A DNA stretch of 64,000 bases, taken from assembly GCA_951406725.2 (NCBI GenBank), contig OX597832.1, forward strand, positions 1 through 64,000. The letters run 5' to 3'. This DNA is from Octopus vulgaris (lineage: Eukaryota). The notes under the pieces are model-generated. The model did no database searches, had not been told where the DNA came from, and saw only the letters and a list, made by a program, of their open reading frames with translations. Positions 1-64,000 of this stretch are shown here, piece after piece; position 1 is the first letter of the stretch, and every line of letters begins with the position of its first letter. The position numbers and the translations under genes are program-made.

Positions 1-134
1 ACTGTGCATCATCTTTAAAGAACTTTAATGAACTTTGGAAATCTGTTTATGTTACTTAATTATCTACATTACTTCATGATATATAAATATATATATAGCC
101 TCAACCACTAAGATGTCTAGAGAACTCACATGTA

Positions 135-225
135 TTTTAGCTGATGAGTACGGGACACGTTTATATGCTGCAATTTTTGCAACTTTTAATAAAGCCTGTC
201 TTTGTATGAAACGATTGTACTAAAA
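135..225 (+). ncRNA. Minimal type I hammerhead ribozyme-like motif (Penelope-associated type)
   Basis: Stem I TTTTAG(135-140)/CTAAAA(220-225); core CTGATGA at 141-147; stem II GTACGGGACA/TGTCTTTGTAT; GAAA at 208-211; tiny stem III C-GATT-G; GTA cleavage triplet at 217-219. Confidence 0.7.
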
Positions 226-442
226 ACTTATCCATTCTTGTTGCTTCTTTCTCGCTTATAATCACCCCACATTACTGTATGGTTAAAACCGTATAGTTTT
301 TTGGTGCATCTAAGTTAGGTACCATATTCAAGTAAATTCATTAAAATTGACTTGAATCTTTATTGCTTTTTGTATACATATATATATATATATTTATATA
401 TATACATATATATATATATTTATATATATACATATATATATA

Positions 443-488
<46 letters not shown>

Positions 489-1409
489 GATATATATATA
501 TGTATATATATATCAAAAATAAGGGTGAAAAAATTAGATATTAATTTAATAATACCATCAATTTAACACCAAGTGGCTTAGCACATAAAAATCAGGGATA
601 CAATAAAAATTTATACACAAATATAAGAGAGTGTCCACTATGTGGTATATATATATATATATATATTATTATTATTATTAATATTATTTATAAGAAATTA
701 AAAAAAGGAAAATACGCACACTTACATAGTTTTAATATAATTTTTAACATATCGACCGGTTTCGCTATTGCAAATCCGTTTCCCGCAATACTGACAAATT
801 CCTCTCAGTGACCATATAGAAAAATGTGCAGGTAACATCAAACCAAATTTCACAGTCTTCCCTTTCTTCCAGTGCAAAGACGCAATCTCTTAACTAGAAC
901 GTTTAAATAAAGAAACTTTTTTCATTGAAAAATACAAAACACGTCTTAATATGCACGCATAACCAACTTTTATCTTTTTACATATTTCAATTCATGATTA
1001 CATCACTGTACATAAATCCCCTACTAAACAAGGTTTTTGAAATTTGTCTCTGTCTGTACACATATATAATCACCACCCATTACCGAAAGCTGAACAATTA
1101 TCTCCCCTTACCCACAACAATAGCAATAATAATGACAACCAATTACCTCCCTTTATTTATCTACTTGTGAAGTCATTCACTCGTGAATTTCATCACACAC
1201 AACATGGACCAAATTTCTTCTTAAGAAAAAATATATAAAAATATAAAACATAATATCATGAATAGCGATAGCGAAACTGGTTGATATATTAAAAATTATA
1301 TTAAAACTATGTAAGTGTGTGTATTTTCCTTTTTTAATTTCTTATATACATTACAACTCACCACGTGGGGATAATCGAAATTCCTCTTTTCTGTTACTAC
1401 TACTACTAT

Positions 1410-2410
1410 ATATATGTAAAATCCACAAGAGTCCAATAATTACTAATGCCTGCAAATCAAATCCAGGTCTATACATAAATATCCCAACACCAGAAGACTT
1501 AAAATTAAGGCCTATTATAGCAGGCCCAGCCTGTGAAACACACTGCCCAAGCAACTTTCTGGACATACTATTGAAACCTGTCTTCAGATACACTAAAAGT
1601 TTCATTAGAGACGATCTTGACATGCTAGAGCTTCAACCTAAAATCACCAACGAAGAAGCACTATTAGTCTCCTTTGATGTCATCAACCTCTACACTAACA
1701 TTCCACATGACTACTACAGAATAGAGGCAATAAAATTTTGGTTAGAAAAATACTCCAAAGTTCTCCCAGACCACATAAACCAGACATTTGTCATTGAATC
1801 CCTGAAGTTCATCCTAGATAACAATTACTTTCTATCCGATGCAACATACTACTGCCAAAAATCAGGTATTGTGATGGGAACAAAAGCAGCACCTGTCCTT
1901 GCAAACCTAATAATGGGTTTCTTTGAATCTACCCTATATGAACTTTCGTTCCAAAATTTTGGAGCCCCTTTTCCACCAACATATAATGGAAAACTGGAAA
2001 AGGTATTTAGACAATTGTTTTATCATCTGGAATGAAACCTCTGGATTTCAAAACCACACTGAACAATATGAACTCCAGTATTCAATTCACAATGGAATGC
2101 AGCAATGAACAGCTCCCATTTCTGGACATTTTGATTATAAAAAAATCCAACAACCAAATTGCAACTGACATCTACTACAAACCAACAGACTCAAAACAGT
2201 ATCTCCTTTTCAGTTCATGCCATCCTAAACACACCAGAATAAATATCCCATTCAATCTAGCAAAAAGAATCTATACAAGTGTATCTGACACAACCGCTCA
2301 GGAACTTCACCTACAAGATCTCAAAATAGCATTCATTGAATGTCAATACCCACCCGCACTTATAGACCATGGAATTAAACGTGCCAAGAAATTGGACACA
2401 AACACGCTAG
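1410..2410 (+). mobile_element. Penelope-like element RT fragment (frameshifted, truncated)
   Basis: ORFs 1319-2035, 1923-2108 and 2032-2700 give LRPIIAGP, SFDVINLYTNIPH, GIVMGTKAAPVLANLIMG, WKRYLDNCF, LPFLDILI and TDIYYKPTDSKQYLLFSSCHP, which are PLE RT core and thumb motifs. Confidence 0.9.
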
Positions 2411-2621
2411 AGCAACAAAACAAAACACCACACACACATATATACACACACACACAGCCATACACATACATATACAAATATACATGCACACACATACATA
2501 CATACATGTACACACACATACACACACACACACATACGAACATATATATGTACGCACACATATATACACATACACATGCATACCCACATATAGAACCACA
2601 CATATATGCATACACATACTT

Positions 2622-2661
<40 letters not shown>

Positions 2662-2749
2662 GACCACATATATCAACATATATATATATATAAAATATAA
2701 AAAAATATACAAACTTGTCTGTACATATATATACACGTCCATATGCATA

Positions 2750-4385
2750 TAACCTAGCTAAAACCAAAGTCTTAATAAGTAGGAAGGCAGACAAACCACA
2801 AATTCCTTCAGGTAGATGGTCCTGCTCAATCTGTAGAAAAGGCGTAGGTAGAAACTCTATAAGATGTACCCAGTATAAGCTATGGACACATAAGAGGTGC
2901 AGCAATATCAAAGGAAGGCTAACTGGGAAGATAGTTTTTGTATGTGGCAAATGCTCAGGAGCGATAAACACTGAAAATATGCAGAGAACAACTTCCGCCA
3001 CCTTCCAGGGAGAAAAACTAGAAGTAGTTGATAGCTTCCATTATCTAGGTGACCAAGTCAGTAGCAGGGGAGGGTGTGCTGAAAGTGTAGCTGCTAGAAT
3101 AAGAATAGCCTGGGCAAAGTTCAGAGAGCTCTTACCTCTGCTAGTGACAAAGGGGCTCTCGCTCAGAGTAAAAGGTAGACTGTATGATGCATGTGTACGA
3201 ACAACCATGCTACATGGCAGTGAAACATGAGCCATGACTGCTGAGGACATGCGTAAGCTTGCAAAGAATGAAGTCAGTATGCTCCGATGGATGTGTAATG
3301 TCAGTGTGCCTACTCGAGAGTGTAAGTACCTTGAGAGAAAAGTTGGACCTAAGAAGCATCAGATATCATGTGCAAGAGAGACGACTGTGCTGGTATGGTC
3401 ATGTGGTGAGAATGGATGAGGATAGCTGTGTGAAAAAGTGCCACACCCTAGTGCTTCACCACTTCATCCCAGGAAGACCTGGGATGAAGTGGTGAAGCAT
3501 GACCTTCGAACATTAGACCTCACCGAGGCAATGGCTAGTAACCGAGACCTTTGGAAATATGCAGTGCTTGAGAAGACCCGGCAAGCCAAATGAGACCATA
3601 ACCTGTGGCCTATGTCAGGGGTGTAACCAGCCCAATTATGCAAACCTTTTCTTCATTGGTCTGCTTGCGAAGACCTGTTGAGGCAAGTGAAATCGAAATC
3701 AAACCAAATTCGCAAATTTGGTGACTGGCATTCGTGCCAGTGGTGCACTAAGAGCACCATCTGGGCATGATCGCTGCCAGAGCAGCTGACTGGCAGTGGA
3801 ACGTAAAAAGCACCATTCAAACGTGATCATTACTAGTGTCACCTTACTGGCACTTGTACCAGTGGCATGTGAAAAACATTCAAGCGAGGTCATTGCCAGT
3901 GCCGCTGGGCTATCTCCTGTTGCCAGTACCTATTTCTTTATTACCCACAAGGGGCTAAACACAGAGGGGACAAACAAGGACAAACATAGGTATTAAGTCG
4001 ATTACATCGAGCCCAGTGTGTAACTGGTACTTAATTTATCGACCCCGTAAGGATGAAAGGCAAAGTCGGCCTCGGCGGAATTTGAACTCACAACGTAACG
4101 ACAGATGAAATACGGCTACGCATTTTGCCCGGCGTGCTAACGTTTCTGCCAGCTTGCCGCCTTTGTTGCCAGTACCACCTGACTGGCCCTCGTGCTGGTG
4201 GCACGTAAAAGCACTCACTACATTCTTGGAGTGGTTGGCATTAGGAAGGGTATCCAGCTGTAGAAACTCTGCCAGATCAGATTGGAGCCTGGTGTAGCCA
4301 TCTGGTTTGCCAGTCCTCAGTCAAATCGTCCAACCCATGCTAGCATTGGAAAGAGGACGTTAAACAATGACGATGATGATGATGA
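2750..4385 (+). mobile_element. 5'-truncated RTE-clade LINE (RT C-terminus with PHD-like Cys/His cluster, 3' UTR, (GAT)n tail), interrupted by a SINE
   Basis: NLAKTKV...YLGDQVSSRGGCAESVAARIRIAWAKFRELLPLL...KGRLYDACVRTTMLHGSET, MLRWMC, RLCWYGHVVRM; ends in GATGAT repeats at ~4368-4385. Homologous pieces recur at 38.6-39.5 kb and 45.8-48.2 kb. Confidence 0.85.
3931..4163 (-). mobile_element. Complete tRNA-derived SINE with 13-bp TSD; 3' tail matches the Tx1-like LINE 3' end
   Basis: TSD TGTTGCCAGTACC at 3918-3930 and 4164-4176. On the minus strand: head GGCGGCAAGCTGGCAGAAACGTTAGCA, B-box-like GAGTTCAAATTCC, tail TTGTCCCCTCTGTGTTTAGCCCCTTGTGGGTAATAAAGAAATA. Confidence 0.9.
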
Positions 4386-4489
4386 CAAGATACCCCACCA
4401 GTATCTTGGTCAACAATGGCCACCAGTTATGATATCTTGAGAACCTGCTCTCTGAGTATCAAGACCAGGATCTGTATTTTGAACTGCTA

Positions 4490-4900
4490 TTTCTACCCTG
4501 TGTTAATGAATGGAAGTGAGGTATGGTCTATATAAAATCAGAAATGAGAAGGTAATTAGAGAGGTGTGAACTGTGGTTCTTAAGGAGAATATTAAGGATA
4601 GCATGGACAAAGTATCTAATGAATAATGATGATCCAGGCTGCTTCGTGAGATATTGGTCGAACAACAGATTTCTTGGTCATGTGATCAGGAAAGAAGGTC
4701 TAGAGAATTTAGGAATGGCCGGGACCGGAAAGATTGAAGGGAAAAAACGCATAAGGATGTCAAGCTTGATGAACTGGTTAGAAGAAAGAGGCATTAAACA
4801 CAAGAAAGTGGAACTGTTACAGAAAAGAAAAAAGAGAGAATTGTGGCGGGATAGGGATCGCCTATGTCCTGCATTCTGGACATGGCACTTAAAAAGGAAC
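4490..4900 (+). mobile_element. Degenerate non-LTR (RTE-like) RT C-terminal relic
   Basis: Translated pieces LWFLRRILRIAWT, RFLGHVIRKEGLE and GKIEGKK resemble the RTE/BovB-type C-terminus. Confidence 0.6.
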
Positions 4901-5679
4901 GGAAAGATATATAAAAAAAAAAGACAAAAACAAAGACGGATTTATTTTCCAACGCGATAGGAAAATATTTTCACCGGTATTCAATTACCTCCCTTGTATC
5001 ATGCTCTTTTTTTTCTCGGCATTAAAGAATAGAATTTGTCAATTTTAAGTGTTTTCTCGTGAGTACATTTCCCAACAATTAAGATTTGGATAATCTCTTT
5101 TTCAAGATAAAAATTTAGTTTCCATATTTTATTTCTTATTCAACCCAATGTTTTTAATATACTGATGTTTCCAGGCTAATGTTATCATCTTATAGTCACA
5201 ACGTTGCGGCTGTTGTTCTCTCCGTCCTTCGAATTTCCTATTTGGTAACGCTCTCGGAATTTCAAACCGAGCCCATTATTCAATATACGGAGATAAATTC
5301 ACGAATATTATCCTGTTTGTTTCGCTTGTACCCTGAGTATTTCACGCTTATGTCCTTGTAAGGAGGATACAACGACGGAAAAGTAACTTTGATGACCTTG
5401 ATTAGGATACTAGATCAATATCAGTTACAGTGGTGGCTCATCTCAGTTATTCAAACTATACTCATTGCTGCATCACAACTTTACTGTATACAACATACTT
5501 TACTCTGTCGAAATAATGTTTTAATTGAGAATATAGAGCATGGAGGAACTTATAACGAATACATCACGGAAGGGTCAATAATCACTAGTTACTGTAGGTC
5601 AAAGTTTCAACATTATTCTTTGACTACCACAACAAATGTTCCAGTGTTAATTTTGGTAAATTTTGATATTAACACCTGC

Positions 5680-5728
<49 letters not shown>

Positions 5729-6299
5729 TAGTTTTCCGTAATTTTTTTCGCTTAGTGAAAATTGTGCAGGTGTTAATATCAAAATATATATATATATGGG
5801 TTATGAGAGGTAATGATGTCAGTGAGATCCAAAGGTGTCCGGTAATGCTGAATAAGTGCTACGGAAAAACCATAGTTAAGTTCCAGGCTCGATGATTATG
5901 CGAATATGGAGTCCAACTTAAGTCATATATCAGTGTGTATATAAAAAATTTGTTTTCCGTAATGAGATAACAAACCAAGGTTGTAGATTTTAGAACATAA
6001 ATATTTCTAAAATCCCCTCTCCCCTTATAAATGTTATAAAATCTACACAGCCTTGGTTTGTTATCTCATTACGGAAAAAAATTTATATATATATATAATT
6101 CCAAGAGAGAGGTTGTGAATCCAACCAACTAAGGGATTATTTCTATCCAATATACTGCTGGTAGGATACCCAATTATTAATACACAAGTGTTTTTACATT
6201 GCATGGCAATTACACTACTGAATGGGTGAAGGTAAGAAGTTGTTTTACCCTTAATTTATATGGCAATAAGAAAACTTTTAGACATATTATGTCTATTTG

Positions 6300-6590
6300 T
6301 GGAGGTGCAATGACCCAGTGGTTAGGGCAGTGGACTTGCAGTCGTAGGATCGCGGTTTCAATTCCCAGACTGGGCATTGTGTTTGTTCAGCGAAAGCATC
6401 TAAAGTTCCACGAGGCTCCAACAGTGCTGTACTCTTTCCTACAACTTTCTTCCTGTTTCTGTTGTACCTGTATTTCAAAGGGCCAGCTTTGCCACACTCT
6501 GTGTCACACTGAATCTCCCCGAGAACTATGTTAAGGGTACATGTGTCTGTGGAGTGCTCAGCCACTTGCACATTAATAAATGAGCTGCGA
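6300..6590 (+). mobile_element. tRNA-derived SINE (same head family as 7317-7547)
   Basis: Head GGAGGTGCAATGACCCAGTGGTTAGGGCAGTGGAC...GGTTTCAATTCC with A/B-box-like motifs; homologous to the copy at 7317. Confidence 0.75.
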
Positions 6591-6610
6591 TGGAAAGGTA
6601 TATAAATGAG

Positions 6611-6654
<44 letters not shown>

Positions 6655-7316
6655 GTACAAATATACCCATAGGTACATACATATTTCATGCGTTGAGAAG
6701 GGAGGATTACTGTAGTAGTTCGTATTTTTCCTTTTTATTTTTAGTAACAGAAAATAATAAAGTATCTTGATTAACATCCGGAAATTTATTACTTTTAGTA
6801 CCAACTAATATCACTTATTGTGGACCTTTATCCTAAACCCTTAATAGAAAACATATCGTATGTTTATATATATGTGTGTATAATTATTATAATTATATAA
6901 AAAGGGAAAATACAAACTACTATAATAGTAATCCTCCCTTCTCAATGCATGAAATATGTATGTACCTATAGGTATGTTTGTACGTAAATATATATGTGTG
7001 TATGTGTATATATATATATAGTGTAATAAATAAAATATATGCATACATACAAACATATATGTACGTACCTACATCTACATGTATATATACATGCATATAT
7101 AAATATATATACACGTGAGTACAGGACACCACAACGAGAAACGAAAACGGAAAAACCATTTTTTTGCAACAGAAAAAACAGAGTACAGGACATACTACAC
7201 AAGGAAAAATCCCCTATCATCAGCTGTCACTAGTTCGGCTCCAGCGTGTTTCGAAGGCATTCGTTCGCTTCGTTCCTTTTTTTATTCTCCCAGTACTGTT
7301 TTATATATATATATGT

Positions 7317-7547
7317 AGAGGCGCAATGGCCTAGTGGTTAGGGCAGCGGACTCGCGGTCGCAGGATCGCGGTTTCGATTCTCAGACCGGGCGTTGTGTGT
7401 GTTTATTGAGCGAAAACACCTAAAAGCTCTACGAGGCTCCGGCAGGGGGTGGTGATCCCTGCTGTACTCTTTCACCACAATGGCGGTGCCCCAGCATGGC
7501 CACAGCTCAAGAGCTGAAACTGGAAAAACAAAAAACAAAAAAAAAAA
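7317..7547 (+). mobile_element. tRNA-derived SINE in (TA)n, present only in the left arm
   Basis: GAGGCGCAATGGCCTAGTGGTTAGGGCAGCGG...GGTTTCGATTCTC head and A-rich tail; the equivalent right-arm site (13411-13440) is plain (TA)n. Confidence 0.85.
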
Positions 7548-7810
7548 TATATATATATATGTATTCCTCATATACCTTTTCATTACAATAATCCTAAGAT
7601 AGATTGATTATTTAAATTCCACTATTATTTCTCTTTTGATAATTTTCTCTTTCTTCTGTTTATATTTTATCTAATAAGAATAATATAATACACCTAATAA
7701 TAATAATAATTGATTCCTTCCTATGCATATACATATACATATAAATGTATAGATATGTATTTATGTCTATTTATGTATATGTATGTATTTATAACTTAGC
7801 CTTATGAAAC

Positions 7811-7943
7811 TTTCTAAACTTGCTGACAAAGCTCAGAGGCACACCCAAGTACCTTAATCTTATCTACCAAATACTTCAGTTCATTGAAGGGATGGAAGTA
7901 AAGTAGGGTGTTATGACCTCTTGGCTGAAACAGCTGTAAGAAA
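7811..7943 (+). ncRNA. Degenerate hammerhead-like motif (mirrored on - strand at ~13032-13163)
   Basis: CTGACAA (variant of CTGANGA), stem AGCTCAGAGG/CCTCTTGGCT, then GAAA-CAGCTG-TA with a palindromic stem III loop; stem I pairing is imperfect. Confidence 0.45.
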
Positions 7944-8176
7944 CTATTCTACTTTCTATATTCTATGTTATATATTTTAATAATTACTGGCATTTTTATA
8001 TTTTGTATATTATATATGTAAAGCATCATATGTTATACATGTATGTATATTGTTATAATTGTTTTTTTAAAAAATAAATAAATAGACATAATGTCTAAAA
8101 GTTGAATACCACTGCTTGATCCCCTCCATTTTCTTATTGCTATATATATGTATGTATATATATATATATATATATA

Positions 8177-11100
8177 TTAGAAGAAATGAGGTACTCAAAA
8201 ATTCGGACGGTTTTATATTTACAGATATTTATTTGTATATTACATATTTTTATACATCATATAACTTAGATCATATATTAGCACTTTCTCCCATTCTAGT
8301 GGGGTTTTCAAATCGAACTAAGTTCCTGTGTAAAAAGTTTTGACCATTTTATAGTGTTATTGAGTTTGTAGTGGTGGGGAGGAATATAAGACAGTACAAG
8401 AGGGTGATGGATGAGGAGAAAGTGAGAGAGAGAGAGAGTATGTGTGTGTGTGTGTGTGTTTTTGTATTTGGAAAGAGTGTTAAAGAAAAAAATTTTTGTT
8501 CTGCTGGACAGGATGTTTACTCCAAGTGGGGTCCAAGATCTTGGGGAAAAAAGATTTTTTGACCATTTCATAGTGTTATTGAGTGTGTAGTGGCAGGCAG
8601 GGACATAAGAAGGTAGACCATAAATTATATTTCCTTTTTATCATTGTGAGAGAGTGTTTATGTGTGTGTGTTTAATGAGGGATGGTCAAATGGTTTTGGG
8701 GTTTTAGAGAAGAAGAATTCTTTTTATTATTGTTTTGTGTAGGTGTGTATGTGTGTGGGTGTCTGTGAGGTTGGAGAAGGGAAGAAAGGAGAAGAAGAAG
8801 AAATAATTGTGTTGATATGTATACCACTATATATATATATATACTAAATGCTATACTATGTTAAATTGCAAATTGAAAGATTTGTCCTTCAATGTATGAT
8901 GAGCAAAATTTCATAAGGTCCATACTTGAAAAAGAGACTTTCTTGTGTTGAAGTTACAGATGACAGAATACAAACTGACAACTACTGAGTCTGTTGTCTG
9001 ATCTTCAATTGATTTAGTCTAATATCTCACTGATTGACAGCTAAATAAATATTAAGTTTTATCATACAGGAGCAACTGGTTCCACAAATTAAAGTGAAAT
9101 GGTTTCATTCAAATATTAGAATATCCTTTGTTCAATATTGTATTTTCAAAAATCAAAACATATGTGTAGAACTGTGTGTGTGTGTTTAATACAGTTTACT
9201 TAACAAATTTGGTCCTTCATCTGGTACAGCTTATAGAGATATTTTCAGCCATTCAATTTGGGGGAGAACTTAGTTATGAAATATTTTTCCATATTCCTCC
9301 TGAAGGAGGTATCGTTCTTTGGACATTTGTAGAAGGGAAAGATCTTAAATTTTCCTTCTCCACATGTATCTAGGTGTTTACTCAGTGGTATCTTGCGCAG
9401 TTCTTCCTGTCGGACATGTTGTCGGTGAATTCTGGCTCGTTGGCACAAAGAATTTCCAGTTTCACCTATGTAATCCTCCTTGCACGTGGGGCAGGTTATG
9501 CAGTATATAACGTTCTGCCTCTTGCAGTTCATATCTACATTTATTTTGAATATGTGCCCACTTTTAAATTTCATTTCTTTGTCTCCCTCTATGTATTTGT
9601 AGGTGGGGTTGCTGCAGATCCCACATCTACCATCTCTGCACTCTTTTACAAAGAATTCAGTTTTAGTTTCTGATGAGAATTTCTCTCTTGTTAGATGTTT
9701 CTTTCGGTTTTTGTCTTGTTTGTTGTCTACTGTTTTTTATGCAATATTTGTTTAGTATGTTTTCCATTTTAGGGCTTTGTAAGACTGTTGGCAGGTTTGA
9801 ATGTATGATTTGGAACATGTTGGTAACTCCAGGGTTGTGCGTGTTTATGAAAGGGATAATGTTTTCTTTGTTTTTTGTTTTGGGTGTCCTGAGTTGTGCG
9901 GTGTCTAGTTTCATTTTCTATTAGTTTAAGGGGGTTATTTTGCTCTAGTAGGAAGTTTTTAAGTTCATCTAGTCTTATTAGTCGTGTTTGTGAGTCAGTT
10001 ACTATGCTGCATGTGCATATTGCCATACTATATGGGATGGGTGGCAGGAGTGGAAATTTAAATATTGGTGTGTGTCGGTTTTTTTGTAGTGGATGTCTGT
10101 TGTGATGATGGAGTTGTGTATTTTGATGTTGATGTCTAGGAAGGGAAGTTCGTTGTGGATGGTATCTATTGTGAAGTTGATAGATGGGTGCAGTATGTCG
10201 AGGATGTCGTGGAATGTTCGTTGGTCTTCTGATCTGTTCCAAAAGATGAAGCAGTCATCGAGGTAGCGTTTCCACTTTTTCTTGATGTCTTCTCTGAAGT
10301 CGTGTTCGAAGACTTTCCCTATTTCATCGTATAGTTTGTTCTCCAGGAAACCCATCACCAGGTTGGCATATGAAGGTGCGAATTTTGTACCCATAGCCGT
10401 GCTCTTTATCTGTCGGTATGTCTTGTTGAATGAGAATGTATTTTCTTCGAGTATTAATTGGGTGGCTTGGGTGATAAAGTCTGTCTTGAAACGTTCGTCT
10501 ATGAGTTCACTGTATTTTTCTACCGATTGTTTTATTGCTTCCAGACCTAGGGTGTGTGGTATGTTCATGTATAGGTTTGTGACATCGAAGCTTGCAAGTA
10601 TGGTGTTTTTCGGAACTGTATTTGGAATGTGTGTGAGGAAGTCTATGTCATCCCTTATGTAGCTTGGTATCTGTGGGCATAAATGTTTGAGGAGTACATC
10701 TATGAAGTGGCTTAGTTGTTGTGCTGGTGCCTAGGGTCCTGCCACTATTGGTCTCATTGTGAGGTCTGCAGACCTTTGTATTCTTATATAGTGGTTCCTC
10801 TGTTCTTTTATGGCTCTCTGTATTTCAGAGCTTTTATGAATTTTAGGTAATCCATAAAAGTTGCTATCTTTGGTTCTTGAGTTGCATAGATAGTCTTTCT
10901 CCTTATCTGTAAAGGAGTCCTGGTATTCATTGACTAAAGTTCTAATTTTTTTATTGTTGCTTTCTCCGGTGGTGTTGGTTCCTCTTTATAGTATGTCTGG
11001 TTGTTCAGCAACTCCAGTATCTTTTCTTTGTAGTAATCTGTATCCATAATAACTATTGTTCCACCTTTGTCAGCTTCTTTTATAATAATCAACTTGTCAT

Positions 11101-13408
11101 TTTTTAGTTTTTGTAAGGCTTGTTTTTCTCCTCTGTGGAGATTCTGTTTGCATTTGTGTGTTGAGAGGGAATTTGGATATTGTCTCTATGTATGCGTCAA
11201 GGTGTTTGTCACTTCCCTTGTAAGGGGTGAAATGGGATTTTTTTCTTATGATTGAGTTATCTTCTGTTTCTTTATTTTCAAAGAATTCCATAAGGCAGAG
11301 GTGGCGGCTGAAGTTGTCTATATCAGTTTTTAGTTCTATGAGGTTTGGAGTGGGTGTAGGTGTAAATTTGAGGCCTTTTAGTAGTAAGTTCATTTCATTT
11401 TCGTTAAGTTCTCTTTTAGATAGGTTTATTATTTTGGGGTCTATGTGCTTTGTGTGTACATTCGGAATTTTTGTTGTATTGGGTCAGGAGTATGGTTGAA
11501 GTATCCTTTCCCTAAAAAAGGGTTTGTGCTGTTGTGTCTCCAAATTCCATTTTCAGGTCTTAGGTTTTCTTGTAGTAGTAGGGGTGGTCTGTATGTGTTG
11601 TTTTGTCTTTGGTAGTTGTTTTCTTCCCAGCTTCTGTGTTTGTTGAGCCAATTTCTGTTACTGGGGTTCAGGTTTCTTTGTGGGTAGGTGGATGGTTTAT
11701 GTTTTGTGTTTGTATTGTATTGATAGTGGGGGTTGTTTTTATCCATCTTGTAAATTTGTGGGGTCGCTTAAATTTGTTAAGTAAACTGTATTAAACACAC
11801 ACACACAGTTCTACACATATGTTTTGATTTTTGAAAATACAATATTGAACAAAGGATATTCTAATATTTGAATGAAACCATTTCACTTTAATTTGTGGAA
11901 CCAGTTGCTCCTGTATGATAAAACTTAATATTTATTTAGCTGTCAATCAGTGAGATATTAGACTAAATCAATTGAAGATCAGACAACAGACTCAGTAGTT
12001 GTCAGTTTGTATTCTGTCATCTGTAACTTCAACACAAGAAAGTCTCTTTTTCAAGTATGGACCTTATGAAATTTTGCTCATCATACATTGAAGGACAAAT
12101 CTTTCAATTTGCAATTTAACATAGTATAGCATTTAGTATATATATATATATAGTGGTATACATATCAACACAATTATTTCTTCTTCTTCTCCTTTCTTCC
12201 CTTCTCCAACCTCACAGACACCCACACACATACACACCTACACAAAACAATAATAAAAAGAATTCTTCTTCTCTAAAACCCCAAAACCATTTGACCATCC
12301 CTCATTAAACACACACACATAAACACTCTCTCACAATGATAAAAAGGAAATATAATTTATGGTCTACCTTCTTATGTCCCTGCCTGCCACTACACACTCA
12401 ATAACACTATGAAATGGTCAAAAAATCTTTTTTCCCCAAGATCTTGGACCCCACTTGGAGTAAACATCCTGTCCAGCAGAACAAAAATTTTTTTCTTTAA
12501 CACTCTTTCCAAATACAAAAACACACACACACATACTCTCTCTCTCTCTCTCACTTTCTCCTCATCCATCACCCTCTTGTACTGTCTTATATTCCTCCCC
12601 ACCACTACAAACTCAATAACACTATAAAATGGTCAAAACTTTTTACACAGGAACTTAGTTCGATTTGAAAACCCCACTAGAATGGGAGAAAGTGCTAATA
12701 TATGATCTAAGTTATATGATGTATAAAAATATGTAATATACAAATAAATATCTGTAAATATAAAACCATCCGAATTTTTGAGTACCTCATTTCTTCTAAT
12801 ATATATATATATATATATATACATACATATATATAGCAATGAGAAAATGGAGGGGATCAAGCGGTGGTATTCAACTTTTAGACATTATGTCTATTTATTT
12901 ATTTTTTAAAAAAACAATTATAACAATATACATACATGTATAACATATGATGCTTTACATATATAATATACAAAATATAAAAATGCCAGTAATTATTAAA
13001 ATATATAACATAGAATATAGAAAGTAGAATAGTTTCTTACAGCTGTTTCAGCCAAGAGGTCATAACACCCTACTTTACTTCCATCCCTTCAATGAACTGA
13101 AGTATTTGGTAGATAAGATTAAGGTACTTGGGTGTGCCTCTGAGCTTTGTCAGCAAGTTTAGAAAGTTTCATAAGGCTAAGTTATAAATACATACATATA
13201 CATAAATAGACATAAATACATATCTATACATTTATATGTATATGTATATGCATAGGAAGGAATCAATTATTATTATTAGGTGTATTATATTATTCTTATT
13301 AGATAAAATATAAACAGAAGAAAGAGAAAATTATCAAAAGAGAAATAATAGTGGAATTTAAATAATCAATCTATCTTAGGATTATTGTAATGAAAAGGTA
13401 TATGAGGA

Positions 13409-13444
<36 letters not shown>

Positions 13445-14170
13445 GTACTGGGAGAATAAAAAAAGGAACGAAGCGAACGAATGCCTTCGAAACACGCTGG
13501 AGCCGAACTAGTGACAGCTGATGATAGGGGATTTTTCCTTGTGTAGTATGTCCTGTACTCTGTTGGTGTTTGTGTGGTTTTGATTTCCTCGATGTTTGTT
13601 GTAGGTTATGTGTTGATTTCTATCCACTTGTTTATTGTTCCATGTGTGTGTCCATTTAGAATGTCCAGTGTTATGTGTTGGTGGTTGTTCATATTCTATT
13701 TGTTCTCTCCAAGTGTTATAGGTTGTTGATTGTATGTATCATACTTGTCTTGCTGTTTGTGTGTTTGTTTTTGTGTGGTTTTGGGTTGATGGTTGTCTTT
13801 CATATTTTGTGTATCTGTTTATTGGGGGGTTCGGCAGTGTAAGGAGCGGGATTTTGGTTTGTGTTTGGTAGGGCTTATTTGGATGTCTGGGAGTCCAATA
13901 TGTTCGTGATATTGGTTTGTTGTATCTTTTCATCTGTTTTGGTAGTTTTTTTGTCTTCATAATTGATTTTTCCCCGTAGTTTAAAGACCACTCCTGTTGT
14001 TTGGTCCACATAATTCCGGATCTTTCCTCCTCTCATTTGGTATCCTCTTTCCATAATTGTTGTAGTTTTTCTTTGTTTTGGTTATTGTTCCTTTCTGGTA
14101 TTTCGGCCATTATAACGGCATCAATTGTTTTAATCTTATCTTCCTGGTGTGAGCTTCGTGTTTGTAGAAC
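8177..14170 (-). mobile_element. Penelope-like element (RT + Cys linker + C-terminal GIY-YIG; Neptune/Naiad-type layout), decayed and interrupted by an inverted duplication
   Basis: LLLKGLKFTPTP; AMGTKFAPSYANLVMG; WKRYLDDCF; LPFLDINI; YKKTDTHQYLNFHSCHP; linker ECRDGRCGICS; GIY-YIG NVIYCITCPTCKEDYIGETG...H...H ending at 9245. Putative N-terminal part at 13565-14170; ends abut (TA)n. Confidence 0.9.
11770..13564. repeat. Right arm of inverted duplication
   Basis: Starts AAATTTGTTAAGTAAACTG (reverse complement of 9192-9210) and ends TCCTGTACTCTGTT (reverse complement of 7177-7190). Confidence 0.95.
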
Positions 14171-14369
14171 ATATATATATATATGTTATCGTCTTAACTT
14201 AAAGGAAAAGGGCTATACTATCCCAGTCTTTGAGCACCCGGTCAAAGTACAACCATTTCATCTCCACGTGACTTGGTAGTCTTCCATAATTTGATTTTTC
14301 TTAGTGAAAATCGTGCAGGTGTTAATATCAAAATTTACGTTAATTTTGATGGCAGAAGAAAAATTCTTC

Positions 14370-15100
14370 AGAAATAATACTGCAACTTTGTAAAACTGCC
14401 TGTAAAATGTTTGTCACTCTTGGTTGGTGCCACAAAAGAAGCGTATGAAAAATCATGATATAAATTTGATCTTGGATCTTGATGATCACAATTTACTGAA
14501 GATAGAGGTGAACAGAAATAGAAGAGGTGCTGGACTTCTATACCACAAGAAGCATCTCCTGTGAAACATGAGTCCATCTGATGGTGGCAACAGGGAATAT
14601 TCGTTGGATGATAGTGATTGTGATAACAGCAGTTCAAAAGTGTCTGAAGTAATGGAGTTTCCTCTCAATAGGTTTTGATGATAATTGACATCAACAAGAA
14701 ATCTACACCCTCAAGTCATTGATGAGTTGGAAGGAAGTCTGCAACATGATTCCAGACACTCTTCACCTGGTATGTTAGAAGAAATGAAAACAAGTACCAC
14801 TGCTGTCACCATAGATGAAAAGTTAGGTAGTTCTCCCGGCATGGATCCCACAAAGAATACAAAAATCCATTGCAGACATTGCCCTGAGTTTGATGCCTTC
14901 ATAACTGGTTACATATTTTTGGTTGTTCTAGCTAACTTTGGTGAGGTAGACATAAATTAGCTCCAATCAGTGGTCTACTTGGACACTATTTAGATAAAGT
15001 GTTCCTTAGCAACAAGGATTTTCGTTTGTCTGTAAAAGTAAATTCCAACTTCCACAAAGATAAATACGATGTTCTCAGATCAAATCCTAAAGCATACAAC
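14370..15100 (+). pseudogene. TOE1: TOE1-like (Target of EGR1, CAF1-family deadenylase) C-terminal pseudogene fragment
   Basis: Manual translation: CKMFVTLGWCHK..(frameshift)..MKNHDINLILDLDD (CCCH finger region), HCPEFDAFITGYIF (cf. HRAGFDAFMTGY), KVFLSNKDFRLSV (cf. NKVYLSGK..PL.V). Several in-frame stops; N-terminal nuclease part absent. Family assignment is from memory. Confidence 0.72.
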
Positions 15101-15639
15101 ATTAAGAACTTGACAAATAATAAATCTAGTTACAATTTAACTTCTGGAAATGAGGGTATGCGTATGTTGAGTGTTGCTGTGTTTATCCTAAATGTTTGTG
15201 ACAGAGTGATCAAGGCTTTAGTAGAAAATGAATTCCTGAAATCATGTAGTTGTCAAACTCCTCAACTGCCTTTCTTCATCTTGATGATCTATGTCTATGA
15301 AACATCTTTCCATATACTCCAACCTTTAAAACACTGATGTAACTCGTGTTAATTGTCTATCATATCTGCATCTAACTTTATCCATTGCTGCTGTCATTAC
15401 AAAATCAATAGAGTATAGGACTAAATGCTCTACAGATTTTATTTATAGCTTTTATATTTTGAGTTCAAATCCCACTGTACTCAACTTTTGCTTTCCATCT
15501 TTCTTCAGTCAAATAAGTGCCTGGTTGACATAATTGACTATATCATTCCTCAAAATATACTGCCTGGTGCCTTAAATATAGCAATGAATTTAAAGTGCAT
15601 GTAGTTCACCAAAGCTCAGTTTTCTCCAATTCACTATAG

Positions 15640-16270
15640 TTTTCCAGGCCATAATAGAGTTTAAGACCAGTTGTTCTTGGAGGCTGCTATATGCTGATCA
15701 CCTCATTCTAATACCTGAATCTTTTGTAGAATTAGAAAAGAAATTGCAGGTATGGAAGCAAAACCCGGAATTAAAAGGCTTTAAATTTACCAAAGTCTAA
15801 GCTTTAGTAAGAAAACAGACAAGACCCAACTCCTTTCAGAAAAACAACATGCTTGATATGTAGGTGGAAATTTCATATAATGTATGTGGTGCATACTTGA
15901 GAAACAGTGGAATCACAGGAAGGTTAACAGAAAGCAGACTTCCTTACACATCACATGTCAAAACCAACACAGCCCTCTTTTCTGCACACATCTGATCCCT
16001 CTTATGCCCAGTTTTTATCTTAACTCATTGTACTCTGTCATTGCACATCCAGTCAAGCATGCTTGCTTCGTTTCTTTCTAGTCTTTGTAGACTCTCTGCA
16101 TTCAGGGCCCTTGTCTCACTTCCATGTAGCATTGCAATTCATAGATAAGCATCATACAGACTGATTTTTCCCACTGGGAGGGAAACTTTTCATGACCGAC
16201 AGAAGTAATAGTTCTCTGAACTTTCTCCAGTCTGCTTGTACTTTGGCTATTATACTTTCAGAGACATGGT
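15640..16270. mobile_element. Degenerate RTE LINE fragments (one +, one -)
   Basis: LLYAD..WKQN motif on + at ~15680-15780; minus-strand copy of the RTE C-terminus (GATGCTTATC...CATGGAAGTGAGAC) at ~15930-16270. Confidence 0.55.
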
Positions 16271-16344
16271 TGGGAAGCAAGCTTCTTAACCACACAATAT
16301 GTAAGCATGTAACGAGAAATAAATATATACATTACACTCATATA

Positions 16345-17611
16345 CAAGGGGCGTTCAATAAGTAATGCCCCTGACCCACTTCCCATAGCAGTAGAGCAAC
16401 GACACTTGGCACAGTTATTAGTCTTTTCCTACATAGGAACTACCCAGAGTTATGCATTTCTTCCATCGTTTGATACAGCTCTGGAGACTGTTTTTGTAGA
16501 AGACCCCAGCTTGGTCCACCAACCACGACGTGATTTCAGAAATCAAGGCTGCATCATCTGGGAAACGCTTTCCTTTCAAAATCAACTTCATGGCTGGGAA
16601 GAGGTGAAAATCAGAGGGTGCAAGGGGAGGAGTTCATAGCTGCACGCCTGTGCTTCTGATCTGGCGACACACGAGTTGTGGACCGGAGCGTTGTCCTGCA
16701 GGAGGAGGATGCCTTTGCTGATCTTGCCCCGCCTCTTGATTTTAATAGCTTCTCTTAATTTCCTCAAAAGTGAAGCATAATAGGCTCCTGTAATTGTGGT
16801 ACCCTTTGCCAGGAAATCTGTCATCACTACTCCGTCCTGGTCCCAGAAGACTGTGAGCATAACCTTGTCAGCAGAGGGCTGCACCCTTGCCTTCTTTGGA
16901 GGAGGTGAGTCACGGTGCTTTCACTGCATTGACTGGGCTTTGGTCTCTGGATCATAGTGATGGACCCAGGTTTTATCCTGTGTGATCAGTCTTTTGAAAA
17001 ATTTTGGCTCATCTTTTTGGCACATCTCCAAATTCATCCTCGAGCACTCAACGCGTTCTTGCTTCTGGAAAGGTGTGAGCAACCTGGAAATCCATCTGGC
17101 AGACACCTTTTGCATATGCAAATGGTCATGAATGATAGTTTCCACAGACCCGGTACTAATCTTGACCTTATGGGCTATTTGGCGAATAGTTATGCGTTGA
17201 CCTTCCAAAACGGCAGCCTCAACTTGACGGACAGACGTCTCAACGGCAGAAGGGGGTGACCAGATCTGGGAGCTGTTTCCACAGAGTTCCGACTATGTTT
17301 GAATTCACAATGCCAGCGTTTTACAAGGTCATATGATGGGGCATCATCACCATAAGTTACTTTCATTTCATCAAAAGTCTCCCGTGGTGTGCGTCCTTTC
17401 AAATACAAAAACCAGATCACTGCTCGACACTCAACAGGCTCCATTTCACACTTGACTCAGTTCAAACACCTGTAAATCAGAAACCACAATTAGTTCAGAG
17501 CTGTAATTCGCCACTTAATCTATAGAGGTATAAATAAGTGCACATGCAAAATTTCAGCTAGATCAAACAACTGCAAGTGGGTCAGGGGCATTACTTATTG
17601 AACGCCCCTCG
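16345..17611 (-). mobile_element. Mariner DNA transposon, near full length, with disrupted transposase
   Basis: ~37-bp TIRs C(A/G)AGGGGCGTTCAATAAGTAATGCCCCTGACCCACTT and TA TSDs (16343-16344, 17612-17613). Transposase pieces: CRAVIWFL, VSARWI, ITQDKTWVHHYDPETK, KVMLTVFWD, LLQDNAPVH; frameshift, stop codon and small deletion at YSPDLAP. Confidence 0.95.
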
Positions 17612-18020
17612 TATGTATGAATGGCAGTTTGTCAGGGTGTCAAATCACATATATCTCAAAAGAAAGTGAAAGCAGATAGTTGGGAGCAGGGAACTTTACC
17701 TATAAAAGATGGGCTCTTTTTCAGTTGCCCTGTACACTTTATAATTATGTATGGTATCTAATTAAAAATTATGCTCTCCCTATGTGAAATTAGTTTGAAA
17801 GTAACTATTCTTCTATTTAAAGTACAACTATAGTATAGTATCTCTTGAACAGCTGAAAAACATTTAAGCACTGAACTTGACCAAGACAATAAAGAGATTT
17901 GTAAACTTTTCAGGTACATATTTTCAGAGAAAAAGTTCAGAGTTCAATTTGACTGCTTTTACTCTTTACCATAGAACTGGCCACAATCTAAGCCCTCATG
18001 CAAATATATATATATATATA

Positions 18021-18051
<31 letters not shown>

Positions 18052-18476
18052 GTATATGTATTTATATATGTGTGTGTGTGTTTATATATATATATATACA
18101 TATGTATATGTATATATATGAAAAATAAAGGCAGTTGCTGAAGTCTCCATACATGTTATTTAAGTAAATAACAACTAACATTTTTAAAAGTGTCATTTGA
18201 AAATAGTTTAAACACTATATAAATATCAAGCTCTTTATGTCCTGTTATGAAATTATTTGTACATTAAAAGTAAAAATTCAAATTCTTTCATTTGATTGCT
18301 CTGTAAACTTCAGAATAATGCATGAAATCTCTGTTATACATCATAGTGTATAACAATGTTCTTCAGTCACACATCACACATTCCACTGTTACACATGCTT
18401 TATATTCCATTATTAAGAAATAAGCATCTTTCTTTTTCTCATGATGATACAAAAATATTTTCCAGATATTTCACAT

Positions 18477-18774
18477 ATGACCCAAGCCTCACCAGATCCT
18501 GTATTTATCCTCCGAAATTCTGACAAAAGTCCAATAACATGTCTAAAGTTTCTAACATTTCCATCTGGTACCTTCCTGTCTGCTGGAACTCAGAATGGAG
18601 ACATCAGTCTCTGGGATATGAACTTAAAACGTGTGACACAGCAAGAAAAGAAGGCTCATGAGGTTCGAGGTCTTCTTTGGATTGACCAACTTAAATGTTC
18701 AGGACATGTAGTAACCACTGGTCGAGATGGACATCTTATCTTTTGGGATGCTGGAAATGGTTGGCAGAAAATAA
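18477..18774 (+). CDS. GNB1L: GNB1L (G-protein beta-1-like WD40 protein) coding exon 1
   Basis: MTQASPDPVFILR...ISLWDM...TTGRDGHLIFWD. Acceptor TTTCCAG ending 18465 implies an upstream UTR exon; donor A|GTAAGT at 18775; phase 1. Confidence 0.85.
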
Positions 18775-20793
18775 GTAAGTAGTTAAGAAGTGAAATATAC
18801 TTTTAGCATTATTGTGTTGGCCCTGATAATATCTTTGTATTCACTTGTATGCTGTTCTGTTTAAGATTTAGGGAAGAAAAAATAGTGGTATATTTCCAAG
18901 TTTGATAAACTGGGGTTTGGGGGTTTATTCAGTAAAGCTGGTATAAATTGCTAATATTACCTCTATATATTGTTAATAGGTTGAATAAATAAATCAAATA
19001 CTGCAGTTGATTCAATTAACTAAACCCCTCTGTTTTCATATTGTGGTATTGCAGGAAAGTTAGAAATCAAATATCTACCATTGAAAGTGGAACAGGATTA
19101 AAACATTAGTATTCAAAGATTATCAGGATACATTTGAAGAGAATTAATTGTAAGTTAAAGTGTTCCACCAATGATTATCAGGACATTAGTTTTAATTTGT
19201 GCTATTTACTCAATCTTGGCTAAAAATATTTTTATCATTTAAACCTCTTTTCAAAAGTTTATTCTAGTGTCCAGTACTACAGAACTGTGTCTGTTGGACT
19301 AATGTCAGAAATGCAAATATAAAGTTAAACAATAGAAAAAAAAATTTGTCTTCTCCTCATTTTATGCTTGCTTACCAATTATCATGTTCCAGGGGGTTGG
19401 GGGCCATATCTCACTTATACATTCCATTTTTGTTATGGTTTCTGTGGTAGGGTGTCCTTTCTAACACCAATCACATTACTGATTTTACTGGGTACATTTT
19501 ATGATGGTACCAGCACTAGAGAAGTTGCTTTACCCTGTATTGTCTCCATATGTTTGAGGCAATGTGAAGAGAGAGTGGAAGAGCTGGTGTGAGAGGGTGA
19601 TAAAAAAGCAAGTATATGATGTAAAAACAGAATGATAGATGAGGGAGTAACAAAGCTGGTTAGACAAAAGCAGCATGAGTAGTGTATTGGGGAAGAAAGA
19701 GTACCTGGGAGAGTGTATAGAAATGAGATAGGTCAACAGTGATAAAAGTAATGAGAAAATGATGGATGTCAATATTAGTTATAAAGGAAAGTTGAATATG
19801 CATGTCTGATAACATCCCTTGTTACACAAGTAGTGTGATAGGAGAGAGATGGGTAGAGACGAAGATTGATGATTGGAGTGTTTCAATATGGACGAGTCTA
19901 AACTTCCCTTATTACCACTATTTTAGCATGTCTAAACATACTAATGTGGGTGGGTGAGTTTTCTCCAACATTGCATATCACCACTTGTGGTCTTTTGAGG
20001 TTCAACTTCTTGAGATCAGTCTTCATCATTTTACCCTATGCCTTCCTCTTTCACAGAGGTTAACTTGGAGTGCTTGGCACTTCTTTATAAAGCTGTCACC
20101 TATCATGCACATTACACAGATGTAGCAGTGTAGTCATCTCTCTTGCATGCAACATCTTATATCCAACTGTTCTCTTGGTTCTGTCGTTTATGCTCATAAA
20201 CATTACATTTAATGGAATATGCTTGCTTCATTTCTTTCAGAATATCCACCTCCACCAATAAAATCACGTATAACAAAAGCTATTTATTACTTCTAAGTTG
20301 ATCTCTAGGTATTTAAAAGCATTTATTTCAAGTGTAATCTTACAACTGCCACTTATGAGATCTTTGTCAGCTTGCCCATGATCCTACCACTTTTTTCTTT
20401 TGTTCATAGTTTACACTGAGCACAATGTATAGAATTTCTACTAAAAGTCTTGTCTTATATCCTGCTTCCTAAAAGGTCTCTTAGTTTTAAGTTTTGCTTC
20501 TTCCTTGAATTTCTTCTCTTGTTCCTGATCTCCCCCAAATTATAAGTACTGATTCTAACTCCTCTGTGATGGCTTTCAGAATTATACTAGCCAAGAGGGA
20601 CTGAGGACTAAGTTCCTATACTCTAAATTTCTTGAACACATTGCTAACTGTATCTGTACATGGCTTGCCTGGCCCTTACAAGACATTCATCTACTCCAAG
20701 TTTCTCAAATTACAGTGTGCATTTTTTAATTAAACTAGAATATTTAGAAATTAATTAACCGGTCTTCAACTTACAATTTATTTTCTTTTACAG

Positions 20794-21455
20794 ATGAAGT
20801 AGCAAAATGTTCCATTGGGTTCTGTCAAGGGTGTGTTATTCCAGGAGATTCTACCAACTCTCCCTTGATTGCTGTACCCTCTCAAGAAGAATCTCAAGTT
20901 AATATCATTGACTCTGTTAATCAACAAAATGTGGCATTCCTGAAACCATCTGACCATTTTGAAGGAAATAAATATGGTATGTGCATGGACATTGCTAAAA
21001 TGAAACATAACCAATCAGGACTCCTTATTGGTTATGAGAATGGATGTATTGCTTTGTGGGATATCAGAGAAAGAAAAATTATTGACTGTATTTCTTTGTA
21101 TGAAGAAATGGTAACGTGTGTTTGTTGTAGTGAATCTGGCCATGGTTGGTCAGGATCTGTAAATGACAAACTAACTCAGTGGTCTGTTTGTCAAGATAAT
21201 GGTTTCACTAAGTTGCCGGCTGTTCAGCTCACCAATTCAGGCATTAATCATATGAAATTAAGAAATGACGAAAGAATACTTGCAGTTGCAGGATGGGATT
21301 CAAACATAAGAATTTTGGGGACTAAAAAAGGGAAACCTCTTGCAGTTTTAAGTTACCATAAATTGAGTGTTAAGTGTGTTGCATTTTCAGACAATGACCT
21401 TCTTGCTGCTGGATCCCAAGATGGATCCATTAGTTTGTGGGATATCTATAGGTAG
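20794..21455 (+). CDS. GNB1L: GNB1L coding exon 2
   Basis: Acceptor TTTTACAG ending 20793, in frame with exon 1. SIGFC, YGMCM, LLIGYENGCIALWD, ILAVAGWDSNIRI, KPLAVLSYH, LLAAGSQDGSISLWDIYR*. Spliced CDS 960 nt = 319 aa. Confidence 0.9.
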
Positions 21456-23238
21456 ATATGCTAAAATTAAATGTTTTGGTTAAACACAAGCAGACATAAC
21501 AGTTTCATTAGAAGATGGGAGGATTACACAGATTTTCATGTCAGCATTTTAGGAGTCTACTGAATGAGTAATGTGTATGGATTATTAGGGAACATTTTCA
21601 CGACTGGATTTTATAGTTGACTAAGCTAACGGAGAATGTTTGCAGTAAGACAGAAAGGAAATTTCTCTAAGGTTACAATAAAATATTTGTAAAGGTGTCT
21701 CAAGTGGTAACTTCTTTCAGGCATCTTGTAAATACAGATTTTGCATTCTTCCACTAAATAATGTGGGGCAATATTTCTGTGCAAGGTTGTCAGCATTGGC
21801 AACTATGTTGTGTTGTGGGCTGTGGTAAAATAGAGTGATGAAGGAGCTTGGTGATAAGGTGTGTACTCAGAACAAGTGTATTGACTTGAAAGATATAATA
21901 AATAACATACTTTAAAACAAACAATACTCAGAGAAAATTCTGAAGCCATGGAGATACTGGCAAATTTAATTTTTCTTTTTAAATAAGAAAAAATATAGAA
22001 AATAATAAAGATTTTGTGATGATGAGAGAATAAATTGTCATTGTCATTTTTCTTTAAGCAATAAATCAGGCAAACTCCTGATGTAAAAGATATCAAGTAT
22101 TGCTGAGTCAAAACTTTATTGAAATTTAAAGATAGCATTGATCTAGTGGTGTAAGCAAATGACTTAAATCAGTGTTTAATATGTTTTGTGAATACCATCA
22201 AGTTTTAGAAGCAAACTTCGCCCCTACTCTGGGAAGCTGTGTTAAAATGTTGCAGTAGTGTCTATGAAGCTCTTTAACATAAAATCAATCTATCTCATAA
22301 CCCCCAAGGATTTAAAAAAGACCCCCTCAAAAATTAAAAGTCCTTACTATAGGAACAACCCCAAATGGCCTATTTTTGATGCAACTTTGAGTCACACAAA
22401 ATGACAATTTAAAAAGCAAGGAAGAGAATTAACAAACTCATTTTAAACACCTCGGAAAACTCGAAAAAAAAACTTTTGACTATAATAATATTAACACATG
22501 CACTAAGATTCATAAAGATTACCATTGGAATAAAAGTAAATTATACTTCTATATTCTATTGAAGAGATTAACCTTATCCTCTGTATTCCCATCCACATAA
22601 CATTCTTATCTTTTTTCAAAATATTGGGTTTCAATGATTTTTGTCTCCTCTGCTATTGTCCTAAAGAACAGTTAGGTGTCCATTTAGCCTCATGTACAAT
22701 AATGAGTTAACACTATGACACCAGAAGACAGTGAAATATAAAGTACAGACAGAAAATTAAGTCAACAGTTCCATGATCTTAGAAATGCAGATATGTCAGC
22801 TATATTATCATAGAGATATATAGTTAGGGAATACACAACAGAGAGAACTATGACAAGAAATATAGTTACACCAGAGAGAGTAACTGAAAAAAAAAAAAAA
22901 AAAAAAATTGACACACTAGAAGGTGTCATAAAACAAAAGACTGCTATATAAGAAAGTTTGATTTACAAGAGATATGTAAGAAAACAAAACAAAGAATTGG
23001 TTAGTAAAGTTAGTGAATCAAACAACTAACATCCTTATTGATTCCTCTCACTTTACTTCTATCAACACTATAAACCATAATAACTGAAACTTACTTTCAC
23101 TTCTAACATACTTTCAATTATCACTATGTAATACATATTGTGTGTGTGTGTGTCTATTGCATTACAAACATTTGTAGGAAATATTCCCACCTTTGGATTT
23201 TATAATATTTTAAAGAATTTGTTGAATCACTTCTTGAG

Positions 23239-23390
23239 TTAAGCTGACTCAGTAGCAGCTTTGAACAGTGCAGCAATTTTCTTCCAGTTGGCGATGTTGA
23301 AAATAGCTTTCACATAATCTGGACGTACATTCTTGTATTGCAGATAATAGGCATGTTCCCACACATCGATGCCAAACAGCGGTACCAAAC
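23239..23390 (-). CDS. SOD2: MnSOD coding exon 4
   Basis: [36 protein letters not shown] signature; acceptor AG at 23392-23391; TAA stop. Confidence 0.97.
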
Positions 23391-24699
23391 CTGATATTTG
23401 TAAAAAGGAAGAGACAAAAAACACAAATAAAATAATTTCAATAATAAAAATGTAATAGTTTAGATGTAAATTTAATTGATATATAGTGACATCAGTGAGT
23501 TTGCTGATGGAAGAAATGCATTTCTAATCCTAAAGACAGTACATTGAATAATATGGAAACAAATATATCACACCTCCAAATAATTCATAAGTTTATGAAT
23601 TTTGCTGAGCATTTTTGGTAAAAAAAAAAAAAATACCACACTGAGACTAATTATGGTGTACATCATATTGTATTATAGAGTGGTGTATGTTTGTGTGTGT
23701 ATACACAATACTAGCACGAAAACTACAGGTGCAGGCATTATAATATTAATTAAACCAAGAAAAGTATAGAACAAGAAGATGAAAGCTTAAAAATATTGCA
23801 GCTGAATTTAGAATTAAAATAAGTTACGTTTTGCTTTCATTCAAATGTAAAACTATACTCTCTGTTTAGATTCTAATTCCCCTATGAAGAAATTTAGCTT
23901 CAAAACTTATATTTACTCCCCACAAAATAAAATACGGTGGATATTGGGAGGAGGTAGAGGCACTTGTATATGATGGAGATGTATCCTATCTTTCAAAATT
24001 ATTCAAAAATACCAATGAGAAACCCAAAATGAAGAAGAAAATACCAATAGAACAGAGCAGTAGTTGAATTGAATGATGTCAATGAGAAAGCAGTACAGCA
24101 AATATGTGTTGGCCAGTTAAAAGTAAAAGAGGTTTGATCACATTAATATTCTCATGAAATATTTTGAGGACCCTATGAATATCAGCTAGCTAGCTTGAGC
24201 ACAACACAAGTCTCCTCATAGATCCGACCCAAGATGTCTCAATGGACTATGACAAACTAAGCATCTGATGGCAAACTTGGTGACACCTCGGATGTTGTTA
24301 TAAATAACCTTGTGATGGTCCTTGGCATCTCCATTGCCTAGCAGTTTACTGCCCTTTTGCATCCAAACATAACAATCAGGTGGAGAATGATAAGAAAATA
24401 AGCAGAATACATCAAACTGATGAAAAAAAAAGAAATATTACTAAAACAAAAAACAATTTTTGTAAACTTTTTAACATTTTGTAGTTGTTTTGTACTTTTG
24501 ATATTCAAATGCTAATACAGGCAAACCCTGTGTTATATCTACCTCAGGTTAAGGGATTTCATGTTTATGGAAATTGTAAGGTCTGAAAAGGTTTGAGAAG
24601 CACATGAATTTGCACAACATAAAAATGATTGATGAAACTGTGAGCTGATACAGAGGCTGTCACTAGTTATCCTGAAGGGGGCAACACATCAGAGCAAGT

Positions 24700-25290
24700 A
24701 CATAATGTTGATGAAGGATGTAGTCAATTTGACTAGTGTGTCTATCAGATCGGTAGGTGAATAGGTGACTGGTACATTTCCTTAAGTTAGTGTTACAAAC
24801 CATAAGATCATTTGTATCACAGAACTCCAGCAGCCTTGTTCCCTCCTCACTGCAGGAACCAAAACCATTGCCTTCATGTATGCCATGGAAGCTCCCTGTA
24901 TATTGTCTGACATGCCCATAGGAGTCACCAGCCACAAAGAGAAGGTCCCTGTCATTCGTTGACAAGGTAGTCTGCAAGAGGGTGTCATAAAATCAGTCAT
25001 TCTGTCCATCAGGTAGCTCCGTCTGAGGAGCATAGGCCAAGATAATGGTTTCTAATCCATGATGTAGTCTACCACAGATTCTGACTACCTCAATTGCCTT
25101 ATCAACCTATTTCTCCGCAAGAAGTATACCCATGCCCTGACTCTGTCTGTTCCCTGCCCAGAAAATCTTATACTTTGTTCTTTGCCTGTAAGGAACCTAG
25201 CAGAACCTCCTCTCCACCTTACTTCTTAGATGCAGCACAAATCTACACGTCTCCATTCAAGCATCTCAACAATCTCACCAGACCTACCTT
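24700..25290 (-). mobile_element. RTE LINE APE endonuclease fragment
   Basis: YAPQ, FVAGDSYGHV, GNGFGS..EEGTRLLEFC, SQIDYIL. Confidence 0.8.
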
Positions 25291-25329
25291 TCAGTGTACC
25301 AACCCTGAGAAAGTTAGCTGACATGGCAG

Positions 25330-26220
25330 ATTGGAAGCCATCTGAATATTTCATAAAAATTACCAGTATCATGATGATTTGCATTGGGTATCAAAATGCT
25401 GAAATTATGACTGTTGATCAATGCTCTGTGAACACTGATGGGGGACAAATTCTGATAACCAAAACCAAAGAGAACTACTTGATGAAGGAAAAGAAGCTCA
25501 TGAACAAGCTGAGGCATCCCATTGAACCAGGGATAGTCTGGATCTTCTCAGATGAAGAGAACTTCTGCCAAATCAGTTGTACAACACCCAGAACAAGAGG
25601 TGGGTTGCCTACAATCTATGCAATGTCCCATCTGCCATGAAAACCAAGTTCCTCCATACTGTGATGATCTTTGAGTGTGTCTTAGTGAGGATGATGTCAT
25701 GCTGCCCCTCGTCCTTGAACAGGGCCTTAGGCTTAATTCAGATGGCTATGTGAAACTGCTGAAAACTGGTCAAACTCTGGCTAGAGAGGCAATGTCTGTG
25801 GAAGCAGGATTTGGCTCCTTACCTCACCTTTGGAAAGAGTCAGAAGTGGTTGTTTGAGAATTTCTATGACTTCATCAGTCTGAATTTCTGGCATCCTAAT
25901 ACGCCTGATTGTAATCCCATGGGGCACAGTTGAGAAAGACACTAACTACTCGGCCTGCAATACCAAGGCTGAGCTGATGGCCAAGATCAAGGGGGTATTT
26001 GCAGATCTTTCCAGGGACACACTGCAAAATGCATGCAGCTGATTCTTGAAGCCATCTTAAGGTTGTGGTGGAAGCTGAGGGCAGCTACTTTGAGTAAACT
26101 GTTATCTCCCAGCCATAATCTAGTTGATATTTTTTGATTCTTTTCAAAATACTTTTATTTTTGGATTAAATATTGTATTTTCTCTTCCTTTCATGCCAAC
26201 TGTCAAATTTAGCCCAAACA
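25330..26220 (+). mobile_element. Degenerate Tc1/mariner-superfamily transposase relic
   Basis: WIFSDEENF, GLRLNSDGYVKLL and FWHPNTPDCNP (WPPxSPDxNP-like) motifs across frames. Confidence 0.7.
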
Positions 26221-26639
26221 CCGTCTATATTCCTAGGAAATTTCTATAATTGAGCATTTTAAAGTAGATTTTCCTCAGATGATATTGACATCTAGATGAA
26301 TTTAAATGTGTTTGTTGTGAGCAGCCTTATAGCCTTATTGATCACAGAGGGATTCTGAGTTTTTATACCTAAGTCCACTTTTTCATGCTCATAGGTTGGA
26401 TGGAATGTTTTGAGGAAGATTTTTTTATAGTCAGATATCCTTCCTGTCACCAACTAAGGTAATGTTTTCTCATGACCTGACATGTTTACGAGAAATGAAC
26501 AAGACTGCTTGCATAATAATGGTGACACTCACTCACAACTCTCATGTGATATCAAGCCAAATGCTTATATGTATGTATACCATATAATTAGGATAGCTAA
26601 TGAACTTGAGGAAATGCATGAAATAAGAACTCATGCAGA

Positions 26640-26900
26640 TCTGTCCTCAAAAAGAGTCACTTTAAAGGTTATTGAAGAACAAGAGATCCCTACCAAATGC
26701 TTGCAGCATAAATGGTAGAAAACAACAAATGTGAGCTGTGCAAAATTAAAACTGAAGACATCAACCACATTATTGCCAACTGTGAAAGAATGTCTTTTAG
26801 ATGTTATCTTCCTAAGTATAAAGTGGCCAAAATATCTGGAACCAGATAAGAACAAAGAAAATACCAACAGATGAAGTTGACTATAATAAGACCGATGGGT
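26640..26900 (+). mobile_element. Short relic of an RLE-type non-LTR retroelement zinc motif
   Basis: KCELCKIKTEDINHIIANCERMS (CxxC-x7-H-x4-C) at ~26727-26795; no other domains found. Confidence 0.45.
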
Positions 26901-27218
26901 CCAAAGAATACTGGAGGAACTTCTTACCATACAGCACTAATCTTAACACTCTCTCTTTTTTTCACCATCAAGAAGTTTCCTATTCTTAAATTTAGAAACA
27001 AAAAATATATTAAATATAAGAATATTGATGGTAATAATAATACTTTTTTTAACTGAATAAAATGTTGATAATAATAGTTTTCTCTGCTGAATAAACTGAA
27101 ACTTGATGATGAGGAATGTAAGAAATGTAAATTTATAAATTAAAAAAAAAAATCAAATATTTAAGAGAAAGTTTCAACTTCTAGAGTCGAAAATCAGAAA
27201 ATAATGAAATTGACAAAC

Positions 27219-27515
27219 CTGTGGTTGCTTTCAGTGGATCTTGATTAGCACAAGTTGCTATTTTTAGCTGTTTAGATACTGCATCATAGCCTAACCATCC
27301 CCATCCAGAACCTTGCACTGCCACACTGGAAGCAACTAAGTCATTCTTCATTTTCTCAAAAGATCCAAAATCTCTTACAATGGCTGCCAGCAAATCACCT
27401 TCAGGTTCTCCTCCTCCATGTGGACTCAGTATTTCCCAAAATATGCTATGGTTGAGATGGCCTCCACCATTGAACTTCAGAGCAGGTTGAAGACTAATGA
27501 TAGTTGATGTATCCT
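27219..27515 (-). CDS. SOD2: MnSOD coding exon 3
   Basis: [27 protein letters not shown]...[12 protein letters not shown]...CANQDPL; acceptor TACAG, donor G|GTTTGT; 297 nt, phase 1-1. Confidence 0.97.
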
Positions 27516-27949
27516 CTGTAATATAAAGACAACATATAGATTTAATTGCAGAGAGAGGGGAAGGAGAATATACAATATATATGAGCAAACAGATAATCTC
27601 TGAGACCAAACATAGTTCATCTCAGAGTGTAGAGCAATTCCATCTTTAGAAGAAACAGAAGAGAATGCATCTAAAGAGGAATGAGTAGAGAAAACTACAT
27701 ATATCTTTTAATCATTAATAAAACAGGGAAAAACAAATAAAAGCATAACTTAAAAATAAAAAAAGGTTACCATCACCATTCGCTTTCCATGCCGGGATTA
27801 CCATCTGTGTCTTTCTCTCAATAGTAAATGAACACTTTAATTTCAAATGAAATAAGATTACTGGACTATTTTATCATTCAGTAAACAAGATTCAACAGTT
27901 AACAGATGTATTCAGCTACAGATTTATTGTGAATGAACAGAAATACCAC

Positions 27950-28300
27950 ATGGTAGTGAGATGTGAGCCATGAATGCAGAGGATATATGAAGCTAGTATG
28001 CTTGGTTGGATGTACAACATCAGTGGGCATATATGACAAAGTGCAAATGTGTTTAGAGAAAAATTAGGCATAAGAGGAATCAGATGTAGCATACAAGAGA
28101 GAAGACTGTGATGGTTTGGTCATATGATGTGAACAAGATGAGAACAGATGTATAAAGAAGTGCTAATTGTTTAAAGCAGATGGAACTTGTGGAAGAGGGA
28201 GACACAGGAAGACATGAGTTGAAGTAGTGAGGGCAAATCTCAAGATGTGCCTCATGGAGGATGATGAAGGACCAAGATAACTAGTAATTATGCTAAAAAA
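27950..28300 (+). mobile_element. Degenerate RTE 3' fragment (similar relics at ~19970-20160 -, 29450-29690 +, 30960-32030 +)
   Basis: MLGWMYN, REKLGIRGIRCSIQERRL*WFGHM, GTCGRGR; homologous to 3200-3550. Confidence 0.7.
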
Positions 28301-29774
28301 AATATCTGTCAGTGAAAGTGAGGTTCTAAAAGCATTATGCTTATGCCTGTATATGTTGGGCCCTGCACCCAATCAACCCATGTCAAGCATTCCCCAACAT
28401 ATTTTCTTCCTAAAACATCCAATTCCTCCATCACTCTCTTAATGAAGAAACTTTTCACTGCTATAATCATTTGAGAGTAGCACCAGCATGCATTTACTCC
28501 CCACTTTTGCATTACCTGTTATCACCTCCTGCTGGAACCATTTAAACTCCATTCCTCATCATATTAGTTTCCACCAATCACCTCCATGTTTGTGCCTTCA
28601 GTTATCTCTCCCTCCCTCTGAGCTACATCTTAAATTCACCTTCATCTTTAACTTCATCATACTTCATTTTTAACACCTCACTTATCTGCTATCATTCTCA
28701 ACATCCTCTCATATCATCAAATGTCCCACCACTACCTTTGTTGCCGCGCTCACTATAGCCACCCTCATATATCTGACATACCTGCCACTGTTCATCATCC
28801 TCCCCATTATTTCCCTATAGTTGTGTTTGTCCCCCACCGCCATTTGACAACCAGTGTTTGTTCATTTACGTACACATAATATAGCAGTTCAGTAAAAGGG
28901 ACCAGAAGAATAAGTACCAGGCTTAAAAATAAGTACTGGGGTTAATGTGGCTGCAGTCCAACAATCAAAACAAGTTATAAAATATATACAGGTGTGTGCA
29001 TAAGTGAACACATGTGTCATCATCTGCATCAATGCTTTAACAACTGTTTTTCCTTGATGGTAATGGTTGGACAGGTTTCCCATTTACACATTTTCATTTT
29101 ATTTGTATTGTACTATTTCTACTTCTTCCTCATATCTTCTTTTTCACCAAGAACTCATTCCAGTTACATGTCCATACAAGTATAGTCATGAATCACTGGA
29201 TGTAGCTATGTGAACTGATTCAACATTGGAGGTAGGCATTCTGAAAGCATACAAGCCAGTGTAAGAATGGATTGAGAAAAGTATAGGAAGCTATTATTTC
29301 TGATTACAGGATAGATTATATTATGTTTGGGTACAGAGTCTGATGTTGCCAGCTTGGGAAATGTGGGCTTTGAATATAGTGGATTTCTTAAGTTGAGAAA
29401 GAAATGAAACAAGTATGCTTTACTGGATGTGCCATGTTAATGTGTATGAATATTGGAGTAAATGAGCTGAAAGAACAAATAAACATAAGAGGTATTGGAT
29501 GCAGTGAGCAAGAGGGAAGACTGTGCTATACAAGCATGTAATGTGTATGGAGGAAAACAGCTGCATAAATAAATACCATGTGCTCAAAGTCAATGGAATC
29601 TGTTGAAAGAGAGTGAGAAAGACTTGAGAAGAGGTGAAGACAGATTTCATGATGTTGCACCTAACAAAAGAGAAGACAAAGGAACATGATTAAGAGAATT
29701 TTATCCCCACTTAACTTCAGTGAATTTGCCTTTAGAAGTTGAAATATGTCACAAACAATGTTTCAACTAACCTA

Positions 29775-30008
29775 ATTTTAGAAAATTAAAAGTTATAGCC
29801 AATCATAGAATGATCATTGGTTTAACATCTATAAAGTGCTTAGCAGTACAGGCTACTCGTCAGACTCAAATGGCTGAAGGCACATAACTTTTCTGAGAGG
29901 TTATGCACCTTCAGCCATTTGAGTCTGAGTTGCTTATACTGCTAACCAATTTAAGGTTCAAAACTAGCAGTCACACTATGACTGGCCTGAAATTTTAACT
30001 TTCTAAAA
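29775..30008. repeat. Imperfect palindrome (MITE-like) in SOD2 intron 2
   Basis: Core CAGACTCAAATGGCTGAAGG...CCTTCAGCCATTTGAGTCTG with degenerate outer arms. Confidence 0.7.
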
Positions 30009-30089
30009 AAATATAATACTGCTCTGATGCTTTAGAGAGTGATTCTGATATGAACTACTGACAATGTGTATATATATATATGTATATAT

Positions 30090-30351
30090 ATTCTGTTGTG
30101 TCTGGGGAAAGTAATTTTTTTTTTGTGCCTTATAATGTAACACACTCACCGGTGAAATTTCCACTTATTTCTTATTTTTATTTTCCTAAAATTTTCATTG
30201 CGCCCTTGCAACCGTTTCAATATTCAAGACTATTGAAAAGGTTGCCAGGTGCAATGAAAATAAAAATAAGAAATAAGTGGAAATTTCACCGGTGAGTGTG
30301 TTACATTATAAGGCACAAAAAGAAAATTACTTTCCCCAGACACAACAGAAT
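30090..30351. repeat. Near-perfect ~260-bp palindrome next to (TA)n
   Basis: ATTCTGTTGTGTCTGGGGAAAGTAATTTT...CACCGGTGAAATTTCC mirrored by GGAAATTTCACCGGTG...TTACTTTCCCCAGACACAACAGAAT. Confidence 0.9.
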
Positions 30352-32605
30352 TTGCTTCAACACATGAACTCATATAAAGAATATTGCAAACCAAATCCCA
30401 AAACGAAATATATATATATATATTACACTCATGGAGTGGTTGGCATTAGGAAGGGCATCCAGCTGTAGAAATACTGCCAAATCAGACTGGAGCCTGGTGC
30501 AGCCTCCTGGTTTCCTAGACCCCAGTTGAACCGTCCAACACATGCTAGCATGGAAAACGGACATTAAACGATGATGATGATTATATATATATCAATTATT
30601 ATGCCTCTTGGCCTCCAGTTTTGATGTTCAGTTCATTGTGCCTATCAGGGGTGGTCAAGTCTACTTTAGCACCATTTAACATTAAAGTAAAAGGGGTAAA
30701 AACACCATATCTGCCCAGTGTTGCCTTCTATCAGATTCCCGGAAGCAGTGTTTCTGGCTCTTTAAGCCTTCCTCTGATGGAAATACCAAAGCAAGGTAAT
30801 TCTGGGCAATAGCACAACAAATTATTGTTGATTGTATTTTAGTTAAAGCTATGGCCTTAAATCTACCCAGAGTAACCTCGCTTCAATATTTATTTAGTAA
30901 TTTTTCATAGTAGCACTTTCATGCATCTTTCTTTTCTAAATCGTTAAGTGTAAGAAGGTGATCTCAGGATGTTGGGCCTCACAGAGGAAATGACAATGGA
31001 CTGAGATGCCTGGCAATATCAGGTTCTTGAGAAGACATGCCCACATCAGTGAAACTGAGCTCTATAAGCACTGTGTTCCATCCACACGTAATAAAACTCT
31101 TCATACACCCTACCCCAACACACCAAGCTGTATCTCTTCTCTTCCTCACATTTCATCTTTCATGTACTATGCTTATCTCTTGCTTCCCAATCCTGTCCTG
31201 CTCACTGTATCATCATTATCCTGTAGTCCTCCACCCCCTCTATATACCCCGGTTTTCACCAGTCACTGCATTCCTTACCCCAACACTATGCATCCATGTG
31301 AAGTCTCTACTCCCTACACATGCTTCTTTGGCAATATATTATAACCTCAGTACTTTGAGGGTATACCCTGGCACTTGCCATCATCCATCTCCCTCTTTCT
31401 TTACTCTACCATCCCATTTATATTCTGATCCCCATTCCTTGTGAGTATGCCCTGGTATTTCACTACCATCTCTCTCCTGCACTCTTGTTATCTTTTACTC
31501 TCTCTCTTTCCTCTGGCTGGGTAACCATGTATCTCCTCTACAACAGCATGCCTTTTTTGTCCTTATTCTTGATCTCTCTCTCTGGCTGGGTAACCATGTA
31601 CCTCATCTACAGCAAGACACCTGTTTCTGTCTCTCTGTCACACTAACCTTTCTTCATCTGGCACAAGATCACCTCCTCCTATGTCCCCTCCCCTCTCAAA
31701 GCAACTTTGTCTTGCAAGTTAATTGGTGACTCTGCCAGTGCTAGTGCCATGTAAGAAGCATCCACTCTACACTGTAAAGTGGTTGACATTTGGACAGACA
31801 TCCAGCTGTAAAAATTATGCCAAAGCTGACCTCGTCTGGGCTGGTGTCACATAAAAAGCACTCAGTCCACTCTATGGGGTGGCTGGTGTTAGGAAGAACA
31901 TCCAACCATAAAAACCATGCCAAAACAGACTCAGAAGTCTGGTGCAGTCATCTGTCTGGCCAGCTCCTGTCAAACCATCTAGCCCACGCCATCATGGAAA
32001 GTGGACATCAAATGATGATAATGTTGATGAATGAGTCAAAGGTAGGTAAATGAAAGTGAAAACAAAATGAACCAGGAAGGATGGCTAGGTGAAGGGAGCA
32101 AATGTATGATAGTAGAGAGGGGAAAATTGGAGTTGGACAGTGGTGGCTATCAGTAATGGGTGGCTCAGGAAAATAAGGGTGATGTTAGAATCAATCAGAT
32201 CTGATACAATCTCTTATATATTGGTCATGTAAAAGAAGGTGGAGGTAGGTGATAACGATTGTAGAGAGGAAGTATAACTGAAATATGTAGTTACTAACTA
32301 ACTTAGTTTTTTGTCATCACATTTGTGAGATTCAGCATCTTCAGATTGCCACTTCACTCTAAGACTTCCCTAGTCTCCTTTCAGCTCCATTCACTTTGAG
32401 CATTCTACACCTTATACAACTGTCCTTTTGCAGATGTATCCCATTATATGTTTCAGTGCTGCCTTCTCACTTGCACACTACACTTCATTCTTCTCGTGTT
32501 CAGTTTTTCTTTCTGTTGATGCACACTAATTTTAAACATCCAGCACGAACACTTCATTTCTTTGCAAATCCTCTGAATCCAAGGTTAACATCTCATTATC
32601 ATACA

Positions 32606-33538
32606 CTAGCAGCATAGCCCGGCGTTGCCCGGGTATGTAAGAGCCCCTAGTAGGCAACGACTAATCCCAATCTAGTCCTTTCCCTCTAGGGAATGAAGGC
32701 GCATGTGTAGGTTGCAATGCCTTCTCTTCACTCGAATACTTCTGTGTATACGATGTTCCTAGCTGTCCCTTTGGGCGAAAACATCATTGCGCCTCCCAAC
32801 GTGTGAACAGCCCACATAGAGTTGACCGTGGGCGAAGCACTGTTCGCCCAACTGTAACTCAGCGACTTGTAGCGTTTGGCCTTGGGATTTATTGATGAAC
32901 ATTGCGAAGCAGAGTTTAACAGGAAACAGAACGCCTGAAGTGGATTGGTAGGTCAGCGCCCGACGGTTGAAGGTGCATGCGTGGAATGAAGACGTCCTCT
33001 TCCTTCCCACAACCGGTAAGTATTGTGGCCGTTATTAAATGTGGTGGCAAATGTTTCACAACCAGACGTGTGCTGTTGTATTGTTTAGGTGGAACCAAAT
33101 TCCTGATGAGCATAATGGGCGCACCGACTTTTAACTTCAGGATGTGTGGCGGCAGGCCTGGCGGTTCAAGTGAATTCAGGAATTCAACAGGATAATCGGC
33201 AAGCTCGGCGGGGTCTGCTGTCCTATCAATAGATTTGTAGACGTGGACATCACCAGGAATAGCTTCAAGTAGCTGGATATTGATGGAGTTGAGAGTTAAA
33301 AAGGTCGAGTTGCGTCCCCTAGACAGTCTGTGGTTTGTGTTTCTGATTCTCGACCCATGTCGAATTTATCAATTTTTTTCAGAACTGGGGGAATTTTTCA
33401 AAATTTTCGTTGCGTTAGTTTTGAATTATGACATTGGGCTATGTGTGTGTCAAGTTTCATCAGAATTGGTTGAAAGCCGTGGTCAGGGTGAGGGTACAAC
33501 CTGACAGACACACAAACTGCTGTTTATATAGAGAGAGA
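32606..33538 (-). mobile_element. Internally deleted Helitron retaining the PIF1-helicase C-terminus
   Basis: 5' TC at 33538, 3' CTAG at 32606 with subterminal hairpin CCCGGGCAACGCCGGG, inserted between A and T. Peptides EFLNSLEPPGLPPHILKLKVGAPIMLIRNL and FPVKLCFAMFINKSQGQTL..FAHGQLYVGCS. Confidence 0.92.
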
Positions 33539-34124
33539 TTATTAGACTTCTAACACAAATGGTCCATCAATCTGAGGGAGATGGCTTTTTTATCAACAGA
33601 TATAATAGTCTCTTGAACTTTTCCTAACCTATTCTTACTCTGGCTACAATCCTTTTAGATCATCCAACCCTACCACTAATTTGGTCACCTACATAAAAGC
33701 CATTTGTCTACCTCCAGCTTTCTCATTAATCAGCAGATCACTGAATACAGAACCCTGTCAATGGTCTCCTCTAAGTCAACAAACGACGAGGAACATCTCA
33801 TTTAGTCTCACAAGGAAGATGACATTAGTAGTACTTCTGACACATAATCAAACTGCATCTCAACTAGGTTAATTTCTAACTCTTTCTGTAACTTTCATAA
33901 TCTAGTCAAACACTCTCTTGCACATTTCTCTGCCCTTATAGTGACTACCCCATAGTCTACTCTGCCAGAGATTTCAAGCAGCCCAACCATTATTTTTAAT
34001 GGAACAGGTGAATTTCTGCCACCATACTACTATCAAGTCAAATAAACAGTCCTTCTGCTATAGAAACAAATGTCACTAAACAAGACAAGATGTTGAAAAT
34101 ACAAGAGAACTAACACTTTCTTAC

Positions 34125-34348
34125 CTTTGGCTACTGCATTAGCCAGTTTCTCTTCTGCAATATTGAGATTGTTGATATACGTAGCATGATGTTTTTGGTG
34201 GTGGAGTTTCATAATATCAGCACTGATATATGGCTCTAAAGCATTGTAGTCATATGGGAGATCAGGTAATGTGTGTTTACAGAGAATCTGAGCAGAAACA
34301 AATCCACAGGTAGTGGGTTTGACCAATCTCTCTGCAAGGATGCATGAC
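34125..34348 (-). CDS. SOD2: MnSOD coding exon 2
   Basis: [39 protein letters not shown]; acceptor TTATAG, donor AG|GTAAG; phase 2-1. Confidence 0.97.
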
Positions 34349-34619
34349 CTATAAAGATATTCCAGTTTAATTTCAATAATTACTTTTAATATTTTAATAA
34401 ACAAATCAATATTTGTACTGAGTAATTATGAACTATGCTTCCACTAGTAATAAATTATCTGCAATAGCTTTACATATACATAAAACAAAGTGTTCATGCA
34501 TATCTAAGGAAAAATTCTACAGATTTTCCATTTATGTAAATCTAAGGATCTAAATCCTTATCTTATGCTTTATAACATGAAATTCCCTCTCTCTCTCTTT
34601 GGGAGAGGCACAAGCACCT

Positions 34620-34780
34620 ACACGCACATATACACACACGGCAGTAACTTCCACCTACCGAATTCAATCACAAAGCTCCGGTCAGCTCGGGGCTATAGTG
34701 GAAGACACCTACCCAAAGTGCCACGCAGTGGGACTGAACCCGAAACCATGTAGCTAGGAAGCAAGCTCCCTAACTATAAA
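34620..34780 (-). mobile_element. tRNA-derived SINE fragment (related copy at ~48940-49095)
   Basis: Minus strand GCTTGCTTCC...GGTTTCGGGTTCAGTCCCACTGCGTGGCACTTTGGGTAGGTGTCTT, B-box-like; similar to 48940-49095. Confidence 0.7.
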
Positions 34781-35439
34781 GACAAATTCATGGCTTTAGT
34801 TCTTTTCTGGAATATATTATAACTGGGAGATCTACTGAAAGGCAGAATAAATGTAAACTGTTTAATGACATTACAATAATTGTTGACACCAAGTGAGAAA
34901 AAAAAAATTAAAAAGCTAATAGGGCCAAAAGGATTACCAAAGCCTGACAATCACAGACACACTTCTGTAGGATAACATGATTAGTGCAAAGGCAAAACAA
35001 TCATAAGGTAGAAGTATTGATAGAATTATACGTAGAAAGCAGGGAAATTTGGTTAACAAACAACACATATTGCAATATATTGATATAAACATCTCTTAGC
35101 TGACAGGGAACAGGGAGCAATATTCATGACCATTCCCAGACTGCTATAGAAGTGAGGTGTTTTAAAGCAGTTGAAGGTTACAGAGAAGGTAAATGATTTA
35201 CAGTGACTAGAGGAACTGCATATGTCAGAAGTGCAAGACTTTATGGCATGCACCATTATGTGAACGAATGTGAAGTTAATAACATGTCTGGTTAACAAGT
35301 TTAATATGAGTTTTCTAAAATTGATCATTTTCTGTTTTTGCTTCAAAAATGAATGCAAAATAAGACTTCCAAGCATTGTTGTAGTCAAAATTTTAAATGT
35401 CCAGCAAATGACAACTGAAAGCTAAAAATGGATTCAAAA

Positions 35440-35840
35440 TATTATCGATGATCCTAGGAATTACAGTATGGTACAACTTATCAAAAGGATTAATTAAACC
35501 ATATTTTTGACAATGTGGAGTTTTACTTGCAGCAAGATGAGACACCCCTACATTATCATAGTGATGTAAGGGTCAACTTTGACGAGATGTTGCCAAACAG
35601 GTGGCTAGGACAAGGAAGTTCAATAAAATACTATGTTCACCAGGCCTCACAATATAAGACTTCTTTATATTTAAAAGATAGTTTATAGTACAAATCCAGC
35701 AATAGTTGATGAATTGACAGCAGCCATTAAACAAAAATGCACATAAATACCAAATGAAATGTTTCTTCATGTTTGTGATTTCACTGTTACATGTTATCAG
35801 CAGCATCTAGACCAGAATGATCATTAGTTTGAAAACATGT
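35440..35840 (+). mobile_element. Highly degenerate Tc1/mariner relic
   Basis: FYLQQDETPLHY...VRVNFDEMLPNRWLG resembles the FQQDGAPPH...L...PNRWIGR catalytic region. Confidence 0.5.
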
Positions 35841-36090
35841 GTTCATAAATTCAATTCTTTCAGCAGATTCTATTAAATTTTGAAAATGAAATGTATTTTA
35901 ATGAATGCTGATTTAATAATCATGTACTAGAGGGGCCTGTGAATATTTCACAGAATTAATGGTAATGCTATTGGGTTATTTCTGAAAACTTTATCCAGAA
36001 AACCTGAAAGCGTAGTCTGTGTTGTGTCTGTATGGAAAGATAGTCGCTCATTTGCTACTCAATGAAAAGTGAAAGAAATTGGAATAAGAT

Positions 36091-36648
36091 GGACGAGGCT
36101 GGCAGACGGCCACGCTCGGATGGTGTTTTTATGTGCCACCGACACAGGTGCCAGACGAGGCTGGCAGACAGCATGGCCGTCTGCCAGCCTCGTCTGGCAC
36201 CTGTGTCGGTGGCACATAAAAACACCATCCGAGCGTGGCTGTCTGCCAGCCTCGTCTGGCACCTGTGTCGGTGGCACATAAAAACACCATCCGAGCGTGG
36301 CCGTCTGCCAGCCTCGTCTGGCACCTGTGTCGGTGGCACATAAAAACACCATCCGAGCGTGGCCGTTCGCCAGCCTCGTCTGGCACCTGTGTCGGTGGCA
36401 CATAAAAACACCATCTGAGCGTGGCCGTTCGCCAGCCTCGTCTGGCACCTGTGTCGGTGGCACATAAAATCACCCACTACACTCTCGGAGTGGTTGGCGT
36501 TAGGAAGGGCATCCAGCTGTAGAAACACTGCCAGATCTGACTGGCCTGGTGCAGCCTTCGGGCTCCCCAGACCCCAGTTGAACCGTCCAACCCATGCTAG
36601 CATGGAAAGCGGACGTTAAACGACGATGATGATGATGATGATGATGAT
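36091..36648 (+). repeat. 62-bp GC-rich tandem repeat (~4.7 copies) with an inverted leading segment, joined to an RTE-type 3' tail ending (GAT)n
   Basis: Unit GCCAGCCTCGTCTGGCACCTGTGTCGGTGGCACATAAAAACACCATCCGAGCGTGGCCGTCT with 62-bp period; 36091-36170 is its reverse complement; tail homologous to 4215-4385. Confidence 0.9.
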
Positions 36649-37275
36649 CACTCATAAAATATATATTCACTCTTACTTTTCCATTTTCTCATAAACAGCA
36701 AAAAAAAAACAAATCCCATATTGCAAATATCTGCAACATAAATAAACATGAATATTTCACAGAATTGAACTTATGTGCATGCATAAAGTGATAGGTGATA
36801 TAAAAAACTTAGTTCAATTAAAAAAAAAACACTTTTCACTATCCAATCATCACCACCTCTTCCCCTCTCTCTGCCTTTCTTTAACCAAGACAATCAGAAC
36901 ATCACCCCTCTGCTAAAATTATATTTTTAACTTTCCACTAACTCTTTTAACCACATAATATTACGTTCTCCCTATCTCACATCATGGATGCTTCTCTCTA
37001 CCTCTTTCTACCCCACTCTTTGCCTTATCCTCTTTTTCTCTCTCCTCTCTTTCCCTTCAACTAATCACATGAAAGCATTACCATTGTAATGCAATGACAA
37101 GCAGAATTATTATAAGATGTATAAATTTTTTTGGCACATCCTGTACATGACTTTTTTGGTTTGACACACCAGATTCAACTGTTTTGAACCTTTAAATTAT
37201 ATCCTTACTGCCTTATGCATGTATACACAGTGCACATGTGCCAATGAGGTAGACCTTTACATAACAGCAAAACTT

Positions 37276-37704
37276 CAGTTCTATATTTAAGAGATGAGGA
37301 ATTATGTACATTATTTACATTTGATGGATATCTGTCCTCATCTTGTTCGTTGTTAACACAACGTTTTGGCTGATATACCCTCAAGCCTTCATCAGGTGCC
37401 TTGGGGAAATTTTGAATCTGGGTTCTCATTCCTAAGGTATTTTTCAATGTTGTTATTATTCTGGTCACTTCCTGGAATCGAACTCGGAATCTTGGGGTTA
37501 GTAGCTCGCACTCTTAACCCCAAGATTTCAAGATCCATTCCAGGCAGTGACCTGAATAACAACAACAACATTGAAAAACATCTTAGGAATGAGAACCCAG
37601 TTTAGAAATTTCCCCAAGACACCTGATGAACGCTGGAGAGTATATCAGCCAAAACATGTTAACAACAAACAAGATGAGGACAAATATCCATCAAATGTAA
37701 ATAA
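37276..37704. mobile_element. Head-to-head dimer of a tRNA-headed short element carrying a hammerhead-like motif
   Basis: Minus copy 37519-37276 (GGTTAAGAGTGCGAGCTACTAACCCCAAGATTCCGAGTTCGATTCC head) and plus copy 37515-37704. Each has CAC-CTGATGA-A-stem-CAGCC-AAAA-C. Confidence 0.75.
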
Positions 37705-38640
37705 AATAGCAAAACTTATAGAAATAGCAACCACATCCTACTGTGATAAGGAGCCAATGAGGGAAACCTCTATATGGTAGCTAGATGTGTTAGAAATAGC
37801 CAAATCTTTTTAAAATGAAAGGTTTTGACTGACTTACTAAATACAGTAGAGCAATATCTTCAAATCACAGCTGGCGGAGTAATGCAGGGCTTAACAACAA
37901 AGTGTCTACATCACTACCATGACTCCTATCTGGTGGTGACAATTATAGAACAACCCCCAACAGACTAACACAATGTCAACTACCACCCATCACCATAACA
38001 TCAATGTACTATACTTAAACCATCACTACATCCATTAGACAGTAGGAATGTTGATATCTTGTTATTGTTGAGCCTTGAGGAATATTTTTCTGCTATTTCT
38101 CGCAAGTTGATCAAACACCTTTAATTTTTAAGGGATTCAGCTCCTATTTCTAATACATCTATTTACCATGTAGATATAATATTAAAACAAAAATATCTTT
38201 TTCGATTCTCTTAAAATCACTGAATATAATATATATAATAATCCCAGATTGCAGAATAGATTTGAAAAACACTAAAGCGTTTTCCCTGTGCAATTTTTGA
38301 TACTGAAATGAGTTTAATTTTTGTGTGGGGAGAGAGAGAGTGGGTGACAAAGTTTACCTAAACATTGAATGGTATAACAATCTGTCATAATTATATATAC
38401 TAGCTGGACCCGTGAAAAATTCACGGAAAACATAAAAAATGTAAGCATCTGTAAACAGTGTACTGGTGCCGTGAGAAATGTTTGCATATTATGACCATCT
38501 GTCTTTACGTTCTGAGTTCAAATTCTGCCAAGGTCGACTTGTCCTTTCGGGGTCAATAAATTAAGTATCTAATCAACTGGCCCCCTCCCTACAAAAATGT
38601 CAGTCCTAGAAGAGTATATTGTGACAGTTACAAAACTCAT

Positions 38641-39546
38641 TTTGCCCAGGCTATTCTTATTCTAGCAGATACACTTTCAGCACACCCTCCCCCGCTACTG
38701 ACCTGGTCATCAAGGTAATGAAAGCTATCAACTACTTCTAGTTTTCTCCCTTGAATGTGGCAGAAGTTGTTCTCTGCACATTTTCAGTGTTTATTGCTCC
38801 TGAGCATCTGCCACATACAAAAACTATCTTCTCAGTTAGCCTTCCTTTGATATTGCTGCACCTCTTATGCGTCCATTGCTTACACTGGGTACATCTTATA
38901 GAGTTTCTACCTACGCCTTTTCTACAGATTGAGCAGGACCATCTACCTGAAGGGATTTGTGGTTTGCCTGCCTTCCTACTTAGAATTTTGGTTTTAGGTA
39001 GGTTGACTCTAATGAGACCATAACCTCATGGCCTATGCCAGGGGTGTAACCAGCCAACTTATGCATACCTTTCCTTCATTGGACACTAAACACTGTTTGC
39101 GAAGACCTGTTGAGGCAAGTGAAATCAAATTCAATGACTGGCATCCGCGCTAACTGGCTTCCATGCTGGTGGCATGTAAAAAGTACCATTTGAGCGTGAT
39201 CGTTACCAGCATCGCCTTACTGGTACTTGTGCCAGTGGCACATGAAAATAACATTCGAGTGACGTCGTTGGTAGTGCCACTGGAATGGCTCCTGTGCAGG
39301 TGGCACGTAAAAAAACACCATTTGAGCGTGGCCATTGTTAGTACCTGACTGGCCTTCGTGTCAGTGGCACATAAAAGCACCCACTACACTCTCGGAGTGG
39401 TTGGCATTAGGAAGGGCATCCAGTTGTAGAAACTCTGCCAGATCAAGATTGGATCCCGGTGCAGCCATCTGGTTTGCCAGTCCTCAGTCAAATCATCTAA
39501 CCCATGCTGGCATGGAAAGCAGACATTAAACGATGATGATGATGAT
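38641..39546 (+). mobile_element. RTE LINE insertion with inverted 5' part
   Basis: 38641-39008 is antisense RTE ORF (equivalent to ~2745-3120); 39011-39546 is sense 3' UTR (equivalent to 3590-4385) ending (GAT)n. Confidence 0.85.
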
Positions 39547-39899
39547 TATATCCAGTGATTTTAAGAGATACGAAAAAGATATTTTTGTTTTAATATTATA
39601 CTTTTACTTCGTTTCACACATACATGCAAAAACTCTAACATGCTTTTTTTTTTTTAGATGAATTTATCGCTTGTTATCTCTCCACACACTTCATTACCAC
39701 TAACTTCTATGACCTCTGCATTTTCACTTATTCATTTCAAGCTTCTTTGAATTTTCAATCTAATACAATCCACACTCTCTCGAAAATGTATTTCTGCAAG
39801 ATGTTATCTAAAATTATGGGTAAAGAAAGAAATAGCAAAAAAATATTTGGCCTTTTCTTTGATAATATCTTTCTTGCTTATTTAAATTCAGTTCAATGC

Positions 39900-40300
39900 A
39901 CACTTGCCTTGAACCAACCATTTCACTTTGTGTGTGTGAGTGTTCTTGATAATCGTTTAGAACAAGTAGTTTTACACCAATTGCACTATTTTTTTTTTTT
40001 CCGGCCCGGAACATTCACGATGTGAATTTTACAAGTCCTCTCCCCCACCCTCCTTTCGCGAGTGCGCATTTTTTTGGTCATATTCGTTTAGAGCAAGTTG
40101 TTTACACATATTACACTATTTTTTTTTGTTTTTGTGCCGGAGTCACACCCTCAGACGCTTTCGGAAATTCATGGGAATTTTCCGAGGCCTCTCTCCAACC
40201 CCACCCTTTCGCGAGCGCGCATTTTTAAAAATCATATTCGTTTAGAGGAAGTTGTTTTACACCTATTACACTATTTTTTTTTTGTTTTTATCATCGGGTC
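39900..40300. repeat. Three imperfect ~130-150-bp tandem repeats
   Basis: Recurrent TCGTTTAGA(A/G)..AAGT.GTTT(T)ACAC...CACTATTTTTTTT at ~39953, ~40084 and ~40238. Confidence 0.75.
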
Positions 40301-41179
40301 AAACGCTTAAGTTTGACCGAAGTCGCCGTTTCTCTGACTTGCATAAAAAAAAATTCTCCTAAGACTAATGTTGGTGGCATCAAACTGACCACTGTGTAAC
40401 GTAGTTATCCAAGTCCAGCTAAATTAATTTGTTATGTACATAGTAACAAAAAGTATTTTAAGGGTTTATGTAGCATGTTGTTGATCTACATGAATTTTAC
40501 CAAATGTAGTTATGCCGTTATTTATCAGTTTCAAAAAGATAAAAGACAAATCCAGCTAAGAGGTGATAAACTTAGAACTGAATTGGTTGTAAAGTTTGTA
40601 TCCTATCTCTGTACTCCACTAAAAGTAATATGTAGAGACGGATACTGATCTTAAGCCATTATTTGCAAGTGCGACGTTATTATTTGTGGTGATCTGCAGA
40701 CAGAAAAATTAGTAACATATCTAAGGAAAATACAACTTTACAATGTACGACTTGCTAGGAATAGCAGCTACATCTTCAGATCATATCCAACTGTCTTTAA
40801 AAACAGGACACATTAGAAATTGAAGTATGGGGTTCTCTATATACGTAAAAAAGAAAAAGGTGCGTCATAACAAGAATGCTTTTGATTACAAGTTTACTCG
40901 ACCAGTGTTGTTTAGGAGCTAAACTTTATAGCGTGATTTCAAAGTGCTCAAGTTAATGACAATAGATGGAATTTATGGAAGTTTAATGTATTGCAATCAG
41001 AAATATTGTGAAATCAAATAATTAGTGAAATAAAAAAATGTATCTATACCCAATGACCTTACTTAAGGTCGTTGTGGAAACAAAGAGGATTTTATACATT
41101 CTTCTAGACATAGAGAAGTTGGAGAAAGACATTAAAGTAAATAATCCAATATATGACAGTTATCATCCCGTAATGTTAC

Positions 41180-41223
41180 CTTACTACAGCCTGGCGAATT
41201 GTCATCAAATTATTCAACATCAT
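41180..41223 (-). CDS. SOD2: MnSOD coding exon 1 (mitochondrial presequence start)
   Basis: ATG ATG TTG AAT AAT TTG ATG ACA ATT CGC CAG GCT GTA GTA AG|GTAAC; phase 2 joins exon 2 in frame (AG+G=Arg). Total CDS 717 nt = 238 aa. Confidence 0.8.
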
Positions 41224-41254
41224 TCAACGTCTTCCACCTCTCGTACTTGAGACC

Positions 41255-41300
41255 CGACTAGTATTTAAACAATGCTGCCACGTGACTTTAGTTTCCGGTT
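41255..41300 (-). promoter_or_regulatory. Candidate SOD2 core promoter (E-box GTCACGTG, ETS-like CCGGAA)
   Basis: CACGTGAC at 41279-41286 and TTCCGG at 41293-41298, 55-75 bp upstream of the inferred ATG. Confidence 0.5.
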
Positions 41301-41995
41301 TGTCCCAACCGAGACACTGTTTCTCAGAAATAATAACACAGCATATTGCGTAAAATATCAATCATATGCCGAGATAACAATTTTATTTATGCAGTAAGAA
41401 ATTTGACATATAAATTCATGTTTAAAAAATAACCAATATCATTCAAAAGCTTCCTAGATGTACACAATAATTAAAAAAACTGAGCAACAATCTTTAATTC
41501 ACGATAGAAAAACAAATATTGATCCCGGAATTGAAGAAATGAGCAGTACAGCACTGAATATTATTAAAAATTAACTTTGGAAATAATTATAGCAAATTTA
41601 AATTAATGAATTTTTAATCTGTATTAAGCCACTAATGTTTTGATCTTTTAGTTTAATGATATACATATCTTCATTTAAATAAACTCTTCACAATATGTTT
41701 GTAGTTACTGCTGCACATGGCGGCAGTGTCCAGGTTTTTTCATTGTCCATCTTAATTACTGGAGTTTTCCACCTTATCTAACCAATATCGGCTTATGACA
41801 TATTAAAAGAGTGAATTTACGTATCTACGAGTAAGTAATTATTAAAATAAATTTCTGTTTGTTTTTATTTCAGTGATTAAACTCTATTTACCGCCACAAT
41901 TTTCACTGGAGAGCAATATAACATTTACGGAGATAATAAAGAGAGCCACTTCTGTTAATTATTTAATGTTATTTCTTGTATATACACACTACCTA

Positions 41996-42054
<59 letters not shown>

Positions 42055-44043
42055 CACTATCGATATTTATCTGGTCCTATCAGAGACGATATTAACCCCG
42101 ACTATTTTAATGACCCCCCATCAACACAAAATAGTCGCCATTTTCCTAATATGATTATCGACATTCATTGCCCCAACATTTCATCACTCTCCTAACATGA
42201 ATGGCTTCAGTCCTGCCCTTAACCTACTATTGTTACTATTCTTATATTTTCTTCATTTTCCTGTTACCTCTGCGATCGCTGTTTTTATCGCCACCGTTTT
42301 AGTTGTATGAGTATTTTTACTGTTTTGTTTTTGGCGGTATTTCGATTTATGATCCGGAAAGTGAATCGCGGAAGTTTTTTTTTCAATCCTTATATTGATT
42401 GAAATTTTAAACTTTGAATTCAGTTTTTTTTCTGTGTCCTTTTTACAAATCATTTGAGGTTTGCCTGTCACTTTGCTTGTCAGCACTTTTGAACGCATTC
42501 ACTGTTACCCAGTGCTCACTAATCATTTCTAGTAGGACTGTGGCAGCGTTTTTTTTCATTTTTTTTACTTAGTGGTTATGTGTTTTTGATTCTGGCTGGA
42601 TATTCACGCTTTATTTTTTATCTTAAAATTCTGATGTGAAGTTGGCAAGATCTAAAAGAGTTGTTTTATCGTGTGACCTTTGTTGTACATTCATTGTAAA
42701 TTTTTTAGCGTTCCGATGACATTTTGCTTTATAATGGGCATCGGGTCTAGTTTGCGTATTCTAAGTACTTTATCAATGCTTTACTATGTCTTTGTCATCA
42801 ATATCTCTGCCACCACAGTTATCACTGTCTCCGCTGGCTCATCATAGTCACCACTGTACTATAACCAGTCTCCAGTGTTCTATCACCACCAACTTCACTT
42901 AACTATGATCGCAGTATCCACTATACTATTATTAATGTCACCACAGTTTCTTCTGTACTGTCACTAGTGTTTTCCTTGTGCTATCATCACAGTCTTCCCT
43001 ATAGTGCCATCACAAGTTTTTTTTCCGTATTATCCCAAGTTTCCCTTGTGCTACCATGACCAAGTTCACTGTACTATTACTACTACTACTCTTCTGTTAT
43101 AGTCTTCAATGTACTGTAAATATTATCGCACTTACACCAGTCTCCACTAAAATTCTGTACTTTTCTATCGTCTCTACTGCTCACCCAATAGGTGCTTTCA
43201 GACTCAGTTCTCTTTAATACCTATTTCTTTACTTTAATATCTATAGTTCTCTTTAATTACCGTCAGTTTGTAGTTTCATTCATGAAATGGTGGAGATCTA
43301 TAACATTTTCCGGTCAATATAAAGTTTGAGATCCGTTACCGAAAAGAAAAAAAAAAAAAGAAAGCCCCCAACCTAAGTGTAAAATACTGTGTAGAAAACG
43401 AAATATGTATAAACAGAAAAATTTGCACAAACGAACGTTGGGGTGGGGATGGGGGACTTTCAGAAAATACACAAGGTCTGATTTTTTCCCTTCATAACTT
43501 TCAGGAAAATGGATATATATTGCTGAAATTTTATAGAAAATACCCTCCAATTGGCACAAATTACAGGGCTAATGCAGTTTTGCACTTCAGCTTCAATAAT
43601 GCATTTTTTAAAAAATTCGGCGATCTTAGCCAAAAATTTCCTTCGGATTCCGAGGTTTTATTTAGATATCAAAGGTTACGAATATGCAAAAAAAAAAAAA
43701 AAAAAAGGTAGTTCCATTGATTCGGAAATAGGGCATTGTTATCGCCACACATACAAAAGACAACGAAAGAAAAGCGTACGGGTACGTTTTGCTAAAAAAA
43801 GATGGTGCAGTGTGACTAGGAAAATTTGGCTGTTATTTCTAAAAGGACGAGTGCTACTGGAGAGGTTCCCTTTATTTCAATATTTTTGCCATAAAGGCAT
43901 TACAACACTACAACACATGTGGGGACATATAACAATTAAAAATATATAAAAATAAAATATATGACACATGAAAATGAATATGAAAAACAAATTAAAATTA
44001 TAACATGCGTGATAGCTGAAAATGAAAATATGAAAAGTGTGCT

Positions 44044-45200
44044 ACTCACCCGACACTGAGCAACACCCCTCGACGCCTCTGAGTCCTAATTTCCTTTTAG
44101 TCTCTGTTCCAGTTCCGCTATCGCTCCATGACTGCACTCTCTCATAACCTTTTTCACTGGGGGAGGGGTCTTCTAAATTCTGAGGTGTCTGCTTTTTTTT
44201 TTCTTTTTTTCCTGTGGGGAAATGGGGAGGGTGGTCTTGTGTGGGATGGAACACACTCAGTGTTCTTTCTCTTTTTTTTCTCTTCTTCCTTCTACTCTGT
44301 TACTCTCCATTCTTCCTCCTTTCCTCCGTCTGTCTTTTCCTCTCTTTTCTCTTCCGTTTCCACAACTGTTTCCTCTACTATTGTCTTCTGTAGAGGGCAG
44401 TATGCTCTAATGTGGCCCTTTAGGCCACATTAAAACAACGTGGTACTCTGCTCTCTTCCCACACTCTCAGCACAATTTCCCCCAACGTCACCATCTCTGC
44501 CAAACTCTCCAGTTGTCCTTCCTCTGCCTGTATAATTAGTTCTAGTATCTTCTTCCCTTTCCACCCTACTTCCGTTTCTGTGGCTTGAAGGACAGCCAGC
44601 TTCTCCTCACTTCCAACAAGGACAGCCACCGCCACCCAAACCACTTCTATATCAGGTGGGATTGCTTCTACCTGTACCTTGGAAATCTTTCTTCCAAGGT
44701 ATGTGGGCAGAAGCACTACTTCCTCTGTTTTCACTGCCACACTCGCCAGCCTCTTCACTTCCTCTACTGTCCTAAATTGGACGGCTATTGTCCTATATCT
44801 CCTTCCTTTTGTTATGTATGTTATTTTCTTTGATCACTCCTTTTGCGCCTTTTCAATTTCTGCTTCCACCTGCTCAGCCTTTTTTCTTTTTAACAAGAAC
44901 ACCTTATAGGTGATCGGTTTTCTCTCCATCTGCTCTATCATTCCTTTTGGGGTTGGGGTGCGTCAACTTCACGTCCCTGCCCACCTTCTGTTACCATCTT
45001 CTCATATGCCTTCAGACCATCCAAGTCCAACTCCCTTCGCTTCATCTCTGTGGCCTAAGCAAACCTCCTTTTCTCCAACACTCCGTCCATCTTTATGACT
45101 GCCCTTACCAGCTCCTCCTCCGCAGAAGACAACTCTGACCCGCTAAGGTCTGAATACGTTTCCTAAGCAGCGCGAAAAAACCATCTGACTCTCAACAAAT
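44044..45200 (-). mobile_element. Degenerate ORF1 (gag-like) relic related to the Tx1-like LINE, with no adjoining ORF2
   Basis: ORF 44420-44758 VKTEEVVLLPTYLGRKISKVQVEAIPPDIEV...WKGK...PRCF aligns by eye with IKAEDIVLLPLYKGKRTSKITMNNIPPEAD...WKGQ...PRCF of ORF1 at 57166-58095. Confidence 0.85.
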
Positions 45201-45769
45201 TCACCCAACAATGGAGAGGTTCCCTTGCGAACAAGTACTGACCCTTGTGTAAAAAATCTGGCGGCAGCAAAGGACATAGACCGCACCCCGTTTCAGTTAT
45301 TTGCGGGGTGGTTCTACAGAAACCCACCTTTTCAACTGCGGAGATTCCGAATCTGCAAAAAAAAGAAAAAAACTTACACACTGGCAACCAACATCTTAAC
45401 AACAACCATTACAATTTTGACCCTTGACTGCAACGAAGAACTAACCGTTACATAAATTACCAAAAAAGAAAAGAAAATTTTTAAATGTCATTCTGTTGTC
45501 ATATGTTTGTGCAAAAAAACTAATTTTTATGTACCTCCCTTAATTCCAAAAGACCCTCAACCACATGCTCAATTTCTGTCACACATGCACTGGTAGAGTG
45601 GAGGGGGTATTTTGCCCCAAAAAATTTCTTTAAAAAAAGTGAAAAATCGGTGGGTGGGAGGAATTAAAATTTTGAAATGCTGAATTTTTTTTTTTGCAGA
45701 TTCAGAATCTCTGCAGTCGAAAAGGTGGGTTTCTGTAGAAAACGCCCACCCAAAAAATAACTGATTAGG

Positions 45770-48160
45770 GATAGATTTAAACTAGATGAGATGCAGTTTG
45801 GTTTTGTTCCAGGGAGAAGTACCACAGAGACTAGTGAGACTGTTGCAAGAAAAGTATTTGGCCAAAAGTAAACTATTGTACTTAGCCTTCATCGACCTGG
45901 AGAAAGATATGAGCAGAGTTCCTTGTTCTCTTATCTGGTAGTCTCTAAAGAAGCTAAGAGTAGATGAGTGACTTGTTAGAGCCGTACAAGCCATGTACAG
46001 CGATGCTGTCAGTAAGGTGAGAGTCAGCCTTGAATACAGTGATGAATTTAGTGTACAAGTTGGAGTTCATCAGAGGTCAATTCTTAAGTCCACTCTTATT
46101 CATCATAGTTCTCCAGGCCATAACAGAGGAATTCAAAACTGGATGCTCATAGGAACTGCTATATGCTGATGATCTTGCTGTTATTGCAGAATTCAAGAAA
46201 ATGTTCTAGGTTTGGAAGCAAAACCTGGAATCAAAGGGTCTTAATGTTAACTTAGCTAAGTCTAAAGTTGTTGTTAGTGAGAAAGAAGATAAGACTCATT
46301 CCGGCTGGCAAATGGCCCTATTCAATATGTAGGAAAAGAGTGGGATTTAATTCCATTTGCTGCACCAAGTGTCAGCTATGGACACACAAGAGATGCAATG
46401 GAATTGCAGGTAGGTTAACAGATAAGGTCGCTTTCATGTGTAGCAGATGCACAGAAACAATAAGTACTAAGAGCACGAGGAACTTAAACACACTCTCTAA
46501 TGCCCAGGAGTCTCTCTTGAGGTAGATAGTTTCTGCTATTTACATAACCAAATTAGTAACGGTGGTGGATGCTCTGAAAGTATTGTTTCTGGAATAGGAT
46601 GGAGGAAGTTTTGAGAGCTACTACTTCTGTTGGCAACAAAAAGACTCTCTCTCAGAATGAAAGGTAAATTGTATGATGCTTGTGTGAGAATGGCTATATT
46701 ACATGGTAGTGAGACATGGGCTCTTACTGGAGAGGAATGAACATAGTATGCTCCGTTAGATTTGCAACATCAGTGTACATGAACGACAAAACACAATTGT
46801 GTTGAGAAAAAAGTTAGGTATAACAGGGATTATAATATGGCATGCAGGAGAGGAGAATGTATTGGTGTGGACATGTGATGCATATGAATGAAGACAGCTG
46901 TATACAGAAGTGCCTGTCACTAAAGTGGATGGTACTTGTGGAAAAGGAGACCCAGGAAGACATGGGATGAAGTGGTGAGGACAGGGAATGAAAATGGACC
47001 AAGATGTTTGGTGATATGAGGTTCTAGAGAAGACTTGCCCACATCAGCAAAACTGAGTGCCAGAAGTGTTGTGTCCCACCCACATGGAACAACAAACTTT
47101 TCACACACCCTACCCCAAGAAACTGAACTACATCTTTCTAAACTGCATCTTTCTCTTCTTCATATTTCCTCCTTGTAAACTATGATTGTCTTCCAATCTC
47201 CTTTCCTGTCCTCACTGCCCTGTTCACTCTATCACTGCCTCACTCCATTTTTCTACCTAAGTTTTTGCCAATCACTGCAAGCCCCACTCCCTACTTGTGC
47301 CTTCTTGGCAATACCTGACTGCATATATTATGACCTTTGTGCCTCTCTTTTCCTTATCCTACCATTACATCTGTGCTTTGATCCTTGTTACTTGTTAGTA
47401 TACCCTGACACTTCACCATCTCTCTCCTGCTTTCCCTTACACTTTTGTTGTTTCCTACATTCTCTCTTTCCCTTTCTCTTCCCTCTGGCTGGGTAGCCAT
47501 GTATCTCCTCTACAACAGCACACCTGTTTTTGCACTCATTCTTGATCACTCTCTCTTCTCTTGCTTTTCCTCTGACTAGGTAACCATCTCTTTTACATCA
47601 GCACACCTGTTTCTGTCCCCCCCTCTCTCTCTCACTGGGTAACCGTGTAACTCCTCTCTAGCAAGACACCTATTTCTGCCTCTCTATTTCTCTGTCATGA
47701 CCTAACCTTTCATCATATACTACTGGATCAGCTCCTGTAATGCCCCTTCTGTTATAGAAAGACACCTGCTTCTGTCTCTCTGTCACACTCTAACCTTTTG
47801 TCTTTTGACACAAGTTCTCCTCAAATGCCCATGCCCCTCTTATAATTCCTTGTCTTGCGAATTACTAGTTGACCCTGCCAGTGCTGGCGCCCCTTACAAA
47901 GCATCCAGCCCACTCTGTAAAGTTGCTATTTGGATGGGCATCCAGGTGTAAAAATGCCAAAATTGATCTCGCCTGTGCTAGTGCCACATAAAAAGCACTC
48001 AGCCCACTCTGCAGAGTGGTTGGTGTTAGGAAGGGCATCCAGCCATAAGAACCCTGTCAAAACAGACACAGTAGCTTAGGGTAGTTTTCTATCTGGCTGG
48101 CTCCTGTCAACCGTCCTACCCATGCATGCATGGAAGACAGACATTAAATGATGATGATGG
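45770..48160 (+). mobile_element. Decayed RTE LINE (RT core to 3' UTR, (GAT)n end)
   Basis: MQFGFVPGRSTT, LAFIDLEK, VGVHQRS, ELLYADDL, PHD-like cluster, LHGSETW; tail homologous to 31740-32030. Confidence 0.85.
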
Positions 48161-49108
48161 TGTACATACACAGAATTGAAGCACTTGAACAATCAGATAT
48201 GATTGTGTCATCAAAATTGCAGACAGTTTTATTAATGATTTAGGCTACCTATGACCCTTCGGGTCACTGACGGTTCAGGTTATAAAATATTGAATCTGAT
48301 TTCAACATTGCATTGAAATGAAAGTTAAATATTTCAATTTGTTCATGTCATCATAGGCCTGGTTTACAAGTTCATGTTTACAGCATCTTATAGAAATAGA
48401 ACTTCCAGGATAAACTTGAACTCCAGTAACAGTATTTATTTATGGCATATGTGCACACTTCTACAAAAGTGCAAAAGTAATTGTTATATAACATAAACAA
48501 AATTAATGGAAACAATTTTCCCATTTCAGGATTATGTTACTTTCAGAGTATTTTCCCATTATGAACTGTATTGGCTGTTTTTGAAGGTACCCCGAAAAAC
48601 CGCATATCTTGGGAATCTGTGATGCGATTTACGTAAAATTTGTTTTATTTTGTTTGTATGCACATTTCAGGGGTACCTTACTTTCAGAGTATTTTCCCAT
48701 TATGTCCAGTTTTGTTGTATTAAATTACAGACAAGCATGCATGCACTCACGCAAGCAATCAGAGAGTTTTAGTAGTATATAGATAGATAGTAGTGCATCA
48801 AAACAATGGGAGGAACCAGTTGAGCAAATATATGTATATACACAGAATTAATGCACTTGAACAATCAGATATGGTTGTAATGTCTTGGTTGAAAATATCA
48901 TTGATGTAATGTGTGTGTGTGTGCACACACACACATAACAGGCTTCTTTCAGTTTAAGTCTACCAAATCCACTCACAAGACTTTTGTCGGCTCAAGGCTA
49001 TAGTAGAAGACTCTTGCCTAAGGTGCCACACAGTGGAACTGAACCTGGAACCATGTCCTTGGAAAGCAAACTTTTTCCACAGAGCTACTTCTGTGCCTAA
49101 TATATATA

Positions 49109-49331
49109 CAGGGTTGGCCAAAAGTAAATCAAAACATTTTAATTCCAAGATTTATTTATGTTCAACAACTGAATGAATTCAATAAAAGCATCTAAATATG
49201 AAACATCATGAAAATAGTTCAAACTGAAGTCCTTCTTGAGTGACACATTTTTCCATTTGAGTCTATCAGAATTACAGATAGTATTTGTGGAATTTTGATT
49301 TACTGTCGTGTGACTTTTGGCCAACCATTTG
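49109..49331. mobile_element. Tc1-type MITE
   Basis: TA-CAGGGTTGGCCAAAAGT ... ACTTTTGGCCAACC terminal inverted repeats. Confidence 0.7.
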
Positions 49332-49638
49332 TGTGTGTGATATAAATACCTGGTACCTAATACTTGTTTCTGTCATTAGACTGTGACCATGCTGGGACAC
49401 CACCTTGAATTTTAGTCAAATGAATCAACCCCAGTACATTCTTTTTTAAAGCCTGCTACTTATTCTATTGTTAAACCATTAAATTACTGGGATGTAAACA
49501 CACTAACACCGGTTGTCAAGGTGGTGGTGGTGATAAACACAGACACAAAGATATGTGCACTCGTGCACACACACACACATGGTTAGGAGGCTAGCTTCTT
49601 ACCACACAGCCACGCTTGTGCCTACACATACACATATA

Positions 49639-51034
49639 CACAGAACCATGCTAATAGCTTATAAATGAAATTTAGGATTTTTTGGTTTTCTGTGAATTGA
49701 TTTTGATAAAACTTTTCCCAGCTGATTTGCACACTATAGCAACACCATTGTTATTTTTCATTATTCTGTGCTAATAGCTTTTGAATGAAAATAGCCCATC
49801 TAGACATTTTTTTTTTTCAGAAAATGAGGGGTACTCATACATATTAAGCATACATTGAGTATATATTTAACAGAAAACCATAATGATATTATAACATTTA
49901 TTGACATAATGAATTATTTAGCCACATGAGTGCCATTTACTTAAAAAACCATAACTTCAAAAACCCTATTAGTCATGGAATCTGTCATTTCTTAATATTA
50001 CCAGGTTGATGTGCCTCTGCTGCAGCTTGGATGGTCACCCATAAGACATCTTTTGACGTAAATTGGTGTCCATCAGCATAAACATTTTGTTTAATGATAG
50101 ACCAAAGATTTTCAATAGGGTTGAGATCTGGAGATGCTGGTGGCAACACCATCACCTTTCACCTTATATGCTGTAAGACCCTAGGGATGTTTGGGTGGTT
50201 CTAGCAGAGTGGGAGGGAGTGTTGTCATGCATGAATACGAGATTCCTTAGAAGTGACAGCAGTATATCATCAAGCCAGGGATCCAAGTACTTCAGGAGAT
50301 TGCAGTAAGCAGCTATGGTCACTTTAATCCCTTTAGACATCCTGACTGGCCAACAAGTCTGATACCAGCCCACAACATGACTCCTCCACCCTGTTGGTGA
50401 TGCTAATCTCCAAAATAGACCCGACCATCAGATTCGTCATGTACTTTTGGGCCCATTGAAGCCTCAACTCCTGTGATGGGGCATTAAAGGAGGCAGTTTC
50501 AGGGGTTCTTGCACAGAAACCATCATCCTGAGGATGGGATTTCTGATGGTTTTCGATACATGAGGAAGTCCGGAGGTGGTGAAAATTGGCTTTGCTTGTT
50601 TGTTTAGGTTTTCCCATGTAACTTGTGGCCAATATTCCTTAAATCCCTAGCTGTCACAGTCTTGGCGGTCCCACAGTCAAATTGTTTCTTTCTTGGTGAA
50701 GGGTTGTTCAGGAATCATCTGTGTCCACATGATGACCTAACTTCTGTGCAGTGACCTGTCTTTAACACTTTCCTTGGTGATGACAGAACTTTTCTTCATC
50801 ATTAGGGCCTTTTCCACCTCCCATTGTTCTTAGAGAGGAGAGACTATTAGCATGGTTCTCTCAAAATCTGAAAAATCTGGAATAAAAAAGAAAGGATGTT
50901 ACACAGAATAATGAAAACATAACAATGGTGTTGCCATAGTGTGCAAAGAAGCTGGGAAAAGATTTATGAAAATCGATTCACAGAAAATTGAGAAATCCTA
51001 AATTTCACTCCTAAGCTGTTAACATGGTTCTGGG
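49639..51034 (-). mobile_element. Tc1-like transposon with ~130-bp imperfect TIRs and decayed transposase
   Basis: TIRs 49641-49770 / 50902-51032; LVFMHDNTPSHSAR and PPASPDLNPIENLWSIIK on the minus strand. Confidence 0.85.
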
Positions 51035-51054
51035 TTTATATATATATATATATA

Positions 51055-52598
51055 CTAGCATTATGACCCTTTGTTGCCGGGTCATAGTGCTAGTGCATGT
51101 ATATATGTGTACATATTACATGTACATCTATATATATACATCTACACATAAAATACAAAGTTATATCTTGATATCGCTAGTGATAACAATACTCAAAATA
51201 TATAACAGACTGGAATTGTAGGCCCGTCTCTTGCAATTTCGATCAATTGTATTCTTGTCCTCCCTCTTGTATAGAAGTGTGGCTACAATCCTGCCTACCT
51301 CTACTTCTGGGGGGACATTTTTAAGGTAAAAATAAAATATTTCCACTTTGCAAGGTTTGAGTCGAGTACTCCTTTGCATGCTCCGTTGTCTCGAACCTTG
51401 CCTCTATTGTGGCGAATTTACCGCCTCTGGTTAGATACTTGATATCTTTCATAGTCGCACCAAGACACTTTTCGATGGTGCTTTCCTCCAGGTGTTAAAA
51501 TCTTTTTTTTTCTCTACATTGTATACTTTGTAGACAATAGTCTTTTCTTTAATTTAATTTTTTATTTTGTTTGGTGGTGTTATCCTAGATTCACCATCTT
51601 TGTTGGTGATCAATCCGAAATAGGTTTGTATTTCTTCCATTTTAATTGAGTTCGCGCCCGCTGACGGCTGCAGTGAAATTCATTTTTGGACTTTCTTCTT
51701 ACAAAAATGCTTCCGTATAAACGGTGAAAATATTGTCAATTTCCCCAAACAGAGACACAATTCAATTTTTAAACAATAACCAAAGCTCCTTCTCCCAAAG
51801 GAGGAGGGTTATGGTTTACAATTATTTAACAAATGCAACACAATAACGTTTCCCTTTTTGAGGAACAAACAAACGTGATAACAATAGTTAAACAGTAATA
51901 ATAATAACAAACCTTACGGTGAATCAAAAAGCAGTATGCAGTTGAAGCTAAAATCCTTTATGTATAAGAAATAAACCAATAGCAGTACTCAGTAGAAGCG
52001 GCCGTTCGAGAAAACAGACATTACATACTACCAAACTTCATATAGATACTTAATGCTAGCTAATTAGCAGATAATCTAATCTAATCTAAAAGGTATGTGC
52101 ACAGCTCCATCTGGACTATTCCATTTCTGCACACTAATTTTATTTTTAATTTATTCCCATTCATGTGAAACCACTTATTCAAGTTCAAGTCATTGATGCA
52201 ATTTTATACCAATTGCTATTTTTACTTTTGTTATGTTACGATTTAATTATTATATTATACTTTAGTTTGATTTTAATTATTACTTACTACATATAATTCA
52301 ATTGTTATTATTATCTCTAATTTTTATTGTTAAAGTGAAAGTATCTGACATAAAATAGAGAAATGTTTTTGTTTCACTTTTAACACGTAATACTGAAATA
52401 GTGGAGAAGATATGATATTGCTATGGGCTTGCCCTAGTCAAGAAGTTGAACATTTTTTTTGCCCATGAAACTACTTGGATGCTAAGTAAGGCATATGTTA
52501 AATTTGAATGAAATTGTTTGTGTAGTTCTCAAGTTTTAGGGAAACACACAGACAGACAGACACACATTCTCAGTTTTATATATATATATATATATATA
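51055..52598 (-). mobile_element. Non-autonomous Helitron-like element carrying a Tx1-like ORF1 fragment (copy A)
   Basis: CTAG end with hairpin CTAGCATTATGACCC..GGGTCATAGTGCTAG at 51055-51093; other end GACAGACAGACACACATTCTCAGTTTTATATA; internal ORF1-like peptide NVPPEVEVGRIVATLLYK. Confidence 0.65.
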
Positions 52599-53141
52599 CT
52601 AGCATTAAAGACCCGTCGTTGCCGGGTCATAGTGCTAGTGCATGTATATATGTGTACATATTTGTCTTGCAAACAACTTGCACGTGCAAGTGCTACCAGT
52701 TAAAAGCTCCATATATCGGAAGCTAGCAAGTGTATTGGGTCATCTACACATAAAATACAAAATACAAAGCTATATCTTGATATTGCTAGTGATAACAATA
52801 CTCAAAATACTCAAAATATATAACAGACTGGAATTGTTAGCCCGTCTCTTGTAATTTCGATCAATTGTATCTTGTCCACTCCCTCTTGTATAGAAGTGTG
52901 GCTACAATCCTGCCTACCTCTACTTCGGGGGGTGGGGTGGGGGGCATTAAAAATTTTTTTCCGGAACGTCCTACGTCCCAGATATAAAGGTAAAAATAAG
53001 ATATTTCCACTTTGTAAGTTCGAGTCGAGTACTCCCTTGCATGCTCCGTTGACTCGAACCTTGCTTCTATTGTGGCGAATTTACCACCTCTGATACCTTT
53101 CATAGTCGCACCAAGACACTTTTCGAAGGCGCTTTCCTCCA
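52599..53141 (-). mobile_element. Second tandem copy (B) of the same Helitron-like element, interrupted by the Tx1-like array
   Basis: Colinear with 51055-51490 up to CTTTCCTCCA. Peptide EESAFEKCLGATMKGIRGGKFATIEARFES is homologous to ORF1 EEKKIENCLKPIMDKITYINRGKKYGTVEVRFTS. Confidence 0.75.
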
Positions 53142-53390
53142 TGTTGTTTTATTATTACCCACAAGGGGCGAACACAGATGGGACAATACAATCTGATGAT
53201 GGGGTCAGACAAACGAATGGGTTTTTACAATAAATCGGGTTTAAAAATTTTCATGAATAACAATAAATGGACAAAAATCGAGTGATAGGACAGACCGGAA
53301 GACATTACGGGTGGAGTGGGTGCGGGTTTAGCTCGGACCCCACGAGCCCCGCCTCCCCACTGATACTTTTGGTTGCACTTGGTATTACAT

Positions 53391-56300
53391 TTATGTTGTA
53401 ACTTTCATTCGCAACTTCCGTGCTACATCCTTCCATCGTTCTTCATACGCTCTCCTAGTCAGGCATATTCTCTCCAGCCCTATCTTCCTTTTCAGGTGAA
53501 AGATGAAATAATTCATCAAACCAGGGCCGGAGATGAACTTGCCTGACTGTAAACCTTTCATTCTCGTCTTCCATATCACCTCTTTCGCGATTGCTACTAC
53601 AACGAGAAAACGAAACTTACCTTCATTCACGAGGAAATCCGGTGGGTCAATTTTTGTAATCGACTCAGTCGACAGCTGTACTCTTCGTGTACCTGACAAC
53701 AGGTGTTCGGCATAAACCCACACCTCAGACACGTCCGGACAATGAACAATCGCGTGCGGGACGGTTTCCCTATCCCGCCCGCATCTTGGACATATCGGAC
53801 TGTCTTGGCCACCGTGCCTTGCGAGTTTATCCCGAACAGGTAGAGCTCCTCTGTAGCATTGCCATGCCAGAGACTTCTGGAAGTTGTCCAGTGTCCTTGG
53901 CTCGAACGTACGTCGGAACAGACTGGCCAGCTGATTATCGTCGAGACCTAGGGTTTCCCCCAAGGTATCTTCACATTCCGCCTCTACCAACCCTCTATAG
54001 AAGAAAGTGGTGGAACCCCCACCGCAGGCGTTGCCCGAGCGACGGAATAGCAGGAGAGCCTTGCGACACTCCGTGTACCAAGTACCAAGTTTCGATCTAC
54101 GATTCAGCCAGGTTTCCCATCCACCGAAACTAGTGAACTTGGGAAACATCAGTTTTGCTAGCGAAGACCACACCCGTTCACCATCCAGGTAGAGCCACAG
54201 ATGTCTTAACCTCAGCGCATGTCTGCGCATCATCAGCCAAGGCATCCCTAGCCCACCCTTTAACGGTTGTTGACAGCAAGTAGAGCGTTTCACAAGTGGT
54301 TTCCCGCCCTTCCACAAGAAGTAGAAGAGCTGTCTTTCCAACTTGATCAACCACGAATCAGGGCAAGGAACGACGGAAAGGCGGTAGGTGATAACCGATG
54401 CGATAAACACATTGGCCACCTCCGCCCTCCCTTTCAGGGATAGCCACCGCCAAGACCAGGTCTTGGCTACTGCAGCCACCTTGCTCGTTACCTCGCCCCA
54501 ATTCTTCTCTATTTGGAGGTCTGGACCGAACCAGACCCCTAGCAGTTTAATCGGACCCTCCGTCCAACGTCCCACGACGCTGTCAGGAGGCATCGACTTG
54601 CCTCTCCAGGTGCCGAGTTGCAAGCCGACTGACTTTTCGCGATTAACTTTTGCTCCTGTCACCGTCTCGTACACCTCTATGGCCTTGCCTACTTTACATA
54701 GGTGGTCCATTTCGGTTACGATGATGGTGATGTCATCCGCGTACGCTGACACTGATTTTCCATTACCTGGCTGTCTCGGGATGCCGCTCAGTTTTCGCAG
54801 TAATGGCTCAAGAGCCATCACGTACAAAAGCGGGGAGAGCGGACACCCTTGACGAACCGAGCGTTTGATTTTGAACGGCTTCGACAAGAAGCCGTTCACC
54901 CGAACTACCGAGTCGATGTTATCATAAATTTCGATAATCCACCTGAGGAATCCAAGGCTCAGCCCGAACTGTGCCAGGGCAGATACCAGGTAACGATGGT
55001 CGACCCTATCAAAAGCTTTAGATTGGTCTAAATGGACCAGTGCCCCACCCTTGCCAGAATCACTATTAAACCCCTCTATAGTGTACCGCATTAGATGGAG
55101 ATTATCCTGAATGGATCTGCCCGGAACGGCACATGTCTGTGCCCCTCCGATCAGACCATCCGCGACACGCGCCAATCTTTTCGATAACACTTTGGCCAAA
55201 ATCTTCAACTCTGTGTTTAGCAGAGTGATGGGCCTGAAATTATCAATGCACTCCCCCTTGCTCGGGTCCTTTCTGACGAGAGTCACTACTCCCCGGCGCA
55301 CAGATCTGGGTATAAGCCCGTTCTGCTGCCAGTTCGCGTAGACCTCCGCCAGTAGGTGCCCGAACAAGTCTGGCATACTCTTATATAACTCATAGGGTAG
55401 ACCATCCAAACCCGGCGCCTTGCCCGCGCCGCAGTCTGCCATTGCCTCAACCACCTCCTCAGGCGTGATTGGCCCTTCACAGCCCTCCGCATCTCGCCCC
55501 GATAAGCGCGGCAGACCGTCGAGTAGGTCCGTAAAGGCCCTCCTCCTATCCAGTCCGCCGCACTCACCGAAAAGCTGAGCGAAGTGCTCCTGAAAGGCCT
55601 CACACATCTCCTCGGGTTCGTTTATCAACTCACCTTGTTGGTTCGTCAAAGATCGAATCGTGGCATCGTTACCATGCTGAGCTTCCACCACTCGGGCCCA
55701 TCTCACGGCGTTGATTCCTTCACATCCCATATGACGGATTCTAGCCCTGACAATGCAGCCCATGTGTTTGGCCTCGAGGTGCTGGTTTAACACCAGTCTC
55801 TTGGCCGCCACCTGAGCCGCAGAGCCAGTTTTCATGGCTTCCTCTAATTCCTTAACTAGAGTAGTTTCCCTTCTAGCCTCTCTAGACACTACTCCTATGC
55901 TATATCTAATAGACTCAAACTTGATGGCTCGTTTGAGGGCGTACCACCATTTGTTATTAATGATGGTACCAGATAGTGCCCTCTGAATTATATTCCTAAT
56001 CCGGTCTTTGTACTCCTTAATCGCCAAAAGGGACGTATTAAGTTTCCAGTAACCGGATCCTCTATTTTTAACCTTATCTATGTCAAGCTTACAAGTGACC
56101 ATTTTATGATCACTGTAGCTGATCGGGTAAAACTGTGGACACTTAGCTATTTTACTGTCTACTTTTCTAATTAGTATTCTATCTAGATACGACCTGGAAG
56201 ATCCGTCGCTGTTTGACCATGTCCACAATGGAGCGTTCGGAAATTCCAGCCTATAAGGATCTGCTAGCTCAAAGCGGCTTAGCAGTTCCATGAAGCCACT

Positions 56301-56786
56301 GTTGCCTTTTCTATCTGGACACGAGCCAACATAATCTACATCCGCTTTGCAAATTGTGTTAAAGTCTCCTAGCACCACTAATGAATGCGAAGTACCAAGA
56401 AAGTTTTCTATTTCACGAAAATAATCACTTTGCCCTGTATGGTTGGGTGCGTAAATTGCAACCAGTCTGATAACTTTACCATTACTGAACGTCAAATCCA
56501 TGACGACCAGCCTACCTTCTGGATCTGCAAAAATTAACTTTTTCTCAGAAACCCGGTTTCTTTTTAATAGGACCAACACCCCACTCCCGCCTGTAGGACT
56601 GCCAGGAGAGAAAAAACTCTCGTAGCCGTCAAACAGCGGGAGTAGACCTCTTGGCCCCTCTAGCCGGGTTTCTGTAGCAACAATAACATCTAAATTACGC
56701 GACCTGATATCATGCAGGAAGCGACCTTGCTTCCAGCCTGCTCCCAGGCCGCGCACATTTAAACAACCAACATAAATGTAATCCAT
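53391..56786 (-). CDS. ORF2: APE endonuclease + reverse transcriptase + C-terminal zinc motif (1131 aa), copy 1
   Basis: LNVRGL, IYAPN, LGDFN, RSYLDRIL, SDH, GYWKLNTSLL, KAPGLDGLP, FRPITLLN, DQSKAFDRV, RQGCPLSPLLY, YADD, GGLG, CPRC..ETVPHAIVHC. Confidence 0.97.
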   Translation of the reverse strand: MDYIYVGCLNVRGLGAGWKQGRFLHDIRSRNLDVIVATETRLEGPRGLLPLFDGYESFFSPGSPTGGSGVLVLLKRNRVSEKKLIFADPEGRLVVMDLTFSNGKVIRLVAIYAPNHTGQSDYFREIENFLGTSHSLVVLGDFNTICKADVDYVGSCPDRKGNSGFMELLSRFELADPYRLEFPNAPLWTWSNSDGSSRSYLDRILIRKVDSKIAKCPQFYPISYSDHKMVTCKLDIDKVKNRGSGYWKLNTSLLAIKEYKDRIRNIIQRALSGTIINNKWWYALKRAIKFESIRYSIGVVSREARRETTLVKELEEAMKTGSAAQVAAKRLVLNQHLEAKHMGCIVRARIRHMGCEGINAVRWARVVEAQHGNDATIRSLTNQQGELINEPEEMCEAFQEHFAQLFGECGGLDRRRAFTDLLDGLPRLSGRDAEGCEGPITPEEVVEAMADCGAGKAPGLDGLPYELYKSMPDLFGHLLAEVYANWQQNGLIPRSVRRGVVTLVRKDPSKGECIDNFRPITLLNTELKILAKVLSKRLARVADGLIGGAQTCAVPGRSIQDNLHLMRYTIEGFNSDSGKGGALVHLDQSKAFDRVDHRYLVSALAQFGLSLGFLRWIIEIYDNIDSVVRVNGFLSKPFKIKRSVRQGCPLSPLLYVMALEPLLRKLSGIPRQPGNGKSVSAYADDITIIVTEMDHLCKVGKAIEVYETVTGAKVNREKSVGLQLGTWRGKSMPPDSVVGRWTEGPIKLLGVWFGPDLQIEKNWGEVTSKVAAVAKTWSWRWLSLKGRAEVANVFIASVITYRLSVVPCPDSWLIKLERQLFYFLWKGGKPLVKRSTCCQQPLKGGLGMPWLMMRRHALRLRHLWLYLDGERVWSSLAKLMFPKFTSFGGWETWLNRRSKLGTWYTECRKALLLFRRSGNACGGGSTTFFYRGLVEAECEDTLGETLGLDDNQLASLFRRTFEPRTLDNFQKSLAWQCYRGALPVRDKLARHGGQDSPICPRCGRDRETVPHAIVHCPDVSEVWVYAEHLLSGTRRVQLSTESITKIDPPDFLVNEGKFRFLVVVAIAKEVIWKTRMKGLQSGKFISGPGLMNYFIFHLKRKIGLERICLTRRAYEERWKDVARKLRMKVTT

Positions 56787-56795
56787 TACTTACCT

Positions 56796-58172
56796 TTATA
56801 TCAGTGGTTCGGTTTTTTCTTCTTCTTCCTTCTCTTTTTCTGGGCCTCGTGGGGGAGTCTGACGTAGGCCCTCGAATATATGTGGAGATGTTACATCCAA
56901 CCTAAGTGGGCCTACGTCATGGAAGAATTCTGACTTTATCCGCCCGTAATCCTTCCGGTCTATTTTGTAAATTAGAAAGTCATTTTTTTTCTCTACTCTC
57001 TTCACATTGGCCATGGCTGCCAACACGTTTCCGAGTCTGCTATTTGATGCTTTTACGGCCATATATGAGTTCATTGACTCTTTTTTCTTTTTTAAAATTA
57101 CTCTGGGAGGGGTGGTTTCCGTTTTTCTTTTTTTTTTCCGATAATTTTTGCCCACCCCTCCTCATTTATCTTTTCCTCGCTCTTTTTTTCTCCGCCGCTG
57201 GTTCTGCTGTTACCATCACCTCCACACCTTCAGTCTTCCCTTCTGGGCCGTCTGACGCTGCTTCTGGTGACACATTGTCTTCTTTTCCTTTTGGCTTAGG
57301 TGCTTCCTGCGGTTTGGGTTGGGGCTGGCATTCCGCCCTTACATGCCCCTTCTTACTGCAGCCGAAGCACCTCGGCTTTCTGCCCTCTACGAAGACTGTG
57401 ACTCTTTCATCTTCGCTTATCCTAAGAGTCTCTGGGATCTCTTCCAGGGTTTGTACTTCTGCTTGTATGGCTATTATTATCTTTTGCCCTTTCCAGAATT
57501 CTTCTTCTTCTACGGTGGCCTGGAGGATGTTTATTTTTTCCTCCAGGCCTACCATAACTGCTGCTACTAGGACTTCGGCATCCGCTTCTGGCGGGATGTT
57601 GTTCATAGTGATTTTGGAAGTTCTCTTGCCTTTATACAGGGGTAGGAGAACAATATCCTCCGCTTTTATGGGTTCCATGGATAGCTTCTTCGCTACCTCC
57701 TCTGACGTGAATCTCACCTCCACTGTGCCGTATTTCTTCCCTCGATTGATATATGTAATTTTATCCATTATTGGCTTTAAGCAGTTTTCAATCTTTTTCT
57801 CCTCTATTTTTTGGATTGCTCTGTTTGTTATACTGAATGTCTTATAGATTATTCTCCTATTCGAAATATCCTCCTGTATTTGGGCGTTTGAAGCCACGGT
57901 TACTTCCGTGCCCTCTTTTGACACACAGTCCGCATGTTTTCCCAGGTTGTCCACGTTAATTTTTTTAATTTTCTTCCCAGCCACTTCAGCGAATTTTTTT
58001 GCTGGAGTTGATGCTGGTACTGGTTTTACCATTTTCTTGGGCGACGCCGCCTCTTTTTTCTTCGGCGACAGCGCCTCTTTTTTTCTTGGCGACAACGCCT
58101 CTTTTTACTTGGCGACAACGCCGGGTATTCATCCTCGCTCGTCACGGGCGAATAAGTGATGGGGGACTCCAT
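56796..58172 (-). CDS. ORF1 (gag-like, CCHC knuckle), copy 1; probably one ORF broken at A-homopolymers
   Basis: ATG at 58172 (MESPITYSP..), SPxK repeats, CFGCSKKGHVRAEC. Track ORFs 57166-58095 and 56796-57155 join if the A-runs are adjusted by 1 nt. Confidence 0.8.
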
Positions 58173-58648
58173 TTTGAACAAATGGCTTTAACAAGCCTTT
58201 GGTAATCTAAATTGATTGTAGTTTTCCCCCACTGAGGGGGGAACACCAACGCGAAGTCTTCGCGCGAAGGTTGACTTCGTCCGTTAGACAACAATGGACA
58301 AAAAAAGGTAGACCAACAGTATATAATAACAGAGATAAGTAGTATGAGAGCAAAAATATATATCAACTTACTAATAACGCAATAAATTGATTTCCTCCAT
58401 GTTGTTTTATTATTACCCACAAGGGGCGAACACAGATGGGACAATACATTCTGATGATGGGGTCAGACAAACGAATGGGTTTTTACAATAAATCGGGTTT
58501 AAAAATTTTCATGAATAACAATAAATGGACAGAAATCGAGTGATAGGACAGACCGGAAGACATTACGGGTGGAGTGGGTGCGGGTTTAGCTCGGACCCCA
58601 CGAGCCCCGCCTCCCCACTGATACTTTTGGTTGCACTTGGTATTACAT

Positions 58649-61600
58649 TTATGTTGTAACTTTCATTCGCAACTTCCGTGCTACATCCTTCCATCGTTCT
58701 TCATACGCTCTCCTAGTCAGGCATATTCTCTCCAGCCCTATCTTCCTTTTCAGGTGAAAGATGAAATAATTCATCAAACCAGGGCCGGAGATGAACTTGC
58801 CTGACTGTAAACCTTTCATTCTCGTCTTCCATATCACCTCTTTCGCGATTGCTACTACAACGAGAAAACGAAACTTACCTTCATTCACGAGGAAATCCGG
58901 TGGGTCAATTTTTGTAATCGACTCAGTCGACAGCTGTACTCTTCGTGTACCTGACAACAGGTGTTCGGCATAAACCCACACCTCAGACACGTCCGGACAA
59001 TGAACAATCGCGTGCGGGACGGTTTCCCTATCCCGCCTGCATCTTGGACATATCGGACTGTCTTGGCCACCGTGCCTTGCGAGTTTATCCCGAACAGGTA
59101 GAGCTCCTCTGTAGCATTGCCATGCCAGAGACTTCTGGAAGTTGTCCAGTGTCCTTGGCTCGAACGTACGTCGGAACAGACTGGCCAGCTGGTTATCGTC
59201 GAGACCTAGGGTTTCCCCCAAGGTATCTTCACATTCCGCCTCTACCAACCCTCTATAGAAGAAAGTGGTGGAACCCCCACCGCAGGCGTTGCCCGAGCGA
59301 CGGAATAGCAGGAGAGCCTTGCGACACTCCGTGTACCAAGTACCAAGTTTCGATCTACGATTCAGCCAGGTTTCCCATCCACCGAAACTAGTGAACTTGG
59401 GAAACATCAGTTTTGCTAGCGAAGACCACACCCGTTCACCATCCAGGTAGAGCCACAGATGTCTTAACCTCAGCGCATGTCTGCGCATCATCAGCCAAGG
59501 CATCCCTAGCCCACCCTTTAACGGTTGTTGACAGCAAGTAGAGCGTTTCACAAGTGGTTTCCCGCCCTTCCACAAGAAGTAGAAGAGCTGTCTTTCCAAC
59601 TTGATCAACCACGAATCAGGGCAAGGAACGACGGAAAGGCGGTAGGTGATAACCGATGCGATAAACACATTGGCCACCTCCGCCCTCCCTTTCAGGGATA
59701 GCCACCGCCAAGACCAGGTCTTGGCTACTGCAGCCACCTTGCTCGTTACCTCGCCCCAATTCTTCTCTATTTGGAGGTCTGGACCGAACCAGACCCCTAG
59801 CAGTTTAATCGGACCCTCCGTCCAACGTCCCACGACGCTGTCAGGAGGCATCGACTTGCCTCTCCAGGTGCCGAGTTGCAAGCCGACTGACTTTTCGCGA
59901 TTAACTTTTGCTCCTGTCACCGTCTCGTACACCTCTATGGCCTTGCCTACTTTACATAGGTGGTCCATTTCGGTTACGATGATGGTGATGTCATCCGCGT
60001 ACGCTGACACTGATTTTCCATTACCTGGCTGTCTCGGGATGCCGCTCAGTTTTCGCAGTAATGGCTCAAGAGCCATCACGTACAAAAGCGGGGAGAGCGG
60101 ACACCCTTGACGAACCGAGCGTTTGATTTTGAACGGCTTCGACAAGAAGCCGTTCACCCGAACTACCGAGTCGATGTTATCATAAATTTCGATAATCCAC
60201 CTGAGGAATCCAAGGCTCAGCCCGAACTGTGCCAGGGCAGATACCAGGTAACGATGGTCGACCCTATCAAAAGCTTTAGATTGGTCTAAATGGACCAGTG
60301 CCCCACCCTTGCCAGAATCACTATTAAACCCCTCTATAGTGTACCGCATTAGATGGAGATTATCCTGAATGGATCTGCCCGGAACGGCACATGTCTGTGC
60401 CCCTCCGATCAGACCATCCGCGACACGCGCCAATCTTTTCGATAACACTTTGGCCAAAATCTTCAACTCTGTGTTTAGCAGAGTGATGGGCCTGAAATTA
60501 TCAATGCACTCCCCCTTGCTCGGGTCCTTTCTGACGAGAGTCACTACTCCCCGGCGCACAGATCTGGGTATAAGCCCGTTCTGCTGCCAGTTCGCGTAGA
60601 CCTCCGCCAGTAGGTGCCCGAACAAGTCTGGCATACTCTTATATAACTCATAGGGTAGACCATCCAAACCCGGCGCCTTGCCCGCGCCGCAGTCCGCCAT
60701 TGCCTCGACCACCTCCTCAGGCGTGATTGGCCCTTCACAGCCCTCCGCATCTCGCCCCGATAAGCGCGGCAGACCGTCGAGTAGGTCCGTAAAGGCCCTC
60801 CTCCTATCCAGTCCGCCGCACTCACCGAAAAGCTGAGCGAAGTGCTCCTGAAAGGCCCCACACATCTCCTCGGGTTCGTTTATCAACTCACCTTGTTGGT
60901 TCGTCAAAGATCGAATCGTGGCATCGTTACCATGCTGAGCTTCCACCACTCGGGCCCATCTCACGGCGTTGATTCCTTCACATCCCATATGACGGATTCT
61001 AGCCCTGACAATGCAGCCCATGTGTTTGGCCTCGAGGTGCTGGTTTAACACCAGTCTCTTGGCCGCCACCTGAGCCGCAGAGCCAGTTTTCATGGCTTCC
61101 TCTAATTCCTTAACTAGAGTGGTTTCCCTTCTAGCCTCTCTAGCCACTACTCCTATGCTATATCTAATAGACTCAAACTTGATGGCTCGTTTGAGGGCGT
61201 ACCACCATTTGTTATTAATGATGGTACCAGATAGTGCCCTCTGAATTATATTCCTAATCCGGTCTTTGTACTCCTTAATCGCCAAAAGGGACGTATTAAG
61301 TTTCCAGTAACCGGATCCTCTATTTTTAACCTTATCTATGTCAAGCTTACAAGTGACCATTTTATGATCACTGTAGCTGATCGGGTAAAACTGTGGACAC
61401 TTAGCTATTTTACTGTCTACTTTTCTAATTAGTATTCTATCTAGATACGACCTGGAAGATCCGTCGCTGTTTGACCATGTCCACAATGGAGCGTTCGGAA
61501 ATTCCAGCCTATAAGGATCTGCTAGCTCAAAGCGGCTTAGCAGTTCCATGAAGCCACTGTTGCCTTTTCTATCTGGACACGAGCCAACATAATCTACATC

Positions 61601-62044
61601 CGCTTTGCAAATTGTGTTAAAGTCTCCTAGCACCACTAATGAATGCGAAGTACCAAGAAAGTTTTCTAGTTCACGAAAATAATCACTTTGCCCTGTATGG
61701 TTGGGTGCGTAAATTGCAACCAGTCTGATAACTTTACCATTACTGAACGTCAAATCCATGACGACCAGCCTACCTTCTGGATCTGCAAAAATTAACTTTT
61801 TCTCAGAAACCCGGTTTCTTTTTAATAGGACCAACACCCCACTCCCGCCTGTAGGACTGCCAGGAGAGAAAAAACTCTCGTAGCCGTCAAACAGCGGGAG
61901 TAGACCTCTTGGCCCCTCTAGCCGGGTTTCTGTAGCAACAATAACATCTAAATTACGCGACCTGATATCATGCAGGAAGCGACCTTGCTTCCAGCCTGCT
62001 CCCAGGCCGCGCACATTTAAACAACCAACATAAATGTAATCCAT
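58649..62044 (-). CDS. ORF2 (1131 aa), copy 2
   Basis: Same motifs as copy 1; four amino-acid differences seen (REIE/RELE, VSRE/VARE, CEAF/CGAF, RCGR/RCRR). Confidence 0.97.
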   Translation of the reverse strand: MDYIYVGCLNVRGLGAGWKQGRFLHDIRSRNLDVIVATETRLEGPRGLLPLFDGYESFFSPGSPTGGSGVLVLLKRNRVSEKKLIFADPEGRLVVMDLTFSNGKVIRLVAIYAPNHTGQSDYFRELENFLGTSHSLVVLGDFNTICKADVDYVGSCPDRKGNSGFMELLSRFELADPYRLEFPNAPLWTWSNSDGSSRSYLDRILIRKVDSKIAKCPQFYPISYSDHKMVTCKLDIDKVKNRGSGYWKLNTSLLAIKEYKDRIRNIIQRALSGTIINNKWWYALKRAIKFESIRYSIGVVAREARRETTLVKELEEAMKTGSAAQVAAKRLVLNQHLEAKHMGCIVRARIRHMGCEGINAVRWARVVEAQHGNDATIRSLTNQQGELINEPEEMCGAFQEHFAQLFGECGGLDRRRAFTDLLDGLPRLSGRDAEGCEGPITPEEVVEAMADCGAGKAPGLDGLPYELYKSMPDLFGHLLAEVYANWQQNGLIPRSVRRGVVTLVRKDPSKGECIDNFRPITLLNTELKILAKVLSKRLARVADGLIGGAQTCAVPGRSIQDNLHLMRYTIEGFNSDSGKGGALVHLDQSKAFDRVDHRYLVSALAQFGLSLGFLRWIIEIYDNIDSVVRVNGFLSKPFKIKRSVRQGCPLSPLLYVMALEPLLRKLSGIPRQPGNGKSVSAYADDITIIVTEMDHLCKVGKAIEVYETVTGAKVNREKSVGLQLGTWRGKSMPPDSVVGRWTEGPIKLLGVWFGPDLQIEKNWGEVTSKVAAVAKTWSWRWLSLKGRAEVANVFIASVITYRLSVVPCPDSWLIKLERQLFYFLWKGGKPLVKRSTCCQQPLKGGLGMPWLMMRRHALRLRHLWLYLDGERVWSSLAKLMFPKFTSFGGWETWLNRRSKLGTWYTECRKALLLFRRSGNACGGGSTTFFYRGLVEAECEDTLGETLGLDDNQLASLFRRTFEPRTLDNFQKSLAWQCYRGALPVRDKLARHGGQDSPICPRCRRDRETVPHAIVHCPDVSEVWVYAEHLLSGTRRVQLSTESITKIDPPDFLVNEGKFRFLVVVAIAKEVIWKTRMKGLQSGKFISGPGLMNYFIFHLKRKIGLERICLTRRAYEERWKDVARKLRMKVTT

Positions 62045-62053
62045 TACTTACCT

Positions 62054-63430
62054 TTATATCAGTGGTTCGGTTTTTTCTTCTTCTTCCTTCTCTTTTTCTG
62101 GGCCTCGTGGGGGAGTCTGACGTAGGCCCTCGAATATATGTGGAGATGTTACATCCAACCTAAGTGGGCCTACGTCATGGAAGAATTCTGACTTTATCCG
62201 CCCGTAATCCTTCCGGTCTATTTTGTAAATTGCAAAGTCATTTTTTTTTCTACTCTCTTCACATTGGCCATGGCTGCCAACACGTTTCCGAGTCTGCTAT
62301 TTGATGCTTTTACGGCCATATATGAGTTCATTGACTCTTTTTTCTTTTTTAAAATTACTCTGGGAGGGGTGGTTTCCGTTTTTCTTTTTTTTTTTCCGAT
62401 AATTTTTGCCCACCCCTCCTCATTTATCTTTTCTTCGCTCTTTTTTTCTCCGCCGCTGGTTCTGCTGTTACCATCACCTCCACACCTTCAGTCTTCCCAT
62501 CTGGGCCGTCTGACGCTGCTTCTGGTGACACATTGTCTTCTTTTCCTTTTGGCTTAGGTGCTTCCTGCGGTTTGGGTTGGGGCTGGCATTCCGCCCTTAC
62601 ATGCCCCTTCTTACCGCAGCCGAAGCACCTCGGCTTTCTGCCCTCTACGAAGACTGTGACTCTTTCATCTTCGCTTATCCTAAGAGTCTCTGGGATCTCT
62701 TCCAGGGTTTGTACTTCTGCTTGTATGGCTATTATTATCTTTTGCCCTTTCCAGAATTCTTCTTCTTCTACGGTGGCCTGGAGGATGTTTATTTTTTCCT
62801 CCAGGCCTACCATAACTGCTGCCACTAGGACTTCGGCATCCGCTTCTGGCGGGATGTTGTTCATAGTGATTTTGGAAGTTCTCTTGCCTTTATACAGGGG
62901 TAGGAGAACAATATCCTCCGCTTTTATGGGTTCCATGGATAGCTTCTTCGCTACCTCCTCTGACGTGAATCTCACCTCCACTGTGCCGTATTTCTTCCCT
63001 CGATTGATATACGTAATTTTATCCATTATTGGCTTTAAGCAGTTTTCAATCTTTTTCTCCTCTATTTTTTGGATTGCTCTGTTTGTTATACTGAATGTCT
63101 TATAGATTATTCTCCTATTCGAAATATCCTCCTGTATTTGGGCGTTTGAAGCCACGGTTACTTCCGTGCCCTCTTTTGACACACAGTCCGCATGTTTTCC
63201 CAGGTTGTCCACGTTAATTTTTTTAATTTTCTTCCCAGCCACTTCAGCGAATTTTTTTGCTGGAGTTGATGCTGGTACTGGTTTTACCATTTTCTTGGGC
63301 GACGCCGCCTCTTTTTCTTCGGCGACAGCGCCTCTTTTTTTCTTGGCGACAACGCCTCTTTTTTACTTGGCGACAACGCCGGGTATTCATCCTCGCTCGT
63401 CATGGGCGAATAAGTGATGGGGGACTCCAT
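62054..63430 (-). CDS. ORF1, copy 2 (homopolymer frameshifts partly at different sites from copy 1)
   Basis: ATG at 63430; track ORF 62424-63290 with CFGCGKKGHVRAEC. Confidence 0.8.
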
Positions 63431-63657
63431 TTTGAACAAATGGCTTTAACAAGCCTTTGGTAATCTAAATTAATTGTAGTTTTCCCCCACTGAGGGGGGA
63501 ACACCAACGCGAAGTCTTCGCGCGAAGGTTGACTTCGTCCGTTAGACAACAATGGACAAAAAAAGGTAGACCAACAGTATATAATAACAGAGATAAGTAG
63601 TATGAGAGCAAAAATATATATCAACTTACTAATAACGCAATAAATTGATTTCCTCCA

Positions 63658-64000
63658 TGTGATTTTATTACTACCCACAAGGGGCGAACATAGAGGGGAC
63701 AATACAATCGGGGAACTTAAAATAAGAAAGCGAAATGACAAGAAGGGAAAAAATAAAAATAAAAATGACAAATGAAAGAATATTTACAATGAGATGCAAA
63801 TGCCCACTCGATCCCCGGAATCGAGAGGTTACATTTTCGTCACATATAGTTCACAATTTTTTTTTCCTTTTTTCTCTTCTTTCTTCTCTCTCCTCTCACA
63901 ATCTCACACGTATTCCATAATACCTTTCAAGTCTCTAAAGTCAATCACTGAGCCCTCAGGCAGCCGCTCTTTCATTCGAACACCCGTGTAAAAAATTACA
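63658..64000 (-). mobile_element. 3' end of a third, different element sharing only the terminal ~50 nt with the Tx1-like LINE
   Basis: TACCCACAAGGGGCGAACATAGAGGGGACAATACAATC at ~63673-63709, after which the sequence is unrelated to the copy 1/2 3' UTR; runs off the window. Confidence 0.8.

What the first reader, a model, noticed from the sequence alone, without database searches (positions are those of the whole stretch)
3931..4163. tRNA-SINE whose 3' tail matches the 3' end of the Tx1-like LINE 49 kb away: a SINE/LINE partnership in the L1/Tx1 clade
Seen (+ strand): SINE TTATTACCCACAAGGGGCTAAACACAGAGGGGACAA-ACAA (from 3938) versus LINE TTATTACCCACAAGGGGC-GAACACAGATGGGACAATACAA (from 53152) and third element TTACTACCCACAAGGGGC-GAACATAGAGGGGACAATACAA. 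The SINE is complete with a 13-bp TSD. In the sense RNA the shared tail can form a small hairpin GCCC-CUUGU-GGGU just before the A-rich end. Known: shared 3' tails mark 'stringent' SINE/LINE pairs in CR1, L2 and RTE, whereas mammalian L1 recognises poly(A) only. Inference: this Tx1-like ORF2 recognises a structured 3' tail and mobilises the SINE. The SINE's TSD lacks TGGAGGAAA, so either targeting is relaxed in trans or a sister LINE family mobilised it.
Basis: partly seen in the sequence, partly recalled or inferred. Interest (0 to 1): 0.8.

Follow-up and report, generated by a model that had tools for sequence, protein, structure and literature searches.

The report
Octopus SINE borrows Tx1 LINE tail
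A very abundant short jumping element ends in the same 45–60 bases as a whole lineage of Tx1-like long jumping elements in this genome, and it likely uses that predicted hairpin tail to be copied by their enzyme, a kind of partnership that our literature searches found for this enzyme group only in plants and a green alga.

Summary
The 233-bp element at 3931–4163 (minus strand, 13-bp target-site duplication) shares 40 of 45 terminal bases with the window's Tx1-like LINE. The tail is not private to that LINE: nearly all sampled Tx1-like families of the genome end in a U-rich box, a small hairpin and AATAAA. Stem sequences differ between families while pairing is kept (93% of cells paired). Sampled CR1-, RTE- and R4-like LINEs lack the tail. 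The SINE is very abundant (55 tails in 400 random kb) and often occurs as tandem multimers. The window's LINE is probably not its mobiliser: it is far younger (0.2% versus about 5% divergence), uses another target, and sister families match the SINE tail better. A stringent-type SINE/Tx1 partnership is therefore likely, with an older sister family as partner; recognition by ORF2 is inferred, not shown. Extra finding: 70% of exact tails are followed by GGTA, the bases that follow the tail in SINE multimers, so read-through RNA may help pick the target. Tail-sharing pairs are known for plant and algal L1s, and Tx1 mobilisation of crocodilian SINEU was inferred from target choice. Repbase, Dfam and SINEBase could not be checked.

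The parts
3931..4163 (-). SINE monomer, 233 bp: head with A-box/B-box-like motifs, central body, Tx1-type 3' tail
   Evidence: (40 full-length genome hits at 94-100%)
3918..3930 (-). 3' copy of the 13-bp target-site duplication, beginning GGTA
4164..4176 (-). 5' copy of the 13-bp target-site duplication
3931..3990 (-). LINE-derived tail of the SINE (U-rich box, hairpin, AATAAAGAAATA); homology reaches 45 nt with the window LINE and up to 66 nt with family E
3943..3955 (-). Predicted terminal hairpin of the SINE
53142..58390 (-). Full-length Tx1-like LINE, copy 1 (family A1)
53391..56789 (-). ORF2 of copy 1, 1131 aa: APE endonuclease, reverse transcriptase, zf-RVT
57166..58104 (-). ORF1 frame of copy 1 (312 aa stop to stop) with a CCHC knuckle
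   Evidence: weak zf-CCHC hit on the near-identical copy 2
53144..53191 (-). 3' tail of LINE copy 1 shared with the SINE; hairpin at 53157-53169
58400..63648 (-). Full-length Tx1-like LINE, copy 2, in tandem (ORF2 58649-62047, ORF1 frame 62424-63362, tail about 58402-58449)
53133..53141 (-). 9-bp target-site repeat TGGAGGAAA; further copies at 58391-58399 and 63649-63657
63658..64000 (-). 3' part of the third element: ORF1-only Tx1-like element (about 1.77 kb, to G000:C19:65428) with the same tail (63660-63707)
52581..53141 (-). Downstream part of the target repeat into which the LINE array inserted; it carries a decayed Tx1-like ORF1 fragment. An empty sister copy lies at about 51037-51640

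Best explanation
The SINE carries a 3' tail shared with the genome's Tx1-like LINE lineage, and it is likely copied in trans by an ORF2 protein of that lineage that is predicted to recognise the tail's small hairpin; the partner was likely an older sister family and not the young family in the window. Shown: shared tail, its presence across Tx1-like families and absence from sampled CR1/RTE/R4-like LINEs, 10-24 bp duplications, a pyrimidine just before the duplication, subfamily-linked target starts, age mismatch with the window LINE. Inferred: tail taken from LINE to SINE (the LINE tails diverge along the LINE tree while the SINE tail is uniform); Pol III transcription without a terminator, giving multimeric RNA; ORF2 binding at the hairpin; endonuclease nicking and target-primed reverse transcription starting 5-6 nt after AATAAA with no poly(A).
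For: Tail in 30 of 30 window-family copies and in families whose ORF2 is 57-95% identical to the window's. A hairpin of at least 3 pairs with a 4-6 nt loop ending in purine-U sits just before AATAAA in 26 of 27 chosen Tx1-like representatives against 7% of 886 control AATAAA sites; the unchanged rule passes 37 of 46 further ends (54 fetched, 8 without a located end). RNAalifold predicts the 3-bp stem unaided; 93% of 87 cells pair, all 3 pairs have double changes, 0 of 500 shuffles reach the score, and slid registers give 28-66%. Stems include GCCC/GGGU, ACC/GGU, AACCU/AGGUU, GAUU/AAUC and its reverse AAUC/GAUU. Controls: SINE-tail alignment score at most 24 in 29 correctly oriented CR1- and RTE-like loci and 16-18 in 6 R4/Dong-like ends, against 60-76 in Tx1-like families A and B, 48-74 in E and 44-54 in C1/C2. 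In 400 random kb, 60 tail hits were 55 SINEs, 2 truncated SINE-like pieces and 3 ends of another Tx1-type family. SINE duplications: median 15 bp, found in 74 of 99 head-bearing copies; base before the duplication is C or T in 39 of 41; Tx1-like duplications are 9-20 bp. Ages: SINE 4.7% from column majority (window copy 6.7%), families E 2.9-6.1%, B2-4 2.2%, window family 0.2%.
Against: No experiment shows that the tail is needed or bound. Single tails do not fold better than shuffles. The 29 aligned rows are related, so the covariation reflects only a handful of independent changes, and the held-out ends come largely from the same families. No single family matches the whole SINE tail: the upstream half matches family E and the hairpin half families A/B/C. 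No Tx1-like end followed by GGT was found among 64 rows (some duplicated) and none with GGTA among 46 more, so the direct partner of the window SINE's subfamily is unidentified. AT-stem families score only 22-38 against the SINE tail, near the control range. L2, Hero and R2 clades were not sampled. The window-family age is biased young because best hits were used.
Confidence: 0.78

Rival explanations
1. The window's own LINE family (A1) mobilised this SINE, with targeting relaxed in trans.
For: It is intact, shares 40 of 45 tail bases, and both its target (CAY-GG) and the SINE's (AY-GGTA) contain pyrimidine-GG.
Against: Family divergence 0.2% versus 6.7% for the SINE copy; its end reads AATAATAAAAC, the SINE's AATAAAGAAATA as in families B, C and E; 25 of 30 copies sit at TGGAGGAAA-type sites while SINE targeting is itself strongly biased, not relaxed.
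Confidence: 0.06
2. The tail is conserved as a transcript 3'-end processing signal (UG-rich box plus AAUAAA), not as an ORF2 handle; the SINE picked it up by a template switch and is copied by a relaxed, L1-like ORF2 without needing it.
For: AATAAA is the most conserved part of the alignment; the hairpin is weak (about -1 to -6.6 kcal/mol); mammalian L1, the closest solved relative, is relaxed (PMC4176376).
Against: Copies have no poly(A) and stop 5-6 nt after AATAAA, too close for ordinary cleavage and polyadenylation (own knowledge). 12 of 18 terminal SINE tails in the random sample have AGTAAA instead yet keep the hairpin. The ORF1-only non-autonomous element retains exactly this tail.
Confidence: 0.13
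3. A LINE of another clade (RTE, L2, R4, Hero) is the true partner and the Tx1 likeness is a relic of an earlier tail capture.
For: RTE elements also make 10-15 bp duplications (own knowledge) and are abundant; no Tx1-like family with the GGTA target was found.
Against: Sampled RTE-, CR1- and R4-like ends have unrelated tails ending in short tandem repeats; the SINE has no terminal microsatellite; the tail is kept intact in most SINE copies.
Confidence: 0.03

Closest known systems
Stringent L1-clade pairs: maize/sorghum ZmSINE2 and ZmSINE3 with LINE1-1_ZM; Chlamydomonas SINEX-3_CR with L1-1_CR (Ohshima 2012, PMC3472496, first third of the text read; Ohshima 2013, PMC3747384, passages and Table 1)
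   Same: About 45-50 nt shared 3' end, hairpin with compensatory changes, conserved loop and 3' flank with variable stem, L1 superclade enzyme.
   Different: Here an animal genome and a target-preferring Tx1-like lineage; no poly(A) or poly(T) end; the 58-pair table lists no Tx1 partner and no cephalopod.
Crocodilian SINEU families mobilised by Tx1-Mar (Kojima 2015, PMC4494074, parts 2 and 3 of 5 read)
   Same: A SINE attributed to Tx1 machinery; Tx1 families that prefer other transposons as targets; tandem insertions.
   Different: SINEU has snRNA heads and poly(A); its link to Tx1 rests on shared targets and heads, and the paper reports no LINE matching the SINEU-1 3' half. Here the link is a shared tail, and targets are not shared with the sampled families.
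Stringent L2/CR1 pairs such as eel UnaSINE1/UnaL2 and zebrafish ZfL2-1/2-2 (Hayashi 2014, PMC4176376, passages)
   Same: ORF2 recognition of a small 3' stem-loop is the proposed mechanism.
   Different: Shown experimentally there, inferred here; those tails end in tandem repeats and belong to another clade.
Mollusc SINE-LINE partnerships (Nishihara 2016 PMC4824008, Matetovici 2016 PMC4758252, Martelossi 2024 PMC11481361; passages)
   Same: 35-61 bp tail homology at 72-95% identity between mollusc SINEs and LINEs.
   Different: Partners reported are CR1, CR1-Zenon, L2 and Nimb; none of the passages seen names L1 or Tx1.
Octopus tRNA-SINEs OK, OR1, OR2 (Ohshima and Okada 1994; not held, seen only as cited; OR1/OR2 cited as CORE-SINEs)
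   Same: Abundant octopus tRNA-type SINEs; this family is probably one of them or present in public repeat libraries.
   Different: Sequences could not be compared, so identity is untested; no partner LINE is named in the citing passages seen.

Membership tests
tRNA-derived SINE (SINEBase definition, PMC3531059) | Short, interspersed, at least 100 copies | tested here: met
   233 bp; 18,536 and 12,990 exact genome matches to two tail variants, of which 42 of 43 and 29 of 30 inspected had the SINE body upstream
tRNA-derived SINE (SINEBase definition, PMC3531059) | At least 60% identity to a tRNA over 60 nt | tested here: inconclusive
   No Rfam hit; z at most 1.6 against 30 tRNA loci of 8 types only; A/B-box-like motifs seen by eye
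tRNA-derived SINE (SINEBase definition, PMC3531059) | Pol III transcription from an internal promoter | not testable with these tools
   Multimers flanked by one duplication imply read-through transcripts but not the polymerase
L1/Tx1 non-LTR retrotransposon | ORF2 with N-terminal APE endonuclease, RT and C-terminal zinc finger, closest to L1 | tested here: met
   Pfam PF03372, PF00078, PF13966; best PDB match human L1 ORF2p E 3.7e-65 versus R2 4.9e-26
Tx1 clade | ORF1 with a CCHC zinc knuckle | tested here: met
   zf-CCHC E 7e-5 in the third element, weak (E 0.048) in the LINE ORF1; Atlas look-alikes with zf-CCHC and ZCCHC3
Tx1 clade | Sequence- or repeat-specific insertion with target duplication | tested here: met
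   20 of 30 copies in one repeat site, 5 in tandem at the same 9-mer; family D at one 17-bp site
Tx1 clade | RT groups with named Tx1 elements rather than L1 | tested here: inconclusive
   Octopus families plus P0001 form one clade (100/99) apart from CR1- and RTE-like rows, but no named animal Tx1 or L1 reference was in the tree; the one row named TX1 (P0022, fungal) is not adjacent
Stringent SINE/LINE pair | Shared 3'-terminal sequence | tested here: met
Stringent SINE/LINE pair | Stem-loop with compensatory changes | tested here: met
   (comparative only; related rows)
Stringent SINE/LINE pair | Tail confined to the partner clade | tested here: met
   Absent from sampled CR1-like (one family), RTE-like (three groups) and R4-like (one family) ends; L2, Hero, R2 not sampled
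Stringent SINE/LINE pair | Concurrent activity of SINE and partner | tested here: inconclusive
   Not met by the window family (0.2% vs 4.7%); met in age by families E (2.9-6.1%), whose hairpin half differs from the SINE's
Stringent SINE/LINE pair | Tail required for mobilisation or bound by ORF2 | not testable with these tools
   Needs a retrotransposition or binding assay
Octopus OR1/OR2 CORE-SINEs | Sequence identity to the published consensus and CORE domain | not testable with these tools
   Consensus sequences not held; motif look-ups in supplements found nothing and one file of each paper was not searchable

The most novel reading that the evidence does not exclude
An animal Tx1-clade ORF2 uses stringent hairpin recognition to drive one of the largest octopus SINE families, and the landing site is written in the RNA: bases read through beyond the tail (GGUAUUU in multimeric transcripts) pair with the nicked DNA, so target preference is inherited with the source locus and differs between SINE subfamilies, while the endonuclease only asks for a pyrimidine before the cut.
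Probability: 0.35. Interest if true: 0.7.

Novelty: new variant of a known kind. Interest (0 to 1): 0.52.

Why it matters
Whether poly(A)-only recognition by mammalian L1 is a derived, relaxed state is an open question, and the published stringent examples in the L1 superclade come from grasses and a green alga. A Tx1-like lineage in an animal with a covarying terminal hairpin, no poly(A), intact young copies and a natural non-autonomous partner gives a ready test system: more than ten natural stem variants and cognate ORF2s for swap experiments. It also names the likely engine of a SINE family with roughly 140 tails per Mb in a group whose SINE expansion is often discussed. If target choice depends on read-through RNA, it would offer a simple route by which Tx1 families change targets quickly.

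Tried and rejected
Rejected: chance similarity; the tail being a SINE fragment captured in one LINE's 3' UTR (homologous tails occur across families down to 57% ORF2 identity); the tail being target sequence (flanks vary after it). Hunting the direct partner: a DNA search with family E and a pattern aimed at non-SINE upstream sequence gave family E and an older SINE subfamily but no family with the full SINE tail and a GGTA target. Monomers versus multimers: GGT starts were 43 of 65 versus 3 of 17 in the pooled, selected set (p 6e-4), but 3 of 11 versus 2 of 7 in the random sample, so this test is confounded by selection and not counted. Endonuclease comparison: sister subfamilies with other targets differ at 19-26 of about 236 residues, so it cannot separate enzyme- from RNA-set targeting. 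Relaxed ARAGORN calls were too noisy to use. Metagenome scans for the tail and for relative P0002 found nothing, so no cross-species test. Expression: no RNA holder listed; contigs of four runs of unrecorded kind cover the LINE end but show nothing about transcription. One of 30 RT loci (L239) was read on the wrong strand and is dropped. Several ends were mis-anchored, which was replaced. Earlier-finding look-ups by sequence and place were empty.

Full report
Setting. The window is the first 64 kb of contig C19 of G000, a 2.8-Gb animal genome.

Observation. The SINE lies at 3931-4163 on the minus strand between copies of a 13-bp duplication. Its last 45 nt match the 3' ends of three elements at the other end of the window: two tandem 5.25-kb LINE copies (99.5% identical) and a third element. 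The shared 18-mer occurs 4 times exactly, against 0.13 expected. The LINE has a 312-aa ORF1 frame and an intact 1131-aa ORF2 with APE endonuclease, RT and zf-RVT; its best solved relative is human L1 ORF2p. The third element continues beyond the window as a 1.77-kb element with only a 423-aa ORF1 frame (36% identical to the LINE's over 186 aa, zinc knuckle), then the tail.

The tail belongs to the lineage. All 30 best genome hits to the window LINE end carry it. A zf-RVT search scored 150 of 25,803 candidates; I read most of these ends plus 30 loci of a further family. Families from 57% to 95% ORF2 identity end in a U-rich box, a hairpin and AATAAA(GA), with no poly(A). Among 27 hand-chosen representatives, 26 have a stem of at least 3 pairs with a 4-6 nt loop ending in purine-U directly before AATAAA, against 7% of 886 control sites. 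The rule was made from these sequences; applied unchanged it passes 37 of 46 further ends (54 fetched, 8 with no end located), though many are from the same families. On a MAFFT alignment of 27 LINE-type and 2 SINE tails, RNAalifold predicts a 3-bp stem with covariation; 93% of cells pair, slid registers give 28-66%, and no shuffle of 500 reaches the score. Relatedness inflates these figures, but stems as different as GCCC/GGGU, AACCU/AGGUU, GAUU/AAUC and AAUC/GAUU are hard to explain without selection on pairing. Single tails do not fold better than shuffles.

Controls. CR1-like (23 loci, one family) and RTE-like loci (6) score at most 24 against the SINE tail and, where the end was reached, finish in unrelated tails with short repeats (one further locus dropped for wrong strand). 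Six R4/Dong-like ends score 16-18. Tx1-like families A and B score 60-76, E 48-74 and C1/C2 44-54; AT-stem families score 22-38. In 400 kb taken without selection, 60 tail hits were 55 SINEs, 2 truncated SINE-like pieces and 3 ends of another Tx1-type family. Clade names for the controls rest on the RT tree and recalled motifs. L2, Hero and R2 were not sampled.

Which family is the partner? Probably not the window's. It diverges 0.2% from its column majority (best hits, so biased young), the SINE 4.7% (random sample), the window SINE copy 6.7%; families E lie at 2.9-6.1%. The SINE ends AATAAAGAAATA like families B, C and E, not AATAATAAAAC. Its upstream half is nearly identical to family E (55 matches over 66 nt) and its hairpin half to A/B/C, so the donor is an unsampled, extinct or recombined family. 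The window family has its own target: 20 of 30 copies sit in one site of a repeat carrying a decayed Tx1-like ORF1 fragment (40% over 57 aa), and 5 more are tandem at the same 9-mer.

SINE insertion signature. Duplications have a median of 15 bp (74 of 99 head-bearing copies; search floor 10 bp), like those of the Tx1-like families. The base before the duplication is a pyrimidine in 39 of 41 clear cases, matching the pyrimidine-purine step cut by L1-type endonucleases on the other strand (own knowledge). Of 18,536 exact matches to one tail variant, 13,020 (70%) are followed by GGTA (background 0.27%); 5,891 match the tandem junction exactly. Multimers are common (22 of 40 tails in the random sample are internal) and dimers to a 7-mer are flanked by a single duplication, so read-through RNA exists, and in it the tail is followed by GGUAUUU. 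Non-tandem copies of the GGGTAAT variant start their duplication with GGT in 40 of 59 cases, those of the GGGCAAT variant mostly with AGA or TAT (21 of 30; p 4e-9; selected sets). None of the Tx1-like ends read is followed by GGTA. This fits pairing of read-through RNA with the primer, but different partner endonucleases at different times would give the same pattern, and AGAA also occurs inside the tail itself. The monomer/multimer contrast did not hold in the random sample. I put RNA-assisted targeting at about even odds given the partnership.

Mechanism. Shown: shared tail, clade restriction in the sample, covariation, duplications, target bias, multimers, ages. Inferred: the SINE acquired a Tx1-like 3' end; it is transcribed by Pol III without a terminator; a Tx1-like ORF2 binds the hairpin region in trans, nicks after a pyrimidine step and reverse-transcribes from 5-6 nt past AATAAA. 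The main rival, a 3'-processing signal plus a relaxed enzyme, is weakened by the lack of poly(A) and by 12 of 18 terminal SINE tails having AGTAAA, but is not excluded.

Known context. [quoted passage not shown] Kojima 2015 (PMC4494074, parts 2-3) links SINEU to Tx1 by target and head, not tail. Bivalve and gastropod papers name CR1, CR1-Zenon, L2 and Nimb partners (passages). An O. vulgaris annotation (PMC13282606, first third and its one supplement) lists 13 recently active L1-Tx1 families and 893 unclassified SINE families, with no partner statement in what I saw; Marino 2022 (passages) likewise. Kojima 2018 has no mention of Tx1 or octopus in its main text. Eight full-text searches showed no report of this pair, but subscription papers (including Ohshima and Okada 1994), Repbase, Dfam and SINEBase sequences, and one supplementary file each of two papers were out of reach and could hold it. 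The SINE family itself is very likely known.

Verdict. A real feature; a new variant of a known kind (stringent SINE/LINE pair, here with an animal Tx1-like lineage). Confidence in the partnership at lineage level 0.78; interest 0.52.

Noticed in passing
window 51037-51640 and 52581-53141 (minus strand); L061:1930-3000: The LINE's preferred target is a decayed Tx1-like ORF1 fragment carried by a short abundant repeat whose 3' end looks Helitron-like (small hairpin, CTAG, then AT repeats; motif recalled, not tested). A LINE targeting a captured piece of its own clade.
   Followed up: partly
window 63658-64000, G000:C19 to 65428 (L061:151-1929, minus): ORF1-only non-autonomous Tx1-like element with the shared tail and the same target, comparable to HAL1-type elements.
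   Followed up: partly
L098-L104, L132: Tx1-like family D (1140-aa ORF2) inserts at one 17-bp site in a repeat, sometimes in tandem.
   Followed up: partly
L123, L131, L084, L412: Related families insert just before CTGATGA...GAAAC-like motifs that recall hammerhead or Penelope terminal repeats; not tested.
   Followed up: no
L122/L246, L119, L354/L355/L390: Other Tx1-like families sit in microsatellites: the (ATT)n tail of a CR1-like element, (CT)n and (ATCT)n.
   Followed up: no
L436 (G000:C4:70753634-70754834): Tx1-like end with the GGGC tail variant followed by AGAA, the signature of the older SINE subfamily; a candidate direct partner, single copy seen.
   Followed up: no
L353-L392 (random 400 kb): 50 of 124 SINE matches stop at SINE positions 135-175, suggesting the same head and body exist with other tails.
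   Followed up: no
L150-L155, L145: SINE arrays with a 184-bp period, up to seven units inside one target duplication.
   Followed up: partly
window 7547-9210 and 11770-13426: A 1.66-kb inverted duplication at 99.3% identity flanking decayed Penelope-like frames (9245-10730).
   Followed up: no
window 20748-21455 (+): A 235-aa open frame that reads like WD40 repeats, probably a host gene exon.
   Followed up: no
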